Shown piece after piece: positions 1 through 64,000 of a stretch of 64,000 nucleotides of DNA (position 1 is the stretch's first letter; each line of letters begins with the position of its first letter). Position numbers and translations under genes: made by a program. Location: positions 861 to 64,860 of the forward strand of contig DBRV01000003.1 in assembly GCA_002306385.1 (NCBI GenBank). The letters are read 5' to 3'. Under the pieces are notes generated by a model. The model ran no database searches and was not told the DNA's origin. It saw only the letters and a program-made list of their open reading frames with translations. The stretch is from Candidatus Falkowbacteria bacterium UBA1359 (GTDB taxonomy: Bacteria > Patescibacteriota > Patescibacteriia > Patescibacteriales > Patescibacteriaceae).

Positions 1-1313
1 TCGTAATAAGAATTTAGCCCACTATCCAAATGAAAAACGTGTTCTCCCTGCAGAGCTTTACGAACATAAAGGGGTAATTCACCTTTACTTTCGGCAATCT
101 GTTCTTGCGCTTGCATATTAATTTTACCGACATTTAAAGCCCAATCTTCTTGATATTTAAGTAATATCTCCTTGTGAGGAACATCCTCTGGAATGCGACC
201 ATTATACTCTGTGGCGAGAACCCTAATCCATGATAATAATTCAGGGGTCGATGGCCTTTTTTGTATCTTTGGATTTTCGTGATACTGATAAAAAACAGAA
301 ATGGCATAATTTAATAATTCTTTTTGTATCCCGGGAAAATTTAACTCAACAATTTGAGATAAATCAGACCGGCTTGGATAATCAACATAGTGATATAAAC
401 TTCGCCTGCGGAATGATGGCGGAATTTTATCTGAATCTTCTGTATTTGTTGTGACTATAATTCTTAAATTCTTTTTATCACCCTTTACAACAGTACCCGT
501 TTCATTAATAGTAAAGGTTAAATTTTCAATTTCATCTAAGATTCCTGTCATTAACTCTTCACGACCTTTTTCAATCTCATCTATAAGTAAATATATTTTT
601 TTACCTTTTCCCGATTGATAAATAGCCTCTCCTAATGGCCCTAGATCAATATAATTAAGATAGTCTAAGTCTTTAGATGTTTCACCCAGCTCAACAACAG
701 CTCTCATTTTAGCTTTAAATGCCATATATCCTTTATCTGTTGTGGGGTCTATCTCGCCACTAACTATTTTTTGCTTCCAAAACATAGCCTCATCTTTGAT
801 TTCTTCTGGCACCTGGGCCCGAGACTGGGCATCACTTAATCTTCTTACATCATCAACACTATATAATAAATCCTGGGCTCTCATTGTGTCCTTAACCCGA
901 ATATGAATAAGGGCAACATCTTTACCCTCTTGTAGCTCTTGGCCAACCTCTGAATAAGCCCATTGCGTTTTACCAGTGCCAGGTTCACCCTCTAAGATAA
1001 CAGAATTACAATCACCGCTCTCTGCCAAAACATCTAAAACCTCCTTAACGGCCTGCAGTTCCGCAGACACCACATATGGCCTCTCCATTCTTTCATTTAT
1101 TTCCGTCAAACTATGCCGCATCCTATCAAGTTGCTCCTCTTTTTTACCAATAGTTTTTATTATATTTTCTTTCCCCCTAGACTCTTCGGTAATCATGCTT
1201 AATTTTTCTTCAAGGAAGTCAATTTTTGCCAACAAACTAGACAATATAGACTTAAAAACTTCGGGGTCTTCAACTTCATCAATTTGTGGCTGTAATTCAA
1301 AATTTTTCCTCAT
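1..1313 (-). CDS. AAA+ ATPase, MoxR/AAA_5-like, with coiled-coil N-terminus; partial (C-terminus beyond window edge)
   Basis: Absent from the ORF track because it has no stop in the window. My minus-strand translation starts at ATG 1313-1311: MRKNFELQPQIDEVEDPE... It shows VILEGEPGTGKT (Walker A), IYLLIDEIEKGREELMTGILDEIENLTFTI (Walker B plus MoxR-like helix), LRIIVTTN (sensor 1) and PPSFRRRSLYHYVDYP. The frame stays open to nt 3. Confidence 0.75.
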   Translation of the reverse strand, partial: MRKNFELQPQIDEVEDPEVFKSILSSLLAKIDFLEEKLSMITEESRGKENIIKTIGKKEEQLDRMRHSLTEINERMERPYVVSAELQAVKEVLDVLAESGDCNSVILEGEPGTGKTQWAYSEVGQELQEGKDVALIHIRVKDTMRAQDLLYSVDDVRRLSDAQSRAQVPEEIKDEAMFWKQKIVSGEIDPTTDKGYMAFKAKMRAVVELGETSKDLDYLNYIDLGPLGEAIYQSGKGKKIYLLIDEIEKGREELMTGILDEIENLTFTINETGTVVKGDKKNLRIIVTTNTEDSDKIPPSFRRRSLYHYVDYPSRSDLSQIVELNFPGIQKELLNYAISVFYQYHENPKIQKRPSTPELLSWIRVLATEYNGRIPEDVPHKEILLKYQEDWALNVGKINMQAQEQIAESKGELPLYVRKALQGEHVFHLDSGLNSYY

Positions 1314-1325
1314 AAAATTATAAGT

Positions 1326-1508
1326 TTAGTTGTTTTCAAAATTTTTAATATCTTCTTCAATCTTGGTGATTTTTTGTATCGCCTTATCTAAGACAGACTT
1401 TTTATAGGCTTGTAATTTTGTATTATGTCTTGCGTCAGCATTAATAACCTTTGATTTTATTGGAGGATTTGCTTTATTGATACCTCCCAAAATATTGTTT
1501 TTACTCAT
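1326..1508 (-). CDS. hypothetical small Lys-rich protein (60 aa), co-oriented with the AAA+ ATPase
   Basis: ORF-track ORF. Its stop lies 12 nt upstream of the AAA+ start on the same strand. I recognise no family. Confidence 0.45.
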   Translation of the reverse strand: MSKNNILGGINKANPPIKSKVINADARHNTKLQAYKKSVLDKAIQKITKIEEDIKNFENN

Positions 1509-1706
1509 AAAATAATTAGTTTTATAATAATGAAATTAGCGGAACATCGTGAGGGATGTTGGAAACATACTTCAGTGACAAACCGAATATATTTACATCC
1601 CCAATTTAAGTCCTCAGGCTTAGCTTTATCATATCAAGTTTTGCTCTACTCTTCAACTCACTATTGTTTTTAATTATTAACCACGCATAAAAGTGGGATT
1701 TATTTT

Positions 1707-1745
1707 TTCAAAAAAGAAAAAGCGGCAACACTTAGGCTACCGCTT
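1707..1745 (-). terminator. Rho-independent terminator of the radical-SAM cassette
   Basis: Minus strand reads AAGCGGTAG-cctaagtg-TTGCCGCTT followed by TTTCTTTTTT. It lies 33 nt downstream of the stop at 1778. Confidence 0.6.
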
Positions 1746-1777
1746 GAGTAAAGAACTGTTTACGGATACGGACAAAT

Positions 1778-2770
1778 TTACTTCTTGTATTTATCCATAT
1801 AGATATGAGCAAGTTGACCGCAACATAACCCCGCCTCTTCACATTTAGCAATGGTGTCAACGACAACATTGAGGCCTAACGCGCGAATTTCGTCTCCTCT
1901 CTGCTTAAGGAGATCGAAATTACGATAATTCGCGAAGGCCTTAAGGCCATCCCGATCACCGCGTGTAGTCTTGTTGAGAGGAATCAGCTTAATTGCGAAT
2001 TTTGCGGGATCCAACCCCTTGAGTTTTTCAGGATCAAGCTCCCAGCCATCGCCACAGATGAAGTTCAGCGTTATCGTCCTATCTGTGACAGTGTGCTGAT
2101 CAAAGAATTCGACAAGACGAACAAGTGGAACAACCTTAGCTCCGTGAAAGAGCCAATGTCTTTCTTCTTCGCTTGTTGAATTAATTGACAGCTGAAGATG
2201 TAGGAATCCTCCGAATACTTCTTCCTTGACCCGCAGGACTTCCTCCAAAATTTCAAATGGCGAAGCTCCGTGAATTGTCGTGTCGGGCACGATGGAGTTG
2301 TAGCAAGGCAGGAATCGAAAATCACCCCAGGGGTGATTCTTGAGATATCGAATCGCCTCCAACACATTACACCAGTTTAGGGCTGGCTCACCCATTCGGG
2401 CGAATCCGATTTTCGCCTTCTTGGTTTTTTGAACATGAGGCGATTCTCGAATGATCAAGTCGATTTGCTCGATGATCTGCTCTGCACTTAAATTACCACG
2501 AAATGGCAGCAGAGGCACATCGCAGAAACGACATTGATAGCCACAACCAAGCTGAGTCGAAACGGTCATCAGCCACTTTTCTTCATAAGGAACAAGGTTT
2601 GCCCGAATCAGCTCTATATCATCGGTGACGAGAACTTCGGGATGTTCCTTGCCAGTTACGTCCTGCATCTCCGTGCATTCCACGATGTATGGATCACCTT
2701 TTTCATCTGTTGTTTCACAGATGAAAATTCTGCCACTTGGCAGCTCGACGACATCCTTTAAGGTTATCAT
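1778..2770 (-). CDS. radical SAM enzyme, RlmN/Cfr-like core without the N-terminal domain
   Basis: CX3CX2C motif GCGYQCRFC (C76/C80/C83, nt 2522-2545). MGEPALNW, LQLSINSTSEEER, IKLIPLNK and C-terminal CCGQLA are collinear with E. coli RlmN MGEPLLN, AISLHAPNDEIR, INLIPWNP and ACGQLA, as I recall that sequence. Confidence 0.75.
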   Translation of the reverse strand: MITLKDVVELPSGRIFICETTDEKGDPYIVECTEMQDVTGKEHPEVLVTDDIELIRANLVPYEEKWLMTVSTQLGCGYQCRFCDVPLLPFRGNLSAEQIIEQIDLIIRESPHVQKTKKAKIGFARMGEPALNWCNVLEAIRYLKNHPWGDFRFLPCYNSIVPDTTIHGASPFEILEEVLRVKEEVFGGFLHLQLSINSTSEEERHWLFHGAKVVPLVRLVEFFDQHTVTDRTITLNFICGDGWELDPEKLKGLDPAKFAIKLIPLNKTTRGDRDGLKAFANYRNFDLLKQRGDEIRALGLNVVVDTIAKCEEAGLCCGQLAHIYMDKYKK

Positions 2771-3495
2771 TGCTTTTTCTCCTTTCTTTGGAATTTTTGC
2801 GCCAACTTTGTGGCGTCGTAATCTTCGTAGACCAAATTGTCGGGCATGAAATAATAGTTATAGTCGCCATCAGCTAAAAATCTAACTTGCGGAAATTCGT
2901 CTTGAAGCGTCTGTCGAATTTTATTGAAATCGGCAACAACACCTCTGCATTCCCGCACTGTCAGTTTGGGAACAAACGAGTAGAACCGAATCCACTCGCG
3001 AATCCAATCTGAGCTCTGGCCGACATAAACCACTACTACTCGTGCACGAGAGAATCTCAGAAGTCGCGTCAGTTCTTCCCTGCGAACCTCTGAAATCGTG
3101 TGTGTGGACACCACAACCTGGTGGAATCCGAGAAGTTCAATCATTGCCAGTTTATCAAGCAAATCCTCGTTTGTGTGGAGATCAACTTGACGATTATGCT
3201 TGTGGCAGATAGCAACGATTGTTTCGAGCGTTGAGAAATTCTCCTTTAGCTCGAACAAGGGGTCGCCACCGCCAGAAACAGAAACCTTCGGCCCAGTAAA
3301 TCTTCCGATACACCAATCTAGATAATCCCAATCAATTGTTTGTTTCTCCCGCTTCAGCCGATGATTAGCAAAAGCACAGAAAAAACATCGTTTTGCACAA
3401 CCGAAATTTGTAACAATGGAAAAATTCCTTTCCTGACAACATAAAGTGCTGTCGGATTCAAATTTCTCCTTTCGTACCTGCGTTATCATGGTCAT
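2767..3495 (-). CDS. small radical SAM protein (242 aa), activase/QueE-sized
   Basis: CX3CX2C motif GCAKRCFFC (C33/C37/C40, nt 3376-3399). SVSGGGDPL is a glycine-rich SAM motif. ATGA overlap with the downstream gene at 2767-2770. SD GGAGG at 3497-3501 favours the third-codon ATG (3489) as the true start. Confidence 0.7.
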   Translation of the reverse strand: MTMITQVRKEKFESDSTLCCQERNFSIVTNFGCAKRCFFCAFANHRLKREKQTIDWDYLDWCIGRFTGPKVSVSGGGDPLFELKENFSTLETIVAICHKHNRQVDLHTNEDLLDKLAMIELLGFHQVVVSTHTISEVRREELTRLLRFSRARVVVVYVGQSSDWIREWIRFYSFVPKLTVRECRGVVADFNKIRQTLQDEFPQVRFLADGDYNYYFMPDNLVYEDYDATKLAQKFQRKEKKQ

Positions 3496-3572
3496 TCCTC
3501 CTTTTTATTTGAATTATCAATGTACAAAACCCCTGATAGGTTTATCAACAATAATACAAAATGTTCGAAATG

Positions 3573-4118
3573 TCAATCTTTGCAGACCTCGCTAACGATC
3601 TTTCTCAAATATGAGAAACGAGAATGAATCTTGGGATCAGTTACCTTTTGCCAAGCGGATTCATCTCCATTTAAAAGATAATCACGTAACTGAGTGGCGC
3701 TAATGCCGTCGCGTTCGACTTTTTCAAACTTCATATCATAATTTTTATACAACCACTCTAATTTTGTCTCGCTTCCACCATAGACAACTTCGGGAATTTT
3801 CCCAGTATAAAATTGACAGAAAGAAACTATCCAATTACCCCATTCGCGATATTCCCCCTCGGTCTTAGGAATACCATGCAGGTCTGGGAAAAACCCAATT
3901 TTTAATCGTTTATTATCACCATAGATTCTTTTTATCAAATCTATCCTATCCAGAACGTTGAAAGGATTTCTTTTGCTGCCATACGATTGGCATTCACCAA
4001 CAAGCAAAATTGCTTCTTCGCACTCAGAAAGCATTTTATCGATGACTTTCTGATGGCCAAGTTGAATGTGTTGAAATCGACCATGAAATAACCCAAATTT
4101 GTATTTGTATGATCCCAT
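3573..4118 (-). CDS. cytidylyltransferase-fold nucleotidyltransferase, NadM/NadR (NMN adenylyltransferase)-like
   Basis: N-terminal GLFHGRFQHIQLGH matches the GRFQPxHxGH HIGH-type motif. ISATQLRDYL matches the ISxTxxR motif. SD GAGGGGG at 4127-4133 lies 8 nt from the ATG. Confidence 0.65.
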   Translation of the reverse strand: MGSYKYKFGLFHGRFQHIQLGHQKVIDKMLSECEEAILLVGECQSYGSKRNPFNVLDRIDLIKRIYGDNKRLKIGFFPDLHGIPKTEGEYREWGNWIVSFCQFYTGKIPEVVYGGSETKLEWLYKNYDMKFEKVERDGISATQLRDYLLNGDESAWQKVTDPKIHSRFSYLRKIVSEVCKD

Positions 4119-4439
4119 AAATATTACCCCCTCATATAATTACTTATTTAATTTTATTATAACAGTTAATAATTGAAAAATCTATTAAAGTTTGCGGTCA
4201 TTCATTATTGCTGAAAACCCAAAAATCTGCCAAAATAAAGACATAAATTACAATTACTATAATCAAAGAGGCTGGAACTTCACCAGAAACACTGCTAAAA
4301 ATTAAACAAGTATTGGACGTTATTCAGAACTGACATGCTCTCAATCCAGAGAACAAGTTTTTTGAATTTGAGCTCGACGGATTCGGCATAGATTTAAAAA
4401 ATGCAGATACCTACTTAGAGCTCCTAGATATCTTTGAGG

Positions 4440-4793
4440 GATTAAAAAATATCAGATGCTTCATGAAAAGTACTATCACACAGAGATCACAGAGAAAAAG
4501 CATATAGCAAAGGCACATCGCAAAAATCGCTCAATTAAACAATAAGCTAAGGGAGACTGAGGCCAGGGCTGAACACTGGTTGGAATTAACCAAAAGGACA
4601 TTCAGTTTTACCGCTTATGCACGAGCCGAATTGCTTAAGGCTACTGAAATGGGCAAAACGGGGTCAAAACTGAAGAAAAAATTCTTCTTGCATTAAGCCA
4701 AAGCCCTAAAATTAAAGATGGAGAGCTAGTGATCAAGTCCAACGAATGGTTTGTGCCGATACAAAAGATTCTGCACTGGAAAAGAAATACTTA
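4440..4793 (+). pseudogene. decayed C-terminal remnant of a large serine recombinase (integrase)
   Basis: Reading ...IAQLNNKLRETEARAEHWLELTKRTFSFTAYARAELLKATEMGKTGSKLKKK, then a frameshift in an A-run, then ILLALSQSPKIKDGELVIKSNEWFVPIQKI. This resembles the coiled-coil and C-terminal tail of recombinase-family proteins. It has multiple stops and frameshifts and no catalytic N-terminal domain. Limits are approximate. Confidence 0.45.
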
Positions 4794-4861
4794 GCGTTAG
4801 AACCGACAAAATTGCCACTAAATAAAGCAAAAACGTAGACTCTGGCCTCTATTCGTAACAC

Positions 4862-4950
4862 TGGCGGAGGAGAAGGGATTCGAACCCTTGATGCCATATA
4901 GGCATAGCGCTTTTCGAGAGCGCCCGATTCAACCACTCTCGCACTCCTCC
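4862..4950 (-). tRNA. tRNA-Ser(CGA)
   Basis: Hand fold: acceptor GGAGGAG/CTCCTCC, anticodon stem GCGCT/AGCGC, loop CTCGAAA, long variable arm TGCC..GGCA, T-arm AAGGG-TTCGAAT-CCCTT, discriminator G, encoded CCA. Confidence 0.9.
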
Positions 4951-4965
4951 CTTAAGTCAACTGAT

Positions 4966-5697
4966 TCATTGTTTATCTTGAATTAGTTGTTTTAATCTGT
5001 CAATCTCTGCCGTATTAAGCGACCGAACCGCCCCAATGGGCAGACGACCCAACTTTAAAGGACCAAGTCCAGTTCTTTTTAGGTCAATCACTTCATAGCC
5101 TGCTAATTTTAGCAATAAACGAATCTGTCTCTTTTGACCTTGCTCTAAAATAATTTCTAACCGATCACCAGCTAATTGACGGCTTATTTTAGCTCTAGCC
5201 AAACTTTGGCCGTCATATAACTTATGACCCTGGGACAAAAATGTCTGTAGTTTTATAAAATTAGCAGAAGTAATCCCTGGTCTAACAGTGACCTCATAAA
5301 TCTTAGGGTGAGTAAAGCGAGGGTGGGTCAATTTAGCTGCTAAAATTCCATCATTGGTTAAAAGAACTAAGCCATGGCTATTTTTATCTAAACGGCCAGC
5401 CACAAAAAGCCGCCCCGGATAATTCACTAACTCAAAAATATTTTTTTCATGAGGCAATTGCTTATTAGTACAAGTATAGCCTACCGGCTTATTAACCATG
5501 AAATAAACCGGAGCCGGTTCCTGATTAGCTATTGGGCGACCATCAACCTTAATAATTGTGTGAGGGTTAATAATGATCTCCCCTAAATGAGCGGGCTGGT
5601 CATCCACGGTAACTCGTCCGGCTCTAATTAAAGATTCGGCTTGTCGTCTGGACCAAGGGCCATGACTGGCTAAATATTTAGTTAATTGCTGTTTCAT
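4966..5697 (-). CDS. pseudouridine synthase, RsuA/RluB family (S4 domain plus catalytic domain)
   Basis: S4-like N-terminus (LTKYLASHGPWSRRQAESLIRAGRVTVD), then VAGRLDKNSHGLVLLTNDG carrying the catalytic Asp motif. Confidence 0.8.
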   Translation of the reverse strand: MKQQLTKYLASHGPWSRRQAESLIRAGRVTVDDQPAHLGEIIINPHTIIKVDGRPIANQEPAPVYFMVNKPVGYTCTNKQLPHEKNIFELVNYPGRLFVAGRLDKNSHGLVLLTNDGILAAKLTHPRFTHPKIYEVTVRPGITSANFIKLQTFLSQGHKLYDGQSLARAKISRQLAGDRLEIILEQGQKRQIRLLLKLAGYEVIDLKRTGLGPLKLGRLPIGAVRSLNTAEIDRLKQLIQDKQ

Positions 5698-5699
5698 GG

Positions 5700-7046
5700 C
5701 TATTTGCTTTTTAACTTCCCCCTTAATTGCCAGTTAAGCCAACCAGTAAGCGCTAGGCCTAGCCAAAATAATACTGCTAAATCATTTTTAAAATAAGGCA
5801 CATCTACGAGACCATGGATAAAAGCAGCCAGCCAAGCCCCAAATAATCCCCAATTAAGCCAAGCTAAATTATTTTTAAGATGATAACCACAAAAATTGCG
5901 ACAATTAATAAATAGAGCCTTAAACCATAGCCACATAAAAATTATCATCCCCAGTAGCCCCAATTCACTCCAAAAATTTAAGATAATATTGTGAGGATAG
6001 AGGTATATCTCTACCGGCTGCCAGACTGGTTTTTCTGACTTATCTACTGGCTTAAGCCAAATACCTGTTTCATGATATGGCTTCACACTAGATTGATAAT
6101 TAGCAAGACCAGCCCCAGTAAATAATCGGCCATCTCGTAACATCTCCCAAGTTTCTTGCCATTGGGCTCGACGGATTTGGCCTGATTCATCGGCTAAAGA
6201 AATTTTCCTATAAATTCCAGGGTTCTGTAAAGTAACAATAACCAAAAGAGCAGTCAAAATAATAGACACCACCTTACCACCACGGCTAGAAAGAAAAATC
6301 ATAACTATAATAGCTATAATTAATCCAACTATAGCGCCTTCGGAATGGGCCCAATAAAGAGCCAGCCAACTCAAAATAATACTAGCGGCTAGTAAAATAT
6401 TAGACCAAGTAAATAGTTTAGACCGTTCTTTTCTTAAATAAATAAGGCAACCCAAAAGTGCTAAGCTAACTGGGGCCACAAAGAGACCAATAGCATTGGG
6501 GTAGCCAAAAAAAGAAGTAGCCCGCCGACCAGTAACTGACGCCCACTCAGGATTAAAAATGAGCTGGCCGGTAAAATACTGGTAGCCGGCTAATAAACTA
6601 ATTAAGGTTACACTACCCGCTAGAAACAATAGGGCATTAACAATGTCTTGAGGTTTTTGCCAAACATTAAAGGCAATAACAAAAACTAAAATTGGCTCAA
6701 TGAAATAAGCCTTCCAAATTCCCAGGGCTGGAAGACTATAGCCACTAATAGCAACGGCTATCCAGGCAATAATTAATATGATAATTATCTCCCAAGTAAA
6801 AGGATAAGGATGCCAATTCTTGGGTTTACGGATAATATTCTTCCAGGGCCGAGGCCAAGACTTAATGAGCCAAACCATGGTGGTAATTACAATGAATTCT
6901 TCTAAGACAGTAGAAGGCACAAAACCCACCTTAAAACGCAATAAATAAACAGGTAATAAACCAAATAGCAAAGATAGAGCTAATTTTAAGTTACTCCATG
7001 ACAAAATAAGCCACAAAACACCGACGGCTAAAATTAACCAGCTCAT
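5700..7046 (-). CDS. O-antigen ligase-like (Wzy_C) polytopic membrane protein; possible PglL/TfpO-type O-oligosaccharyltransferase
   Basis: More than 10 predicted TM helices. Motifs HSEGAIVGL, a RRAQWQETWEMLRDGRLFTGAGLANYQ loop and YPHNIILNFWSELGLLGMIIF are typical of Wzy_C. 4-nt overlap with the upstream gene. Confidence 0.6.
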   Translation of the reverse strand: MSWLILAVGVLWLILSWSNLKLALSLLFGLLPVYLLRFKVGFVPSTVLEEFIVITTMVWLIKSWPRPWKNIIRKPKNWHPYPFTWEIIIILIIAWIAVAISGYSLPALGIWKAYFIEPILVFVIAFNVWQKPQDIVNALLFLAGSVTLISLLAGYQYFTGQLIFNPEWASVTGRRATSFFGYPNAIGLFVAPVSLALLGCLIYLRKERSKLFTWSNILLAASIILSWLALYWAHSEGAIVGLIIAIIVMIFLSSRGGKVVSIILTALLVIVTLQNPGIYRKISLADESGQIRRAQWQETWEMLRDGRLFTGAGLANYQSSVKPYHETGIWLKPVDKSEKPVWQPVEIYLYPHNIILNFWSELGLLGMIIFMWLWFKALFINCRNFCGYHLKNNLAWLNWGLFGAWLAAFIHGLVDVPYFKNDLAVLFWLGLALTGWLNWQLRGKLKSK

Positions 7047-7540
7047 ATTTTTAACTGACTTAATGTCTTAAGCTTCCAAATATTATTAACCGTGTCATAA
7101 AGGGCAAAAGAGGCCGGATAATAAACTCCTCCTAGTGTGCCAGGATTCACGAGCCAAGTATTATTATCTAATTCCTCCCATGGTTTATGACTATGTCCGT
7201 AAAACAATACTTCTACTGATCCTTCTCTTAATACTTCTTCCCAATATCTTGGTTCGTGACAAAGACCAATGTGCCGTTTATCTACAATAATTTGGCCATA
7301 CCGACCAACATTATGCCACTGAGGATAACTGGGAATATCACTGGTTAAATAAGTATCACAATTGCCCTGAATAAAATAAAACTCCTTAGGCCAAAGTCTA
7401 GCTAGCTCTAAAAGCGTATCAGTATTAGTTAAGTCTCCCAAAAAAATAGCCGCATCGACTTGATTATTATTCGCCCAATTAAAACAAGTCTCTAAATTGG
7501 GTAAATTATCATGAAGATCACTAAATACTAAGATTGTCAT
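7043..7540 (-). CDS. metallophosphoesterase, YfcE/MJ0936-like
   Basis: Motifs ILVFSDLHDN, FLGDL, GNCD and GHSH. Confidence 0.75.
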   Translation of the reverse strand: MTILVFSDLHDNLPNLETCFNWANNNQVDAAIFLGDLTNTDTLLELARLWPKEFYFIQGNCDTYLTSDIPSYPQWHNVGRYGQIIVDKRHIGLCHEPRYWEEVLREGSVEVLFYGHSHKPWEELDNNTWLVNPGTLGGVYYPASFALYDTVNNIWKLKTLSQLKI

Positions 7541-7541
7541 A

Positions 7542-10500
7542 TTAACCAGCGACTCGCCAAATTTCTTCTAAACTTGTCTCGCCATTAGCTGCTTTAATTA
7601 AACCATCATGGACCATTAGCAGTGAGCCTTGTTTAATGGCCAATTTCTCAAGTTCAGCTTCAGTAGTCAAGGGTTGCTGAATTAATTTTTGCATTTCTGG
7701 AGTAATAATAATAACTTCATAAATACCTAGACGGCCATTATAGCCAATACCACGACACTGAGGACAACCAACTGGTCCATAAAACTGAGGCTTATCCGGC
7801 AACTTTAAGTCTGGCCGCTTACGTAAAAACTCCCAAGCTGGTTCAGCTTGTTCCCAAATATCTGCTGATGGAGTAATGGGTTTTTTACAGTAAGGACACA
7901 AACGTCTAACTAACCGCTGGCCAATAGAGCACTCCAGAGCACTAGCCAGCATCGGCCGGTCAACACCCAGTCCAGCAAAACGAGCAATGGCGCTAGCCGC
8001 ACTATTAGCGTGAATAGTAGATAGAACTAAATGACCAGTTAAACTTGCCTCAATGGCCGTTTTAGCTGTCTCAGGGTCACGAATCTCGCCAATCATAATA
8101 ATATTAGGATTCTGACGTACCAAAGAACGAAGCGCTGCGGCAAAAGTATAGCCACTGGCAGTATCAATTTGAGTTTGCATTACTCCGTCAAGATGATATT
8201 CAATTGGATCTTCAACAGAGATAATTTTAACTTCAGGGGTATTTAATTTTTTAAGTAAAGCATAAAGAGTAGTAGTTTTACCTGCACCGGTAGGACCAGT
8301 AGTAATAATAATACCTTTAGTCTTATGAATAGATTTGTCAATAAGGGATAAAGAGACATCGCGGATGCCTAGATCAGACAAGTCTAAACTAATAGATTGA
8401 CTGGACAGTAAACGGATGACTACAGTTTCTCCATAACCACCAGTAATTAAAGAAACACGACAGTCCATCCGCTCTTGCGGCAAAATCATGCTAAAACGAC
8501 CATCAAAAGTAGGTTGTTTAACGCTTAATGGCAAGCCAATTAAATTTTTAATTTCCCCAATTAATGGAACATAATGCTCCGCACCTAAAGTAACAATATC
8601 ATATAAGATGCCGTCAAGACGATAACGAATTTTTACACCACCCTCAATAGGGTCAATATGAACATCGGCGGCTTTACTGGCAATAGCGCCAGCCATTATG
8701 GCGGTGAGCATCTCACTGGTTGGTTTATTGGCTAATAATGTACCTGCCTGATTTATGTCTTTAGCTATGGCCTCACCAAATTGTAAATCCGCCTCTTTAA
8801 TAGTTAACCCGCGCCCCAGGGTCTGGGAGACAACAATATCATATAAGTCATCAATATAATCCGTCTTGCCCACTACCCTCAAAACTTCTTCCAGTGAAGT
8901 CTGGCCATCAAGCATTTTTAAGATTCCGTCTTGGAGCATAGTAACCATCCCATCTTCAATAGCTTGCCGCATTACCTTAAACGAAGGCGCTCCTTCGTTA
9001 AGCAAAACCTTCATCGGTTCGGTCATGGTAAAAATTTCAAAAATACCAACCCGCCCCTTATAACCAAAACCCGAACAATGCGGGCAGCCTGGCCCTGCTT
9101 TATAGAATACTGGTAATTCTTTAGGCACATCTATATTAGCCTTAGGCGAAATAACTGCTAAAATTTTATTAATTTGCTTCCGTTCTTCTTCGGTTGGTTC
9201 ATGGACCTGTCGACAGTAGGGACATAATTTGCGAACTAAACGCTGGCCAATAACAGCATTAATAGCTGGCGCTAGTTGATAGGGCTGCACCCCCAAATCA
9301 ATTAACCGGGGCAGTACACCAGCAGCATCATTAGTATGAAGAGTAGAAAATACTAGATGACCAGTCAGACTAGCCTGAATGGCAATATTTGCAGTATCAG
9401 CATCACGAATCTCCCCGACCATAATAATATTAGGATCCTGCCGTAAAATTGACTTTAAACCATTAGCAAAAGTGTAGCCTCGGCTTTCATCAACTTGACT
9501 TTGGTTAATTCCCTCCAGCTCATACTCAATGGGGTCCTCCAGGGTAATAATCTTAACGTCCGGAGAGTTTAATTTATTCAGTATAGCATATAGGGTGGTC
9601 GTCTTGCCTGATCCAGTGGGACCAGTAGTTAAAATAAGACCATTAGGTTTAGCCATCTGCTGTTCTAATATGGCCCGGACTGCTGGCCGCATCCCTAAAC
9701 TATCTAGAGGCAAAATAGCTGACTCAGGCCGCAGTAATTTTAAAACAACACTTTCACCATAAGCTGTCGGTAAAAATGAAGCCCTAACAGCTATTTTTTC
9801 TTTAGGGAGAAAAATATCAAAACGGCCATCCTGTGGCTTATTTTCTACATTTATCTTCACCCTGGCCACAACTTTAAGACGGGCTAGGACTCTCTTCCAA
9901 TCAGCTTTAGGAAGAGAGGCTACGTGTTGTAAAACTCCGTCTACTCTCATTCTAATTGCCACCTCATTTTCTTCGGCCTCAATATGGACATCACTACTCT
10001 CTGTTTTTAGAGCGGCAGCAATGATTAAAGTCATAATTTGACTTATATTACCTTCTTTTAACCTCTCATTAAGTGACTTAAAATCGCTCAATTCTTCTTG
10101 ATAGCGCACTAAATCAGCTGGACTAATTTCTACACCCTCTAAACGTTTAATCTTGGGTAGAGTGTCATAAACCCTAAGGCCATACCCTAAACTACGGGGG
10201 GAAATCAAATAAAGCTTGCTTTTAACATGATATTGATTTTTTAATTCTTCTATCTTGCGGGTTAGGCGATCACTTGGTTTAGTTGTGCCAATTCTAATAT
10301 TGTCTCCAACATAGTAAAAACAAATAGCCTGCAAGTTTTCAGCCTCTTCTCGACTTAATAAGACAATTGCCTCAGGACTAATGGGAAAATTAGTCAAATC
10401 AATATATGATAACCCCAATTGAGCTGCTTGAGCCGCTACCTCATTTTCGATGGCCTGTTCGCGTAATTCTTGTTCCCGACGTGCCAATTGCGCAGCGGGG

Positions 10501-10571
10501 GAATTTTTTTCTTGTAGTGATTTACTATTTAATAAATCCTCAATGGATAAATTGTCACTTTCTTCTGTCAT
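7542..10571 (-). CDS. tandem-fused GspE/PilB-type secretion ATPase (two complete ATPase modules in one 1009-aa chain)
   Basis: Module 1 (aa 1-568): GSPII-N-like N-terminus, GPTGSGKTTT (nt 9600-9623), IIMVGEIRD, TGHLVFSTLHTND, CPYC..CPHC. Module 2 (aa 569-1009): GPTGAGKTTT (nt 8274-8297), IIMIGEIRD, TGHLVLSTIHANS, CPYC..CPQC. The junction reads VVG|KTDY at 8868. Confidence 0.85.
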   Translation of the reverse strand: MTEESDNLSIEDLLNSKSLQEKNSPAAQLARREQELREQAIENEVAAQAAQLGLSYIDLTNFPISPEAIVLLSREEAENLQAICFYYVGDNIRIGTTKPSDRLTRKIEELKNQYHVKSKLYLISPRSLGYGLRVYDTLPKIKRLEGVEISPADLVRYQEELSDFKSLNERLKEGNISQIMTLIIAAALKTESSDVHIEAEENEVAIRMRVDGVLQHVASLPKADWKRVLARLKVVARVKINVENKPQDGRFDIFLPKEKIAVRASFLPTAYGESVVLKLLRPESAILPLDSLGMRPAVRAILEQQMAKPNGLILTTGPTGSGKTTTLYAILNKLNSPDVKIITLEDPIEYELEGINQSQVDESRGYTFANGLKSILRQDPNIIMVGEIRDADTANIAIQASLTGHLVFSTLHTNDAAGVLPRLIDLGVQPYQLAPAINAVIGQRLVRKLCPYCRQVHEPTEEERKQINKILAVISPKANIDVPKELPVFYKAGPGCPHCSGFGYKGRVGIFEIFTMTEPMKVLLNEGAPSFKVMRQAIEDGMVTMLQDGILKMLDGQTSLEEVLRVVGKTDYIDDLYDIVVSQTLGRGLTIKEADLQFGEAIAKDINQAGTLLANKPTSEMLTAIMAGAIASKAADVHIDPIEGGVKIRYRLDGILYDIVTLGAEHYVPLIGEIKNLIGLPLSVKQPTFDGRFSMILPQERMDCRVSLITGGYGETVVIRLLSSQSISLDLSDLGIRDVSLSLIDKSIHKTKGIIITTGPTGAGKTTTLYALLKKLNTPEVKIISVEDPIEYHLDGVMQTQIDTASGYTFAAALRSLVRQNPNIIMIGEIRDPETAKTAIEASLTGHLVLSTIHANSAASAIARFAGLGVDRPMLASALECSIGQRLVRRLCPYCKKPITPSADIWEQAEPAWEFLRKRPDLKLPDKPQFYGPVGCPQCRGIGYNGRLGIYEVIIITPEMQKLIQQPLTTEAELEKLAIKQGSLLMVHDGLIKAANGETSLEEIWRVAG

Positions 10572-10575
10572 AGAT

Positions 10576-12282
10576 TTAACCTATTTGGTTTTTACGTTCA
10601 TTAACATAGTTAGTCCAATCCTCAACCATATTTACTAAAAACTTAAACGGAGTCTCAATTATAAAATCTAGAAAAAAAACAAAAACGTTAATTTTACTAA
10701 ATTTTTCACTTAAGTATTTACCAACTGAAAGAACTGGCAAGCTAAAAAAGTCAAAAATAGTGCGCCATAAATTTTCTTTTTCTTCAGTAATTTTAAGCTC
10801 ATTGGTAACCTTCTTGATTCGAATGATAAAAAAACTAACAAATACCAAGAAAAATAAGAAAATTAATATACTAACCCAGGTAAAATGAAATATAGTCAGT
10901 AACCAGATAATAGCCCCAAAGGTTATAATAAAAGCTAATCCATATAAGAAATTAAAAATCTTCCTCAAAACACTAGTTTTTTTCTGAGATACCCTTAAAA
11001 TTATTGGTTCTGACCGCTTATATTCTTCAAAAGACAGTTCATTCACTAGTTTAATAATCTTCTCTGTATTATTTTCGTCAGGTACTTTAGTAACTAAAAC
11101 TGAAAAGAACAACAAAGTTGGAGGAAAAAGAATATTAAATAATAGGGCCAACGGTTCAATCTCTGCGCCAAATATCTTATTAGCTGGAATCTCTAGAAGA
11201 ATAACTAAAACACCTTTAGTAATAAAAATATAGATGATACTACGGACAGCGGCTCGCCATAATAATTTTTTAGCTTTAGTATACTTTGTCTCACAAATTT
11301 TCTTAATTTGTCTAGAAAAGGCCTGGGGATCAGTTTTAAAGCTGGTATAAATCCCTACCGGATCTTGGCGTAATAACTCTAATGAAACAGAAACCGCTAC
11401 GGCATAACGGCTAATAATTTTATCAAGTGGCTCAGCAAGCGGGTGTCTTAATTGGCTATTAACAACATTGCGAATTTTCTCAATATTTTTAGCTACCGTT
11501 GGCCAGAGATTCTCAGGTAAATTTTGCCAATCTGCAATATAGTATTTAAATAAAATAAAAGTCAGCATGTCGTCATCTAACTTAGCAAAATTTCGGTTAA
11601 TGGAAAGATAAATTTGAATTGGCAAATCCTTAGCTAGCTCTTGCTGATCAGCTAATTGAATATTTTTAGATAGATATTCATAGAGATTTTTAATAGCTTG
11701 ATTTAATACAGGGTCTTGGCTAAGACGAGCTTCAATTTCGCTAGCTGCTACTGCCAGTAACCAATCCACTAACTGATTATGCTTAGCTATTTCGTCTCTA
11801 ATCTCCCTTAAATCTCTTTTGGTTAAATCCTTACTTATTTCTTTACTTATACTAGGGGCAGCAATATTTTTAATTACCAAATATTTTTTAATAATAACTG
11901 CTACTTCATCAATAAGGCTCAGGGGTAGTTGATTATTTGGCAAATAACCACCACGAATTAATTCTGTTAATAAATGTTCACTAATTTCTGCCGCTTGGCA
12001 CTCTTTAGTATCTCCTTCAATTACGGTTTTGCGTCGTAAAATTCGTTTAATTGCCTCTTTACGGAGCAAATATTCTTCCTTATATTCCACCACATTACGG
12101 ATTTTTTCATAAAAAAAGGCCATGCGGGAAATAACGCTAGAAACCTTAATTTTAGGCTGATCTGATGTATCTTTGACCTGACTATGTTGAGTACGATAAA
12201 TTACTTGCAACAATTGTTTAGTGTTAACATTGGCGGTTAAAGTAAAAGAGGCCTGTTTATGTAACTTAGGATTGAGTATCAT
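10576..12282 (-). CDS. hypothetical membrane protein (about 340-aa cytoplasmic helical N-domain plus about 5 C-terminal TM helices)
   Basis: ORF-track ORF. Its stop lies 4 nt before the tandem ATPase start. Hydrophobic helices from about aa 345. No T2SSF/PilC motifs recognised. Confidence 0.6.
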   Translation of the reverse strand: MILNPKLHKQASFTLTANVNTKQLLQVIYRTQHSQVKDTSDQPKIKVSSVISRMAFFYEKIRNVVEYKEEYLLRKEAIKRILRRKTVIEGDTKECQAAEISEHLLTELIRGGYLPNNQLPLSLIDEVAVIIKKYLVIKNIAAPSISKEISKDLTKRDLREIRDEIAKHNQLVDWLLAVAASEIEARLSQDPVLNQAIKNLYEYLSKNIQLADQQELAKDLPIQIYLSINRNFAKLDDDMLTFILFKYYIADWQNLPENLWPTVAKNIEKIRNVVNSQLRHPLAEPLDKIISRYAVAVSVSLELLRQDPVGIYTSFKTDPQAFSRQIKKICETKYTKAKKLLWRAAVRSIIYIFITKGVLVILLEIPANKIFGAEIEPLALLFNILFPPTLLFFSVLVTKVPDENNTEKIIKLVNELSFEEYKRSEPIILRVSQKKTSVLRKIFNFLYGLAFIITFGAIIWLLTIFHFTWVSILIFLFFLVFVSFFIIRIKKVTNELKITEEKENLWRTIFDFFSLPVLSVGKYLSEKFSKINVFVFFLDFIIETPFKFLVNMVEDWTNYVNERKNQIG

Positions 12283-12395
12283 AAAAATATTTACTATCCA
12301 TAAGAATAGCTAAAAAAAGCTTAATAGTAAAGAGAAAAATTAAAGGTGATGTTTACTGGACTAAATCCAACCTTTTTTGAGTAAAATCTAAGTGT

Positions 12396-13310
12396 TTATT
12401 TATTTAAATCGTAGCTTTGTTTAATAAGCGCAAAAACCGCTTCAAGCTCGCTATCTTTCTTCAGTTTCACCTCGTAATCGCCATTGCCCCAGTGCCCAAT
12501 GGGTTTCGGTTGCGTTAAGTCGCGCGCGAGCTTTTGCGGATCATTAAGCTGTCCACTTTTGACATTGAGGAAAATTTTGAGGCCGTATTGCTCGACGACA
12601 ATATCAGTAAAGTTTGTTGATGTTTTATAAGCGACATACTTTGCTTTTGCTTCCTCAATAATGCTTTCATCGAGTGAAAGAATTTTTTCGCGCAAGGCTT
12701 GAAAAAGCATAACTGTCTGCTTATCAATTCCGGCAAGGTGGTCATCTACCGAGTAAATTTTTTGTAGACGCTCCATTTTTTCTTTTCCTTGTTTTGATTT
12801 TTTCACTATGCCAGAGATGGATATTCTGACTTTTTGATAATTTTCCGGTTCAAGATATAAAATTTCATCGTCATAAATTCGGTATCGTAAAAGTTCAACA
12901 TTGATCGGCAGAATATCAGCAGTATCAAGATCAAATTTATTATAACTTTCAGCAATGCAGATGACGCGAGGTGAATCCCACTCAATTTTTATGCTCATTT
13001 TTTTGCTTTGGCATAAAATTTCAAAATCGGCCTTATGGTCAAGAAGCCAGCGCAAATATGAAAGCCCTTGATTAATAACGTTGTCATTTTGGTTTTTCTT
13101 GTATTCAATAATGCAGGGCGAGCCGTTTTTATCTATACCGAGCGTATCAATTCTGCCACCGAAACTTGTTGAGTATTCATGAGCAAGAAAAATAATGTCC
13201 AAAATTTCTTCCAAATTATTCTCAAAAAGTTCTTGAAGGTTTCGCTCCAAATCAAGGTTGCGAGCGACTATTTTTTTGACTGCCGAATTGTGGATTTTAA
13301 ATAGTGCCAT
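12396..13310 (-). CDS. NucS/DUF91-like PD-(D/E)xK nuclease domain protein with a DUF5655-like C-terminal domain
   Basis: GGRIDTLGIDKNGSPCIIEYKKNQNDNVINQGLSYLRWL matches the D...E-x-K core plus the QxxxY helix of NucS-type nucleases. It lies directly downstream of the tRNA-Ala 3' end. Confidence 0.55.
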   Translation of the reverse strand: MALFKIHNSAVKKIVARNLDLERNLQELFENNLEEILDIIFLAHEYSTSFGGRIDTLGIDKNGSPCIIEYKKNQNDNVINQGLSYLRWLLDHKADFEILCQSKKMSIKIEWDSPRVICIAESYNKFDLDTADILPINVELLRYRIYDDEILYLEPENYQKVRISISGIVKKSKQGKEKMERLQKIYSVDDHLAGIDKQTVMLFQALREKILSLDESIIEEAKAKYVAYKTSTNFTDIVVEQYGLKIFLNVKSGQLNDPQKLARDLTQPKPIGHWGNGDYEVKLKKDSELEAVFALIKQSYDLNK

Positions 13311-13366
13311 ATTTTTATTTCATTAAAACATCAAGCAAAGCCCCGAGTGAGGCAACTAGTTCAATG

Positions 13367-13443
13367 TGGTGGACCTTAAGGGACTCGAACCCTCGACCTC
13401 CTGCTTGCAAAGCAGACGCTCTAGCCAGCTGAGCTAAAGGCCC
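13367..13443 (-). tRNA. tRNA-Ala(TGC)
   Basis: Hand fold: acceptor GGGCCTT/AAGGTCC with the G3:U70 identity pair, anticodon loop TTTGCAA, T-arm GAGGG-TTCGAGT-CCCTT, encoded CCA. Confidence 0.9.
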
Positions 13444-13452
13444 AAAATATAT

Positions 13453-13707
13453 TTAACTCTGTTGATACCGCAGTAATGGACCAAGCATCCAACCTAAAAA
13501 ATTATTTATTAACCCAAAGGCAATACAAAAGCCAATAAAAATAGCAATAAGCCCAATAAGTGAATAAGCCATTCTGGTTCCGCCATAGGCGCTCAGCTTC
13601 TCTTCAAAAAAATCTATACGGCCAAAATTATTTAAAATCCATTCTCGTTTTAAGATAATGACTGCCCCCAAAACCACGATGGCTAACCCACCCAAAAAAT
13701 GTAACAT
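13453..13707 (-). CDS. hypothetical small membrane protein (84 aa, 2-3 TM)
   Basis: ORF-track ORF with hydrophobic segments, tightly spaced between tRNA-Ala and the M23 peptidase gene. Confidence 0.5.
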   Translation of the reverse strand: MLHFLGGLAIVVLGAVIILKREWILNNFGRIDFFEEKLSAYGGTRMAYSLIGLIAIFIGFCIAFGLINNFLGWMLGPLLRYQQS

Positions 13708-13718
13708 ATAGAGATAAT

Positions 13719-15038
13719 TTAATGGACATAATTTAACGGATTATACCTAACATTACCAGATAAAACCTCAAAATGCAAATGTGATCCAGTAGAACGGCCA
13801 GTCGAGCCCATCTCACCAATAACCTGGCCCTTTACCACATTTTCTCCCGCTTTAACATATAGACGTGACAAATGGCCATAGCGAGTCTTTAATTTACCAT
13901 GGTTAATAACAATAGTAGTACCATAGCCACCATTCCAACCAGTAGCGGCTATTTCTACCCGACCGCTGTCGGCGGCATAAATCGGTGTCCCCACTTTATT
14001 ACCAATATCAATACCAGTATGACGCCACGAATAATATTGAGTAATACGATGGCCTACCGTTGGCCAGGTCATACCGCTACCTGATGAGGTTAAACTCTTT
14101 TGAGCCGTCTCTTTAGCTGAAGTAAAAACTTGTTGGACATTACTTTTAACGGCTTGAGTGATTTGACTAGCCAGTGTTGATGGTGGCTGGCCGCCAGGAA
14201 TAATTAAAGACTGGCCAATAACTACTTTATCGCCAGATAAATTGTTATAGGCAATAATATCAGCAGTCTTAACTCCATATTGTTTAGCAATCTTAGATAA
14301 ACTATCTCCGGCTTTCACTTTATGTAAAACTCCGCTAACTGGCAAAATGGTCAATTTATCACCAGGCCGTAGAAGAGCATTAGAACTTAAACCATTTTGC
14401 CAAGCAATTGTATTTATGCTTACCCCAAAAGCTTTAGCAATCCCGCTTAAAGTATCGCCAATTTTAACGGTATAATAAGTAATAGCCCTAGAAGGAGCAG
14501 TAGAGGTAGTGCCTTGGATATTTACTTGAGGCAGACTAACTGGACCCAAAGTATACGCCCAGCGGTCAGTTGTCATTCCCAAAACAGTCGTCAGGTCAGT
14601 AGATTTAGCCAGATCTAGGGTACTTAGATTATTAGTAATAATAGCTGGGTTATTAACAATAAATTCTCGGGGTGGCTGGTTATCCACCACAATATCATTA
14701 AATTGATTAAACTCATCACCAACTAATCTGGATAACCATGTGCCACGGACTAAATCTTCGGCAGCCATCAACTGATTGCTTTCTTGCTGGTTGTATAAAA
14801 CAATAAACAGGGCTATTAATAGGAACGTAATTACTGCTAGCCAAGCATTTTGTTGATAGCGGTTAATCATCCGCCGGCGCAAGTGCAAATATAGCTTGTA
14901 GATCTTAGTCGCTGGCCAATAGATAAATAACCGACCGACTAATTTAAAAATACGCGACAATAGCCAAACAATAATCCTTTTGACTTTAAGTAAAATATTT
15001 AATAAAAATAATGAACCGTCAACAAAGAAAGCCTTCAT
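13719..15038 (-). CDS. LysM-repeat M23 family peptidoglycan endopeptidase
   Basis: Two LysM repeats (YTVKIGDTLSGIAKAFGV, HKVKAGDSLSKIAKQYGV). M23 motifs HTGIDIG and GSTGRSTGSHLHFEV. N-terminal TM anchor. Confidence 0.85.
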   Translation of the reverse strand: MKAFFVDGSLFLLNILLKVKRIIVWLLSRIFKLVGRLFIYWPATKIYKLYLHLRRRMINRYQQNAWLAVITFLLIALFIVLYNQQESNQLMAAEDLVRGTWLSRLVGDEFNQFNDIVVDNQPPREFIVNNPAIITNNLSTLDLAKSTDLTTVLGMTTDRWAYTLGPVSLPQVNIQGTTSTAPSRAITYYTVKIGDTLSGIAKAFGVSINTIAWQNGLSSNALLRPGDKLTILPVSGVLHKVKAGDSLSKIAKQYGVKTADIIAYNNLSGDKVVIGQSLIIPGGQPPSTLASQITQAVKSNVQQVFTSAKETAQKSLTSSGSGMTWPTVGHRITQYYSWRHTGIDIGNKVGTPIYAADSGRVEIAATGWNGGYGTTIVINHGKLKTRYGHLSRLYVKAGENVVKGQVIGEMGSTGRSTGSHLHFEVLSGNVRYNPLNYVH

Positions 15039-15202
15039 TGATCGGCTGACATTGGACTTACCAATATGTTTATTCTAATTATCAGCCTCACTCTATCATT
15101 TTTGGGTGCCTCAGTCAATTAGACCCTATAATTATTGGCTAAACATACACTAAAAAAATTATACTTGCCCGACCAAATCTTTTTTGTTAGACTAATTTAA
15201 TC

Positions 15203-15278
15203 GGTCACGTCGCCAAGAGGTTAAGGCAACAGTTTGCAAAACTGTTATACGTGGGTTCGACTCCCACCGTGACCTCCA
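15203..15278 (+). tRNA. tRNA-Cys(GCA)
   Basis: Hand fold: acceptor GGTCACG/CGTGACC, anticodon stem ACAGT/ACTGT, loop TTGCAAA, T-arm GTGGG-TTCGACT-CCCAC, discriminator U, encoded CCA. Confidence 0.9.
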
Positions 15279-15315
15279 GGGATTATCTTTTTTTTGTTAA
15301 GTCTAAAAGAATATA

Positions 15316-15360
15316 GACTAAAATAATTTTATAATTTGAAATCTAAAAATTATTTTAGTC
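15316..15360. repeat. perfect 15-bp inverted repeat (GACTAAAATAATTTT / AAAATTATTTTAGTC) with a 15-nt loop
   Basis: Read directly: arms at 15316-15330 and 15346-15360. It lies just downstream of tRNA-Cys and a T-run. Confidence 0.8.
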
Positions 15361-15398
15361 AATAAAACATTAAGTCTAGAGGAATGTAGTCAGAAGTC

Positions 15399-15427
15399 TT
15401 GACCACTTTTTTATTTTATGCTATACT
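15399..15427 (+). promoter_or_regulatory. sigma70-like promoter (TTGACC-17-TATACT) with no annotated gene downstream
   Basis: -35 at 15399-15404, a 17-nt spacer, -10 at 15422-15427. Confidence 0.5.
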
Positions 15428-15555
15428 ACCCATATAGTTCTTTTTTACCTTCTTACTCTGGCTTCTCCTAAAAAATAAAAAAACAAAAAATAAAAGGGCC
15501 AAGGTCACCATAAAGGAGACCAAAAGTTCCTTGAAGCCGGTTTAAGAATTTTGCT

Positions 15556-15581
15556 CTTGAAATTTTTATAAAAATTTCAAG
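15556..15581. repeat. perfect 26-bp palindrome CTTGAAATTTTTATAAAAATTTCAAG
   Basis: Read directly; 12-bp arms around a central AT. Confidence 0.85.
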
Positions 15582-15628
15582 GAGGAGGCCGTCGGGGCCA
15601 TTTCAATTTTTTACATCTTTATGTAAAT

Positions 15629-15660
15629 GAAGGGCCCGCAGTGGCTTCCTTTTTGTTTTT
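15629..15660 (+). terminator. candidate intrinsic terminator (GAAggGCC-cgcagt-GGCTTC plus CTTTTTGTTTTT)
   Basis: A 6-bp stem with a 2-nt bulge, followed by an 11-nt T-rich run. It lies immediately upstream of the tRNA promoter at 15670. Confidence 0.4.
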
Positions 15661-15669
15661 AAAATATCC

Positions 15670-15698
15670 TTGACGAACAATTATTTTTCCCTTACAAT
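15670..15698 (+). promoter_or_regulatory. promoter of the tRNA-Arg/tRNA-Ala pair (TTGACG-17-TACAAT)
   Basis: -35 at 15670-15675, -10 at 15693-15698, 32 nt upstream of tRNA-Arg. Confidence 0.6.
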
Positions 15699-15730
15699 AC
15701 CAAGCACTTACCTCTGTTGGACAAAATTAG

Positions 15731-15802
15731 GCCCTCATAGTTCAATGGATAGAACAAGGGACTCCTAAGCCCTAAATCCATGTTCGATTCATGGTGGGGG
15801 CA
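15731..15802 (+). tRNA. tRNA-Arg(CCT)
   Basis: Hand fold: acceptor GCCCTCA/TGGGGGC, D-arm GTTC..GAAC, anticodon loop CTCCTAA (with a 31-39 A-G mismatch), T-arm CCATG-TTCGATT-CATGG. No encoded CCA. Confidence 0.8.
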
Positions 15803-15817
15803 CGGAGATTAATAAAT

Positions 15818-15891
15818 GGGCCATTAGCTCAGTTGGCTAGAGCGCTTCCATGGCATGGAAGAGGCCAAGGGTTCAAGTCCCTTATGGTCCA
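15818..15891 (+). tRNA. tRNA-Ala(GGC)
   Basis: Hand fold: acceptor GGGCCAT/ATGGTCC with G3:U70, anticodon stem CTTCC/GGAAG, loop ATGGCAT, T-arm AAGGG-TTCAAGT-CCCTT. No encoded CCA. Confidence 0.9.
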
Positions 15892-15949
15892 CAATCCTCG
15901 TTTTTGTTCCATGTGGAACCAAATAATATTGTTAAAAATCATTTATTCT

Positions 15950-16011
15950 GTCCATAAAAATCTAGACAAATTATTCGGTGGAAAAGTCCATAAAAATCTA
16001 GACAAATTATT
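15950..16011 (+). repeat. two identical 26-nt direct repeats GTCCATAAAAATCTAGACAAATTATT, period 36 nt
   Basis: Copies at 15950-15975 and 15986-16011, 26/26 identical, separated by CGGTGGAAAA. Confidence 0.9.
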
Positions 16012-16118
16012 TACTTCGTGGCTAATATTAGCTAAAATTTAAAGCAGTGGATAACTTGTGAATTATTTTAATTTAAGTCCAGATAAACCTACCTTCTAAA
16101 AACCCTCCACTATAAATC

Positions 16119-16514
16119 ATGGCTAAACAAAACAACCCCTGGACCAATTTTGGCCAAGCGGTTGCATTGGCTTATTTTCAAAAAACTGGCTATAAAATTA
16201 TCGCCAGTAATTGGCATTATCATCAACAAAAAATTGATTTAGTAGCCCAACAACGATCTATCATTGTCTTTATAGAAATAAAACTATATCTTACTAATAA
16301 ATTTAGCTATACCAATAAAATAATGGGGAGCTACCAAGAAAAACAACTACAAATAGCAGCTAATTATTTTTTGGAGAGATATAAAATAAATAAATGGCGC
16401 TATGACTTTATTATTATTAGTATTAATGGTTATGGGGGGATGGCTAAACTTAAACACTACCGGCAAATTACTCCCAGTCCACACTATCTGAAAAAATTCC
16501 AGAGTAATACTTGA
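16119..16514 (+). CDS. yraN: YraN-family (UPF0102) endonuclease-like protein
   Basis: GQAVALAYFQKTGYKIIASNW...KIDLVAQQRSIIVFIEIK matches the YraN pattern (G-E..A..yL...Gy.il..N.....EIDLia.....lvFvEVK). Gln replaces Glu at two usual positions. Confidence 0.6.
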   Translation: MAKQNNPWTNFGQAVALAYFQKTGYKIIASNWHYHQQKIDLVAQQRSIIVFIEIKLYLTNKFSYTNKIMGSYQEKQLQIAANYFLERYKINKWRYDFIIISINGYGGMAKLKHYRQITPSPHYLKKFQSNT

Positions 16515-16573
16515 CTTGCCCCTAGCAACTCCGTATAGTGGAATAAATTAAAACAAACAATCACCAACTAAAT

Positions 16574-18439
16574 ATGCGTTTAATTATTGTGGAATCGCCC
16601 ACTAAAGCTAAAACCATTAGCCATTTTTTAACAAAAACTGACACTGTTGAATCATCATTTGGCCATGTACGTGATTTACCTACTAAAAAATTGGGTGTAG
16701 ATATAGAAAACAACTTTGAGCCAGAATATGAGGTGCCGGCTAAGGCTAAAAAGGTAGTAGCTAAATTAAAAACTCTAGCCAAAAAAGCTGATGAAATCAT
16801 TCTAGCTACTGACGAAGACCGAGAAGGTGAAGCAATTGCCTGGCACCTTCAGCAACTATTAAAACTACCGGCTAATCAAAAAAATCGCATTGTATTTCAT
16901 GAAATAACTGAATCAGCTATTAAAAATGCTCTCAAAGCGCCTCGAGAACTTGATTATAATTTAATTAACGCTCAACAAGCCCGAAGAATTCTGGATAGAT
17001 TGGTTGGCTATGAACTGTCTCCTTTTCTCTGGAAAAAGGTAGCAAAAAATTTATCAGCCGGGCGGGTGCAATCAGTGGCCGTAAGATTAATTGTCGAGCG
17101 GGAAAGAGAAATAGAAAAATTCATTAAACAAGAATATTGGACAATCACCGCTCATTTACAAGCTCATGAAGAAAAATTTACTGCTCAATTAGTAAAATGG
17201 CAAGGAAAAACATTGGAGAAATTTGCTCTTGCTGACCAACAAAAAGCCGAAGAAATTAAAGAAAAACTCACCGGAGAAGAATTTGTTATTGATAAAATCA
17301 CTAAAGAAAAAATTCTAAAAATGCCACCCGCTCCCTTTACTACTTCTACTTTACAGCAAGTAGCTAACCGCTGGCTAGGCTTTTCAGCTAGACAAACCAT
17401 GGTTCTAGCTCAACAACTATACGAAGGTATTAATTTGGGTTCTGAAGGACAAGTTGGCCTCATTACTTACATGAGAACCGACGCTCTAGATTTATCCAGT
17501 GAGTTTATCCATCAGGCCCGAAAGGTTATCCAAGATAATTTTGGCTCTCAATTTATAGCTAAGACCCCCCGCAAGTTTATTAATAAAAATAAAAGGGCTC
17601 AGGAAGCTCATGAAGCTATTCGACCGACTAACCCCCAACGGACACCAGAATCAATTAAACAATACTTAGATCCACGTCAATTTAGACTTTATGAGCTTAT
17701 TTGGCAGCGAGCTTTAGCTAGCCAAGCAGCAGAAGCCCAAATTAACCATCTCTCTATAGACATTAAGGCTAACTCGGCTATATTTCTAGCTACTGGTCAG
17801 ACAATTACCTTTCCTGGATATTTAAGTATCTACCCTGAGCAAACACAAGAAAAAAATTTGCCACACCTTACTGACAAAGAGCATCTTAAATTACTAGAGC
17901 TAACAACAGATCAACACTTTACTCAACCACCGGCTCGTTATAGTGACGCTGGGCTGGTGAAACAACTAGAAAAATACGGTATTGGCCGGCCATCTACTTA
18001 TGCTCCAATTATTGCGACCATTGAAAAGCGAGGCTATGTGGCAAGAGATAATTATAAACGACTAGCACCAACAGCTATCGGCAAGATAGTTAACGATTTA
18101 TTAGTAAAACACTTTCCTGAGATTGTTGATTATCAATTTACTGCCAATATAGAAAATAATTTAGATGATATTGCTAGGGGAGAGGTGGCGTGGCCAAAGG
18201 TTATTGCCGATTTTTATTGGCCATTTCATCAACATTTAGAAGAAAAAAACCAAGAATTATCTAAAAAAGATATTATGCCCGAGACACCTACCAATGAAAC
18301 TTGTGATAAATGTGGCGCCAAAATGGTCATAAAAATAGGGCGATATGGACCCTTTCTCGCTTGTAGCGCTTTCCCTAAGTGTCGCAACATTAAAAAGATA
18401 CAAAAAACTACTAAACCCAACTCAACAAATTTTAGCTAA
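16574..18439 (+). CDS. topA: DNA topoisomerase I
   Basis: Toprim start MRLIIVESPTKAKTI, DEDREGEAI, the catalytic-Tyr region TYMRTD, and one C-terminal zinc ribbon CDKCG...CSAFPKC. Confidence 0.95.
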   Translation: MRLIIVESPTKAKTISHFLTKTDTVESSFGHVRDLPTKKLGVDIENNFEPEYEVPAKAKKVVAKLKTLAKKADEIILATDEDREGEAIAWHLQQLLKLPANQKNRIVFHEITESAIKNALKAPRELDYNLINAQQARRILDRLVGYELSPFLWKKVAKNLSAGRVQSVAVRLIVEREREIEKFIKQEYWTITAHLQAHEEKFTAQLVKWQGKTLEKFALADQQKAEEIKEKLTGEEFVIDKITKEKILKMPPAPFTTSTLQQVANRWLGFSARQTMVLAQQLYEGINLGSEGQVGLITYMRTDALDLSSEFIHQARKVIQDNFGSQFIAKTPRKFINKNKRAQEAHEAIRPTNPQRTPESIKQYLDPRQFRLYELIWQRALASQAAEAQINHLSIDIKANSAIFLATGQTITFPGYLSIYPEQTQEKNLPHLTDKEHLKLLELTTDQHFTQPPARYSDAGLVKQLEKYGIGRPSTYAPIIATIEKRGYVARDNYKRLAPTAIGKIVNDLLVKHFPEIVDYQFTANIENNLDDIARGEVAWPKVIADFYWPFHQHLEEKNQELSKKDIMPETPTNETCDKCGAKMVIKIGRYGPFLACSAFPKCRNIKKIQKTTKPNSTNFS

Positions 18440-18875
18440 CCTTCGTCTTATTTTTTTTAGATTTCTTAATTTTAGCCTTAGTTTTAACCTTAGTTTCAGA
18501 TTTTGGTTCTACTTCGATTTGATTATTGTCTAAATCATTTTCTTCTTCACTTTTTTTATGTTTTTTAGTTGAAGAATGAAAAACTTTATCTTTTATTCTG
18601 CTAAACATTTTATTTTGGAATAAATCTATTACTTTGCTACCCACCTTTTCTAAAATCGCCCAATAAGACACCATGAAAGACAATTTACCTTTAATAGATT
18701 CGGTTATCTGGCTAATTGTCTCAAGCTGACGATTAAGTTCATCAATGGTTCGATGCAACTCTCGAATAAAATTAGAAGCAACAATAAAGAAATAAACTAT
18801 AGCCGCGCTAACACCAATAATGCCGATTGTTAAAGCTAGATTAACTAAATCATGAGAAGTTGAAAATATTTCCAT
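18432..18875 (-). CDS. hypothetical membrane-anchored protein with a Lys-rich tail
   Basis: ORF-track ORF with one N-terminal TM helix and a KKHKKSEEE...KTKAKIKKSKKNKTKVS tail. Its 3' end overlaps the topA 3' end by 8 nt (convergent). Confidence 0.5.
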   Translation of the reverse strand: MEIFSTSHDLVNLALTIGIIGVSAAIVYFFIVASNFIRELHRTIDELNRQLETISQITESIKGKLSFMVSYWAILEKVGSKVIDLFQNKMFSRIKDKVFHSSTKKHKKSEEENDLDNNQIEVEPKSETKVKTKAKIKKSKKNKTKVS

Positions 18876-18887
18876 ATATTAACTAAA

Positions 18888-19286
18888 TTAATTAGTAAGA
18901 TAATCATCCAAAGTTTGACCTAACTGCTTCACTTTTGATTTATCTAGAATCATAATACCTGAATCATCTTCTCCTAAACCAAGTTCTTTAGCTGAACAAA
19001 GCATTCCCAAAGACATCTGACCACGTATTTCTCTTGGAGTAATAACTTCGCCTGAGGATAATTTAGCACCTTCTAAGGCAACGGGTACAAATTGGCCAAT
19101 CTCAATATTATTAGCCCCGCAAACTATATTTAATTGCTGACTGCCAACATCTACTGTAACCATAGATAATCGGTCAGCCTCAGGATGTTTTTTTATATCA
19201 GTTATTTGGCCAACTACTACCAAAGGAAAACGGCTAGGTGTTAAAGACGGAGTCTTTTTATGAAAAAGTTTTAATGGATTCCACAT
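18888..19286 (-). CDS. tRNA-binding domain protein (CsaA/YtpR/Trbp111-like)
   Basis: VVGQITDIKKHPEADRLSMVTVDVG...NIVCGANNI is typical of the EMAP/PheT-N-type tRNA-binding OB fold. Confidence 0.75.
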   Translation of the reverse strand: MWNPLKLFHKKTPSLTPSRFPLVVVGQITDIKKHPEADRLSMVTVDVGSQQLNIVCGANNIEIGQFVPVALEGAKLSSGEVITPREIRGQMSLGMLCSAKELGLGEDDSGIMILDKSKVKQLGQTLDDYLTN

Positions 19287-19296
19287 AATATAAAAG

Positions 19297-19755
19297 TTAA
19301 TGATTTTCCTTAAAAGTTGAAGAAATTATGTCTTTAGAAGTGGCATGCTTAGAGATTTTCTGGGCCGATAATCGAGTATTTTGAGATTGGCAACTTAACA
19401 TAAAAAACTCTAACATCACTAAACCAGCGACTAAAATAAACAGATTAAACCAGCCAAGTAACTGCCGTGATAAGAGCCACAAGGCAATAACCACTCCAAT
19501 AGCAATTAGCGCTGCCTGCCGAAAAGCGGTAATAACCGCCTGATGAGCTAATTGTTGGCGAATTAGACTAAAGCGAAGAATAAAACCGAATAAAGACATA
19601 GTGCTAAAAATTGCTGCAAACAGGGTTAAATAAAAAAGACCTCGACCTAACCAATTAGTAGTTAATGGGTCTACTTTAAAAAGTATTACAAACCACAACA
19701 GCCAGAAAATAATCATGGCTCCTAAATTAATCAAGAGATAATGTTTTAATTTCAT
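19297..19755 (-). CDS. hypothetical membrane protein (4 TM)
   Basis: ORF-track ORF with hydrophobic helices. No family recognised. Confidence 0.5.
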   Translation of the reverse strand: MKLKHYLLINLGAMIIFWLLWFVILFKVDPLTTNWLGRGLFYLTLFAAIFSTMSLFGFILRFSLIRQQLAHQAVITAFRQAALIAIGVVIALWLLSRQLLGWFNLFILVAGLVMLEFFMLSCQSQNTRLSAQKISKHATSKDIISSTFKENH

Positions 19756-19815
19756 GACTTTTAAATTAAATCAACTATATTATACTATAATTCACTTACA
19801 ACGGTAAAGATTTTA

Positions 19816-19844
19816 TTGTCTCCAGTGTTAAAAAATGATATACT
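19816..19844 (+). promoter_or_regulatory. promoter of the glycosidase cluster (TTGTCT-17-TATACT, TGn extended -10)
   Basis: -35 at 19816-19821, TGaTATACT at 19836-19844, 33 nt upstream of the ATG at 19877. Confidence 0.5.
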
Positions 19845-19876
19845 GCCATTATATTTAATATAAATAAAGGTTATAC

Positions 19877-21049
19877 ATGACTTCTCAAATATCGTGCCAT
19901 TTCCCTAAAGGATTCCTATGGGGCACGGCTACATCAGCCCATCAAACTGAAGGCAATAATCTTAATGACTGGTCCATATGGGAACCCGGCAAAACAGTTG
20001 ATGGCTCGGTCTCTGGCATTGCTTGTGACTCTTATCATCATTTTAGAGAAGACATTGGTTTAGCTAAAAAACTTAATAATAATGCCTACCGTTTCTCTAT
20101 TGAATGGAGCAGAATTGAACCCAGACAAGGACAATTTAACACCAAGGCCTTGCGACACTACCAAGCAGTAATTAATGAATGCCTCAAACAAAAAATAGAA
20201 CCAGTTGTTACTATTCATCACTTTACCCACCCCTTGTGGTTTTCAGCTATTGGGGGCTGGGAAAATCAAGCTGCACCACAAATATTTAATAATTATGTTC
20301 TCTATTTAGCCCAAAATATTACTGGCGTTAAAATCTGGTGTACTATTAATGAACCAATGCTCTATGCCTGGAATGCTTATGGACGAGGCAAGTGGCCACC
20401 ACAGAAAAAAAATTTAGGTACCTGGCAACAAGTTCTTAATAATTTAATTAAAGCCCATTGTCTAGCCTACCAAACATTACATTTAATTAATAAAAAATGC
20501 CTAGTTGGGATTGCTAATAATAGCCAATATTTTAAACCAATAAATAATAACTGGCTAAATAAAGAAATAAATAAAATTGCTAAATATATAATTAATGATT
20601 ATTTCTTCAAAAAAACTGCTGGCTATGAAGACTATATTGGCATTAACTATTATTTCTATAAACTCATTGGCTTAGGACGACGTCCCCCTGATAACTTACT
20701 GCGTAATGACCTAGGATGGCCTATCAACCCGTATGGACTATATGATGTTTTAATCTCAGCCAAAAAATATAATTTACCAATATATATCCTAGAAAATGGG
20801 ATAGCTGACTCTCAAGATAAATATAGGGCAAACTTTATTATTGAACATCTAAAAATGGTCTATCAGGCTATTCAAAATGGTTGTAATATTAAGGGCTATT
20901 TTTATTGGTCTTTACTAGATAATTTTGAATGGGATAAGGGCTTTGTGCCCCGATTTGGACTCTATACCGTTGATTACCCCTCACTTAAACGAAAGCCTCG
21001 ACCTAGTAGTAAAATATACGCTACAATTTGCAAAAATAATGGCCTTTAA
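19877..21049 (+). CDS. glycoside hydrolase family 1 (beta-glucosidase-like), short form
   Basis: FPKGFLWGTATSAHQTEGN, TINEP (acid/base Glu) and ILENG (nucleophile Glu). Confidence 0.85.
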   Translation: MTSQISCHFPKGFLWGTATSAHQTEGNNLNDWSIWEPGKTVDGSVSGIACDSYHHFREDIGLAKKLNNNAYRFSIEWSRIEPRQGQFNTKALRHYQAVINECLKQKIEPVVTIHHFTHPLWFSAIGGWENQAAPQIFNNYVLYLAQNITGVKIWCTINEPMLYAWNAYGRGKWPPQKKNLGTWQQVLNNLIKAHCLAYQTLHLINKKCLVGIANNSQYFKPINNNWLNKEINKIAKYIINDYFFKKTAGYEDYIGINYYFYKLIGLGRRPPDNLLRNDLGWPINPYGLYDVLISAKKYNLPIYILENGIADSQDKYRANFIIEHLKMVYQAIQNGCNIKGYFYWSLLDNFEWDKGFVPRFGLYTVDYPSLKRKPRPSSKIYATICKNNGL

Positions 21050-21052
21050 AAT

Positions 21053-22000
21053 ATGTGGCTACTGATTACCATTATAGCCAATCTTTTAAATGGAGTAGTT
21101 TATTTAGTGGATAAATATTTTTTATCACAAAAGGTGCATTCATCGGTATCTTATGCTTTTTATGTTGGCATTTGGAGTATAGGAAATTGTGTCTTTTTTA
21201 TCTTTAATCGACATATACCGACATTCGGCTGGCTATTATTAGACCTTTTAGCTGGTCTAATCTTTATGGCTGCTCTCTACTTTTGGTATAAGGCCCTACA
21301 CCAAGGGGAAACTACTAAGGTTGTTCCGATCGCTGGTTCTTTTATTCCATTTTTTACTTTACTGTTAAATTTTTTAATCGGTCGACATAATCTAACGTCA
21401 CAAGAATTATTAGCCCTCATCATTTTGATTGCCGGCACGGCATTTGTATCTTTTAATCCCCGTGATAACTTATGGCATAAATGGTGGATCAAAATAAAAA
21501 AATTCCTTCAGCCCCATAAGGCTAGCCTGCGCAGTACCGGTCGTCTTTTATTTAATGCACTCCTAGCTTCGTTTATTTTTGCTGTCTACTACGTTATGAT
21601 AAAATACATATATGACTCCCAGGGTTTTAGCAATTCTTTCGTCTGGACTAGACTTGGTAGTTTTTTAGGAGCTTTACTGTTGTTAATTCCCTCCAGAAAC
21701 CGAAAGTTAATCTTTGCCCGGCCACGACGCCAAGCTACTATAAAAAGTTGGCCATTGTTCTTAGGTATTAGATTAACCGCCTTTATTGCTTTTGTTATGA
21801 CTAACCTTGCTATATCACTAGCTGACGTCTCATTGGTTAATAGCCTCCAAGGATTACAATATGTATTTCTACTAATAATTGCCTTCTTCTTGGCCAAACG
21901 CTATCCCAAGTTACTTAAACAAGAGATTAATCGACGCAATATTTGGCATAAATTAGCTGGTATTATTTTAATTAATATAGGACTCTTTCTGCTATTATGA
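21053..22000 (+). CDS. polytopic membrane protein, EamA/DMT-like (possible sugar or metabolite transporter)
   Basis: About 9-10 TM helices arranged as two halves. 4-nt overlap with the next gene. Family call is tentative. Confidence 0.45.
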   Translation: MWLLITIIANLLNGVVYLVDKYFLSQKVHSSVSYAFYVGIWSIGNCVFFIFNRHIPTFGWLLLDLLAGLIFMAALYFWYKALHQGETTKVVPIAGSFIPFFTLLLNFLIGRHNLTSQELLALIILIAGTAFVSFNPRDNLWHKWWIKIKKFLQPHKASLRSTGRLLFNALLASFIFAVYYVMIKYIYDSQGFSNSFVWTRLGSFLGALLLLIPSRNRKLIFARPRRQATIKSWPLFLGIRLTAFIAFVMTNLAISLADVSLVNSLQGLQYVFLLIIAFFLAKRYPKLLKQEINRRNIWHKLAGIILINIGLFLLL

Positions 22001-23016
22001 TCAAACGAATAAAAAAACATTGGCGACGCTTTATCATCATTTTAAGCTGTCTAATAATCCTCGGCTTATTATGGATTTGGCTAACTAGACGAACTATTTA
22101 TTCGCCACATGAACTTACATATGGTCTGACTTTTTCTCCACTCGTCTTGAAAGACATGAACCTAGATTGGCAAGAAGCTTACATTAAAATGCTCGATGAA
22201 TTAAAAGTTAAACATCTAAGGTTGGTGGCTTATTGGCCAATGATTGAAGAAAAAGAGGGGACATACGACTTTAGTGAATTAGATTGGCAAATCAAACAAG
22301 CCAGCCAAAGAAATGTGGATATAATTTTAGCGGTCGGAGCTCGTCTACCACGCTGGCCTGAATGTCACTATCCACAGTGGTATACTCAGCAAGACAAGCA
22401 AACTCAACAAAAAAAATTACTTGATTATATTCAAGCAACAATTAATAGATATGATGCCAATCCGGCTATAGTTGCCTGGCAGATAGAAAATGAGCCATTT
22501 TTAATTGGCTTCGGTAAATGTCCCAGGCTAAATGTAAGACTCTTAGACCAAGAAATAGCTCTGGCCCGTCAAAACACAAAAAAACCAATTGTCGTAACCG
22601 ATAGCGGTGAATTAGGTATTTGGATACCAGCCGCTAGACGAGCTGATATTTTTGGTACTTCGATTTATCGACATATTTATAGTCAGCCCCTTAAGCACTA
22701 TATGACCTACCCCTTATCTCCAAATTTCTTTAGGATAAAAACTAAATTAACTGAACTTGTAAGTAATGCCAAAATCATTGTCATTGAAATGCAAGCTGAG
22801 CCATGGGGCCCCCAACCCTACTTTACGTTATCCGAAGAGGAAAAAAACAAAACCATGAATATGGATAAATTAAAGAAAATGCTAGAATATGGCCGGCAAG
22901 GCGGTTTTGATACTTTTTATCTCTGGGGCGTAGAGTGGTGGTATTGGGAAAAAGAAATAAATGGTAACAATGAATATTGGGAATTTATGAAAAATCTTTT
23001 TAGTCAATCTTTATGA
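21997..23016 (+). CDS. membrane-anchored clan GH-A glycoside hydrolase (GH42/GH5-like)
   Basis: N-terminal TM helix. YWPMIEEKEGTYDFSELDWQI is a GH42-like motif. WQIENEPF contains the NEP acid/base motif. Confidence 0.6.
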   Translation: MIKRIKKHWRRFIIILSCLIILGLLWIWLTRRTIYSPHELTYGLTFSPLVLKDMNLDWQEAYIKMLDELKVKHLRLVAYWPMIEEKEGTYDFSELDWQIKQASQRNVDIILAVGARLPRWPECHYPQWYTQQDKQTQQKKLLDYIQATINRYDANPAIVAWQIENEPFLIGFGKCPRLNVRLLDQEIALARQNTKKPIVVTDSGELGIWIPAARRADIFGTSIYRHIYSQPLKHYMTYPLSPNFFRIKTKLTELVSNAKIIVIEMQAEPWGPQPYFTLSEEEKNKTMNMDKLKKMLEYGRQGGFDTFYLWGVEWWYWEKEINGNNEYWEFMKNLFSQSL

Positions 23017-23855
23017 AACAACAACTAAACATAGGGCTGGACATTGGAGGCTCAAAAATTCTAGGCCTCTTATATGACCATAACAACAACAAAGCTTATG
23101 CCGCTCTTCGTCAGCCTATTATCAAAGATAGCTTACCAGCACTAGTCCGACAAATTCACTCAGAAATTGAACGTTTAATTGAAGCTGCTCAAAAAACAGG
23201 AAATATTCCCACTGGTATTGGGATTGGCATCCCCGGAGTAATTAAAAATGGCCGGATAATAAATTGTCCAAACTTAAGTGTATTAAACAATAGAAATTTA
23301 AATAAACTCCTGGCCAAGCAATTCCCTGATAAAAAAATACTATCAGATAATGACGTTAACTGTTTCTTAAGAGCTTATCTAGTTAAACATCCATTACTAA
23401 AAAATACCACCTTTGCTGTAGTTGCCTTGGGCACAGGTATTGGTGGAGCTATCGCTATAAATGGAAATAATATTATCCCTGAACTAGGTATTAGCAGTGA
23501 AATAGGTCATATGATCATTAATTCACAGTCAGGAGCTGATTTAGAGCATTATTACCACAAAATAATGGGTCATCCGGCTGGTCGTCTCTTTACTGCCGCC
23601 CAGGCGGGTGACTTTCTGGCCCAGCAAAAAGTAGAAAAATTTGCTAAAATACTAGGACTTGCCATGGTTAATCTAAATAATCTTATTAATCCTAAAGTAA
23701 TAATTTTAACTGGAGGAGTTAGCCGATACTATAAAACTTATCTACCTCTAGTAAAACAGATAATTAATGAACAAAGCCTAACCCCCAATAGGCCCAAGTG
23801 GATTGTAGGACAAGATCAAAAAGCGGCCGCTATTGGAGCTAGTTTATTATTATAA
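23013..23855 (+). CDS. ROK-family sugar kinase (glucokinase-like)
   Basis: GLDIGGSKI (ATP-binding), ALGTGIGGAIAING and GHM. The usual CxCGxxGC zinc motif is not evident. Confidence 0.7.
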   Translation: MKQQLNIGLDIGGSKILGLLYDHNNNKAYAALRQPIIKDSLPALVRQIHSEIERLIEAAQKTGNIPTGIGIGIPGVIKNGRIINCPNLSVLNNRNLNKLLAKQFPDKKILSDNDVNCFLRAYLVKHPLLKNTTFAVVALGTGIGGAIAINGNNIIPELGISSEIGHMIINSQSGADLEHYYHKIMGHPAGRLFTAAQAGDFLAQQKVEKFAKILGLAMVNLNNLINPKVIILTGGVSRYYKTYLPLVKQIINEQSLTPNRPKWIVGQDQKAAAIGASLLL

Positions 23856-26747
23856 TCCTCTCACCAATAAAGTAAGACTGGGGCTAGTAATGGTCTCTCC
23901 GGTCCACAATTCTGCCTCTGCTGTTATTACATAAGTACCATTTCCTTCTGCCGGCTTTGGGAAATTAATATCAGCCAATCCATTATCGGCCGGCTGGACG
24001 ACAGTAATAAGTTGGGGTGAAGAGCCTTTAATTTTATAATACACCTTAATCTTATGAGCTAATTTAAAATTAGTAATTTTAAGCTGAAGAGCCACTGGAA
24101 AATCAGCTGCTCGATAAGTAAGACCGTCATCAGGGGATAACCAGGTCATTGTTAAATTACCAACATTACTACCTCCCCCTAAAACAATAGTAAGCTCATG
24201 CTTGGTGCAATTTTTAACATCATCACAAGCCTCTATCGCTAATTTGTGCTGGCCATCAGGTAAAAAATCTAAACTAATTTCCTCATCTAAATGGTCAGCG
24301 TTAATGGTTTTTAATAAAAAGCCATTAATATAAAGATTAAAAGTTTTAACCCCTCGAGGTGCAGTAGCAGTAGCATTAACTAATAAAGTATGGTCAGTAA
24401 TTTGTTGCCCTGCTGATGGACTAATAATCGTTAAATCAGGTTGATTTTCAGGAATATGTAAATTATCACTATCTTTGGGTGGCTCACCTAAATTAAGCTT
24501 CTGCTTCTCGGCCCAACTCTTAACCCCCGCTTCCCAGGGAGCAAATTGAGGATCAGCTTCAGGGTTAGTGGGTGCTGGCCCGCGAGGATTCTCACGATCA
24601 ACATAATAAAGAATACAATGTCCCTGCCAATAACGGTCTTCGCGAATCATATCGGGTGGTGTAGAACTAGTAGCTAATAATCCAGAAACTTTATCCACCT
24701 TGACTACAGTAGTAGTCGGAATTACTCCATCTAAAACAGGCTTGCCGGTATCTTCAATTTCTGGCTTTTTAAATGTTTCTACTGGGGTACCAGTTAAAAT
24801 GCGATTCATGTAATTTTGCCAAATTGGAGCAGCGACTACACTACCGTCAGCACCCTTACTCATTGATTTATTGTCATTATTGCCAACCCAAACCCCGGTA
24901 ATAATTGACGGGGTGTAACCAATAGTCCAAGCATCTTTGTAATCATTAGTAGTGCCAGTTTTAACGGCTGCCGGCCGATCATTAAGAGTTAAATGATTTT
25001 TAGCCCCAAAAATATAAGCACGCTCCTCGTTGTCACTAAGAATATCATTTATCTCTCTAGCAATTTGCGGCTCCAAAACTTTAACATGTTCCGACTCGAT
25101 TTCTTCGAGAATTTTACCATCTTTATCTTCCACTTTTAATATATAGCGTGGCTTAACCATCTCTCCGTCGCGCGCAAAAGCACTATAAGCAGCTACGTGT
25201 TCCGCCAATTTTACTTCGCCGCCTCCCAAAACCAAAGATAAACCAAAACGACTTTTATCGTTTAGAGTAGAATAGCCTAAATTTTTAGCTACAGCTAAAA
25301 CATCATCTAACCCTGCCAGATAAAGAGTTTTGACAGCTGGGATATTAAGCGAACCAGCTAAGGCCTTTTTCATGGTAACTGGACCATATTCCTGACCATT
25401 ATAGTTATGTGGCTCATAAGGATTATCTGGGTCTAAAGAAAAATTAGTTATAACATCAAATAAAACCGTCCGTGGCGTATAACCTTTCATAAAAGCAGTG
25501 GCATAAACTATGGGCTTAAAAGATGATCCTGGCTGTCGGGGTCTTAAGGTTAAATTAACCTGCCCATCAATCTCATCATTAAAATAGTCTCTGGAACCTA
25601 CCATCGCTAGAATATCTCCTGATTTAGCATCCATAGAAAATAGGGCGGCATTACTAGCGCCAAAATTCTTAGCATTTTTTTCAGCCTGAGTAGTTACTGC
25701 CTCTTCAGCAATTTTTTGCTTTTCTATATCAATAGTAGAATAAATCTTTAATCCTCCTTGCTCTAACATTTTTTCACCATATTTATCTGCTAACTGATCT
25801 TTAATTTCCATCACAAAATGAGGAGCAATAATATTGCCGTTTTCTTGTAGGGGCTTAAACTGTAAGGGAAAATCTTTAGCTTCAGCTGCTTCCTCTTTAC
25901 TAATATAACCTTGTTCGGCCATTAAATCTAAAATGTAACGTTGCCGAGCTATTAGAGTCTCTTTATTGGGGCCATAGGGTGAATAACGGGTTGGGGCTTG
26001 AGGTAGAGCCGCTAAAATTGCCGCCTCGGCTAAATTAACCTGGCTAATGCTCTTACCGAAATAACGCTGACTAGCAGCTTCAACGCCATAAGCATTAGAG
26101 CCGTAAGGAATTTCATTTAAATACATCTGTAAAATTTCATCTTTAGAAAATTTCTTTTCAATCCGGTAGGCCAAAATAAGCTCCTTAATCTTGCGGGTAT
26201 ATGTTTTTTCTGAAGTTAATAGGGCATTTTTCACAAACTGCTGAGTTAAAGTAGAACCACCAGCCCGCCGATGGAACAAAACATTAGTGACAGCAGTGCG
26301 GAACATGGCCCATAAACTAAAAGCGCCATGGTTATAAAAATCTTTATCTTCAATGGCAATAGTGGCCTCCTTCACATAATCGGGAATCTGGTCAAGATTA
26401 ACCAATGTTCTTTTTTGATCACCATGAATCTCATAAAGGATAGTTTCTCCCTTACGGTCATAGATCTTAGTACTTTGAGCTATCTCTCTCTCTAGCAATT
26501 TATTAGGTGATGGCAAATCACGTGAGAACCACCAAAAGACACAGCTGCCAACAATTAGAAACAACAAAAATAGAGCTCCTAAAAATTTGATGATTTTAAC
26601 CCAATTAAGTCCCCGGCGTGGTTTTCGCTGGCCAGGCCGTCTATTGGTTCTTATAGCTAAAGCTGAACGATTACCTTTCTGATTAATATATCGCCGAGTA
26701 GAATAAGTTGAAGAGGGCTTGCGTACAACTAATTTTGGTATGGGCAT
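23850..26747 (-). CDS. class A penicillin-binding protein (PBP1A-type) with a long Ig-like C-terminal extension
   Basis: Glycosyltransferase motifs EDKDFYNHGA and GGSTLTQQ. Transpeptidase motifs SSFKP, SLN and KTGTT. N-terminal TM anchor. About 250 extra C-terminal residues. Confidence 0.9.
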   Translation of the reverse strand: MPIPKLVVRKPSSTYSTRRYINQKGNRSALAIRTNRRPGQRKPRRGLNWVKIIKFLGALFLLFLIVGSCVFWWFSRDLPSPNKLLEREIAQSTKIYDRKGETILYEIHGDQKRTLVNLDQIPDYVKEATIAIEDKDFYNHGAFSLWAMFRTAVTNVLFHRRAGGSTLTQQFVKNALLTSEKTYTRKIKELILAYRIEKKFSKDEILQMYLNEIPYGSNAYGVEAASQRYFGKSISQVNLAEAAILAALPQAPTRYSPYGPNKETLIARQRYILDLMAEQGYISKEEAAEAKDFPLQFKPLQENGNIIAPHFVMEIKDQLADKYGEKMLEQGGLKIYSTIDIEKQKIAEEAVTTQAEKNAKNFGASNAALFSMDAKSGDILAMVGSRDYFNDEIDGQVNLTLRPRQPGSSFKPIVYATAFMKGYTPRTVLFDVITNFSLDPDNPYEPHNYNGQEYGPVTMKKALAGSLNIPAVKTLYLAGLDDVLAVAKNLGYSTLNDKSRFGLSLVLGGGEVKLAEHVAAYSAFARDGEMVKPRYILKVEDKDGKILEEIESEHVKVLEPQIAREINDILSDNEERAYIFGAKNHLTLNDRPAAVKTGTTNDYKDAWTIGYTPSIITGVWVGNNDNKSMSKGADGSVVAAPIWQNYMNRILTGTPVETFKKPEIEDTGKPVLDGVIPTTTVVKVDKVSGLLATSSTPPDMIREDRYWQGHCILYYVDRENPRGPAPTNPEADPQFAPWEAGVKSWAEKQKLNLGEPPKDSDNLHIPENQPDLTIISPSAGQQITDHTLLVNATATAPRGVKTFNLYINGFLLKTINADHLDEEISLDFLPDGQHKLAIEACDDVKNCTKHELTIVLGGGSNVGNLTMTWLSPDDGLTYRAADFPVALQLKITNFKLAHKIKVYYKIKGSSPQLITVVQPADNGLADINFPKPAEGNGTYVITAEAELWTGETITSPSLTLLVRGL

Positions 26748-26820
26748 AAAAATATTTTATAATGAAATTATAGCAAATAATTGGAGATAATCAAAAATGA
26801 CTATCTAGGGCCGCCTACTC

Positions 26821-26849
26821 TTGCCGACCAACAAGGGTTATGTTATAAT
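26821..26849 (+). promoter_or_regulatory. promoter of the pilin-like array (TTGCCG-17-TATAAT with TGn)
   Basis: -35 at 26821-26826, TGtTATAAT at 26841-26849, 40 nt upstream of the ATG at 26890. Confidence 0.55.
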
Positions 26850-26889
26850 AGCTCCATCTTAATCTAATTTGTGTCTTAATAACATTTTT

Positions 26890-27279
26890 ATGAAACTATC
26901 TAAAAAAATTCTCTTTATTTGTTTACTCCTGCAATGTTTAATTATTAATCCTTTAACTTTACAGCCAGCTAAAGCTCAGGTTGATTTATGGGGCAACAAT
27001 GTGGGCACTAACGCTTTCAACAATATCGGCTTTAAAGAAAAAGATCCCCGGGAAATAGTGGCCAATATTATTAAAATAGCCTTGGGTTTCTTGGGAACTA
27101 TTGCAGTAGTATTGATTCTCTATGCTGGCTTCTTGTGGATGACAGCGGGTGGTAAACCAGATACGGTCAGCAAAGCCCAAAAAATTATGGCGGCAGCCGT
27201 CATTGGCCTAGTTATCATTCTAGCTTCCTATGGATTGACCTTGTTTATAACCAGATCATTAAGTAATGCCGTTGGATAA
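26890..27279 (+). CDS. TrbC/VirB2-like T4SS-pilin-like small membrane protein, paralogue 1
   Basis: Signal peptide ending AKA-Q, a variable segment, TM1, the FLWMTAGGKPD loop, KAQK, then TM2. Start moved to ATG 26890 (the track begins at GTG 26869). Confidence 0.7.
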   Translation: MKLSKKILFICLLLQCLIINPLTLQPAKAQVDLWGNNVGTNAFNNIGFKEKDPREIVANIIKIALGFLGTIAVVLILYAGFLWMTAGGKPDTVSKAQKIMAAAVIGLVIILASYGLTLFITRSLSNAVG

Positions 27280-27322
27280 AATTTAATAAAAATTAATTCA
27301 TTTATAAGCTAATAACAAAATT

Positions 27323-27712
27323 ATGAAAAAATGGTTAATTGGCCTTATGTCGTTAGTATGGGCCTGCAGCTTTATATCTTTATCCCCTGCGCCAGTTAGA
27401 GCAATTGACGTGTGGGGAACTGGCACCATAGATGCCTATACTAATGATCAAAATGGTGTGGGATTTTCTGAAACCGATCCACGAACAGTAGTAGCTCGAA
27501 TTATAAATATAGCTCTGGGTTTCTTGGGAACTATTGCAGTAGTATTAATTATTGTAGCTGGCTTTCAGTGGATGACAGCGGCTGGTAATGAAGAAAAAAT
27601 TGGTAAAGCCAAAAAATTAATGTCAGCAGCGGTCATTGGTTTGGTTATTGTTCTAATGGCTTTTGCTCTAAGCAGCTTTATTATTAATGCTGTTATTACT
27701 GCCGTTAGCTAA
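27323..27712 (+). CDS. TrbC/VirB2-like pilin-like protein, paralogue 2
   Basis: Signal peptide ending VRA-I, then GFLGTIAVVLI-FQWMTAAGNEEKIGKAKK-TM2. Shares an identical 30-nt block (gggtttcttgggaactattgcagtagtatt) with paralogue 1. Confidence 0.7.
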   Translation: MKKWLIGLMSLVWACSFISLSPAPVRAIDVWGTGTIDAYTNDQNGVGFSETDPRTVVARIINIALGFLGTIAVVLIIVAGFQWMTAAGNEEKIGKAKKLMSAAVIGLVIVLMAFALSSFIINAVITAVS

Positions 27713-27735
27713 TTTTGCTATATTAGCTACAGCTC

Positions 27736-27763
27736 AAATTTGCCAAAATATTTTGGCAAATTT
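27736..27763. repeat. perfect 28-bp palindrome AAATTTGCCAAAAT|ATTTTGGCAAATTT between paralogues 2 and 3 (hairpin, terminator or operator candidate)
   Basis: Read directly. It is followed by T. Confidence 0.8.
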
Positions 27764-27816
27764 TGCTTCAGCCTAATTACTAATTGTGCTGAGACAAAAT
27801 TTTTAAATGATTTCTC

Positions 27817-28212
27817 ATGGGCAAAAAATTAAGTATCATCAAAAATTCTTATAAATTATTCTGGATTTTCATTTTAGGGGTGGCCTTAATTCAAAATATT
27901 ATTATCCCCAATGCTAAGGCAGCCTCAAACTCTACTTTTGGCCTAGAGACAACGGCTAGCCATGCTGGTCTTGTAACGAATACTACCCTCCAGGCCAAGG
28001 TTGGACAAATAGTTGGGTCGGTTTTAGCTTTAATTGGAGTGCTTTTCTTTGTTCTAATGATCTATGGTGGTATCACCTGGATGACGGCTGGTGGTAATGA
28101 AACTACTGTCACCAACGCTAAAAAAACTATTACTGCTGCAATTATTGGACTAGTCATAGTAATTTCAGCCTATGCAATAACTCTTTTCTTGGGAGAAGGA
28201 TTGGCGGGATAA
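27817..28212 (+). CDS. TrbC/VirB2-like pilin-like protein, paralogue 3
   Basis: Signal peptide ending AKA-A, an S/T/N-rich variable segment, then TM1-ITWMTAGGNETTVTNAKK-TM2. Confidence 0.7.
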   Translation: MGKKLSIIKNSYKLFWIFILGVALIQNIIIPNAKAASNSTFGLETTASHAGLVTNTTLQAKVGQIVGSVLALIGVLFFVLMIYGGITWMTAGGNETTVTNAKKTITAAIIGLVIVISAYAITLFLGEGLAG

Positions 28213-28218
28213 TTTATT

Positions 28219-28626
28219 ATGAAAAAAAGAAAAAAATTTTTTGTATTAAGTGTTTTTACCCTCATCGTCTTCACACTCTACGTGCCTTTAAATTGTTATT
28301 CTAAAAATAATACTGCTAATGCTGCAGCAATTGATCTTTTCTCTAATAGTGCCAAGACAACTGCTAGTCAAATGGGTTATGACCCTCAAACTAACCAATT
28401 AACTATATTAAGTCAAATAAGTCTTATTGTTAATATTGTCTTTGGCCTAACTGGTGTCATCTTTTTTATCTTAATAATCTATGGCGGCATTCTGTGGATG
28501 ACTGCTGGCGGTAATGATGAACAAGTTAAAAAAGCACAAAATATTATTCAACGAGCCGCTATTGGACTTTTTATTGTGGTGCTGGCCTATGCTATTACTT
28601 ACTTCATTCTTAAACGAATTTTGTGA
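28219..28626 (+). CDS. TrbC/VirB2-like pilin-like protein, paralogue 4
   Basis: Signal peptide ending ANA-A, a variable segment, then IYGGILWMTAGGNDEQVKKAQNIIQRAAIGLFIVVLAYAITYFI. Confidence 0.7.
   Translation: MKKRKKFFVLSVFTLIVFTLYVPLNCYSKNNTANAAAIDLFSNSAKTTASQMGYDPQTNQLTILSQISLIVNIVFGLTGVIFFILIIYGGILWMTAGGNDEQVKKAQNIIQRAAIGLFIVVLAYAITYFILKRIL
28470..28608 (+). repeat. 139-nt conserved block, copy 1 of 3 (membrane-core coding part of paralogue 4)
   Basis: My hand alignment to 28868-29006 gives about 16 mismatches in 139 nt. Confidence 0.8.
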
Positions 28627-29072
28627 TAAAATCTCATTTCTTTAAAATAATCAATCAACGTGTGGTCATTATTATTATAACAATCATGACCATAATAATG
28701 CCCCTGCACTTTATAACGGCGCAAGGTATAAAGGATGCCTTCTCTGACAACACAATTAAAACGACAGGGAAAGCTGCTGGTTATGACACCACAAAAGACA
28801 GCGTTCTCCCTATAGTCGCTAATATTGTTAATATCGTCTATGGCTTAATTGGTGTTATCTTTTTTGTCTTAATAATCTATGCTGGCATTCTGTGGATGAC
28901 TGCTGGCGGTAATGATACACAAGTTAAAAAAGCACAAAACATTATTCAACGGTCAGCTATTGGACTTCTTATTGTTGTATTGGCCTATGCTATTACATAT
29001 TTTATCTTCAATGTCGTCTTTCGTGTCCATTATGTGCCATCAAACATTAGAGATTATTATATAACTACATAA
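28623..29072 (+). CDS. TrbC/VirB2-like pilin-like protein, paralogue 5
   Basis: The GTG start overlaps the paralogue 4 stop (GTGA). Signal peptide ending TAQ-G. Core IYAGILWMTAGGNDTQVKKAQNIIQRSAIGLLIVVLAYAITYFIF plus a unique C-terminal tail. Confidence 0.65.
   Translation: MIKSHFFKIINQRVVIIIITIMTIIMPLHFITAQGIKDAFSDNTIKTTGKAAGYDTTKDSVLPIVANIVNIVYGLIGVIFFVLIIYAGILWMTAGGNDTQVKKAQNIIQRSAIGLLIVVLAYAITYFIFNVVFRVHYVPSNIRDYYITT
28868..29006 (+). repeat. 139-nt conserved block, copy 2 of 3
   Basis: See copies 1 and 3. A 74-nt core (tatgctggcattctgtggatgac..cattattcaacg) differs from copy 3 at a single position. Confidence 0.8.
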
Positions 29073-29077
29073 GAAAT

Positions 29078-29476
29078 ATGACTAAAAAAATATTTGCTAT
29101 AAGTGCTTGGACTATAATTATAGCCGGACAGCTATTATTTAGTGGCCACACAGTTAAAGCTCAATCAACAAGTTCGGTAATGGAACATCTGAGATTAGTG
29201 GCTGGGGGTAGTTATGACATCAATACCAACGAGGATACACTATTAAACAATATAGCCACTATAATACAAGTAGTCCTTGGCTTGCTGGGTACCATTTTTG
29301 TCATCTTAATGATTTATGCTGGCATTCTGTGGATGACCGCTGGCGGTAATGATACACAAGTTAAAAAAGCACAAAACATTATTCAACGAGCGGTTATTGG
29401 CCTGATTATTGTTGTCCTAGCCTATGCTATTACTTACTTCATATTTAAGGAACTCGGAGGATTAGGGCCAGCCTAA
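29078..29476 (+). CDS. TrbC/VirB2-like pilin-like protein, paralogue 6
   Basis: Signal peptide ending VKA-Q. Core IYAGILWMTAGGNDTQVKKAQNIIQRAVIGLIIVVLAYAITYFIF. Confidence 0.7.
   Translation: MTKKIFAISAWTIIIAGQLLFSGHTVKAQSTSSVMEHLRLVAGGSYDINTNEDTLLNNIATIIQVVLGLLGTIFVILMIYAGILWMTAGGNDTQVKKAQNIIQRAVIGLIIVVLAYAITYFIFKELGGLGPA
29305..29443 (+). repeat. 139-nt conserved block, copy 3 of 3
   Basis: My hand alignment to copy 2 gives about 17 mismatches in 139 nt, clustered outside the 74-nt core. Confidence 0.8.
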
Positions 29477-29483
29477 AATAAAA

Positions 29484-29503
29484 CCCCGCTATTACTAGCG
29501 GGG
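29484..29503 (-). terminator. hairpin CCCCGCT-attact-AGCGGGG; terminator for the minus-strand lipoprotein gene
   Basis: A GC-rich 7-bp stem. The U-run exists only in the minus direction (plus strand aaaataaaa at 29475-29483). Confidence 0.6.
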
Positions 29504-29514
29504 ATAGACAGTGG

Positions 29515-30030
29515 TTATTTGTTAACAATAACCACCGCCTTTTGTCCGGCAGAAATCTGCCGGATTATTGTTGCCCGTTGGTTGTTTCCCCAGCCAACGG
29601 TAAAAACTAAGGTCCCCACAGGTACCCTAGCCTCAACGAGGCTGGCTTCCCCGGGGTTCAAAATTATTCCAGCGAATGGACCATCCAAAACGACGATCCG
29701 ATAATCACTAGCATTCACTAGTCTTGCCAAAGTGGTGCCGAAGATAGCTTGGCCCATTACCTGATTAGCTAAGTCAAGCCAGGCTTGACTAGTCTCGGGA
29801 GTTGTGGCTTCACGGGCCTTTTGCAAATAATAGGCCCGTAAATTTGTCCAGTCTTGGTCACCCCTCAACTGGATCCAATTCTCAGCAGGTAGGACGCCTT
29901 TCGCGTCAACAGCTAAAATCTGTTGACCGTTGGCGTCCAGCCCAACCTCCACTCTGGCCGTATTGCTGCTACAAGCAGCAATAACTAGAGCAATAATCAC
30001 TAGGGCGATAAAAAAGTATGGGCGTCTCAT
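29515..30030 (-). CDS. lipoprotein of unknown function, compositionally foreign
   Basis: Signal peptide with lipobox LVIAAC-S. SD GGAGG at 30037-30041. Hand G+C counts are 32/60 (29581-29640) and 33/60 (29881-29940). Confidence 0.7.
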   Translation of the reverse strand: MRRPYFFIALVIIALVIAACSSNTARVEVGLDANGQQILAVDAKGVLPAENWIQLRGDQDWTNLRAYYLQKAREATTPETSQAWLDLANQVMGQAIFGTTLARLVNASDYRIVVLDGPFAGIILNPGEASLVEARVPVGTLVFTVGWGNNQRATIIRQISAGQKAVVIVNK

Positions 30031-30096
30031 TTAACACCTCCTTATATTTTATGATTTTTAAGTACTATAATAGTAAAATAACACATAAAGTTAATT

Positions 30097-30135
30097 TTGT
30101 CAATAATTGACAAAGCTGCAATTTCTGAGATAATT
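30097..30135 (+). promoter_or_regulatory. nusA promoter candidate (TTGACA at 30107-30112, GATAAT at 30129-30134) overlapped by the 17-bp palindrome TTGTCAATAATTGACAA
   Basis: Read directly. The palindrome spans 30097-30113. Confidence 0.45.
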
Positions 30136-30142
30136 AACTTAT

Positions 30143-30170
30143 GCTAGTTTAGATTAAACTAGCTTTTTTT
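30143..30170 (+). terminator. intrinsic terminator-like hairpin in the nusA leader (GCTAGTTTA-gat-TAAACTAGC plus T7)
   Basis: A 9-bp perfect stem followed by TTTTTTT, 19 nt upstream of the nusA ATG. Confidence 0.6.
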
Positions 30171-30188
30171 ATCACTATATCATTTTCT

Positions 30189-31514
30189 ATGTCTGAATTA
30201 ATGAATGCCATTAAACTTATCTGCGAGGAAAAAAACCTCAATTATGAAGCAGTTATTGAGGCTATTGAATCAGCCCTAGCTGCCGCTTATCGTAAAGACT
30301 ATGGCGACAAAAATCAAAACATTAAAGTTAAATTTAATGAGGATTTATCTAAGATCAAAGTCTATGATGTTAAAACGGTAGTAGAAGATATGCCTCTCCC
30401 AACCTTTAACGCTCCGCTAACCTTAAAGAGCTTACAAGAGTCAACAGTAACTATAGATCCAGAAGCAGCTAAAGAATTAACCACCATTCGTGAAGATCAA
30501 CCGCCGACAGAAATCCGTGACGAAAATGGTGAAATTATTAGAAAATTTAATCCTAAAACAGAAATTCAACTTAGCGAAGCTAGACTAATTAAACCGAATG
30601 CTAAAGTGGGCGATGAAATCATTACCGAGCTACCAGCTCATACTGAATATGGCCGTATGGCTGCCCAGACTGCTAAACAAGTAATCATCCAGAAATTACG
30701 AGAAGCTGAGCGCGATATGATTTATGAAGATTTTAAAGATAAAGAAAAAGAGGTAATTAGTGGAATTGTCCAGCGCCGTGAAGGCCATAATGTTTTAGTA
30801 GATGTAGGGAAAACTGTTGGCATTATTCCACCCCAGTACCAAATACCTAGCGAAAATTACCGCCCTAATAGCCGCATTAAAGTCTTTGTAGAAGAAGTTC
30901 GAGTAAGCAATCGAGGGCCAGAAATTATTTTGTCTAGAACAGCTGACGAAATTCTTAGTAAGGTTTTTTATCTCGAAATTCCAGAAATATCTAACGGTCT
31001 AGTAGATTTAAAGGCAGTCGCCCGAGAAGCTGGCAGTAGGTCTAAGGTAGCAGTAGCCGCTAACAGTGAGAATGTTGACCCTATTGGTTCTTGTGTTGGT
31101 CAACGAGGTTCGCGAATCCAAACTATAATTAATGAAGTTGGTGGTGAAAAAATTGACATTATTGAATACAGTGATGATCCCAGTAAATTCATTGCTAATG
31201 CTTTGGCCCCAGCAAAAATTGAACAAGTAGAGCTTGACTATGAGAATAAACAAGCAACAATTACTGTTGATCCAGAACAATTATCATTAGCCATTGGCCG
31301 AGATGGCCAAAATGTCCGCCTAGCCGCTAAGTTAACTGGCTGGCATTTAGATATCGTCAGTTCAGCGGATAAAACAAACAAAACTCCGACCAAAGAAACT
31401 AACAAGAAAGAAAAGACTAATAAAACTAAAGTCATTTCAAAGGAAAAAGCTAAAAAAGTGACTAAAAAAACCAGTACTTCTGCCTCTAAAACCAAAAAAA
31501 CTGCTAAGAAATAA
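30189..31514 (+). CDS. nusA: transcription termination/antitermination factor NusA with a Lys-rich C-terminal tail
   Basis: NusA N-terminal domain, S1 domain (GIVQRREGHNVLVDVGK), two KH domains (CVGQRGSRIQTI; AIGRDGQNVRLAAKLTGW), and a KTNKTPTKETNKKEK...KKTAKK tail. Confidence 0.9.
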   Translation: MSELMNAIKLICEEKNLNYEAVIEAIESALAAAYRKDYGDKNQNIKVKFNEDLSKIKVYDVKTVVEDMPLPTFNAPLTLKSLQESTVTIDPEAAKELTTIREDQPPTEIRDENGEIIRKFNPKTEIQLSEARLIKPNAKVGDEIITELPAHTEYGRMAAQTAKQVIIQKLREAERDMIYEDFKDKEKEVISGIVQRREGHNVLVDVGKTVGIIPPQYQIPSENYRPNSRIKVFVEEVRVSNRGPEIILSRTADEILSKVFYLEIPEISNGLVDLKAVAREAGSRSKVAVAANSENVDPIGSCVGQRGSRIQTIINEVGGEKIDIIEYSDDPSKFIANALAPAKIEQVELDYENKQATITVDPEQLSLAIGRDGQNVRLAAKLTGWHLDIVSSADKTNKTPTKETNKKEKTNKTKVISKEKAKKVTKKTSTSASKTKKTAKK

Positions 31515-31523
31515 ACAAAATTT

Positions 31524-32558
31524 ATGCTTTTCTTCCGCTATGGTGAAGAAAGTTTTCAGATTCAGCGGGATTATAAACAGCAACTAAGAGAATTAGATTC
31601 TAATACTGTTGCCAGCCTGCAGTCTTTTAATATACCCGAAACAGATTGGTTAGAACTTAATAACAGTCTTAACAATCCATCACTTTTCCAGTCTACTAAG
31701 ATTATTACTCTTAATAATTTATTGAGTGGCAAAAATTCAATAGTAGAAAATGGATTAATTAATGAATTAAAAAAAGAAACAACAATTATTGAGTCGCCAT
31801 CTATCTATTTGTTTATTAATGACTATAATCTAGGAATGAAATATCTGGCGGGAAAACAACGGCCGGTAATCCTAGGAGGTGATGGGCGAACGAAACCACT
31901 TAATAAAAATGAGCAAGAATTATTTTTACTTCTTACTCAGAAGGCTAAATTAGTAAAATATTATCCAAAACTAAAAGGACTGGGTGCAGAAAAATTCTTA
32001 GAGCAGCTTATTAAAGAAAGAAATATAGAGCTTACTCCAGCTGCTAAAAAATTATTATTAGAACTAACTGGTGGTAATTTCTGGCAGATTTATCACGAGC
32101 TTAATAAATTAGCCAACTATATTGCTGGTAGTGACCACAAAGAAATCGCTAATGCCGATGATGTTAATCTTTTAGTAAATAACACCACCAAACATTTATT
32201 TGAATTTATAGAGGCCTTTTGTAACCAAAAATTAGCCCAGACAACCAAATTAACTGAAGAGATTTTTAACGATGAAGATGGTATTGCCACTTTCTTAGCC
32301 CTACTTAATCGACAAGTACTCCAATTTTTAGACATCAAAACCCGCCTAGAGGCAGGACAATCTTTAATAGAAATTGAAAAATCACTTAACCTACCAAAAA
32401 GTGTGAGTCAAAAATTAATTAATCAAGCCTCAAAACTAAAAAGAGACAGTTTAATTCAATTATTAGACAATTTAACAAAATTTAATTGGTCAACTAAACA
32501 AAGCCATGGGAATGAGGCGGCTCTTTTTACTCTTCTTACTATAGCTCATGCTAGATAA
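31524..32558 (+). CDS. holA: DNA polymerase III delta subunit (HolA-like)
   Basis: Size, position next to dnaN, the N-terminal YGEESFQI motif and a helical C-terminal half. This is a weak motif-level call. Confidence 0.5.
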   Translation: MLFFRYGEESFQIQRDYKQQLRELDSNTVASLQSFNIPETDWLELNNSLNNPSLFQSTKIITLNNLLSGKNSIVENGLINELKKETTIIESPSIYLFINDYNLGMKYLAGKQRPVILGGDGRTKPLNKNEQELFLLLTQKAKLVKYYPKLKGLGAEKFLEQLIKERNIELTPAAKKLLLELTGGNFWQIYHELNKLANYIAGSDHKEIANADDVNLLVNNTTKHLFEFIEAFCNQKLAQTTKLTEEIFNDEDGIATFLALLNRQVLQFLDIKTRLEAGQSLIEIEKSLNLPKSVSQKLINQASKLKRDSLIQLLDNLTKFNWSTKQSHGNEAALFTLLTIAHAR

Positions 32559-33695
32559 TTATTTACGAAGGGGGACTACAATATATTGATATTCATTACT
32601 ACCGGGTAGAGTTATTTCACATGCACTAATACCATCAATTATTTTGAATAAAACCTGATTAACCGGAAGAATATTAAGGCAATCTAATAAATAGCGATAA
32701 TTTAAGCGGATAGAGTTATCTTTACCATTTATTTGGGCAGCTAATTTTGCCTGATGGCTTCCAATTTGTCCTGACACAGCTTCAATTATTATTTCTTGCT
32801 GATCAGCATTAATAGTCAAATCAACGGCATTAGAATTGGCGCTAAAAATGGAGGCCATTTTTATGGCTCTTAAAAATTCTCCTCGGTCAATAGTTATTTC
32901 AGTTTTAAAATCAGTAGGAATAACTTGAATATAATCAGGATAATGTCCTTCAATTAAACGGGACACTATCTCTATTCCTTGATAAACAAATAAGACTTGA
33001 TTGTCAGCGATATGTATCTGTATTTGATCACTATCTTCAGTTAATTCATCGTTGGAAAAATTAATAATTCTTGCTAATTCCTGCATGGTCTTAAAAGGAA
33101 CAATAATTTTAAGTCCTTCTGAATCTAGAGTGCCAAAATCTAGATGAAAATTAATTTCTTTTTTAGCTAAACGGAAACTATCTGTAGATACTAGATTGAT
33201 ATATTTATTATTAATATCGAATAAAACCCCAGTTAATTCTAGCCGATTATCAGTAGGATTAATGGCAAATAAAAGTTGATTAAGGGCCAACTTTAAATCA
33301 GAAACAGCTAAAGTGAGACTGATTTTTTTATCAATTTGAGGAATTACTGGAAAATCTTCAGCATTTTGTCCTTTTATAATAGTATTGTATTTTTTACAAT
33401 TAATTTTTAAATCTTGTTTATTTATTAATTGAATATCAATTTTTTCGTTAGGCAAAAGAGCAATATAATCACTAAAAATTTTAGCATCTATAGCAATTGC
33501 TCCCTCTTTATTAACTTTACCTCTAATTTGCTTAGTGATGCCTATTTCTAAGTTAGTAGCTGCTAAAGTAATAATGTTATCTTTTGCTTTAATTAAAATA
33601 TTATTTAAAATAGGCATACTAAGATTTTTTTCGGCAATATGGCTAACAATGGTTAATCCTTGATGTAAATTTTTTTGAAGAATAGTTAATTGCAT
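32559..33695 (-). CDS. dnaN: DNA polymerase III beta sliding clamp
   Basis: 378 aa with a three-domain clamp pattern (MQLTILQKNLHQGL..., LEITGVLF, SFRLA), immediately downstream of dnaA. Confidence 0.9.
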   Translation of the reverse strand: MQLTILQKNLHQGLTIVSHIAEKNLSMPILNNILIKAKDNIITLAATNLEIGITKQIRGKVNKEGAIAIDAKIFSDYIALLPNEKIDIQLINKQDLKINCKKYNTIIKGQNAEDFPVIPQIDKKISLTLAVSDLKLALNQLLFAINPTDNRLELTGVLFDINNKYINLVSTDSFRLAKKEINFHLDFGTLDSEGLKIIVPFKTMQELARIINFSNDELTEDSDQIQIHIADNQVLFVYQGIEIVSRLIEGHYPDYIQVIPTDFKTEITIDRGEFLRAIKMASIFSANSNAVDLTINADQQEIIIEAVSGQIGSHQAKLAAQINGKDNSIRLNYRYLLDCLNILPVNQVLFKIIDGISACEITLPGSNEYQYIVVPLRK

Positions 33696-33896
33696 AATAA
33701 TTATTTTAATATAGATTATATTATTAATAATAGCTGGAAAAAAGTTGATAAGTCTTTTTTACGTATAATATTAGTTAAAAATATTAGTATTTGAATTGTG
33801 GATAAAGAGAGAAATTATTGTTAATAACAAGTATATAAATTAATTAAAAATTTTTAGTCAGTGGATAAATAAAAGTTATAAACTATTTAATCACAA
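33696..33896. other. oriC part 1: AT-rich dnaA-dnaN intergenic region with DnaA boxes
   Basis: Perfect TGTGGATAA at 33797-33805. AGTGGATAA at 33860-33868. AGTTGATAA-like at about 33743. A very AT-rich tract at 33696-33790. Confidence 0.6.
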
Positions 33897-35282
33897 TTAA
33901 TACACCGAAGTAATTGATTGAGATATTTGTTCAATATCTTGTCTAATTTTAGAATTATTTTGAATATCTCGCTCAATTTTCGCACAAGCATGCATCGCAG
34001 TAGTATGGTCTCGTCCACCTAATTCTTGACCAATAAAAGGGAAAGAAGCATCCATTCTGGTTCTTAATAAATACATAGCTATTTGTCTGGGGATAACCAA
34101 TTCTTTTTTACGGCTACTGCCGGTAAGTTCAGATAAATTTAGGTTATAAAAATTAGCCACCGCTTCTAATATTTTTTGGGGAGTAGATAGATTATTAGCT
34201 TGAATGGAAATAAAAAAATCTTTTAGTACTTGCTTGGCGATAGATAAATCTGGTTCACAATTATGGAATTGGCAGAAACCAATAATTCTATTAAGTGCTC
34301 CCTCTAGTTCACGAATATTATTACTAATATTCGTGGCAATGTATTGAATAATTGATTGGTCTAAGGGAAAGTTTTTCTGTTGGCATTTAGAATTTAAGAT
34401 AGCCATTCTGGTTTCTAAATCAGGTTGCCCAATATCAGCAACCATACCCCATTCAAAACGCGTAATAAGACGAGCCTCTACAGCTTTCATATTTCTCGGT
34501 GAACGGTCAGAAGTAATAACTATTTGTTTATTGGCTCGGTGGAGCTGATCAAAAGTATAAAAAAATTCTTGTTGGGTACCATCTTTGCCAGCCATAAATT
34601 GTATGTCGTCAACTAGTAATAAGTCTACATTTCTGTAGACACTCTTAAAAGTATTACCCTGTCCATGATAGACGGCATCAACATAATCATTAGTAAATTT
34701 TTCTGAGGTAACATATAGGACTTTTTTACCAGATTTGAGTACTTCATGACCAATAGCTTGGAGAAGGTGAGTTTTACCTAAACCGACGCCACCATAGATA
34801 AAAAGAGGGTTATATGTTTCTCCGGGTTGGCGGATAGCTGCCCATGAAGCGGCATGAGCTAATTCATTATGTTTACCTACGATAAAGGTTTCAAAAGTAT
34901 ATTTAGGATTAAGACCAGCTGCCAGGCAAAGTGATTCATCTTTTGAGGGGTTAGTTTTATAGGCCTTATTCTCTTTTTCTTCAGGAGGGTCAGGAGCAAG
35001 AAAATTGCTTTTAGCTTCCTTGGGCTTAGTTTTGATAATATATTTTATCCCTTTAAGCTTATTACCGGTAACTTTATAAAAAGTTTTAGTAATATCTTTG
35101 GAAAATTTATTTTCAAACCAAGCCTGAGTGAAGGCATTAGGAACACCAATAGTTAAAATGTCATCTTGATAATCAAAAATAAAAGAATTCTTAAACCAGG
35201 TGGTAAAACTGGCTTTAGACATGTTCAGTTCAGCTTCACTAAGGATAGCTTGCCAAATTTGTTCTAGGGAGGAGTGATCCAT
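33897..35282 (-). CDS. dnaA: chromosomal replication initiator DnaA
   Basis: Walker A GGVGLGKTHL, Walker B LLLVDDIQF, and the DNA-binding domain VIPRQIAMYL...GGRDHTT. Confidence 0.97.
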   Translation of the reverse strand: MDHSSLEQIWQAILSEAELNMSKASFTTWFKNSFIFDYQDDILTIGVPNAFTQAWFENKFSKDITKTFYKVTGNKLKGIKYIIKTKPKEAKSNFLAPDPPEEKENKAYKTNPSKDESLCLAAGLNPKYTFETFIVGKHNELAHAASWAAIRQPGETYNPLFIYGGVGLGKTHLLQAIGHEVLKSGKKVLYVTSEKFTNDYVDAVYHGQGNTFKSVYRNVDLLLVDDIQFMAGKDGTQQEFFYTFDQLHRANKQIVITSDRSPRNMKAVEARLITRFEWGMVADIGQPDLETRMAILNSKCQQKNFPLDQSIIQYIATNISNNIRELEGALNRIIGFCQFHNCEPDLSIAKQVLKDFFISIQANNLSTPQKILEAVANFYNLNLSELTGSSRKKELVIPRQIAMYLLRTRMDASFPFIGQELGGRDHTTAMHACAKIERDIQNNSKIRQDIEQISQSITSVY

Positions 35283-35467
35283 AGATGGGGGCTTATTTTG
35301 ATTTTATTATAACAGGCTTATTTTTTTCGGCAACCCATTAAAAAGTTGATAACTTTGTTGATAAAATGTGGATAATAAAATCATTATAAGTATTGACCAA
35401 GGTTTAATAAACTGATATGCTCTTGCTAGACTATATCACTAAAGGAGTCTTTTTAACTTTTGATAAT
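35283..35467. other. oriC part 2 / dnaA-rpmH divergent control region with three co-oriented DnaA boxes and an rpmH promoter
   Basis: AGTTGATAA at 35344-35352, TGTTGATAA at 35356-35364, perfect TGTGGATAA at 35367-35375. TTGACC-17-TATGCT at 35393-35421. Confidence 0.6.
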
Positions 35468-35605
35468 ATGCCGAAACGAACTTATCAACCTAATAATTTA
35501 CGAGCTAAGAAGAAGCATGGTTTTTTAGAAAGAATGATGACTAAAAGTGGTCGTAGTGTTTTACGTCGCCGCCGTAATAAGGGGCGCCAGAGATTAACCA
35601 AATAG
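35468..35605 (+). CDS. rpmH: 50S ribosomal protein L34
   Basis: [23 protein letters not shown]...[12 protein letters not shown]. Start moved to ATG 35468 because the track start at 35417 lies inside the promoter -10. Confidence 0.95.
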
Positions 35606-35625
35606 TTCTTGGTTAATCTTGTTCT

Positions 35626-35970
35626 ATGCTTAAAAAACAAAATCGTTTAACCAAGAAGAAAGATTTTGACCGTCTTTTTAGATCAGCCGAGGCTAAATAT
35701 TATGGTAAATTGTTGGGTGTTAGAATAGTGGCTAATGGATTAGATTATAATCGCTTTGGCTTTGTCGTTAGTCGTCGTTACTGTCATTTAGCCGTAGAAC
35801 GTAATTTAATTAGGCGTCGTTTAGCAACCATAGTAGAAGAAAATTTATCCAAGATGGTTGGAGGCCACGATATTGTGATTGTTGTTATTGCTCCCTGGCC
35901 CCTTTTAAAGTTTATTGACTTAAGACAAGAGTTAATTAATGCTTGGAAAAAACTAAAATTAATAGTATGA
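35626..35970 (+). CDS. rnpA: RNase P protein component
   Basis: [17 protein letters not shown]..., basic, 114 aa, in the canonical position after rpmH. Confidence 0.9.
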
Positions 35971-36233
35971 TAAGGGTTATTAAGTTCTTAGAGCAAATTG
36001 TAATCAATTTAATAATTGCTATTATTTCAGGGTATCAAAAAACCTTGTCACCAGATCATGGTTGGTTTAAAAAGTATTTTCCTTATGGCTGTTGTCGTTT
36101 TCGGCCAACCTGTTCAGAATATGCCCAGGCGGCCCTAAAAAAATACGGCTTAATCAAGGGAAGTCTAATATCTATTAATCGCATCTTACATTGTCATCCC
36201 TGGTCCTCGGGTGGTTGGGATCCAGTTCGCTAA
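35967..36233 (+). CDS. yidD: membrane protein insertion efficiency factor YidD
   Basis: [10 protein letters not shown]...[19 protein letters not shown]...[11 protein letters not shown] 35967 forms an ATGA overlap with the rnpA stop (the track begins at TTG 35943). Confidence 0.85.
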
Positions 36234-36238
36234 TTTTT

Positions 36239-36958
36239 ATGAAGCATTTATTTACTATTCTTTTTTATCAGCCAGTACTCAATCTTCTGGTTTGGTTTTA
36301 TAATATTTTGCCTGGTCATGACATGGGAGTAGTTATTATTGCTCTAACAATCCTGGTTAAGTTAATTTTGTGGCCACTTTCTCAGAAGTCGTTAAAGTCG
36401 CAACAGGCCATTAATCGTCTTCAGCCAAAAATTAAAGAAATTCAAAATAAATATAAAAATGACAAGGAAAAACAGGGTCAGGCCCTAATGGATCTTTATC
36501 GTCAAGAAAAGGTTAACCCCGCCTCTTCTTGTTTGCCCCTTTTAATTCAGTTGCCACTATTATGGGCGGTGTTTATGGTTTTTCGTGATGGTCTTTCTAA
36601 CCAGTCGCTATCATTGGTCTATCCATTTATTAGTAGACCAGAATTGTTAAAAACTACATTTTTTGGTATAATAGATTTAGCTAAACCAAATGAAATTTTG
36701 GCAGTAGCTACAGGATTAGTTCAATTTTTTCAGAGTAAAATTTCGGCTCATTATACTATGCCTGCTAATACTGGTAATGGCCGGGCAGATAATCTTACGG
36801 CAATGATGAGCAAGCAGATGATATTTATGATGCCCATTATGACAGTTATAATCTGTTGGACTCTACCGAGTGGTTTAGCAATGTATTGGTTGTTTTCTAG
36901 TCTCTTTACAATTTTTCAGCAGCTTTATTGGTTTAAAAAGACTCCTAAGTCAAATTAA
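36239..36958 (+). CDS. yidC: membrane protein insertase YidC (short form)
   Basis: QKSLKSQQAINRLQPKIKEIQNKYKNDKEKQ...LYRQEKVNP..CLPLLIQLP. Start set at ATG 36239, just after the yidD stop. Confidence 0.9.
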   Translation: MKHLFTILFYQPVLNLLVWFYNILPGHDMGVVIIALTILVKLILWPLSQKSLKSQQAINRLQPKIKEIQNKYKNDKEKQGQALMDLYRQEKVNPASSCLPLLIQLPLLWAVFMVFRDGLSNQSLSLVYPFISRPELLKTTFFGIIDLAKPNEILAVATGLVQFFQSKISAHYTMPANTGNGRADNLTAMMSKQMIFMMPIMTVIICWTLPSGLAMYWLFSSLFTIFQQLYWFKKTPKSN

Positions 36959-36966
36959 ATATTTCT

Positions 36967-37950
36967 ATGATCAATTATAAAAATATACTGAAGCAAACTT
37001 GGCAGATAACCATTAAAAATCGATGGTTATGGGTAATGGGTTTATTTGCTGCTTTGCTTAGTAATGTCAATCAATATACCAGTTTATTAAATGCTTTTGA
37101 TGGAAGTGGCTGGTCTAGATTTTTGAACTCTCTTTCTGTTTATTGGAATTATGGTTTATCTTTGATTAATATTTCCTCTCATAATCCTTTACTTTTATTA
37201 CTGTGTTTATTAGCTTTAGTATTAATTATTGGTTTATTGTTTCTTGCTGTTAATAGTCAGATTGTATTAGTCCAGAAAATACAGCATAGTATAAAATCTG
37301 AAGGGAAGAAGTCCCTACCTCTTCCCCGGGTAAGTTTTTGGCAACAGATCAAAAATAATTGGCCAATTTTTTGGCCGACAGTAGGTATTATTGTTACTGT
37401 TAAATTAATTCTATTATTTGGATTATTGATAATAAGTTTAGGCATGACAGGAGCTTATTTAATTAGACAGCCAATTATCAGCGTTTTTGTTTATATTGTA
37501 TTAGTTTTACTATTCCTGGTTTTAATTTGGTTAATAGGTACCTGGGGCTTTTATTGGCTTCTACTCTTTTTGTCTGACAAGAAAAGTGATTGGTTGGCTT
37601 CAGCCAAGGAGGCTTGGCATATACTCTGTGAAAATTTATTGGCCAGCTTAGGGATTTTTATTATTGTAGTTTTAATCAATTTAGTAGTTTATTTGTTGTG
37701 GATTTTTATTATGGGTCTATTAGCTATACCTTATTCACTTTTGTCTTTACTCTTAATAAGATACCTATCATTTAGCGAAGTGCCACTTATTATTATTGCC
37801 CAGATTTTATTAATAGCCGGTTTAATGTTTGTTGTGGGCATAGTGACTGTGTTTGAATATAGTTTATGGCTTAGTTTTATAGACAAATTGCCCAATAAAA
37901 GTAACAAAAATATTATCAGAAGAGTTAGTCACGCTTTTCATCGCCAGTAA
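36967..37950 (+). CDS. hypothetical polytopic membrane protein
   Basis: ORF-track ORF with 6 or more TM helices. No family recognised. Confidence 0.55.
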   Translation: MINYKNILKQTWQITIKNRWLWVMGLFAALLSNVNQYTSLLNAFDGSGWSRFLNSLSVYWNYGLSLINISSHNPLLLLLCLLALVLIIGLLFLAVNSQIVLVQKIQHSIKSEGKKSLPLPRVSFWQQIKNNWPIFWPTVGIIVTVKLILLFGLLIISLGMTGAYLIRQPIISVFVYIVLVLLFLVLIWLIGTWGFYWLLLFLSDKKSDWLASAKEAWHILCENLLASLGIFIIVVLINLVVYLLWIFIMGLLAIPYSLLSLLLIRYLSFSEVPLIIIAQILLIAGLMFVVGIVTVFEYSLWLSFIDKLPNKSNKNIIRRVSHAFHRQ

Positions 37951-37965
37951 GTATAATTAAAATTT

Positions 37966-38007
37966 ATATCTATAAAAACCCACTAAAATGTGGGTTTTTA
38001 TAGATAT
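37966..38007 (+). terminator. intrinsic terminator (18-bp perfect inverted repeat, core AAAAACCCAC/GTGGGTTTTT)
   Basis: ATATCTATAAAAACCCAC-taaaat-GTGGGTTTTTATAGATAT. Confidence 0.7.
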
Positions 38008-38083
38008 AAACGTTGACTTCTAAGGAAAAATATTATAAAGTAAGGACAAAATAAATTTTTCCTAAAGGATTATAATCATTTTT

Positions 38084-40051
38084 ATGAATATTACAGAATT
38101 AGCACGTCGCCTTAGGGTTTCACCTCAAGAGTTAAGAGATACGTTGCCTAAGATTGGTTTTGATATTGGTCAAAAGGCTATTAAGATAGATCAATATTTG
38201 GCTCAACGTATTATTAGGGAATGGCCACGACTGACTCGTGACTTAAAAAATCGTGAGGAGCGAGAGCGACAACAAGAAGAAGCAGTAGCCACAGCTCGAG
38301 CTGAAAGGCGAGTAGTTAAAATAGGTCCAGTCATCACCGTTAAAGACCTGGCCAATGTTTTTGGTTTGCCAGTAAATCGTATTTTGACTGAATTAATGCA
38401 GAATGGAATATTTGCCTCACTTAACGAGAAGATAGATTTTGATACAGCAACTATTATTGGTAGTGAATTAGGAATAGGAGTAGTGGCTTCTGAAGAAGAA
38501 GCGATGGATAATGATATTAATGAATTAAAAGAAGCAGAAAATATATCTGGTTCTAATAATTTAATAGTTAGGCCACCAATTGTTGTGGTAATGGGTCATG
38601 TTGATCATGGAAAGACTCAATTATTAGATGCTATTCGTCATACTGATGTAGTAGCAACTGAGGCTGGAGGTATTACTCAACATATTGGAGCGTATCAGAT
38701 TAGTCGTAAAGATAAGGAGGTTACTTTTGTAGATACTCCAGGCCATGAAGCTTTTACCGCTATGCGTAAACGAGGAGCTAAAGTGGCTGATTTAGCTATT
38801 TTAGTAATAGCAGCTGATGATGGAATTAAGCCGCAGACTATTGAAGCTTATCGAATTATTAAAGAGGCTAAGATTCCTTTTGTAGTCGCTATAAACAAAA
38901 TTGATAAACCAGAGGCTAATGTTGACAGAGTGAAGCAGGAGCTAGCTAATGAACTTGGCCTTGTACCCGAGGAGTGGGGTGGTAAGGCAATTATTTGTTC
39001 AGTTTCAGCTAGATATGGCCAGGGAATAGATGAGCTTTTGGATACTATTTTATTGTTAGCTGATTTGAACGCCGAGGCTCGATTAGCTGATCCTCTAGCT
39101 AAGGCAGTGGGGACTATTATTGAGTCTCATATAGATAAAGGGGAGGGGCCAGTAGCTACCGTTTTAGTCCATAATGGGACTTTAAAGATTGGCGATAATC
39201 TGATGTGCAATCAACAATATTATGGTAAGGTACGTGCTTTAAAAGATTATCGTGGTCAGTTAATCCAAGAAGCTGGTCCATCTACTCCAGTAAAGGTTAT
39301 TGGCCTTAGGGCAACACCAGAAATTGGTGATATAGTAAGGGTAGAATCTGTAGAACATAGAAATAAAACCAAAATAATTGCCAAACAAGAAAATCAAGCC
39401 ATCATTACTAAAGTGCAGGATGATAATTCTTTTAAAGGGACCCCAATTAATTTAGTGATAAAAACTGATGTTTATGGTAGTGGCGAGGCCATTGAGGAGT
39501 CTCTTTTAAAGTTAAATAATGAAGAGGTAGCCGTTCGAATTATTTATCGTGGGCTAGGAAATATTACCGAAGGAGATGTTGTCAGGGCTGCAGCTAATCA
39601 GGCTAAGGTTATTGGTTTTAATGTTGGAGTAAATGCCCAAGTTGAAGATTTAGCTAGAGACAAGGGGGTACTTATTGAAAGATATCAAATTATTTATGAT
39701 TTGATAGATAAGGTTAGACAAGATATGCAGGCCCTAATGAAGCCAGAGATTAAACGAATAAATTTAGGGCAGGTTAAAGTGTTGGCAATTTTTAAACAAG
39801 AAGGAATGACTCAAATAGTAGGAGGCAAAGTCATAGAGGGCACTATTCGGGCCGATAGTCTATTGGAAGTTGTCCGGGGTGGGGAGGTTATTGGTCAAGG
39901 TAAATTAGTCCATTTGCAAGCCGGGCGGCAAGAGGTTAAAGAGGTTGTTACTGACCAAGAATGTGGTCTTCAGATAGAAAGCTTGGAAGTGCTTAAAGTA
40001 GGAGATATTTTACGGATTTATCGTGAAGATGAGGTTTTTAAAAAGATGTAA
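38084..40051 (+). CDS. infB: translation initiation factor IF-2
   Basis: G-domain motifs [13 protein letters not shown] and NKID. C-terminal IF-2 domains. Confidence 0.95.
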
Positions 40052-40054
40052 TTT

Positions 40055-40387
40055 ATGATTCATAATTTTAAACGCGCCAATAAAACCCTGCAACGAGAGA
40101 TAGCCGATTTAGTTAATAAATTAATAGAATTTCCCGGAGGTTTATTATCTATTACTTATACCAGTTTAAATGCTGATTGTTTAGAAATGAAAGTTGGAGT
40201 ATCTGTACTTCCAATTAATTTGCGTGGTACAGCCTTAAGGAAATTAAGAAAGAAGTCGGCAGAAATTGCTAAATTTTTAGCTAAAAAATATCAATTGCCA
40301 CGAATACCTAGAATTATTTGGTTAATTGATGATTCGGCTGAAGAGGCGGACCATCTTAATTATTTAATCAATAAATTATCAAGCTGA
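40055..40387 (+). CDS. rbfA: ribosome-binding factor A
   Basis: 110 aa, immediately after infB. RANKTLQREIADLV is an RbfA-like N-terminus. Confidence 0.8.
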   Translation: MIHNFKRANKTLQREIADLVNKLIEFPGGLLSITYTSLNADCLEMKVGVSVLPINLRGTALRKLRKKSAEIAKFLAKKYQLPRIPRIIWLIDDSAEEADHLNYLINKLSS

Positions 40388-40393
40388 TTTTAT

Positions 40394-41359
40394 ATGGATA
40401 AAGTGGAAGCTCTTAAGGCCTGGTCGTTAATGCGTGAAGCCAAAAATTGGCTTATAGCTACTCATTTTAATCCAGACGGTGATGCCCTGGGGTCAGTTAA
40501 TACATTTTTAGAGCTAGCTGCCGCTATGAATAAGCCAGTAATGGCTTATTGTGCTAGTGCTCCTGATGACAAGTTTGGGTTTTTATCCAGAATTAACCAG
40601 TTAGCAAACAAGATAACTAAAGAGCAATTTGATGAATTCGACCTCATTATTACAGTAGATTGTGCCACAGCTAGCCGTAGTAAATTAAAAGAGTGGTTAT
40701 TTAGTCGCTCTGCTAATCAAATAGTTATTGAATTTGACCACCACGAGCGACAAGAAGATTATGCCGATATAAGTTTTAAGGAAAGTGGGGCGGCTGCTAC
40801 AGTAGAGATAATTTATAATTTTCTGTTAGCTAATGACTGGCCTATTAATGCGGAAATGGCCAAATCAATTCTGACTGGCCTATTAACCGACACTGGTAAT
40901 TTTTTATATTCTAATACTAACGATAAAATTGCTAAAATAGCGGCTAAAATGATGTTAATAGGGGCAAGGTTGCCTAAAATTGTAAGGCAGACTGTAACTA
41001 ATAAAAATTTAGCAGTTATGCATTTATGGGGTTTAGTTTTAAGTCGTCTTAAAATTAATTATGAATATTTAGTAGCCATAGCTACAGTAAAACAAAAAGA
41101 ACTATCTGAGTTTGGTTTAGGCGTTGATGATCTTACTGGTCTTACTGGTCTTATGAGTGGTCTCCAAGGAGTTAATGGTAGTTTATTATTAATAGAAACT
41201 GAGAATGGTCAAATTAAAGGAAGTTTGAGGTCTCATTTAACTAATATTGATATGTCCGAGCTGGCAAATTTTCTAGGAGGCGGTGGGCATCGTCAGGCTG
41301 CTGGTTTTTGCGTTAATGGTTCACTGGTGGAGGGAGGGGGACAAGTAATAGTATCATAG
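40394..41359 (+). CDS. DHH/DHHA1 phosphoesterase (NrnA-like oligoribonuclease/pAp phosphatase)
   Basis: Motifs HFNPDGDALGS, VDCA, DHH (FDHHER) and GGGGHRQAAGF. Confidence 0.8.
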   Translation: MDKVEALKAWSLMREAKNWLIATHFNPDGDALGSVNTFLELAAAMNKPVMAYCASAPDDKFGFLSRINQLANKITKEQFDEFDLIITVDCATASRSKLKEWLFSRSANQIVIEFDHHERQEDYADISFKESGAAATVEIIYNFLLANDWPINAEMAKSILTGLLTDTGNFLYSNTNDKIAKIAAKMMLIGARLPKIVRQTVTNKNLAVMHLWGLVLSRLKINYEYLVAIATVKQKELSEFGLGVDDLTGLTGLMSGLQGVNGSLLLIETENGQIKGSLRSHLTNIDMSELANFLGGGGHRQAAGFCVNGSLVEGGGQVIVS

Positions 41360-41418
41360 CTAATCTTTATTTATTGTGTTATACTTTTTATAAGTTAATT
41401 AATTTAAGCTATAAAAAT

Positions 41419-41664
41419 ATGGACAACATTATTAAAATTGTTAACAAAAAAATTAGGCAGATAGTTATTAGTTTAACTGTGGTTGGCATTCTGCTATTGA
41501 TTCTTAGTTTTTTAACAGTTTGGACTACCTTTATGGCCAAATTAGTTATGGGGATGGTAATTCTGCTATTGGCTTATGCCTTTTTATCCACAGCTTATAG
41601 ATTGTGGAAAATTCAGCAAGACATCAAAGATGTGTGGCAGATTAAAGATACAAAGATTAAATAA
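41419..41664 (+). CDS. hypothetical small membrane protein (2 TM)
   Basis: ORF-track ORF. ATG 41419 preferred over TTG 41374. Confidence 0.45.
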   Translation: MDNIIKIVNKKIRQIVISLTVVGILLLILSFLTVWTTFMAKLVMGMVILLLAYAFLSTAYRLWKIQQDIKDVWQIKDTKIK

Positions 41665-41671
41665 TTAGCTT

Positions 41672-42166
41672 ATGCCCAAAAGTAAGAAGTTCCCACGATG
41701 GATTTGGTTAGTAATTGCAATAATTATTATTGGTGGAATATTAATTTGGGTTATGAAAAATAGATCAGTACCCAATATGGATGAGTTAGGGCGAGATAAT
41801 TTATATCATTATAGAAATGAGGAGCTGGGATTTAGTTTGGATCTACCGCCAGAATTTATATATTATCAAGTAGAAAGATTTAATGCGGCTGATTATACTG
41901 AAATTAGATTTTTTGTACCAACTAGTGATCCAAACTATGTTTACGAGGTTGTTCCTAGTTATGCCAAGCCAATAGTTATTAGAGTTTATTCTGAAGCTGC
42001 TTGGAATCAATTAGAAGATGATGATGAGGGGAAACAGGCTTTTGAAAAAAAGATGACTAAAAATGGTCGGGTGTATGTAATCCAATTTTGGGACCACCAG
42101 CCAAGTGATTGGCAAGATAAATGGAGCGATGATATGAAGTCGGCCATAAGTGAATCTTTAAGATAG
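41672..42166 (+). CDS. hypothetical membrane-anchored protein
   Basis: ORF-track ORF with an N-terminal TM helix and an acidic Trp-rich ectodomain. Confidence 0.5.
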   Translation: MPKSKKFPRWIWLVIAIIIIGGILIWVMKNRSVPNMDELGRDNLYHYRNEELGFSLDLPPEFIYYQVERFNAADYTEIRFFVPTSDPNYVYEVVPSYAKPIVIRVYSEAAWNQLEDDDEGKQAFEKKMTKNGRVYVIQFWDHQPSDWQDKWSDDMKSAISESLR

Positions 42167-42172
42167 CTATTA

Positions 42173-42201
42173 ATATACCCGCTTTAAAGCGGGTATATTT
42201 T
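42173..42201 (+). terminator. intrinsic terminator ATATACCCGCT-ttaa-AGCGGGTATAT plus TTT
   Basis: An 11-bp perfect stem. It overlaps the TTG start proposed by the ORF track for polA, which argues for the ATG at 42239. Confidence 0.65.
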
Positions 42202-42238
42202 ATTGCTTAAAATAAGAGAAATCAATTATAATATTAAT

Positions 42239-44902
42239 ATGCCGAGTGCGGATAAAAAATTAGTAGTTGTTGATGGGAATGCCGTTACCTATAGGTCATT
42301 TTATGCTATTCAGTCGGGGCTTTCTTCTAATAATCAGCCGACTAATGCTGTCTATGGTTTTTTTAGCGTTTTATTTAAGGTTATTAATGAGTTATCGCCA
42401 GATTATTTAGTGGTAGCTTTTGATAGACCTGAGCCAACTTTTCGTCATGAGTTATCTGTTGATTATAAAGCTAAAAGAATCAAGCAGCCCGAGGAGTTAT
42501 ATAGTCAGATTCCAATAATTAAAGAGCTGCTTACGGCCATCAATGTTCCTATTATTGAATTAGCTGGTTATGAGGCTGATGATATTATTGGAACAATTGT
42601 GAGTCATACGCCTAAAAGTATTCATAATTATATTGTCACTGGTGATAAAGATGCCTTTCAACTAGTTAACGATCATGTTAGTGTTTATTGGTTACAGCGA
42701 GGTTTGCAAAAGACGGTCATTTTAGACAGGGAAGGAGTAAAAAGAATTTTGGGCCTTGAGCCAGAACAGGTAGTAGATTATAAATCTTTACGTGGAGATG
42801 CTAGTGATAATATTATGGGAGTACCTGGTATTGGTGACAAGACAGCGGTTAGCCTTCTACAGTCATTTGGTAGCCTAGATAATATTCAAACCGCTGTAGC
42901 TGCTGGCGACAACATTAAGATAAAACCACGTTGGCGTCAACTTATTCTGGCTAATCAAGAAAGCCTAGACTTAAGCCAAAAGTTGGCCAGTATTAATTCT
43001 AATGTACCAATTAAATTTTCATTGAAAGAAGCTAAATTTACTGGTTTTGATTTTATTTTAGCTCGTCAAGCCTTTTTAAAATGGCAACTTAACAGTCTTA
43101 TTCCTAGACTAGAAAAATTATCCCACTATTCTAAAAGTAGGCCGGCAGTTTTCGCAATTAGTCAATCAAGGATAATAGAAATTAATAATGTCAATGAATC
43201 AACCAACCTAGCTCATTCTTGGACCGGAAAAACCTTAGCTCTTCGTCCAGCATTTGATGGCAAGCGGATAACTAGTTTAATGCTGGCCGGTCAGAATGAG
43301 ATTTATCAGTTAGTTATAGGTAAAGAAATTCAAGGTGAGCTATTTACCCCTTCCACATCTAGGAATCCAATTTTAGAACCATGGAGAACAATTTTAGAGG
43401 ATAAAAATACTAAAAAAATTATCTTTCAAGCCAAAGAAGTTATTAAATTTTTATTAACTCAGGAAATTGTTTTAGAAGGCCTAAGCGGTGATCCCCTACT
43501 AGCTAATTATCTTTTACATCCCGGAGAGCGACAGATTAGCCTTATGGATATTGGTCGGCAGGTCGGTTTTGAGTGGGGAGAAAAAAGCGGTAGCCCCAAA
43601 GATGCTGCTTTTGGGGTTTTACAAATTATGGATATCCATGAGGCCTTGATAAAAGAATTAACTGATACTTACTTATTAAAAGTATATAATGAAATTGAGA
43701 TTCCGCTTATTACTGTTTTAGCTAAAATGGAGCTAGCTGGTATTAAAATTAATCAAGAGGTGTTAACCAATCTAGCTCAAAAATGGCAAGACAGCTTAAA
43801 TCGTTTATCTCAAGAAATTTATAATCAGGCTGGTGAAGAGTTTAATATTAATTCTCCTAAGCAACTTCAGGATATTTTATTTAAGAAGTTGGCACTTAAT
43901 TCAAAGGGGCTAGATAAAACAAAAAATGGTCCCTCTACTGATGCCGATAATTTACAAAAGATTAAAGACCAGCACCCCATAGTTTCTTTACTTTTAGAGT
44001 ATCGAGAAATTAGTAAGTTATTAAATACTTATGCTTTGGCTTTGCCTAAGCTTATTAGTACTAAAGATGGACGACTAAGGGCTAATTTTCATCAAGCCAT
44101 AACTGCTACTGGCCGTCTATCTTCGAGTGATCCTAATCTGCAGAATATTCCTATCCGTACTGAGATGGGAAGAAAATTACGTCAAGCTTTTGTGCCCGAG
44201 CAAGGCTATAAACTAATTAGTTTTGATTATTCTCAAATAGAGTTAAGAATAATAGCTAGCTTAGCCCACGAAGATAGCATGATTGCTAACTTCTTGGCGG
44301 GTCATGACATCCATGCCGTGACAGCGGCTAAAATTAATGGGATTCCATTAGAAGATGTTACCGAAAAACAACGTCGAGCCGCTAAAGCTGTTAATTTTGG
44401 TATTTTATATGGTCAAGGACCACATGGGCTGTCTAGAGCCACTGGTCTTAGTTATGGAGCAGCTAAAGATTTTATTGAACAATATTTTACTATTTATCCT
44501 CAGATTCATAAGTATATTAATGAATTATTAATAAAAGCACGTCAGGATGGATTTGTTACTACCTTTTGGGGCCGTCGGCGATATTTGCCAGACCTATTAA
44601 GTCCTAATCCAACCCTAAGGCGAGCTGCTGAGAGAATGGCTATTAATTTTCCAGTTCAAGGTACTGCTGCTGATATTATGAAAGCAGCCATGATTAATGT
44701 AGATCATTGGCTAGAAGATAATTTCGCCTGGGTTCAGGCTAGAATAGTATTGCAAATTCACGATGAAATTTTAATTGAAGCCTCTGAGGAGTTAGTAGAT
44801 AAAATTACTGCTGCTGTGCCACCCTTAATGACAGAAATAATTGCCTTACCGGTACCATTAGTAGTTAGTACTAAGGTAGGTAATAGTTGGGCTGAATTAT
44901 AA
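42239..44902 (+). CDS. polA: DNA polymerase I
   Basis: 5'-nuclease domain (VVDGNAVTYRSFYA, GDKD, GVPGIGDKTA). Polymerase motifs DYSQIELR, RRAAKAVNFGILYG and QIHDE. Confidence 0.95.
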   Translation: MPSADKKLVVVDGNAVTYRSFYAIQSGLSSNNQPTNAVYGFFSVLFKVINELSPDYLVVAFDRPEPTFRHELSVDYKAKRIKQPEELYSQIPIIKELLTAINVPIIELAGYEADDIIGTIVSHTPKSIHNYIVTGDKDAFQLVNDHVSVYWLQRGLQKTVILDREGVKRILGLEPEQVVDYKSLRGDASDNIMGVPGIGDKTAVSLLQSFGSLDNIQTAVAAGDNIKIKPRWRQLILANQESLDLSQKLASINSNVPIKFSLKEAKFTGFDFILARQAFLKWQLNSLIPRLEKLSHYSKSRPAVFAISQSRIIEINNVNESTNLAHSWTGKTLALRPAFDGKRITSLMLAGQNEIYQLVIGKEIQGELFTPSTSRNPILEPWRTILEDKNTKKIIFQAKEVIKFLLTQEIVLEGLSGDPLLANYLLHPGERQISLMDIGRQVGFEWGEKSGSPKDAAFGVLQIMDIHEALIKELTDTYLLKVYNEIEIPLITVLAKMELAGIKINQEVLTNLAQKWQDSLNRLSQEIYNQAGEEFNINSPKQLQDILFKKLALNSKGLDKTKNGPSTDADNLQKIKDQHPIVSLLLEYREISKLLNTYALALPKLISTKDGRLRANFHQAITATGRLSSSDPNLQNIPIRTEMGRKLRQAFVPEQGYKLISFDYSQIELRIIASLAHEDSMIANFLAGHDIHAVTAAKINGIPLEDVTEKQRRAAKAVNFGILYGQGPHGLSRATGLSYGAAKDFIEQYFTIYPQIHKYINELLIKARQDGFVTTFWGRRRYLPDLLSPNPTLRRAAERMAINFPVQGTAADIMKAAMINVDHWLEDNFAWVQARIVLQIHDEILIEASEELVDKITAAVPPLMTEIIALPVPLVVSTKVGNSWAEL

Positions 44903-44904
44903 GT

Positions 44905-46230
44905 ATGATTAATTTGAAGGATTATTCCAATAAAAAAATAGCAGTTTTAGGGCTAGGAACAGAAAATGAAGCACTCATCCTATGGTTAGCTAGGCAGAGC
45001 TTACCATTAGACTTATCTATTTATGACCGGCGTGAAGCAACTTTATTAGGAGATAAATCAGAAAAAATTAATCATTTAGCTAGTAATTTATCCATAAAGT
45101 GGCAATTAGGCCGTAAATCATATAGGTCATTGAATGATTATGATGAACTTTGGCGTTCACCGGGCTGGCCCATTTTTTGTCCCCAGGTTCAAGAAGCTAT
45201 ACGGCATGGTTCTTATTTAAACAGTCCAATGAATTTATTTTTTGAGTTTTGTCCTACTAAGAACATCATTGGAGTTACCGGTAGCAAGGGGAAGGGGACA
45301 ACTGCTAGCTTAATTTATGACATTTTAAAGTTAGCTGGTTGGCCAGTCTTTTTAGGGGGTAATATTGGTGTACCGCCATTTGCCTTTTTTGATCAACTAA
45401 ATAAGGATTCATGGGTGGTTTTGGAGTTGTCTAGTTTTCAGCTAGAGGATTTAAGATTTAGTCCCCATATTGCTGTTATTACCAATCTTTATAAAGAACA
45501 TTTAGCGCCCGCTGATCCAGTTAATCCTAATTATCATAAGAGTTTTGATGATTATTGGCTAGCGAAAGAACATATTTTTTTACATCAAACTTCTAGCGAT
45601 TGGTTAGTCATTAATAAAAAATTATCTAATTTATTAGACAAGAAGCTTTGTCCAGGGAAAATTAAGTGGTTTGGACGACTGACTTGGCCTAGTAAATTGA
45701 TAGGGGAACATAATCAAGAAAATGTTGCTGCTGCTTGGGCAGCGACAAAAATAGTTAATGTGCCATTAAAAATTGCTAAGGAGGCGGTAGCTAATTTCAA
45801 GGGACTAGAACATCGTTTGGAGTTTGTGGGGGAGAAAAATGGAGTTCGTTATTATGATGATAGCTTTGCTACTAATCCAGATTCTACCATAATAGCTATT
45901 AAATCTTTTAGAGAGCCAATTATTTTGTTAGCTGGTGGAGCTGACAAGGGCAATGATTTTACTTCTTTAGCTAAGGTGATTATTAGCCAGCAAGTTAAAG
46001 TGGTCATTTTATTTGAGGGAGAGGCTTCACCTCGTTTTAAGGATAGTTTGTTGTCAGCTGGTTATCCGCCACAGCAAATATTGTCAGCCAGTAGTATGAC
46101 TGAGGCCATGAATTTAGCTAAAAAATATGCACAAGCAGGCGATATTGTATTATTATCGCCTGCTTGTGCTAGTTTTGGCTTATTTAAGAATTATAAAGAA
46201 AGAGGTAATTTATTTAAGCAAGCGGTTTAG
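44905..46230 (+). CDS. murD: UDP-N-acetylmuramoylalanine--D-glutamate ligase
   Basis: N-terminal Rossmann segment KKIAVLGLG. Mur ligase P-loop GVTGSKGKGTT. C-terminal domain SPACASFGLFKNYKERG. Confidence 0.85.
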   Translation: MINLKDYSNKKIAVLGLGTENEALILWLARQSLPLDLSIYDRREATLLGDKSEKINHLASNLSIKWQLGRKSYRSLNDYDELWRSPGWPIFCPQVQEAIRHGSYLNSPMNLFFEFCPTKNIIGVTGSKGKGTTASLIYDILKLAGWPVFLGGNIGVPPFAFFDQLNKDSWVVLELSSFQLEDLRFSPHIAVITNLYKEHLAPADPVNPNYHKSFDDYWLAKEHIFLHQTSSDWLVINKKLSNLLDKKLCPGKIKWFGRLTWPSKLIGEHNQENVAAAWAATKIVNVPLKIAKEAVANFKGLEHRLEFVGEKNGVRYYDDSFATNPDSTIIAIKSFREPIILLAGGADKGNDFTSLAKVIISQQVKVVILFEGEASPRFKDSLLSAGYPPQQILSASSMTEAMNLAKKYAQAGDIVLLSPACASFGLFKNYKERGNLFKQAV

Positions 46231-48037
46231 GCCCAACCATTGCTTCAAATGCATCTTTCTCAATCGTTTCTTTGGTGATGAGTTCATGACTGATGGTCTC
46301 TAATTCTTGACGATGGTTATTAATTATCTCTTCAGCCATTGTGCGGGCTTGATGGATAAAATTATTAATTTCTTGGTCAATTTGTTCGGCTACTTTTTCA
46401 CTATAATCGCGTTGCTCGTGAATTTCCCGACCCAGAAAAATCATTTCTTCTTTTTCGCCAAAAGTTCGTGGGCCTAATTTTTCACTCATACCAAAGTCAG
46501 TAACTAATCTTCTGGCTAGGCCAGTAGCTTGTCTGAGGTCAGAGGTTGCACCGGTAGTTACTTCGCCATAAACAATTTTTTCACTCAAATAGCCCCCCAA
46601 AAGCACAGCTATTTCTTCAATGAATTCTTGCTTACTTTGGAGATGCTTATCGCGTTCTGGCATTTTTAAAGTATAGCCACCAGCTTGTCCCCGGGCGACT
46701 ATTGATATTTTTTGTACCGGGTCAGTATGTGGCAAAAAATGAGCTACCAGGGCATGGCCTGCTTCATGGTAAGCGGTGATTTCTTTTTCTTTATCACTTA
46801 AGAGACGGCTTTTTCTTTCTGGACCCAGCATAACCTTTTCAATACTTACTAATAAATCTTCATTATCAATAACTTTTTTATTCTTTTTAGCGGCTAAGAT
46901 AGCTGCTTCATTGAGCACATTAGCTAAGTCAGCCCCACTAAAACCAGGAGTGCGTTGAGCTACTAAGTGGAGGTCAGCATCTTGGGCTAGTGGTTTATTA
47001 GTGGCATGTATCTTGAGGATTTCATAGCGATCTTTAATATCTGGTTCATCTAGAATAACTTGGCGGTCAAATCGCCCGGGTCTTAAAAGGGCCGGATCTA
47101 GGACATCGGGTCGATTAGTGGCAGCCATAACAATCACATTGGTATCAGCTTCAAAGCCATCCATTTCTACTAGAATTTGATTTAGGGTTTGCTCACGTTC
47201 ATCATGAGACCCCCCAAGACCGGCGCCGCGTCTACGACCAACAGCGTCAATCTCGTCAATAAAAACAATGCAGGGAGCACTCTTTTTAGCCTTTTTAAAT
47301 AGATCCCTAACTCGTGAGGCCCCAACTCCAACAAACATTTCGACAAATTCTGATCCAGATAAACTAAAAAATGGGACATTAGCTTCACCGGCCACAGCCC
47401 GAGCCAGTAAGGTTTTACCAGTTCCCGGTGAACCAAGCAGTAAAATACCTTTAGGAATTTTAGCTCCTAGGTCAGTAAATTTTTTAGGTTGCTTTAAAAA
47501 TTGTACCACCTCTCGTAATTCTTCTTTGGCCTCTTTTACTCCGCCTACATCTTTAAATGTAATTTTATTTTTGTGGCGGTCTATTTCTTTGGCAGTAGTT
47601 TGGCCAAAACTTAAAGCTCGGTTGTTAACCCCTTGCGCTGAGCGCATAATAAAATAAAATAAACCTGCAAAAACTAGAATAGGAATAAGAAGAGGTAGGA
47701 CAGTGGTAAGGAAAATGGTAGCAGTAGAGTCATTTTTTACCCTTATATTAACTGCCGTTATTTTTTCTGGACTTACCCCGTAGTTATGTAATAATTGGCT
47801 TAAACTCTCTCCTGGTTCTTTATCAGCAGTTTGCTCTCGGTTATCTTTCAAAACAATAGATAAATTATCACCCTTAACAGTAATGCTAGCAATTTCTTCA
47901 TTATTAATTTCTTGCACTAGTCTTTCTAGACCAATTTTTTCTACGGGCGTACTTTTACTAGAATATAAACTAAATAGATAACTAATTGTCAGAAAAATAA
48001 TTAAGACTAGAAAAAAATTTTTAAATAAATTTTTCAT
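46214..48037 (-). CDS. ftsH: ATP-dependent zinc metalloprotease FtsH
   Basis: [27 protein letters not shown], and HEAGHA zinc motif, with an N-terminal TM helix. Its 3' end overlaps the murD 3' end by 17 nt. Confidence 0.97.
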
Positions 48038-48099
48038 AATTTAAAATTGTAATGATTATTTCAGTATAGTCTAATAACTACAGATTGACAATTTATCTA

Positions 48100-49383
48100 T
48101 TAGTCTTTTGCTTTTTTAATAGATTTTTTACCTGTCTTTTTAGAAATAGCGTCTTGTGTTTTGTTATTTTTTGTCTCTTTATCTATTGGTGATTGCTTGT
48201 CTTGCTGACTCTTGTCTTTCTTGGACTGGTCATTTACTTTTTTAGGTTCCTCCTCATTGTCTTCGGGCGGATTATTAGAGGATGATGCCCTAGAGACTTT
48301 TTTATTTATACTAGCTAGCCCAAGGCGATGATTATCTGGCTCTAGAGAAATAATTATAAATTCAGCTTTAGAATTTGGTGTATAGGCTTCAGTTATTTTT
48401 TGTCCAGGTTTAAGGGCTAATTGACTAACATGAGCTAATCCATGTATATCTTTGTCTAGTTCAACAAAAAGGCCGAAGGGGTTGACTTTTAAGACCGTCC
48501 CCGTAACCTTTTGTCCGACCTTGTATTTTTTAGCAACATCTCTCCATGGGTCATGGACTAATTTTTTGGCAGATAAGAAGATTTTTGAGCCGTCAATAGA
48601 GATAATCTCAGCTCTAATTTTGTCTCCTATTTTGTATAGTTCATTAATATCATCAATTCTTTGCCAAGCCAGTTCACTAATATGGATTAAACCCTCTAAA
48701 TCGTTATCAAAATTAATAAATAGGCCGAAGCCAGTAATAGCAGTAATAACCCCTTCTACTATACTACCAACTTTATAGCGAGAAATAACATCTTTTTGTT
48801 TATCTTGCCAGGCATCTTTTTCGCTAACAATAAATTTTTTTTCATTTTCATCTAGGGCTATGATTTTTACTTCTAATTCAGAACCAACCAGAGTTTTTAG
48901 TTTTTCTAGAATCTTAGTTTTATCGCCTCCACTTACTCGAGGATAATTATTTGGCGCTAATTGAGATACTGGTAGAAATCCAGTGAGTTGAGAGAGAGCA
49001 ACTATTAATCCACCTCGATTGGCATCTAAAACTTTAACTTTAATATTAGTTTTATCGGCATAATTTTTTTGGAGAAGCGCCCAGCTTTTTTGCTCATCAA
49101 TATGACGAAAAGATAGCTCTAGCTCACCATTTTCATTATCTATATCAATTAATGTAGCCTCAATTTCTGTATTAATTGGCAGTTTGGTATAGTCATTAGT
49201 ACTAAAGTAGAGTTCACGTCCTCGAATGACACCGGTCATCACACCATTGATATCTACCTTGACTTCAGATTTAGAGGTAGAAATAACTCGTCCAGAAACC
49301 GTATCACCGACTTTAGGGATGGGTATTGGGTCTTTTTCTAATAATTTACTAAATTCTTTCTCATTGTCCTTTGTTTGGTTCAT
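48100..49383 (-). CDS. rpsA: 30S ribosomal protein S1-like (four S1 domains) with a Lys-rich tail
   Basis: Repeated S1 motifs (GDTVSGRVI, GSIVEGVITAITGFGLFINF, GQKVTGTVLKVNPFGLFVEL). Tail KKVNDQSKKDKSQQDK...KKSIKKAKD. Confidence 0.8.
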   Translation of the reverse strand: MNQTKDNEKEFSKLLEKDPIPIPKVGDTVSGRVISTSKSEVKVDINGVMTGVIRGRELYFSTNDYTKLPINTEIEATLIDIDNENGELELSFRHIDEQKSWALLQKNYADKTNIKVKVLDANRGGLIVALSQLTGFLPVSQLAPNNYPRVSGGDKTKILEKLKTLVGSELEVKIIALDENEKKFIVSEKDAWQDKQKDVISRYKVGSIVEGVITAITGFGLFINFDNDLEGLIHISELAWQRIDDINELYKIGDKIRAEIISIDGSKIFLSAKKLVHDPWRDVAKKYKVGQKVTGTVLKVNPFGLFVELDKDIHGLAHVSQLALKPGQKITEAYTPNSKAEFIIISLEPDNHRLGLASINKKVSRASSSNNPPEDNEEEPKKVNDQSKKDKSQQDKQSPIDKETKNNKTQDAISKKTGKKSIKKAKD

Positions 49384-49560
49384 AAAAAATAACTAGGCTA
49401 ACACCTAGTAGGAGATTAACCTCTAGCAAAATTGTCAATTTTTGCTGAAGTCTTTTGGTTCACCTTGCCAAAAGTTTTTAAATAGGTGTAAGATAAAAAC
49501 ATCTTAAAAGATTTTTTTAAAAAAGGCAAGTAGATAGGTAAATAGTGATGTTGATGGTTT

Positions 49561-49569
49561 TGCTATAAT
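49561..49569 (+). promoter_or_regulatory. extended -10 element TGcTATAAT upstream of the 49628 gene
   Basis: Read directly. No good -35 element. Confidence 0.4.
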
Positions 49570-49627
49570 GCTGTTAATGGAATTAGGTGTTCTTTAAAAA
49601 TTAAACTAAAAATAAAGGAGGTGTTCC

Positions 49628-51049
49628 ATGAAAAGGAACCGCATCTTTTTAATGGCCATTTTTTTAATGGCTATCACGTCTCTGCCAGCTCAAGCTGGGC
49701 CCCAGCAATTATGGTCGATTACCCTAGATCTTTTTCTGACCGAGCCTGAGGTTACCAATAATCTAGTGGTGATAGGTGATAACCTATATCTATTAGCAGA
49801 GACATTGGGCAATGTCCCATATCTTTTAAAGTTGGTCCAGGTTAATAAGACGACAGGAGAAGTCGGCTGGATAAGAAATCTGCCCTCGCAGGGGCTGGAG
49901 GTGGTCAATAATCAGTTAGCGGTGAGCCCCGATAATAATCTTGTGTTGGCTCATGCTGGCATTGTTCACAAAATATGTCCGGAAAACGGGCAGGACATAT
50001 GGACTCATGATTTTACTAATGATTCACCGGCTCTTGTTTGCCGATTGTGTGCTACTGCTGATTATTTGATCTGTTTGGATTGTTTTTCTCATTTATTTCT
50101 TGTGGACTATTCCGATGGTCATACTATTGGTACCTTGTTTGTATCTCGGGGGTATTATAGTGTTGATAGCAAGGGTGGAAATACTATTTTTATGGGTCAA
50201 AGAGACGGTCTACATGGTTATGACCCAAATAAGAGCGTTATAAGTAAAATAGTGGTGGATACCACTGCTACCACATGGGACAGCTATCAGACAGAGTGGC
50301 GCGTAGAGTTTCCTGAAGCGCTTCCTCGTGTATTACTAGATGGCAGCTGCAGTTCCCTATATGTTGTTGGAACTGATTATAGCCTACCCAGTGAGTTGTG
50401 TTCACTGCGCTATTTAGATGCCTCAAATGGTAATTGCCTTTGGTCAGTACTATTGCAGAGTTCTACTTTCATAAGAGGTATGATCAGCAGTGATAGTGAC
50501 GCAGAGGCTGAAGGAATTTTTTTATACGGAAGACATCTAGCGAATCCACTGCTGCTTAGTTATAGTGCCTCTGGTTATCTGAACTGGATATTTAGTCCAG
50601 TATTACCAGGTGGGGCTGTAGATGGTCAATACGAAGATGCCATCTGGGATGGTGATACTTTGATACTTATTGCCCCGATAGCCGAGTGGGGGTCGAACCT
50701 ACTTGCTGACTACTTGTGGTTGTCGGCTATTTCTACTGTTAATGGCGTGGAAGATGGAGCTAGTGTCCCCATTGTTAGTCAGGCTACTTGCTATCCTAAT
50801 CCTTTTCGGGGTAGTACGTCCCTTAAATTTAAACAAGCAGTTGCTGGACCAGTTACTGTTGGTATTTATAATATGAAGGGACAGTTAATAAATACCCTAG
50901 TTAATGCTCAGCCATTTACTTGTGGTGAGCATGCCATTAATTGGGATGGCAAAAATAGTCGGGGACAGAAAGTAACCCCCGGCATTTATTTATATAAAAT
51001 TACTGTTGACCATTTTTCCCTAACCGGGAAAATGGTTTTGGTAAAATAA
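49628..51049 (+). CDS. secreted PQQ/BamB-like beta-propeller protein with a T9SS/FlgD-Ig-type C-terminal domain
   Basis: Signal peptide ...SLPAQA. Repeated G..W propeller motifs (GEVGWIRN, GQDIWTHD, GNCLWSVL, GYLNWIFS). The last 86 aa (nt 50789-51046) read CYPNPFRGSTSLKF...VGIYNMKGQLINTL...GEHAINWDGKNSRGQKVTPGIYLYKI...GKMVLVK. SD GGAGG at 49617-49621. Confidence 0.75.
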   Translation: MKRNRIFLMAIFLMAITSLPAQAGPQQLWSITLDLFLTEPEVTNNLVVIGDNLYLLAETLGNVPYLLKLVQVNKTTGEVGWIRNLPSQGLEVVNNQLAVSPDNNLVLAHAGIVHKICPENGQDIWTHDFTNDSPALVCRLCATADYLICLDCFSHLFLVDYSDGHTIGTLFVSRGYYSVDSKGGNTIFMGQRDGLHGYDPNKSVISKIVVDTTATTWDSYQTEWRVEFPEALPRVLLDGSCSSLYVVGTDYSLPSELCSLRYLDASNGNCLWSVLLQSSTFIRGMISSDSDAEAEGIFLYGRHLANPLLLSYSASGYLNWIFSPVLPGGAVDGQYEDAIWDGDTLILIAPIAEWGSNLLADYLWLSAISTVNGVEDGASVPIVSQATCYPNPFRGSTSLKFKQAVAGPVTVGIYNMKGQLINTLVNAQPFTCGEHAINWDGKNSRGQKVTPGIYLYKITVDHFSLTGKMVLVK

Positions 51050-51059
51050 CTAACAACAT

Positions 51060-51088
51060 CCGGTAGTTGAACAAACTACCGGTTTTTT
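51060..51088 (+). terminator. intrinsic terminator CCGGTAGTT-gaaca-AACTACCGG plus T6
   Basis: A 9-bp perfect stem followed by TTTTTT, 11 nt after the stop. Confidence 0.8.
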
Positions 51089-51099
51089 AATGAAACATG

Positions 51100-51128
51100 T
51101 TGACATTTTTTTACGGCCATGCTAACAT
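51100..51128 (+). promoter_or_regulatory. promoter TTGACA-17-TAACAT for the 3D-domain gene
   Basis: -35 at 51100-51105, -10 at 51123-51128. It lies inside the 5' extension proposed by the ORF track. Confidence 0.5.
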
Positions 51129-51186
51129 CCCCCATCACTTTTATACTACCCATGCTTGTTTTTTAGTTTCTGGATCTAAAAGTTTT

Positions 51187-51768
51187 ATGGATTATTCGTG
51201 TTGTAGTCCTTATTTGTTTAGTAAAAAACGTAATAGACAAATTAGTTGTTGGTTGCTAGGGGTAGTAATCTGGGAGTTATTACTATTGCCAAGGCCAATT
51301 TTGGCTGATGCAAAACAAAGGCCCAGGGCTCAGGCCAAGTCATTGGTATTTGATTTGACTATTAATAATATAGAGCCAAGTGATTTAGCTAATGAAAGAT
51401 TATCGCTTCGTTTGCCCGAAAAGGATATTATAGTAGAAGAGATTACCAAAACAGTTAGTGAGTCTAGTAGTAGTCTTTATATTATTACTGCCTATAATTC
51501 TAGTATGAGCCAGTGTGATGCTTCGCCTTGCATTACTGCTAGTGGTTTTAATGTTTGTAAACATAATATTGAAGATACGGTGGCAGCTAATTTTTTACCC
51601 TTAGGGACGAAGATCAAGATTCCAGATTTATTTGGCGAGCAAATTTTTGTGGTGCGAGACAGAATGCATCCTCGCCATCATAATCAGATTGATGTGTGGA
51701 TGAAAGAATATAAAAAAGCTAAACAGTTTGGTGTTAAAGTGGCAAGAATTGAAATTATAAGTTTTTAA
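51187..51768 (+). CDS. 3D-domain (MltA/RlpA-like DPBB) cell-wall-binding protein
   Basis: ITAYNSSMSQCDASPCITASG...TVAANFLPLGTKIKIPDLFGEQIFVVRDRM..IDVWM is typical of the 3D domain. Start moved to ATG 51187, downstream of the promoter. Confidence 0.7.
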   Translation: MDYSCCSPYLFSKKRNRQISCWLLGVVIWELLLLPRPILADAKQRPRAQAKSLVFDLTINNIEPSDLANERLSLRLPEKDIIVEEITKTVSESSSSLYIITAYNSSMSQCDASPCITASGFNVCKHNIEDTVAANFLPLGTKIKIPDLFGEQIFVVRDRMHPRHHNQIDVWMKEYKKAKQFGVKVARIEIISF

Positions 51769-51777
51769 TTTTATATC

Positions 51778-51805
51778 AAAACACTCCATAGGTATGGAGT
51801 GTTTT
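51778..51805. terminator. bidirectional terminator AAAACACTCCATA-gg-TATGGAGTGTTTT
   Basis: A 13-bp perfect stem with A-run and T-run arms, between convergent genes (the 3D-domain gene and rpsT). Confidence 0.75.
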
Positions 51806-51833
51806 GAGTTATAAGTTTAAAATTTTTATTTCT

Positions 51834-52100
51834 TCATTGCCCTTTGGTGGCGTTTAGTTTTTTTTGCAAGCGAGATTTTTTTCTGCTAGCCGTATTCTTT
51901 TTAATTACCCCCTTTTTAGCAGCCTTATCTAATGTTTTAGCGGCTTGTTTGACTAAATCATGGGCTTGGGGATTTTTGGCACTAATAGCCCGGCGACTGC
52001 CCTTGACCATTTTTTTAATTTCCTGTCGAGTTGCAGCATTACGGGTAGTACGTCTCTTGCTTTTGCGCAACTCTTTTTTGGCTGATTTTAGATTAGGCAT
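51834..52100 (-). CDS. rpsT: 30S ribosomal protein S20
   Basis: MPNLKSAKKELRKSKRRTTRN..., 88 aa, basic. Confidence 0.9.
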   Translation of the reverse strand: MPNLKSAKKELRKSKRRTTRNAATRQEIKKMVKGSRRAISAKNPQAHDLVKQAAKTLDKAAKKGVIKKNTASRKKSRLQKKLNATKGQ

Positions 52101-52147
52101 AATTGGAATTAATAAAATAAATAAAGCATTAAAGCAAATTTATCATA

Positions 52148-52936
52148 TTAAGGATTTTTGTGCAAGATTAACGGATAAATAATTAGCCATAAGCCAACAA
52201 GAATCATGAAGCAACTTATCCATTGTGGCCAGCGCCAACCTAAAAGGTATAGAGTAGGGTCTTGTCGCCAAAATTCTATGATAAAGCGGATTAGGCCATA
52301 ACCAATTAAATAAGTAGCTACAATATATTGTGCTTTGATAGTGTGACGATTTAGATAGTATAGGATGAGGGCTAATAGGCTACAAGCTATGGACTCGTAA
52401 AGAAATAGAGGATGGAAGTGGGTAGTGGTTAAATATTCTATGGGGCGGTAGACAACATCAATAGGTATGCCCCAGGGGCGATTAGTGGGTGGGCCAAACA
52501 ATTCTTGATTAAAAAAATTACCCCAGCGGCCGATAGCTTGTCCCAACGCCAAACCAGGCGTAAGCCAGCTAGCGACCTGCCAGGAAGGCCAATGTCGTTT
52601 ATGACAAGTAAGCAGTAGAGCTAAGCCACCACCAATAATGGCTCCATGAATTGCTAGGCCGCCTTCCCAGATTTTAACAATATCTATTAGATTATGGCTA
52701 TAATCAGGCCAGTGTATAATGACATGGTAAAGTCGGGCACCAATAACCCCACTAATGATAACGTTAAATGCTAGGTCTAATAAATCACTGGATTTCCAGT
52801 TATGTTTTTTAGCTAATGACCAGGTAAGATAGTACCCTATAACCATCGCTAAAACCATTATGAGGCCATACCAATAAAAATTTACTGGGCCAATACTAAA
52901 GATTACAGCTGAGGGTGGGTTATTGAGCCAATACAT
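52148..52936 (-). CDS. lgt: prolipoprotein diacylglyceryl transferase
   Basis: GLIMVLAMVIGY, GARLYHV, GGLAIHGAIIGG, GRWGNFFNQELFG and HPLFLYES. Confidence 0.9.
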   Translation of the reverse strand: MYWLNNPPSAVIFSIGPVNFYWYGLIMVLAMVIGYYLTWSLAKKHNWKSSDLLDLAFNVIISGVIGARLYHVIIHWPDYSHNLIDIVKIWEGGLAIHGAIIGGGLALLLTCHKRHWPSWQVASWLTPGLALGQAIGRWGNFFNQELFGPPTNRPWGIPIDVVYRPIEYLTTTHFHPLFLYESIACSLLALILYYLNRHTIKAQYIVATYLIGYGLIRFIIEFWRQDPTLYLLGWRWPQWISCFMILVGLWLIIYPLILHKNP

Positions 52937-53037
52937 AATTATAAATTAATAAAAGGCTGGACTTCTTTAATTATTATATAGGTTTTTTAATAAAGAAAAA
53001 AGGCCGATTTGTTTTTAATCGACCTCTGAAAAATCAA

Positions 53038-53469
53038 TCAATAAAAAGAATTTTTCCAATCAGGCCTCCACTCCTGATTGGTTTGAAATCTGACTTGCTT
53101 ATTGCTCAGATTTAAATCAAACAATTCAGATTTCAACTTTTTTTCATTGAGGGTATCCCCGATGATTAACTTAGCCCCATGCGCTGTGGCTAATTTATAA
53201 AAATCCAATACAGTTTTTGCGCTTGGGGGGTTTATCAACACAATATAATCTATTGTTTGGTCTTCTAGATAGGCATTAGCTAGATGGGCGGTCTCATAGC
53301 TAACATTATCAAGTCCTTCCCAGAAGACAGTGTTTATAGCCCCTCCATAGGCTATGTTGTTTTGCCCATCAATAATTAAATATTTCTTGGGCAATGCTAT
53401 CAACACTACTAGGGTGACTATTAGCATAGTCACCAGGGCTATTAATATTTTTTTTACTTTTTTTGGCAT
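53038..53469 (-). CDS. hypothetical membrane-anchored protein (143 aa) with unusually strong expression signals
   Basis: One N-terminal TM helix. SD AGGAGG lies 5 nt before the ATG. A consensus promoter lies upstream. Confidence 0.6.
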   Translation of the reverse strand: MPKKVKKILIALVTMLIVTLVVLIALPKKYLIIDGQNNIAYGGAINTVFWEGLDNVSYETAHLANAYLEDQTIDYIVLINPPSAKTVLDFYKLATAHGAKLIIGDTLNEKKLKSELFDLNLSNKQVRFQTNQEWRPDWKNSFY

Positions 53470-53504
53470 TTTTGCCTCCTTTTATTTTAAAGAACAGTTT
53501 TGTT

Positions 53505-53533
53505 ATTATACTATAATATATGCTATTTGTCAA
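53505..53533 (-). promoter_or_regulatory. perfect consensus sigma70 promoter TTGACA-17-TATAAT (minus strand)
   Basis: -35 at 53528-53533, -10 at 53505-53510, read as the reverse complement. Confidence 0.65.
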
Positions 53534-53598
53534 TAGCAATATATACATAATTTATTTTTTCTTTAGAATGGTCCTTATAATCTAATAAGTAATTGCCG

Positions 53599-55980
53599 TT
53601 ATTCCCTTTTCCGCGGTTTAAACTTAGCCAGAGCTATAGTAGTTTTTAGAACAGTATCAGGGTTAAGAGAGATGCTATCAATACCACAGGCTAACAGGAA
53701 TTTGGCAAATTCTGGGAAGTCGCTTGGTGCTTGACCGCAGATACCAACTTTAGTATGAGTTCGGTGACCAACTTCAATTAAAAATTGAATCAGAGATTTA
53801 ACTGAAGGGTTATTTTCATTAGATTGTCCAGCGATTTGTAAATTGCCAGCATCACGGTCAATGCCCAATGTTAACTGAGTTAGGTCATTAGAACCAATAG
53901 AAAAGCCATCAAAAACTTTGGCAAAATCGTTAGCTAGTAAAATATTAGTGGGAATTTCGGCCATAACATAGATTTCCAGTCCATCACGTCCTTGCTTAAG
54001 GCCATATTTAGCCATAGTTTTAATGACTAATTTACCTTCTTCAATGGTGCGGCAAAAGGGGACCATAATCTTTAAATTTTTGAGACCGAATTCTTCCCTG
54101 ACTTTCTTTAGAGCTAGACACTCTAGAGCGAAGGCTGGTTCAAATTTAGGATCATAATAGCGGCTAGCGCCACGCCAGCCGATCATGGGATTAGATTCTA
54201 CTGGTTCATAATCTTGGCCGCCAATTAAGTTAGCATATTCGTTAGTTTTAAAATCGGAAAGACGGACAATAACATCCTTAGGATAAAAGGCGGCGGCAAT
54301 AGTGCCTACACCTTGAGCTAATTTGTCAATAAAGAATTGTTTTTTGTCTGAATAGCCAATAGTTAATTCATCTATTTGTTTTTTAAGCTGAGGATCCTTA
54401 ATTTTATGATAATTAACTAGAGCTAGGGGGTGGATACGGATATAGTCATTAACAATAAACTCTTCTCTAGCTAGTCCGACACCATCATTGGGCAGGAAGG
54501 AATTAGCAAAAGCAATGTCTGGCGAACCGACATTAAGCATAATTTTGCAATCTGGTCGAGGTATTTTTTGAACATTGGTCTTTTTGATAGAAAAGGGGAT
54601 TTTACCTTCGTAGACAAAACCGACATCACCTTCAGCACAACTCACGGTTACGGTTTGGCCAGTAGATAATTTTTTGGTAGCATTGCCCGTGCCTACTATA
54701 CAAGGAATGCCTAACTCTCTAGACACAATAGCAGCATGACAAGTGCGGCCACCTTTATCGGTTATGATGGCGGCAGCCATTTTCATAATTGGCTCCCAGT
54801 CAGGATCAGTCATAGCGGTTACGAGGATTTGCCCGGGCTTAAATTTATTAATATCTTTAACATTAATAATCCGATTAACTATTCCTGCCCCGACACGGCT
54901 CCCCACACTGCGGCCCTCCACTAAAACTTTACCTCTTTTTTTAATGGTATATTCTTCCAGAATATTATAATCACGCTGGCTATTAACAGTCTCAGGGCGG
55001 GCTTGTACCATATATAGTTGGCCGTCTTGACCGTCTAGGGCCCACTCCATATCCATTGGTTTTTTATAATGTTGTTCTATAGCCATGCCCCAGCGTGCCA
55101 GAGTTTTTACTTGGTCATCGGAAATGGAAAATTTAAATTGGTCTTTTTTGGGTACCGGGATATTTTTAACTCGGGAAGTGGCTTTGGTTTTTAAGTCATA
55201 AACCATTTTTATTTTTTTCTCTCCCAGGGTTTTATCAATAATGGCGAGGGTTGGTTTAAAAACATAAAATTCATCAGGATTGACCCGGCCCTGGACAATA
55301 TTTTCTCCCAAGCCATAAATAGAATCAATAATTACTACATTAGAAAAACCAGTTTCCGTGTCAATAGTAAACATTATGCCTGACGAGCCCAGGTCACTGC
55401 GGATCATTTTTTGAATTCCGACAGACAAGGCAATAGAAAAATGGTCAAAATTTTTATCAACGCGGTAAGAAATAGCCCGGTCAGTAAATAGTGAGGCAAT
55501 ACATTTTTTAACAGCCATAAGGACATTGGCTTCTCCACTGACATTTAAATAGGTTTCTTGCTGGCCAGCAAAAGAAGCATCGGGTAAATCTTCGGCAGTA
55601 GCTGAAGAACGGACAGCCACGCTTAAATTTTTTGTTTTATAAAAACTGCTAAGCCGGTGGTAAGCGATAATAATTTCTTTTTGCAAATCTTTTGGTAGTT
55701 CAACTTTTAGGATAGCTTGCCTAGCTAGACGGCCTCGTCGAGCCAAGTCAGGAATATTATGAGTATCTAGGCCAGCTAAAATTCCTTCTAGCTTCTTTTG
55801 TACCCCCGAGGTTTTTAAAAAATAATAATAAGCGTCAGCCGTAGTGGCAAAACCATTAGGAATTCGAACCCCAGATTTAGTTAATTTTTGATACATTTCT
55901 CCGAGTGACGCATTTTTGCCACCCACAATAGGGACATCTTTAATGGTTATTTCATTAAAGAATTTAACATATTGGCTCAT
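53599..55980 (-). CDS. ppsA: phosphoenolpyruvate synthase (pyruvate, water dikinase)
   Basis: 793 aa with an ATP-grasp N-terminus (VGGKNASLGEM), the phosphohistidine swivel GGRTCHAAIVSRELGIPC, and a C-terminal PEP-utilising TIM domain. Confidence 0.9.
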   Translation of the reverse strand: MSQYVKFFNEITIKDVPIVGGKNASLGEMYQKLTKSGVRIPNGFATTADAYYYFLKTSGVQKKLEGILAGLDTHNIPDLARRGRLARQAILKVELPKDLQKEIIIAYHRLSSFYKTKNLSVAVRSSATAEDLPDASFAGQQETYLNVSGEANVLMAVKKCIASLFTDRAISYRVDKNFDHFSIALSVGIQKMIRSDLGSSGIMFTIDTETGFSNVVIIDSIYGLGENIVQGRVNPDEFYVFKPTLAIIDKTLGEKKIKMVYDLKTKATSRVKNIPVPKKDQFKFSISDDQVKTLARWGMAIEQHYKKPMDMEWALDGQDGQLYMVQARPETVNSQRDYNILEEYTIKKRGKVLVEGRSVGSRVGAGIVNRIINVKDINKFKPGQILVTAMTDPDWEPIMKMAAAIITDKGGRTCHAAIVSRELGIPCIVGTGNATKKLSTGQTVTVSCAEGDVGFVYEGKIPFSIKKTNVQKIPRPDCKIMLNVGSPDIAFANSFLPNDGVGLAREEFIVNDYIRIHPLALVNYHKIKDPQLKKQIDELTIGYSDKKQFFIDKLAQGVGTIAAAFYPKDVIVRLSDFKTNEYANLIGGQDYEPVESNPMIGWRGASRYYDPKFEPAFALECLALKKVREEFGLKNLKIMVPFCRTIEEGKLVIKTMAKYGLKQGRDGLEIYVMAEIPTNILLANDFAKVFDGFSIGSNDLTQLTLGIDRDAGNLQIAGQSNENNPSVKSLIQFLIEVGHRTHTKVGICGQAPSDFPEFAKFLLACGIDSISLNPDTVLKTTIALAKFKPRKRE

Positions 55981-56077
55981 GTTTTTGTTGGCGCCTCGTC
56001 TAAATTGAGGAGGCTAATTATAATAATTAATATTGTTAGTGATAACTATTGTGAAATTATAGCATGGAATAGCAGTC

Positions 56078-56106
56078 TTGACAAAAGACTATTTTTACCT
56101 GACAAT
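56078..56106 (+). promoter_or_regulatory. promoter TTGACA-17-GACAAT upstream of tRNA-Leu
   Basis: -35 at 56078-56083, -10 at 56101-56106, 20 nt before the tRNA. Confidence 0.5.
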
Positions 56107-56126
56107 AGCTTATTAGCTAAATTTAG

Positions 56127-56208
56127 GCAGGCGTGGTGAAATTGGTAGACACGCATGCTTTAGGAGCATGTGGAGCAATCCATGTGGGTTCAAGTCCCGC
56201 CGCCTGCA
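56127..56208 (+). tRNA. tRNA-Leu(TAG)
   Basis: Hand fold: acceptor GCAGGCG/CGCCTGC, anticodon stem CATGC/GCATG, loop TTTAGGA, a long variable arm, T-arm GTGGG-TTCAAGT-CCCGC, discriminator A. Confidence 0.85.
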
Positions 56209-56216
56209 CTGAGACT

Positions 56217-57419
56217 ATGTTAAATTTTGAAGAAACAATCTTACAGACCATCAAGCAAGCCCATCATGTTTTAGTAGCTGCTGATATTAAAAGTACTCCT
56301 AGCAATGGTGCGGCAGCTACAGCCCTAGTTAGTGGGTTGAGGCAGGCTGGTATTCAGGCTGACTTTGTAGCTAATGCCTCACTTGATGCTAGTTGGTCGG
56401 TATTGGGATCAATTATTCAGCCTAACCTGGAATTACCCAGCGAGGATTTTATTATTAGCTTAAACTTAAGTCGCACTAAAGTTGGCCAGGTAAAATATAA
56501 AATTGAAGGTGATAAATTAAAATTTTTTGTTAAGCCCAATGGTGGTCAATTCACCGAAGAAGATGTAGAGTTAATTTTTGGCCGTCCGCCTTATGATTTG
56601 ATAATTACCATAGGGGTGGCCGCTCCTGAAGTACTGGGTGAAATATATAATCAAAATTCTGGTTTATTTTATCAGACACCAATAATTAACATAGATTGTC
56701 AGGTAGATAATGAAAATTACGGTCAAGTTAATTTGGTAGACTTAGTGGCTAGTTCGACGGCTGAGATTGTTTATGATTTATTTCGAGCTCTAGATTGGCA
56801 CATAGATGCTGATGTGGCTACTTATTTATTAGCAGGGTTAATTTATGAAACTAAAAATTTTACCAATACTAAGGCAACACCCCAAGTATTAGTAGCAGCT
56901 GCGAATTTAATTAAAGAAGGGGCACGACGTGAGGCTATTGTTAATGAGTGGTATGCTTCTGTTGAACTCTCAACCTTGCATTTGTGGGGTAAAATTTTAT
57001 TAAATCTGGAACAAACCGAAGATGGTTTAGTTTGGTCTAAATTGGATAGTAATGAGGTTGTACCTTCTGTGTCTTTAATCCGTCAGGCTATTGAGCGATT
57101 GTTAATTGGTCTGCAAGATGCTAAAGTAATAGCAGTTTTTTATAACCTGGCCTCAGCTCAGCCAACTGTTTCTCTGTCACTGCTAAAGAACCAGGGATCT
57201 CTTAAAGAAGTTAATAAATCATTAGAGCGGGCTAGCTCAGAAACTGGGACAGGGGTAGTAGTTTATGCGACTGGAGCCATTAATCTTCAGTCTTGGTTAC
57301 AAGACTTTAGTCCAGTAGGCTCAGAACATTTTGTGACTTTCACTAGCAATTTGCCTCTTTCATCTACCATGGAATTAATTTTGCCAATTTTAAGCCAACG
57401 ATTAGCTGAGATAAAATAA
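56217..57419 (+). CDS. DHH-family-like protein with degenerate catalytic motifs
   Basis: The layout resembles NrnA-type proteins, but I see no DHH or GGGH motif. Start moved to ATG 56217 because the track start at 56133 lies inside tRNA-Leu. Confidence 0.45.
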   Translation: MLNFEETILQTIKQAHHVLVAADIKSTPSNGAAATALVSGLRQAGIQADFVANASLDASWSVLGSIIQPNLELPSEDFIISLNLSRTKVGQVKYKIEGDKLKFFVKPNGGQFTEEDVELIFGRPPYDLIITIGVAAPEVLGEIYNQNSGLFYQTPIINIDCQVDNENYGQVNLVDLVASSTAEIVYDLFRALDWHIDADVATYLLAGLIYETKNFTNTKATPQVLVAAANLIKEGARREAIVNEWYASVELSTLHLWGKILLNLEQTEDGLVWSKLDSNEVVPSVSLIRQAIERLLIGLQDAKVIAVFYNLASAQPTVSLSLLKNQGSLKEVNKSLERASSETGTGVVVYATGAINLQSWLQDFSPVGSEHFVTFTSNLPLSSTMELILPILSQRLAEIK

Positions 57420-57426
57420 ATAGTAA

Positions 57427-57499
57427 GCGCTCGTAGCTCAGCGGTTAGAGCATCGCTCTTATAAAGCGGGGGTCGATGGTTCAAATCCATCCGGGCGCA
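57427..57499 (+). tRNA. tRNA-Ile(TAT)
   Basis: Hand fold: acceptor GCGCTCG/CGGGCGC, D-arm GCTC-AGCGGTTA-GAGC, anticodon stem TCGCT/AGCGG, loop CTTATAA (anticodon at 57460-57462), T-arm GATGG-TTCAAAT-CCATC, discriminator A. Confidence 0.75.
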
Positions 57500-57527
57500 C
57501 CTAGGCGGGGTATAAATTTTGTTATGG

Positions 57528-57556
57528 TTGACAATGGGAGTATAAATTCTTACAAT
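57528..57556 (+). promoter_or_regulatory. promoter TTGACA-17-TACAAT upstream of tRNA-Val
   Basis: -35 at 57528-57533, -10 at 57551-57556, 12 nt before the tRNA. Confidence 0.6.
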
Positions 57557-57568
57557 AAACCTTACCAA

Positions 57569-57642
<74 letters not shown>

Positions 57643-57647
57643 CCTAT

Positions 57648-58832
57648 CTAAGATATGCCTTTAGCTTTAGAGAGCCAATAGGCTAGTCCACCAATCACCC
57701 CAGCAATTAATAAACCCCCTAGCCAAGTAAATGGCGAGATAGTCTTGGTGGTAGTTGAAGTACTTAAATCTAGGGTAGTAGTAGCTGAAGTAGTAGTTGG
57801 CTGAATAATTTTTTGGACGTCACTTAATTGACGAGGCACGAGACGTCGGCCATTATTGTCTATGATTAAACCGATTATTCTATATTTTTCTCCCACGGTA
57901 AAATTACTATTTTTTAGTTCCGTACCAGTTTTTAATTGAATTAACACTTCGCCAAAATCATCAGTTAAATAAATAGTCGACTGATTTTTAGCCGCTACTT
58001 TTCCTTTAATAGCGACTAATTGTCCAGGCAGTAAACCATTAATATCTGAAGTAGTGATTTCTTTAATCTTTAGTTGATGATTACTAGATATTACTTTAAT
58101 GTCTTGTGGACCCTTAATATTTAGTTTAGTTTCTTGGGTGGTTGAGACTAGAGTGCCACTTACTTCAATTAAATCACCAAGCTGAAGTTGGGGCCATAGT
58201 TTATAATAGCAGTAAATTTTTAGTCCGCCCGTATTGTCTGGAGAAGTAATATAAAAATATTGGCTAGAAAGTTGGTAAGGTAAGGCACTAACTATGCCCT
58301 GTACTTTATCTAAAGTGCTTGTTGCTTTACTAATTGGAGAGGTAATAGTTTCGGACGTTGCCGGAGTGGTGGAGTTTAGACTAACAGTGGTATCTAGCCA
58401 CTTCCAGCCATCTCCCTCAAGGCGGTAAATGGCACCACTAGGAGCCTTGGTATAGCTTAGAGAATCCACTAGAGTGCCATCAGGTTGCCAAAGATATAAA
58501 GATTCGGCGTCGTTATTAAGACTTATACCTAGTGTTTTAGTTTCCAGATGCCAAGTTTGACCTGGGCCAAGAATATAGTCTGGCAGGAGGCTAGGATTGT
58601 CGCGCTTAGCTTCGTCGGAAATATGCCAGCCAGCCGAGCTTACATTTTCTTGGCTTACATTAATAATTTCCAGGTATTCTTTTTCACCCGTAGCTGGTCG
58701 GGGTAAGAGCTCATGAAATATTAAAGTTTGCGCCTGAACATAAAAGGGCAGGCAATAATTACTGGTGATGAGCCAGATTAATAAGATTTTTTTTCGGCCA
58801 AGAATTAGCCGAAACCCCTCCTTAATAGTCAT
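57648..58832 (-). CDS. secreted lamin-tail-domain (LTD) plus OB-fold protein with a C-terminal TM anchor
   Basis: IFHELLPRPATGEKEYLEIINVSQENVSSAGWHISDE is the LTD pattern. It is followed by an OB-like segment (VQGIVSALPY...GDLIEVSGTL), a Thr-rich linker and the TM helix WLGGLLIAGVIGGLAYWL. Confidence 0.65.
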   Translation of the reverse strand: MTIKEGFRLILGRKKILLIWLITSNYCLPFYVQAQTLIFHELLPRPATGEKEYLEIINVSQENVSSAGWHISDEAKRDNPSLLPDYILGPGQTWHLETKTLGISLNNDAESLYLWQPDGTLVDSLSYTKAPSGAIYRLEGDGWKWLDTTVSLNSTTPATSETITSPISKATSTLDKVQGIVSALPYQLSSQYFYITSPDNTGGLKIYCYYKLWPQLQLGDLIEVSGTLVSTTQETKLNIKGPQDIKVISSNHQLKIKEITTSDINGLLPGQLVAIKGKVAAKNQSTIYLTDDFGEVLIQLKTGTELKNSNFTVGEKYRIIGLIIDNNGRRLVPRQLSDVQKIIQPTTTSATTTLDLSTSTTTKTISPFTWLGGLLIAGVIGGLAYWLSKAKGIS

Positions 58833-58848
58833 ATATTTAAGTTAAAAA

Positions 58849-59925
58849 TTAAGCTAGTTCTTTTTTAAATAGATCCACCCAGGGTATTTTAGCTGGATCT
58901 ACTCCATTAAGTAGGCCAAGATAATAGCTTAGCCAGCTGCCAAAAGCTAGGATCTCTAAAGCTGTACCCAGATGGCTAGAAGACTTAGCCTCATAAGTTA
59001 GTACTGGTAATTTATTTTGTTTAAAGATTTTATCAGTAAGATAAAGCCGTCGTTCTAAACGCTGAGGTAATCCTTTAACTTTAAAAGAGAGGATAATTAT
59101 GGTGTCGGGTAAGTTGGGAGGAAAGGATAGCCCTTCCATAGCATAGTGGTTTAATTCCGGAACAGTTAAATAATTCGCTAGATTTTTGGCTGTTTCATTT
59201 AATTGGTTGCGTAAAATATGAAGATTGCCGTTAAGACAGTCTGGGCCGACTAGCCAGATTTGGCGGCCATATAATTTCGTAGCCAATTTTTTAGCCTTAT
59301 TTTTATTAGTGGGTTTTTCTGGTAGCCAGGTTTCATTAAGTTTGGCCAAATCTTTTACTAATTGCCGAGCAGTTTTTAAATCAAAAGGGTAAAGTTCTAA
59401 TTGATATAGTAGTCCCAACAGTCCAAAAGTAGCATAACCTAAACCCAGACGAGGTTGTCCGCAAGGATTGTAGCGGGGGTCAAAAATATAAGCTGGCCAA
59501 TTATTGTGGCGAGCTAGATGAGCTAAGGGATTATTAGGAGAGTCAGCAGTAATGGCGGCTATTTGACAGTGCCGTTTTTTAAGTTCTGGGACAACACTTA
59601 GTGGTTCTTCGGTGGTACCCGAATAACTACTAACAATATAGAGAGTTTCGCGATCAATATAGCCAGGGACAGTATATCCTGGTTCGATCAATAGGGGCAA
59701 GGGTAATGTCTCAGCTAAACTTGAAGCAACAAGGCGGGCTCCTAAATTAGAGCCACCCATGCCATTAACAACAATTTTATTAATTGGCCTAGATAATTTA
59801 AGTTTAGGCTGTTTTTTAATATCGTCTAGGACTTGAGTTAATTGTTTAGGCAGTAAAGCAATAGACTCGCCAACTTGCTGGCTATCTAGAGTCAGGCGTT
59901 TAGTAGGATTATCTAAAATAGACAT
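58849..59925 (-). CDS. SIS-domain bifunctional phosphoglucose/phosphomannose isomerase-like
   Basis: VVNGMGGSNLGARL and IVSSYSGTTEE are SIS motifs. Size is typical of archaeal-type PGI/PMI. Confidence 0.65.
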   Translation of the reverse strand: MSILDNPTKRLTLDSQQVGESIALLPKQLTQVLDDIKKQPKLKLSRPINKIVVNGMGGSNLGARLVASSLAETLPLPLLIEPGYTVPGYIDRETLYIVSSYSGTTEEPLSVVPELKKRHCQIAAITADSPNNPLAHLARHNNWPAYIFDPRYNPCGQPRLGLGYATFGLLGLLYQLELYPFDLKTARQLVKDLAKLNETWLPEKPTNKNKAKKLATKLYGRQIWLVGPDCLNGNLHILRNQLNETAKNLANYLTVPELNHYAMEGLSFPPNLPDTIIILSFKVKGLPQRLERRLYLTDKIFKQNKLPVLTYEAKSSSHLGTALEILAFGSWLSYYLGLLNGVDPAKIPWVDLFKKELA

Positions 59926-60025
59926 ATTTAGTAATTATTGAGTCTTATTATTATAGCAAGATTATTGCTCTTTATCAAAAAGTGTGATAACTTATTATTA
60001 AGCTTATTACTATTCAAAGATTTTT

Positions 60026-60757
60026 ATGTCTGGACATTCTAAATGGGCGACCACTAAACGTCAAAAGGCTGTAGTGGATGCAAAACGTGGCGCTATTTTT
60101 ACTAAACTTAGCAATTTAATTAGTATTGCGGCTCGTGATAAAGGTGGAGACCCTGATACCAACTTTACTTTACGGCTGGCCATTGAAAAGGCCAAGCAGG
60201 CCAACATGCCTAAAGAAAATATTGAGCGAGCAATTAAACGAGGCACTGGTGAAGCTGAGGGACAGCAAATTGAGGAATTAATTTATGAGGGCAAAGGACC
60301 AGCTGGCAGTCAGTTTATTATTAAATGTCTGACTGATAATCGTAATCGAACTGCTGCTACTATTCGTCATCTTTTTTCTAGGGTAGGTGGTAATTTAGCA
60401 CCGGTGGCGTGGAATTTTAATCCTCGTGGGGTTATCCAAATAGCCAATGAATCTTTAAATGGTAAAATTAGTGATTGGGATGATTTCGAGTTGCAACTTA
60501 TTGATCAAGGAGCAGAAGATATTTTTAAAGAAGATGAAGGTATTACTATCTATACTAAGCCTGAGGATTTACAGAAAGTTAAGACTTTTTTAGAAGGCTT
60601 AGCTATTAATACTGAAGTAGCCGAATTACAGCAAGTAGCTAAAGAAAAAATCATTATCCAAGATCCTGCTGACAAAGAAAAATTAGAAGGTTTTATTGAA
60701 TCACTGGAAGATTGTGAGGATGTTAGTGATTATTATACTAATGCTGAATGGGACTAA
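60026..60757 (+). CDS. yebC: YebC/PmpR family DNA-binding regulator
   Basis: MSGHSKWATTKRQKAVVDAKRG... and YEGKGPAG. Confidence 0.9.
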   Translation: MSGHSKWATTKRQKAVVDAKRGAIFTKLSNLISIAARDKGGDPDTNFTLRLAIEKAKQANMPKENIERAIKRGTGEAEGQQIEELIYEGKGPAGSQFIIKCLTDNRNRTAATIRHLFSRVGGNLAPVAWNFNPRGVIQIANESLNGKISDWDDFELQLIDQGAEDIFKEDEGITIYTKPEDLQKVKTFLEGLAINTEVAELQQVAKEKIIIQDPADKEKLEGFIESLEDCEDVSDYYTNAEWD

Positions 60758-61251
60758 CAGCTCAACAACGTATTATTGTGGGATTTGACCCTGGCCTAGC
60801 TGACACTGGTTTTGGGGTAATTAAGGTTCAGGGAGATAGACTTACTTGTCTGGCCTATGGTTCGTTAAGGACGCCAGCCAAGGTAAATTTATCTAAGAGG
60901 CTTTCACTGCTATATCAAAAGGTGCAGGAAGTGTTAGAGAAATATAAACCAGATTTAGTGGGTATTGAACAATTGTTTTTTTGCCGTAATGTCACAACTG
61001 CTTTTGGGGTAGGTCAAGCTCGGGGAGTAGTAATGCTGGCTATTGGCCAGCGCTCTATTCCTTATTTAGAATTTACACCTTTGCAAGTAAAACAAGCAGT
61101 AGTTGGTTATGGCCAGGGAAATAAGCAACAAGTTCAAAAAATGGTTAAATTAATACTTAATCTTCAGGCTATTCCTAAACCAGATGATGCAGCTGATGGT
61201 CTTGCCATAGCACTATGTGCCGCTCAGAGCCGGACAACCTTATTAGTTTAA
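60748..61251 (+). CDS. ruvC: Holliday junction resolvase RuvC
   Basis: IIVGFDPGLADTGFGVI, GIEQLFF, and DAADGLAIALC. Canonical yebC-ruvC linkage. Confidence 0.9.
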   Translation: MGLTAQQRIIVGFDPGLADTGFGVIKVQGDRLTCLAYGSLRTPAKVNLSKRLSLLYQKVQEVLEKYKPDLVGIEQLFFCRNVTTAFGVGQARGVVMLAIGQRSIPYLEFTPLQVKQAVVGYGQGNKQQVQKMVKLILNLQAIPKPDDAADGLAIALCAAQSRTTLLV

Positions 61252-61255
61252 TTTT

Positions 61256-62716
61256 ATGGGAAAAATATTAAAGATAGCTAGTATCGCTTCAGAAGTAGCG
61301 CCCTTCAGCAAGACTGGGGGGTTAGCTGATGTGGCTCGCAGTTTACCTAAGGCTCTTTGTCGTTTAGGCCATGAAGTGATAGTTATTACCCCATTATATA
61401 ACCAAATTATAGACAAGAGTACTCATAAACTTAAAGAGATTTATCATGATGTTCTCTTAAATGTTGGTGGTCAGACAGTGAAGGTTAATTATTGGCAAGG
61501 TTATTTAATGGAGGGTTTGCCAGTTTATTTTGTAGAGCAATTAGAGTATTTTGGTTCAAGTCCTAAAATTTATGGTCTTCCTAATGACAATGCTCGTTTT
61601 TACCTTTTTGATGTTGCTAGTTTACGATTATTAGAGCTGATACAATTTCAGCCCGATATTATTCATTGTCATGATTGGCAGACTGGACTTATCCCTCAAT
61701 TATTGAATACTCAGTTTAAAAATTCACCGGCTCTACGTGGAGCGCGGACAGTGTTTACTATCCACAATCTAATTTTTCAGTTTGGCCATAATTGGTGGGA
61801 GACACCATTTGAAAAAAAGGATTTTGGTACTAAAAAACTACCGGCCCTTAATGATCCAGACCTAGAATATATTAATTTTGTAAAACGGGGTATTATGAAT
61901 GCCGATGTTATTAATACAGTGAGTGAACAATATCGGGAAGAGATTATGACCCGGCATTTTGGCCAAAACTTACACCGCATCCTGCGTAATCGTGCTGACC
62001 GTCTTTTTGGAATTATTAATGGGATTGATTATTTTGATTATAATCCAGCTAGTGATAAAAGTCTGCCTAAGCAATATGATTGGCATACAGCCAGTGAAGG
62101 TAAGGCCACTAACAAGTTAGTTTTACAGGAAAAATTAGGATTGCAGGTAAGTAAAGAGACGCCCTTATTTTGTGCAACTTCCCGCATAACCTTTCAGAAA
62201 GGTTTTAGTCTTATTATGGGTATTATGGACTGGCTATTAAAACAAGAACTTCAACTGATCATTTTAGGTGATGGCGATGCTTATTATGTTGATAAATTAA
62301 AAGGGTGGCAGAAGCAATACCCCAAACGTTTAGTTTTTCTTCCATATAATGATTATTGGCAATTTGAACAATTAATTTATGCAGGAAGTGATTGTCTTCT
62401 TCTGCCGTCTCATCACGAACCATGTGGTCTTAATCAGTTAATTGCTATGCGTTATGGCTGTGTCCCCATTGTCCGTAATGTTGGTGGCCTTAATGATACA
62501 GTAACCGACTATAATCCTCGGACTAATCATGGTACCGGTTTTGTTTTTAATAATTTTTCTAATATTGCTTTATATACCGCAATTATTCGAGCGATGGAGG
62601 ATTTTCGTCATGAGACTAGCTGGGCCGCGTTGGTGCGGCGTGATATGAAGCGAGCTACTTCTTGGGAAATACCGGCTCGAAAATATGTTAGTTTATATCG
62701 GCGAGCTTTAAAATAG
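61256..62716 (+). CDS. glgA: glycogen/starch synthase (GT5)
   Basis: KIASIASEVAPFSKTGGLADV, HCHDWQTG and EPCGLNQL. Confidence 0.9.
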   Translation: MGKILKIASIASEVAPFSKTGGLADVARSLPKALCRLGHEVIVITPLYNQIIDKSTHKLKEIYHDVLLNVGGQTVKVNYWQGYLMEGLPVYFVEQLEYFGSSPKIYGLPNDNARFYLFDVASLRLLELIQFQPDIIHCHDWQTGLIPQLLNTQFKNSPALRGARTVFTIHNLIFQFGHNWWETPFEKKDFGTKKLPALNDPDLEYINFVKRGIMNADVINTVSEQYREEIMTRHFGQNLHRILRNRADRLFGIINGIDYFDYNPASDKSLPKQYDWHTASEGKATNKLVLQEKLGLQVSKETPLFCATSRITFQKGFSLIMGIMDWLLKQELQLIILGDGDAYYVDKLKGWQKQYPKRLVFLPYNDYWQFEQLIYAGSDCLLLPSHHEPCGLNQLIAMRYGCVPIVRNVGGLNDTVTDYNPRTNHGTGFVFNNFSNIALYTAIIRAMEDFRHETSWAALVRRDMKRATSWEIPARKYVSLYRRALK

Positions 62717-62720
62717 TAAT

Positions 62721-63869
62721 ATGCGCTGGATTAATATTTTACATTTTTATCAGCCTCCACTAAGTAATAGAGACTCAGTTATAGAAGCAGCTAAATTAAG
62801 TTACAAGCGATGGGCTAAGGCTTTATTAAGCCATCCTCAAGCTAAAATAACCCTTAATTTTACTGGTTGTTTACTTGAGCAATTATTAAATCTTGGTGAA
62901 GATGAATTAATTGCTAATTGGCAGAAATTGGTGGGGCGTGGACAGGTAGAACTCTTAGGCTCAGCCTATTGGCATGCTTTACTTCCTAAGATAACTAAAG
63001 AAGAGGCTACTTACCAAGTGGCAGCTCAAGAAAAGATACTGGCTAAACTATTTAGAGTCAGCCGCCCCTCGGGGTTTTTTGCACCCGAGCTCGCTTATTC
63101 TCCCGAACTTTTAGTTTGGTTAGCTGAAAGAGGTTATGGTTATGCAGTGGTTGATGAAATTCATATTGGCGGAACGTTAAATCAGCCAAAGCAATTATTT
63201 TATCAAGATGAGGGATCAGGAATGATGGTGGCGGTTCGACAAAGAGAGTGGTCGAAAAAATATCCACCCGAGGTGTTAATGACTAAAGAAAATTGTCCCG
63301 AGTTATTACTTACAGCAACCGACGGAGAACTTTATGGCTTGCGGCATCTAGATATTCGAGGTAATTTAGAGAAATGTTTAGCTAACGATTCTGTTGAGAC
63401 ATTAACTGTTTCTGAGGCTATGGCTTTAAATCCTCACCCCATTGCTAGTATTGTTGCTGCTTCTTGGGAAAGTTTGCCATCTGAGCTTAAAGCCAAAGAA
63501 CCCTATGCCCTTTGGGATAAGCGGAGTAATAAGATTCAGCAAATATTGTGGTCGCTGGCTGATTTAGCCCAACAGGCGGCTATTCATTTCAAGGGTGATA
63601 GCAATCAAGAATGGGTATTACGACATTTACATCAAGGGCTAGCTAGTTGTGCCTGGTGGTGGGCTAGTAACTGCGATTTTGAGTTGTTTAGTGGCCCGGC
63701 TTGGAATCCAGACGAAATTATTCGGGGAGCTGAGCAATTAACGAGAAGCGTTCGTTCAATTATGAACCCGCGTAGTCGGCCTTGGAAGCTAGAAGCAGAT
63801 AAAATGTTCTGTAAACTCCAGGCCAGAGTCTGGCGAGAGCATTGGCGTAGATGGCCAGAGCTTAAATAA
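62721..63869 (+). CDS. glycoside hydrolase family 57-like protein
   Basis: N-terminal ILHFYQPP (an HQP-type motif), LNFTGCLLEQL, and FFAPELAY. Adjacent to glgA. Confidence 0.5.
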   Translation: MRWINILHFYQPPLSNRDSVIEAAKLSYKRWAKALLSHPQAKITLNFTGCLLEQLLNLGEDELIANWQKLVGRGQVELLGSAYWHALLPKITKEEATYQVAAQEKILAKLFRVSRPSGFFAPELAYSPELLVWLAERGYGYAVVDEIHIGGTLNQPKQLFYQDEGSGMMVAVRQREWSKKYPPEVLMTKENCPELLLTATDGELYGLRHLDIRGNLEKCLANDSVETLTVSEAMALNPHPIASIVAASWESLPSELKAKEPYALWDKRSNKIQQILWSLADLAQQAAIHFKGDSNQEWVLRHLHQGLASCAWWWASNCDFELFSGPAWNPDEIIRGAEQLTRSVRSIMNPRSRPWKLEADKMFCKLQARVWREHWRRWPELK

Positions 63870-63875
63870 AGACAT

Positions 63876-64000
63876 ATGGCAACCATAGAAGACATTTTAG
63901 ACCCTCATTGTGTTAGTCAACTTCTTAATAAACATTTGAATAAATCAGATTTTCACTGGTCTAATATTGTAGTGCATGATGTTCAAATCATAAAAGAGAA
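63876..64000 (+). CDS. hypothetical protein, 5' partial (runs off the window)
   Basis: My translation from ATG 63876 reads MATIEDILDPHCVSQLLNKHLNKSDFHWSNIVVHDVQIIKE and stays open to the window end. Confidence 0.4.
   Translation, partial: MATIEDILDPHCVSQLLNKHLNKSDFHWSNIVVHDVQIIKE

Follow-up and report, generated by a model that had tools for sequence, protein, structure and literature searches.

Six predicted VirB2-like pilin genes in tandem in a Patescibacterium: family, surroundings and variation between strains

Patescibacteria, which live attached to other microbes, account for a large part of the diversity of uncultivated bacteria. The 64-kb stretch of DNA analysed here (the window) comes from one such bacterium, Candidatus Falkowbacteria bacterium UBA1359, whose genome is probably of the ABY1 class, and carries six consecutive genes for small pilin-like proteins. 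The locus raises the question of what these proteins are, and of which system they could serve at a place where T4SS genes are not found beside them.

Layout and topology of the array

The array comprises six open reading frames called on the forward strand of the window (26890-29476), with products of 129-149 amino acids. The first gene, p1 (26890-27279), belongs to a conserved first-position class; its best matches in relatives occupy position 1 of their arrays, and the protein is 100% identical across strains. An in-frame TTG at 26869 is a less likely start than the ATG at 26890, and the resulting 129-amino-acid form is also the choice of gene callers on sister contigs. The second gene, p2 (27323-27712, 129 amino acids), is a p1-type duplicate with 53% identity to p1 and has a T-D-P-R motif in common with VirB2. 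It is followed by p3 (27817-28212, 131 amino acids) and by p4 (28219-28626, 135 amino acids), the first member of a strain-variable p4-p6 subgroup. The most variable copy is p5 (28623-29072, 149 amino acids), whose GTG start overlaps the p4 stop by 4 nt and whose product ends in a variable C-terminal tail of ∼20 amino acids. The last gene, p6 (29078-29476, 132 amino acids), represents a last-position class.

A promoter-like site is found 5′ of p1 on the same strand (26821-26849). It consists of TTGCCG, a 17-nt spacer and a TG-extended TATAAT, and, with its extended -10, matches at 10 of 12 positions; position 26821, which the original prediction gave as the start of the array, is its -35 box. 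No terminator-like site was found on the forward strand within the array, and p1-p6 probably form one operon. Between the array and a convergent lipoprotein gene is a GC-rich hairpin (29484-29503) of eight pairs, six of them G-C, with a T-run 3′ on the reverse strand; it is probably a bidirectional terminator. The array is 4.4 kb from dnaN/dnaA, near the chromosome origin.

Hydropathy reveals three hydrophobic segments in each protein, i.e., a signal h-region, TM1 and TM2. The motif W-M-T-A-x-G is invariant in all six, and a Lys-rich stretch follows the turn in every copy. The plan originally predicted, that of six same-strand genes for two-TM proteins of this size with an invariant loop and a Lys-rich turn, is thus present in the sequences. 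So are the signal peptides with the cleavage motifs quoted for them, but p5 is better cut at I-T-A|Q than at T-A-Q|G, as the former suits the -3/-1 rule better. The variable tip between cleavage site and TM1 exists as well, but at ∼22-30 amino acids it is shorter than the 35-45 first estimated, and it is clearly S/T/N-rich only in p3, p4 and p6 (0.31-0.41 vs 0.18 across the six proteins overall).

An AF2 model of p2 displays a signal helix (residues 3-19), a disordered tip and two helices (53-85 and 90-128), the hairpin having a pLDDT of 82-91. A Foldseek search of the PDB with this model returned no T4SS pilin and only generic helical hairpins (ATP synthase c subunit, CnrX) at E values of at least 0.9; a two-helix hairpin is too simple a fold to discriminate. 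Giant relatives of 880-1900 amino acids carry the hairpin at the N-terminus and Ig-like repeats after TM2, which implies that this end is outside the cell. Pilins of the type IV pilus (T4P) were also considered and rejected; the six N-termini are Sec signals of the ordinary kind, with sites of the A-x-A type, and are without the G|F-T-L-I-E motif.

Family membership and genomic surroundings

All six proteins match the T4SS_pilin family, PF18895, above its gathering cutoff of 26.6 bits (p1, 31 bits; p2, 37.6; p3, 36.9; p4, 36.4; p5, 33.2; p6, 37; range 31.0-37.6), and most of the 71-position model is covered. The assignment is in line with precomputed Pfam annotation for 120 homologues. A family profile built from 61 sequences aligns with Agrobacterium tumefaciens VirB2 in hhalign at E 4.4e-5 (probability 69%, 35% identity over 54 columns), and the alignment spans the T-D-P motif, helix 1 and the W-M motif. 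The six genes can accordingly be classed, from their sequences, as VirB2-like pilins of the Patescibacteria T4SS_pilin family, and the TrbC/VirB2-type topology and CPR pilin family first proposed for them are borne out. Other searches gave weak signals. PRK13857 (VirB2) is matched by p2 only, at a sub-threshold E of 0.006, and in a PDB search with the 61-sequence profile VirB2 appears at a non-significant E of 0.82. GPCR transmembrane matches to the PDB obtained with a six-sequence profile are spurious.

As with A. tumefaciens VirB2 and RP4 TrbC (PF04956), the proteins have a long Sec signal, a T-D-P N-terminus and two helices with a short turn after W-M. They differ in an extra variable tip of ∼25 amino acids, and the array is not linked to virB3-virB11. 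Both pilin profiles had been put forward for an HMM check; PF18895 was matched by all six proteins, but a Pfam search gave no direct match to PF04956.

The nearest NCBIfam family of all six is NF045849 (Mbov_0395/MMCAP2_0565), found in Mycoplasma ICEs and Firmicutes T4SS clusters. The matches (23.3-37.6 bits, E 1e-9 to 4e-5) are below the cutoff of 40, and the pilins are to be regarded as related to this family by sequence, not as members of the equivalog. NF045849 genes are single or paired within conjugative clusters, whereas the six described here are free-standing. A Firmicutes homologue, in Pontibacillus, is located five genes upstream of a VirB4 CD1110-family ATPase and a peptidoglycan hydrolase. 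This neighbour and the NF045849 relation fit the proposal that the Patescibacteria T4SS is of monoderm (MPF-FATA) ancestry.

Small proteins with two TM helices could also be holins, bacteriocin-immunity proteins or others of the kind, unrelated to secretion, and weak Pfam matches to several unrelated membrane families (E 1e-4 to 0.1) might be read in this way. Each of these matches is, however, below the cutoff of its own family, while PF18895 is passed by all six. PHROGs gives nothing, or families of unknown function at E >0.003, and no Pfam holin is matched. The hairpin is preceded by a cleavable Sec signal, and the surroundings consist of housekeeping genes without a prophage. A holin or another two-TM family, which the original prediction named as the outcome that would overturn it, is effectively refuted.

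The predicted lack of T4SS machinery around the array was likewise upheld. A Pfam scan of every open reading frame of at least 110 amino acids in the window found no VirB4, VirB6, VirD4, TrsD or relaxase family, and phmmer with a monoderm VirB4 as query gave no match. VirB4, VirB6 and VirD4 are also absent from ∼10 kb past the left edge, which has a MoxR/VWA pair and housekeeping genes, and from ∼2.5 kb past the right edge, which has an APH-like kinase; a complete T4SS locus just outside the window was thus not encountered at the edges probed. The sole secretion ATPase in the window is, as predicted, a PilB-like gene 16 kb from the array, encoding a 1009-amino-acid protein with two T2SSE domains (7542-10571), and it belongs to a different system. 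Candidates for a divergent VirB4/TrsD were rejected. The 565- and 597-amino-acid pair past the left edge represents a MoxR-type AAA_5 ATPase and a VWA/CoxE protein, and the 568-amino-acid frame at 10576-12282 matches no family and adjoins the T4P ATPase.

Such arrays are known. Quinonero-Coronel et al. (2025) describe 441 VirB2-like pilin arrays, each with 2-11 genes, from 383 assemblies of Patescibacteria, where T4SS genes are often near dnaA (PMC12102498). In two ABY1-class genomes of their Table S3, VirB2 genes retrieved with the MPF-T virB2 profile are hundreds of genes away from VirB4/TrsD (PMC12102498). Southlakia epibionticum has six such pilins within a T4SS cluster, and they are essential (PMC10633639, PMC12857230). 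The present locus resembles the arrays of that survey, of S. epibionticum ML1 (PMC10633639) and of Nanosynbacter lyticus TM7x in its PF18895 membership, its tandem same-strand genes, the low identity between copies, the proximity to dnaA/dnaN and the monoderm epibiont-type genome; it shares the number of six with S. epibionticum. It differs in that the pilins of S. epibionticum are inside the T4SS cluster, whereas here and in the ABY1 relatives sampled they are alone among housekeeping genes. A set of 55 related array loci includes 33 with exactly six genes. Housekeeping genes recur beside the 55 arrays, and no VirB4 was found within 10 kb of any of them. Standing apart from virB4 is the rule among the relatives sampled. 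The novelty that had been seen in the array and in its separation from virB4 therefore falls away, as both are documented for Patescibacteria (PMC12102498); the locus is an ordinary example of a known array type, with nothing categorically new.

A lack of linked machinery also invites the reading that the array is independent of any T4SS. In that case the hairpin would serve as a generic membrane anchor for the surface display of short variable peptides, or of adhesin repeats in the giant relatives, and the genome may be without VirB4. The empty 64 kb and probed edges, the lack of any T4SS gene within 10 kb of ∼100 related loci, the hairpin at the N-terminus of the giant proteins rich in Ig-like domains and the non-specific Foldseek result agree with this. 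The homology of the family to VirB2 and the linkage to VirB4 in Firmicutes and Saccharibacteria are against it, as is the presence of VirB4 in most of 3035 Patescibacteria genomes surveyed, which include the two ABY1 genomes with unlinked pilins (PMC12102498). On balance an independent array appears very improbable.

Variation between strains

The addition to prior literature is a comparison within the species. Twenty-two same-species contigs, all from metagenome assemblies, fall into four array haplotypes (A, B, C and D). Every haplotype is present in 3-8 independent assemblies, for which different assemblers were used. Searches found no exact record of the p6 protein or of the last gene in the window, and the GTDB representatives do not include the species, their best match being at 70% identity. 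Between strains, identity is 98-100% in the flanking genes and in p1-p2. A strain-hypervariable recombination block on the forward strand (28330-29260) extends from mid-p4 to mid-p6, with breakpoints within the conserved cores; in a sliding window, identity to a sister strain goes from ∼1.00 to 0.47-0.84 and back to 1.00. dS is 0.4-1.6 in the block vs 0-0.07 in flanking genes, and pS is 0.3-0.66 for the p4 core, p5 and p6 vs 0.01-0.04 for flanking genes. The array is in two tiers, with p1-p3 near-invariant within the species and p4-p6 diversified. In haplotype C, the promoter/leader is tandemly duplicated (68 nt).

The diversity of p4-p6 is mosaic. Haplotype A differs from B, C and D in p5 (53-55% identity) and from B-D in p6, where the tip is 42-47% identical and the core 95-97%. 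The p5 tail has three forms. Genealogies conflict within p4, the tip grouping AB vs CD and the core A vs BCD, and within 1 kb the AB vs CD grouping of the p4 tip disagrees with that of the p6 tip and p5 tail (BC vs D). The p4 and p5 cores of haplotype C are 93% identical, with an exact stretch of 163 nt in common, compared with 75-84% for orthologous pairs, and they show gene conversion between neighbouring paralogue cores. The diversity of these three genes comes from allele replacement, recombination in conserved cores and gene conversion between neighbouring cores. Neither PMC12102498 nor PMC10633639 describes within-species allele replacement and gene conversion in half an array.

Two other origins of the mosaics were considered. 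Assembly chimeras are unlikely, given the independent recovery of each haplotype and a longest exact repeat between paralogues in the window of 50 nt, though the 163-nt exact repeat of haplotype C exceeds some assembler k-mers. A mechanism of the pilE/pilS type, with silent cassettes, was rejected because none of the six copies lacks a start codon or signal peptide of its own, and they are apparently co-transcribed.

Changes are concentrated in the tips. In p3, six of the seven amino-acid changes between strains are in the tip. For the tip statistics, near-identical strains were used in place of the six paralogues, among which tip dN/dS is meaningless because the tips do not align and their synonymous sites have reached saturation; the paralogue cores have a dN/dS of 0.16-0.40. 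Non-synonymous and synonymous changes number 28 and 3 in the tips, against 3 and 10 in the cores (Fisher p = 2.5e-5). The suggested comparison of N-terminus and core thus gives a non-synonymous bias in the tips and not in the cores, which lends direct support to the view that the core stays constant while the exposed tips vary. The tip pN/pS of 2.6 does not exceed 1 significantly (binomial p = 0.07), and relaxed constraint plus recombination could explain the pattern without positive selection. The evidence may be called supportive of surface variation by the array.

Similar variation is found in the Bartonella Trw system (tandem trwL, which is VirB2, and trwJ, which is VirB5) and in the virB2 clusters of Anaplasma and other Rickettsiales, all of which have several sequence-variable VirB2 copies. 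As here, the Bartonella pilin genes are intra-species recombination hotspots with a Ks far above that of their neighbours (PMC3483213). The diversification in Bartonella and Rickettsiales is attributed to the matching of host surfaces, and Rickettsiales T4SS genes are scattered over the genome, a likeness to the unlinked array. The differences are that these are diderm MPF-T systems of intracellular animal pathogens, whereas the envelope here is monoderm and the partner presumably another bacterium, and that the Bartonella copies are in the trw cluster together with VirB5 copies, whereas the array here has no VirB5-like gene.

The lipoprotein gene downstream of the array (29515-30030, reverse strand) encodes 171 amino acids with the lipobox IAAC; neither Pfam nor NCBIfam has a family that it matches. 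Its GC content of 0.49, vs 0.37 for the window, makes it an outlier in composition. It is kept directly downstream of the array in loci L001 and L002 and varies between haplotypes (pS ∼0.27-0.30); it may be functionally linked to the array.

The strain pattern also bears on whether the pilins leave the envelope at all. They might act only within it, in a channel or stalk with no extended pilus, the copies being stoichiometric or partly redundant subunits. VirB2 is needed in many T4SSs with or without pili (review PMC12857230), and PF18895, the VirB2 homology and the Firmicutes VirB4 linkage would serve this reading equally well. The recurrence of six copies, both in the ABY1 relatives and in Saccharibacteria (PMC12857230), hints at a fixed set instead of open-ended variation, and p1-p3 are invariant within the species. 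Yet replacement and non-synonymous bias are concentrated in the tips, which are predicted to be extracellular, and in the p5 tail, as expected of exposed surfaces, and the pilin-Ig fusions in relatives imply display outside the cell. An action confined to the envelope is accordingly considered unlikely.

Proposed function and its meaning

The operon-like array of VirB2-like pilins probably serves a T4SS encoded elsewhere in the genome and contributes to a pilus or conduit to the host, with the variable tips outside. Each pilin would be exported by Sec and cleaved by signal peptidase I, and the mature protein would sit in the membrane as a two-helix hairpin, its N-terminal tip and C-terminus directed outward and its Lys-rich turn cytoplasmic. 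Subunits may then be taken up by a monoderm-derived T4SS of the VirB4/TrsD/VirB3/VirB6 type. We infer that this distant system assembles them, into a filament or an envelope-spanning conduit that touches the host cell of the epibiont; the variable tips and the p5 tail would end on its outer surface. To our knowledge, no pilus of such proteins has been visualised in any Patescibacterium. The diversification of p4-p6 is consistent with a contact surface that adapts to different hosts, or that evades recognition by host or phage.

A more elaborate and rather tentative proposal is that the array is a two-tier host-specificity device. Here p1-p3 would be an invariant structural scaffold and p4-p6, perhaps with the GC-rich lipoprotein, would be cassettes whose cores act as recombination substrates, so that strains of a single epibiont species could swap tips and tails of a T4SS pilus and thereby switch or broaden their bacterial hosts. 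If true, the device would be a bacterium-on-bacterium counterpart of Bartonella Trw, and it would run on an array physically uncoupled from the secretion machinery, beside the replication origin.

The T4SS and its pilins are essential for the epibiont lifestyle in the one species tested, S. epibionticum (PMC10633639). With 22 assemblies and four haplotypes, the present locus represents a well-sampled natural example of recombination-driven variation in such pilins. The free-standing array shows that pilin genes and machinery do not have to share a locus, and surveys centred on virB4 can therefore miss arrays of this kind. The concentration of variation in the predicted outward parts of three of the six pilins points to the subunits that are likely to touch the host, and it offers a hypothesis for cultivated systems, namely that tip swapping changes host range.

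The array and its relationship to VirB2

Six consecutive open reading frames on the + strand (26869 or 26890 to 29476), termed p1 to p6 in gene order, encode proteins of 129–149 amino acids. In a Pfam scan, all six match the T4SS_pilin family (PF18895) at 31.0–37.6 bits against a gathering cutoff of 26.6, and no other Pfam family exceeds its own cutoff for any of them. Hydropathy reveals three hydrophobic segments per protein, the signal peptide h-region, TM1 and TM2; the n-region is basic in every protein, and two to four Lys/Arg residues follow the turn. In an alignment of the six, the W-M-T-A-x-G turn is invariant and a core of 65 residues is conserved, preceded by a divergent N-terminus. 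This is the plan described in the original prediction, including the PF18895 assignment, the signal peptide with two transmembrane segments, the invariant W-M-T-A loop and the quoted cleavage motifs, all of which are found in the sequences. The stretch between the cleavage site and TM1, here called the tip, is variable as proposed, but it is ∼22–30 residues long, not 35–45, and is clearly rich in S/T/N only in p3, p4 and p6.

The best NCBIfam match of all six proteins is NF045849, the Mbov_0395 pilin-like conjugal transfer protein of Mycoplasma ICEs, although with scores of 23–37.6 bits none reaches the cutoff of 40. p2 also shows a weak match to VirB2 (PRK13857, E 0.006). In an hhalign comparison, a profile of 61 family sequences aligns with Agrobacterium tumefaciens VirB2, whose sequence was confirmed against PDB 8cue, over 54 columns (probability 69%, E 4.4e-5, 35% identity) and pairs S-E-T-D-P-R...W-M of p2 with G-G-T-D-P-A...W-M. 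PDB sequence profiles reach VirB2 only at E 0.82. The AF2 model of p2 (pLDDT 70.9) consists of a signal helix, a disordered segment (21–49) and a hairpin (53–85 and 90–128); a Foldseek search of the PDB with this model returned generic hairpins only, a non-discriminating outcome. The original prediction had named a holin or another two-transmembrane family as the alternative. No holin or phage family was matched, which rules out that identity. We identify the six gene products as VirB2-like pilins of the Patescibacteria T4SS.

The array had been predicted to start at 26821; exactly this coordinate is the first base of a promoter-like site that has an extended −10. No terminator-like site was found on the + strand within the array, a GC-rich hairpin (29484–29503) lies between the array and the convergent gene, and the GTG start codon of p5 overlaps with the stop codon of p4. 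Based on these signals, the array looks like a single operon.

Genomic setting and related arrays

A Pfam scan of all window open reading frames of at least 110 amino acids places the array in housekeeping chromosome at the replication origin. PBP1 (23850–26747, −) is upstream; downstream are a 171-amino-acid lipoprotein gene (−), nusA, holA, dnaN (32559–33695) and dnaA (33897–35282), then rnpA, yidC, infB, polA and ftsH. The cumulative GC skew has its minimum at ∼28–34 kb. Since the origin region (dnaA/rnpA) lies to the right of the + strand array, transcription of the array is probably head-on to replication. In 23 related genomes, Lgt, a 209–223-amino-acid unknown protein and PPDK directly follow the pilin array (e.g. 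L019:13573–16703, a related locus); here this trio is at 51097–55980, a displacement of 22 kb that points to rearrangement around the origin region.

The sole secretion ATPase in the window is, as predicted, the fused PilB-like protein, which comprises 1009 amino acids with two complete T2SSE (PilB/PilT-type) domains (7542–10571, −) and is part of a type IV pilus system. It is preceded by a 568-amino-acid open reading frame with no detectable family (10576–12282, −). VirB4 was not found in the window by phmmer with a monoderm VirB4 probe, and window open reading frames without a family show nothing T4SS-like at E values up to 0.5. Flanks were read from conspecific contigs: the ∼10 kb past the left edge carry a MoxR-type AAA_5 ATPase, a VWA/CoxE protein and housekeeping genes, and the ∼2.5 kb past the right edge an APH-like kinase. 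The absence of machinery near the array thus holds for the window and both of these flanks. The gene cut by the left edge (1–1313, −) is this MoxR-type ATPase, which continues outside (L105:3842–7335, a conspecific contig); the VWA/CoxE-like protein after it has a strain-dependent length of 597–649 amino acids.

One main rival explanation is that the pilins are a display anchor independent of any T4SS. Separation of pilin and machinery genes has been described for the phylum. In a search of 3035 Patescibacteria genomes with PF18895, PF04956 and CONJScan profiles, 1948 assemblies were found to hold both VirB2-like pilins and VirB4, with the pilins near virB4 in only 1135 (Quinonero-Coronel et al., 2025; PMC12102498). 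Arrays of 2–11 pilin genes number 441 in 383 assemblies, mean identity within an array is 25%, and T4SS genes are frequent in the dnaA/dnaN vicinity. Table S3 of that study contains two ABY1 genomes with VirB4/TrsD hundreds of genes from VirB2 and flagged as not associated; in GCA_000991205.1 the VirB4/TrsD and VirB2 genes are numbers 233–234 vs 464–466. The T4SS cluster of Southlakia epibionticum includes six VirB2-like pilins of divergent sequence that are essential for epibiotic growth (PMC10633639, PMC12857230), whereas the six described here have no linked T4SS genes. Array, near-origin position and separation from virB4 are therefore already documented for the phylum. The predicted arrangement is real, but its orphan status is typical of a well-described class, and its novelty is low.

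This species is absent from the GTDB representatives, the best matches there being 70% identical, and relatives are Falkowbacteria, Uhrbacteria, Magasanikbacteria and Komeilibacteria of the ABY1 class. A search with an HMM of the six proteins located tandem arrays at 55 related loci, 33 of them with exactly six genes. Recurrent neighbours of these arrays are GT2, a solute-binding protein, an MFS transporter, RecN/SMC, ComM, Lgt and PPDK, several of which are also found elsewhere in the window; T4SS machinery is not among them, and VirB4 is detectable at no locus. Each position has a 1:1 orthologue in the two closest genomes; further out, orthology by position is mainly confined to the first and last genes. 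Duplicate groups within this genome are p1/p2 and p4/p5/p6.

At 22 of 80 related loci there are pairs of giant open reading frames of ∼600–3400 amino acids, for example L066:7214–9877 and L066:9911–15622 on a Falkowbacteria chromosome (CP066698.1), with others at loci including L033, L012 and L007. Four of these (881–1903 amino acids), scanned with Pfam, display a signal peptide, a PF18895 hairpin above cutoff and Big_5/TIG/Big_7/fn3 repeats. As the repeats follow the hairpin, the segment past TM2 would lie outside the cell, as in VirB2. The giant frames look like pilin–adhesin fusions; there are none in the window, and no mention of them was found in the literature cited. These fusions and the six-gene recurrence are of modest added value.

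A tblastn search of plasmids retrieved a gene annotated as Mbov_0395-family pilin-like on a Pontibacillus megaplasmid (NZ_CP062975.1, L103). It adjoins a second pilin-like gene (the two at L103:11989–12901), and five genes downstream are a VirB4-like CD1110-family ATPase (L103:16438–18303) and a large peptidoglycan hydrolase; such a cluster is typical of Gram-positive T4SSs. The presence of neighbouring PF18895-like pilin genes there fits poorly with the general view that monoderm T4SSs lack VirB2-like genes. This pair upstream of the ATPase suggests that Patescibacteria pilins could have come in together with an MPF-FATA system.

Variation among strains

Exact-protein look-ups yielded 22 conspecific contigs from many metagenomes, among them ERZ795051, ERZ27257402 and JGI 3300025686, and from two NCBI MAGs, GCA_018052445.1 and GCA_035448945.1. 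Four array haplotypes are represented: A (the window, L093 and L097), B (five contigs), C (eight) and D (four, three with a complete array), with differences at 0–29 positions per ∼1.66 kb within haplotypes. Between haplotypes, ROK, PBP1, NusA and HolA are 98–100% identical (pS 0.01–0.04), as are p1 and p2 at 98–100%. p3 differs in haplotype C only, with 6 of 7 changes in the tip. Identities of A to the other haplotypes are 88–93% for p4, 53–55% for p5 and 71–75% for p6. Compared with a C strain in sliding windows, identity drops at ∼28330 and recovers at ∼29260, which places both breakpoints within conserved cores. A second divergent block (29660–30100) spans the lipoprotein gene.

Within 1 kb, the strains group in mutually incompatible ways, and recombination is required to account for this: the p4 tip groups AB vs CD and the p4 core A vs BCD, and the p6 tip and p5 C-terminal tail group BC vs D. 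The cores of p4 and p5 in haplotype C share 93% identity (99% over loop and TM2) and an exact 163-nt stretch, whereas orthologous p4 and p5 core pairs between strains are only 84% and 75% identical; this points to gene conversion between neighbouring paralogues. The same pattern of variation is found in Bartonella T4SS pilin genes, with recombination patches and Ks far above that of neighbouring genes (PMC3483213).

In closely related allele pairs, non-synonymous vs synonymous changes number 28 vs 3 in tips (pN/pS 2.6) and 3 vs 10 in cores (pN/pS 0.1); a comparison of N-terminus and core is what the original prediction had proposed. Tips differ from cores (Fisher p = 2.5e-5) and from flanking genes (p = 9e-9); their excess over neutrality is suggestive only (p = 0.07). 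Between paralogues, core dN/dS is 0.16–0.40 and tips are saturated.

In haplotype C, 68 nt of the promoter/leader (TATAAT and 5′ UTR) are duplicated in tandem just upstream of p1 (L081:9358–9567, a conspecific contig, vs window 26748–26889), so that the intergenic region is 210 nt vs 142 nt; this may alter array expression. The lipoprotein gene (29515–30030, −) differs from the window in GC content (49% vs 37%) and has no match among known families. Its pS between strains is ∼0.3, with the adjoining nusA identical, and of the relatives only the two closest, L001 and L002, keep the gene in this position behind the array. Its product may be another variable surface protein with a link to the array. 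In the conspecific contig L099 (JGI 3300026178), PBP1 is split into two open reading frames and p2 and p4 are fragmented, probably by sequencing or assembly error and not by pseudogenisation.

Proposed role of the pilins

The pilins probably leave the cytoplasm by Sec and stay anchored in the membrane, both ends facing outward, and a T4SS encoded elsewhere would probably assemble them into a pilus or conduit touching the host cell. Pilin assembly, filament formation and host contact are what we infer here. The other main rival is that the pilins act in the T4SS channel only; a holin-like role is excluded. The predicted reading of VirB2-like pilins with variable exposed tips is supported, and the new element, of modest value, is this strain-level case for recombination-driven tip variation. 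The array is two-tiered: p1–p3 are conserved, and in p4–p6 recombination has diversified exactly those parts for which exposure is predicted.
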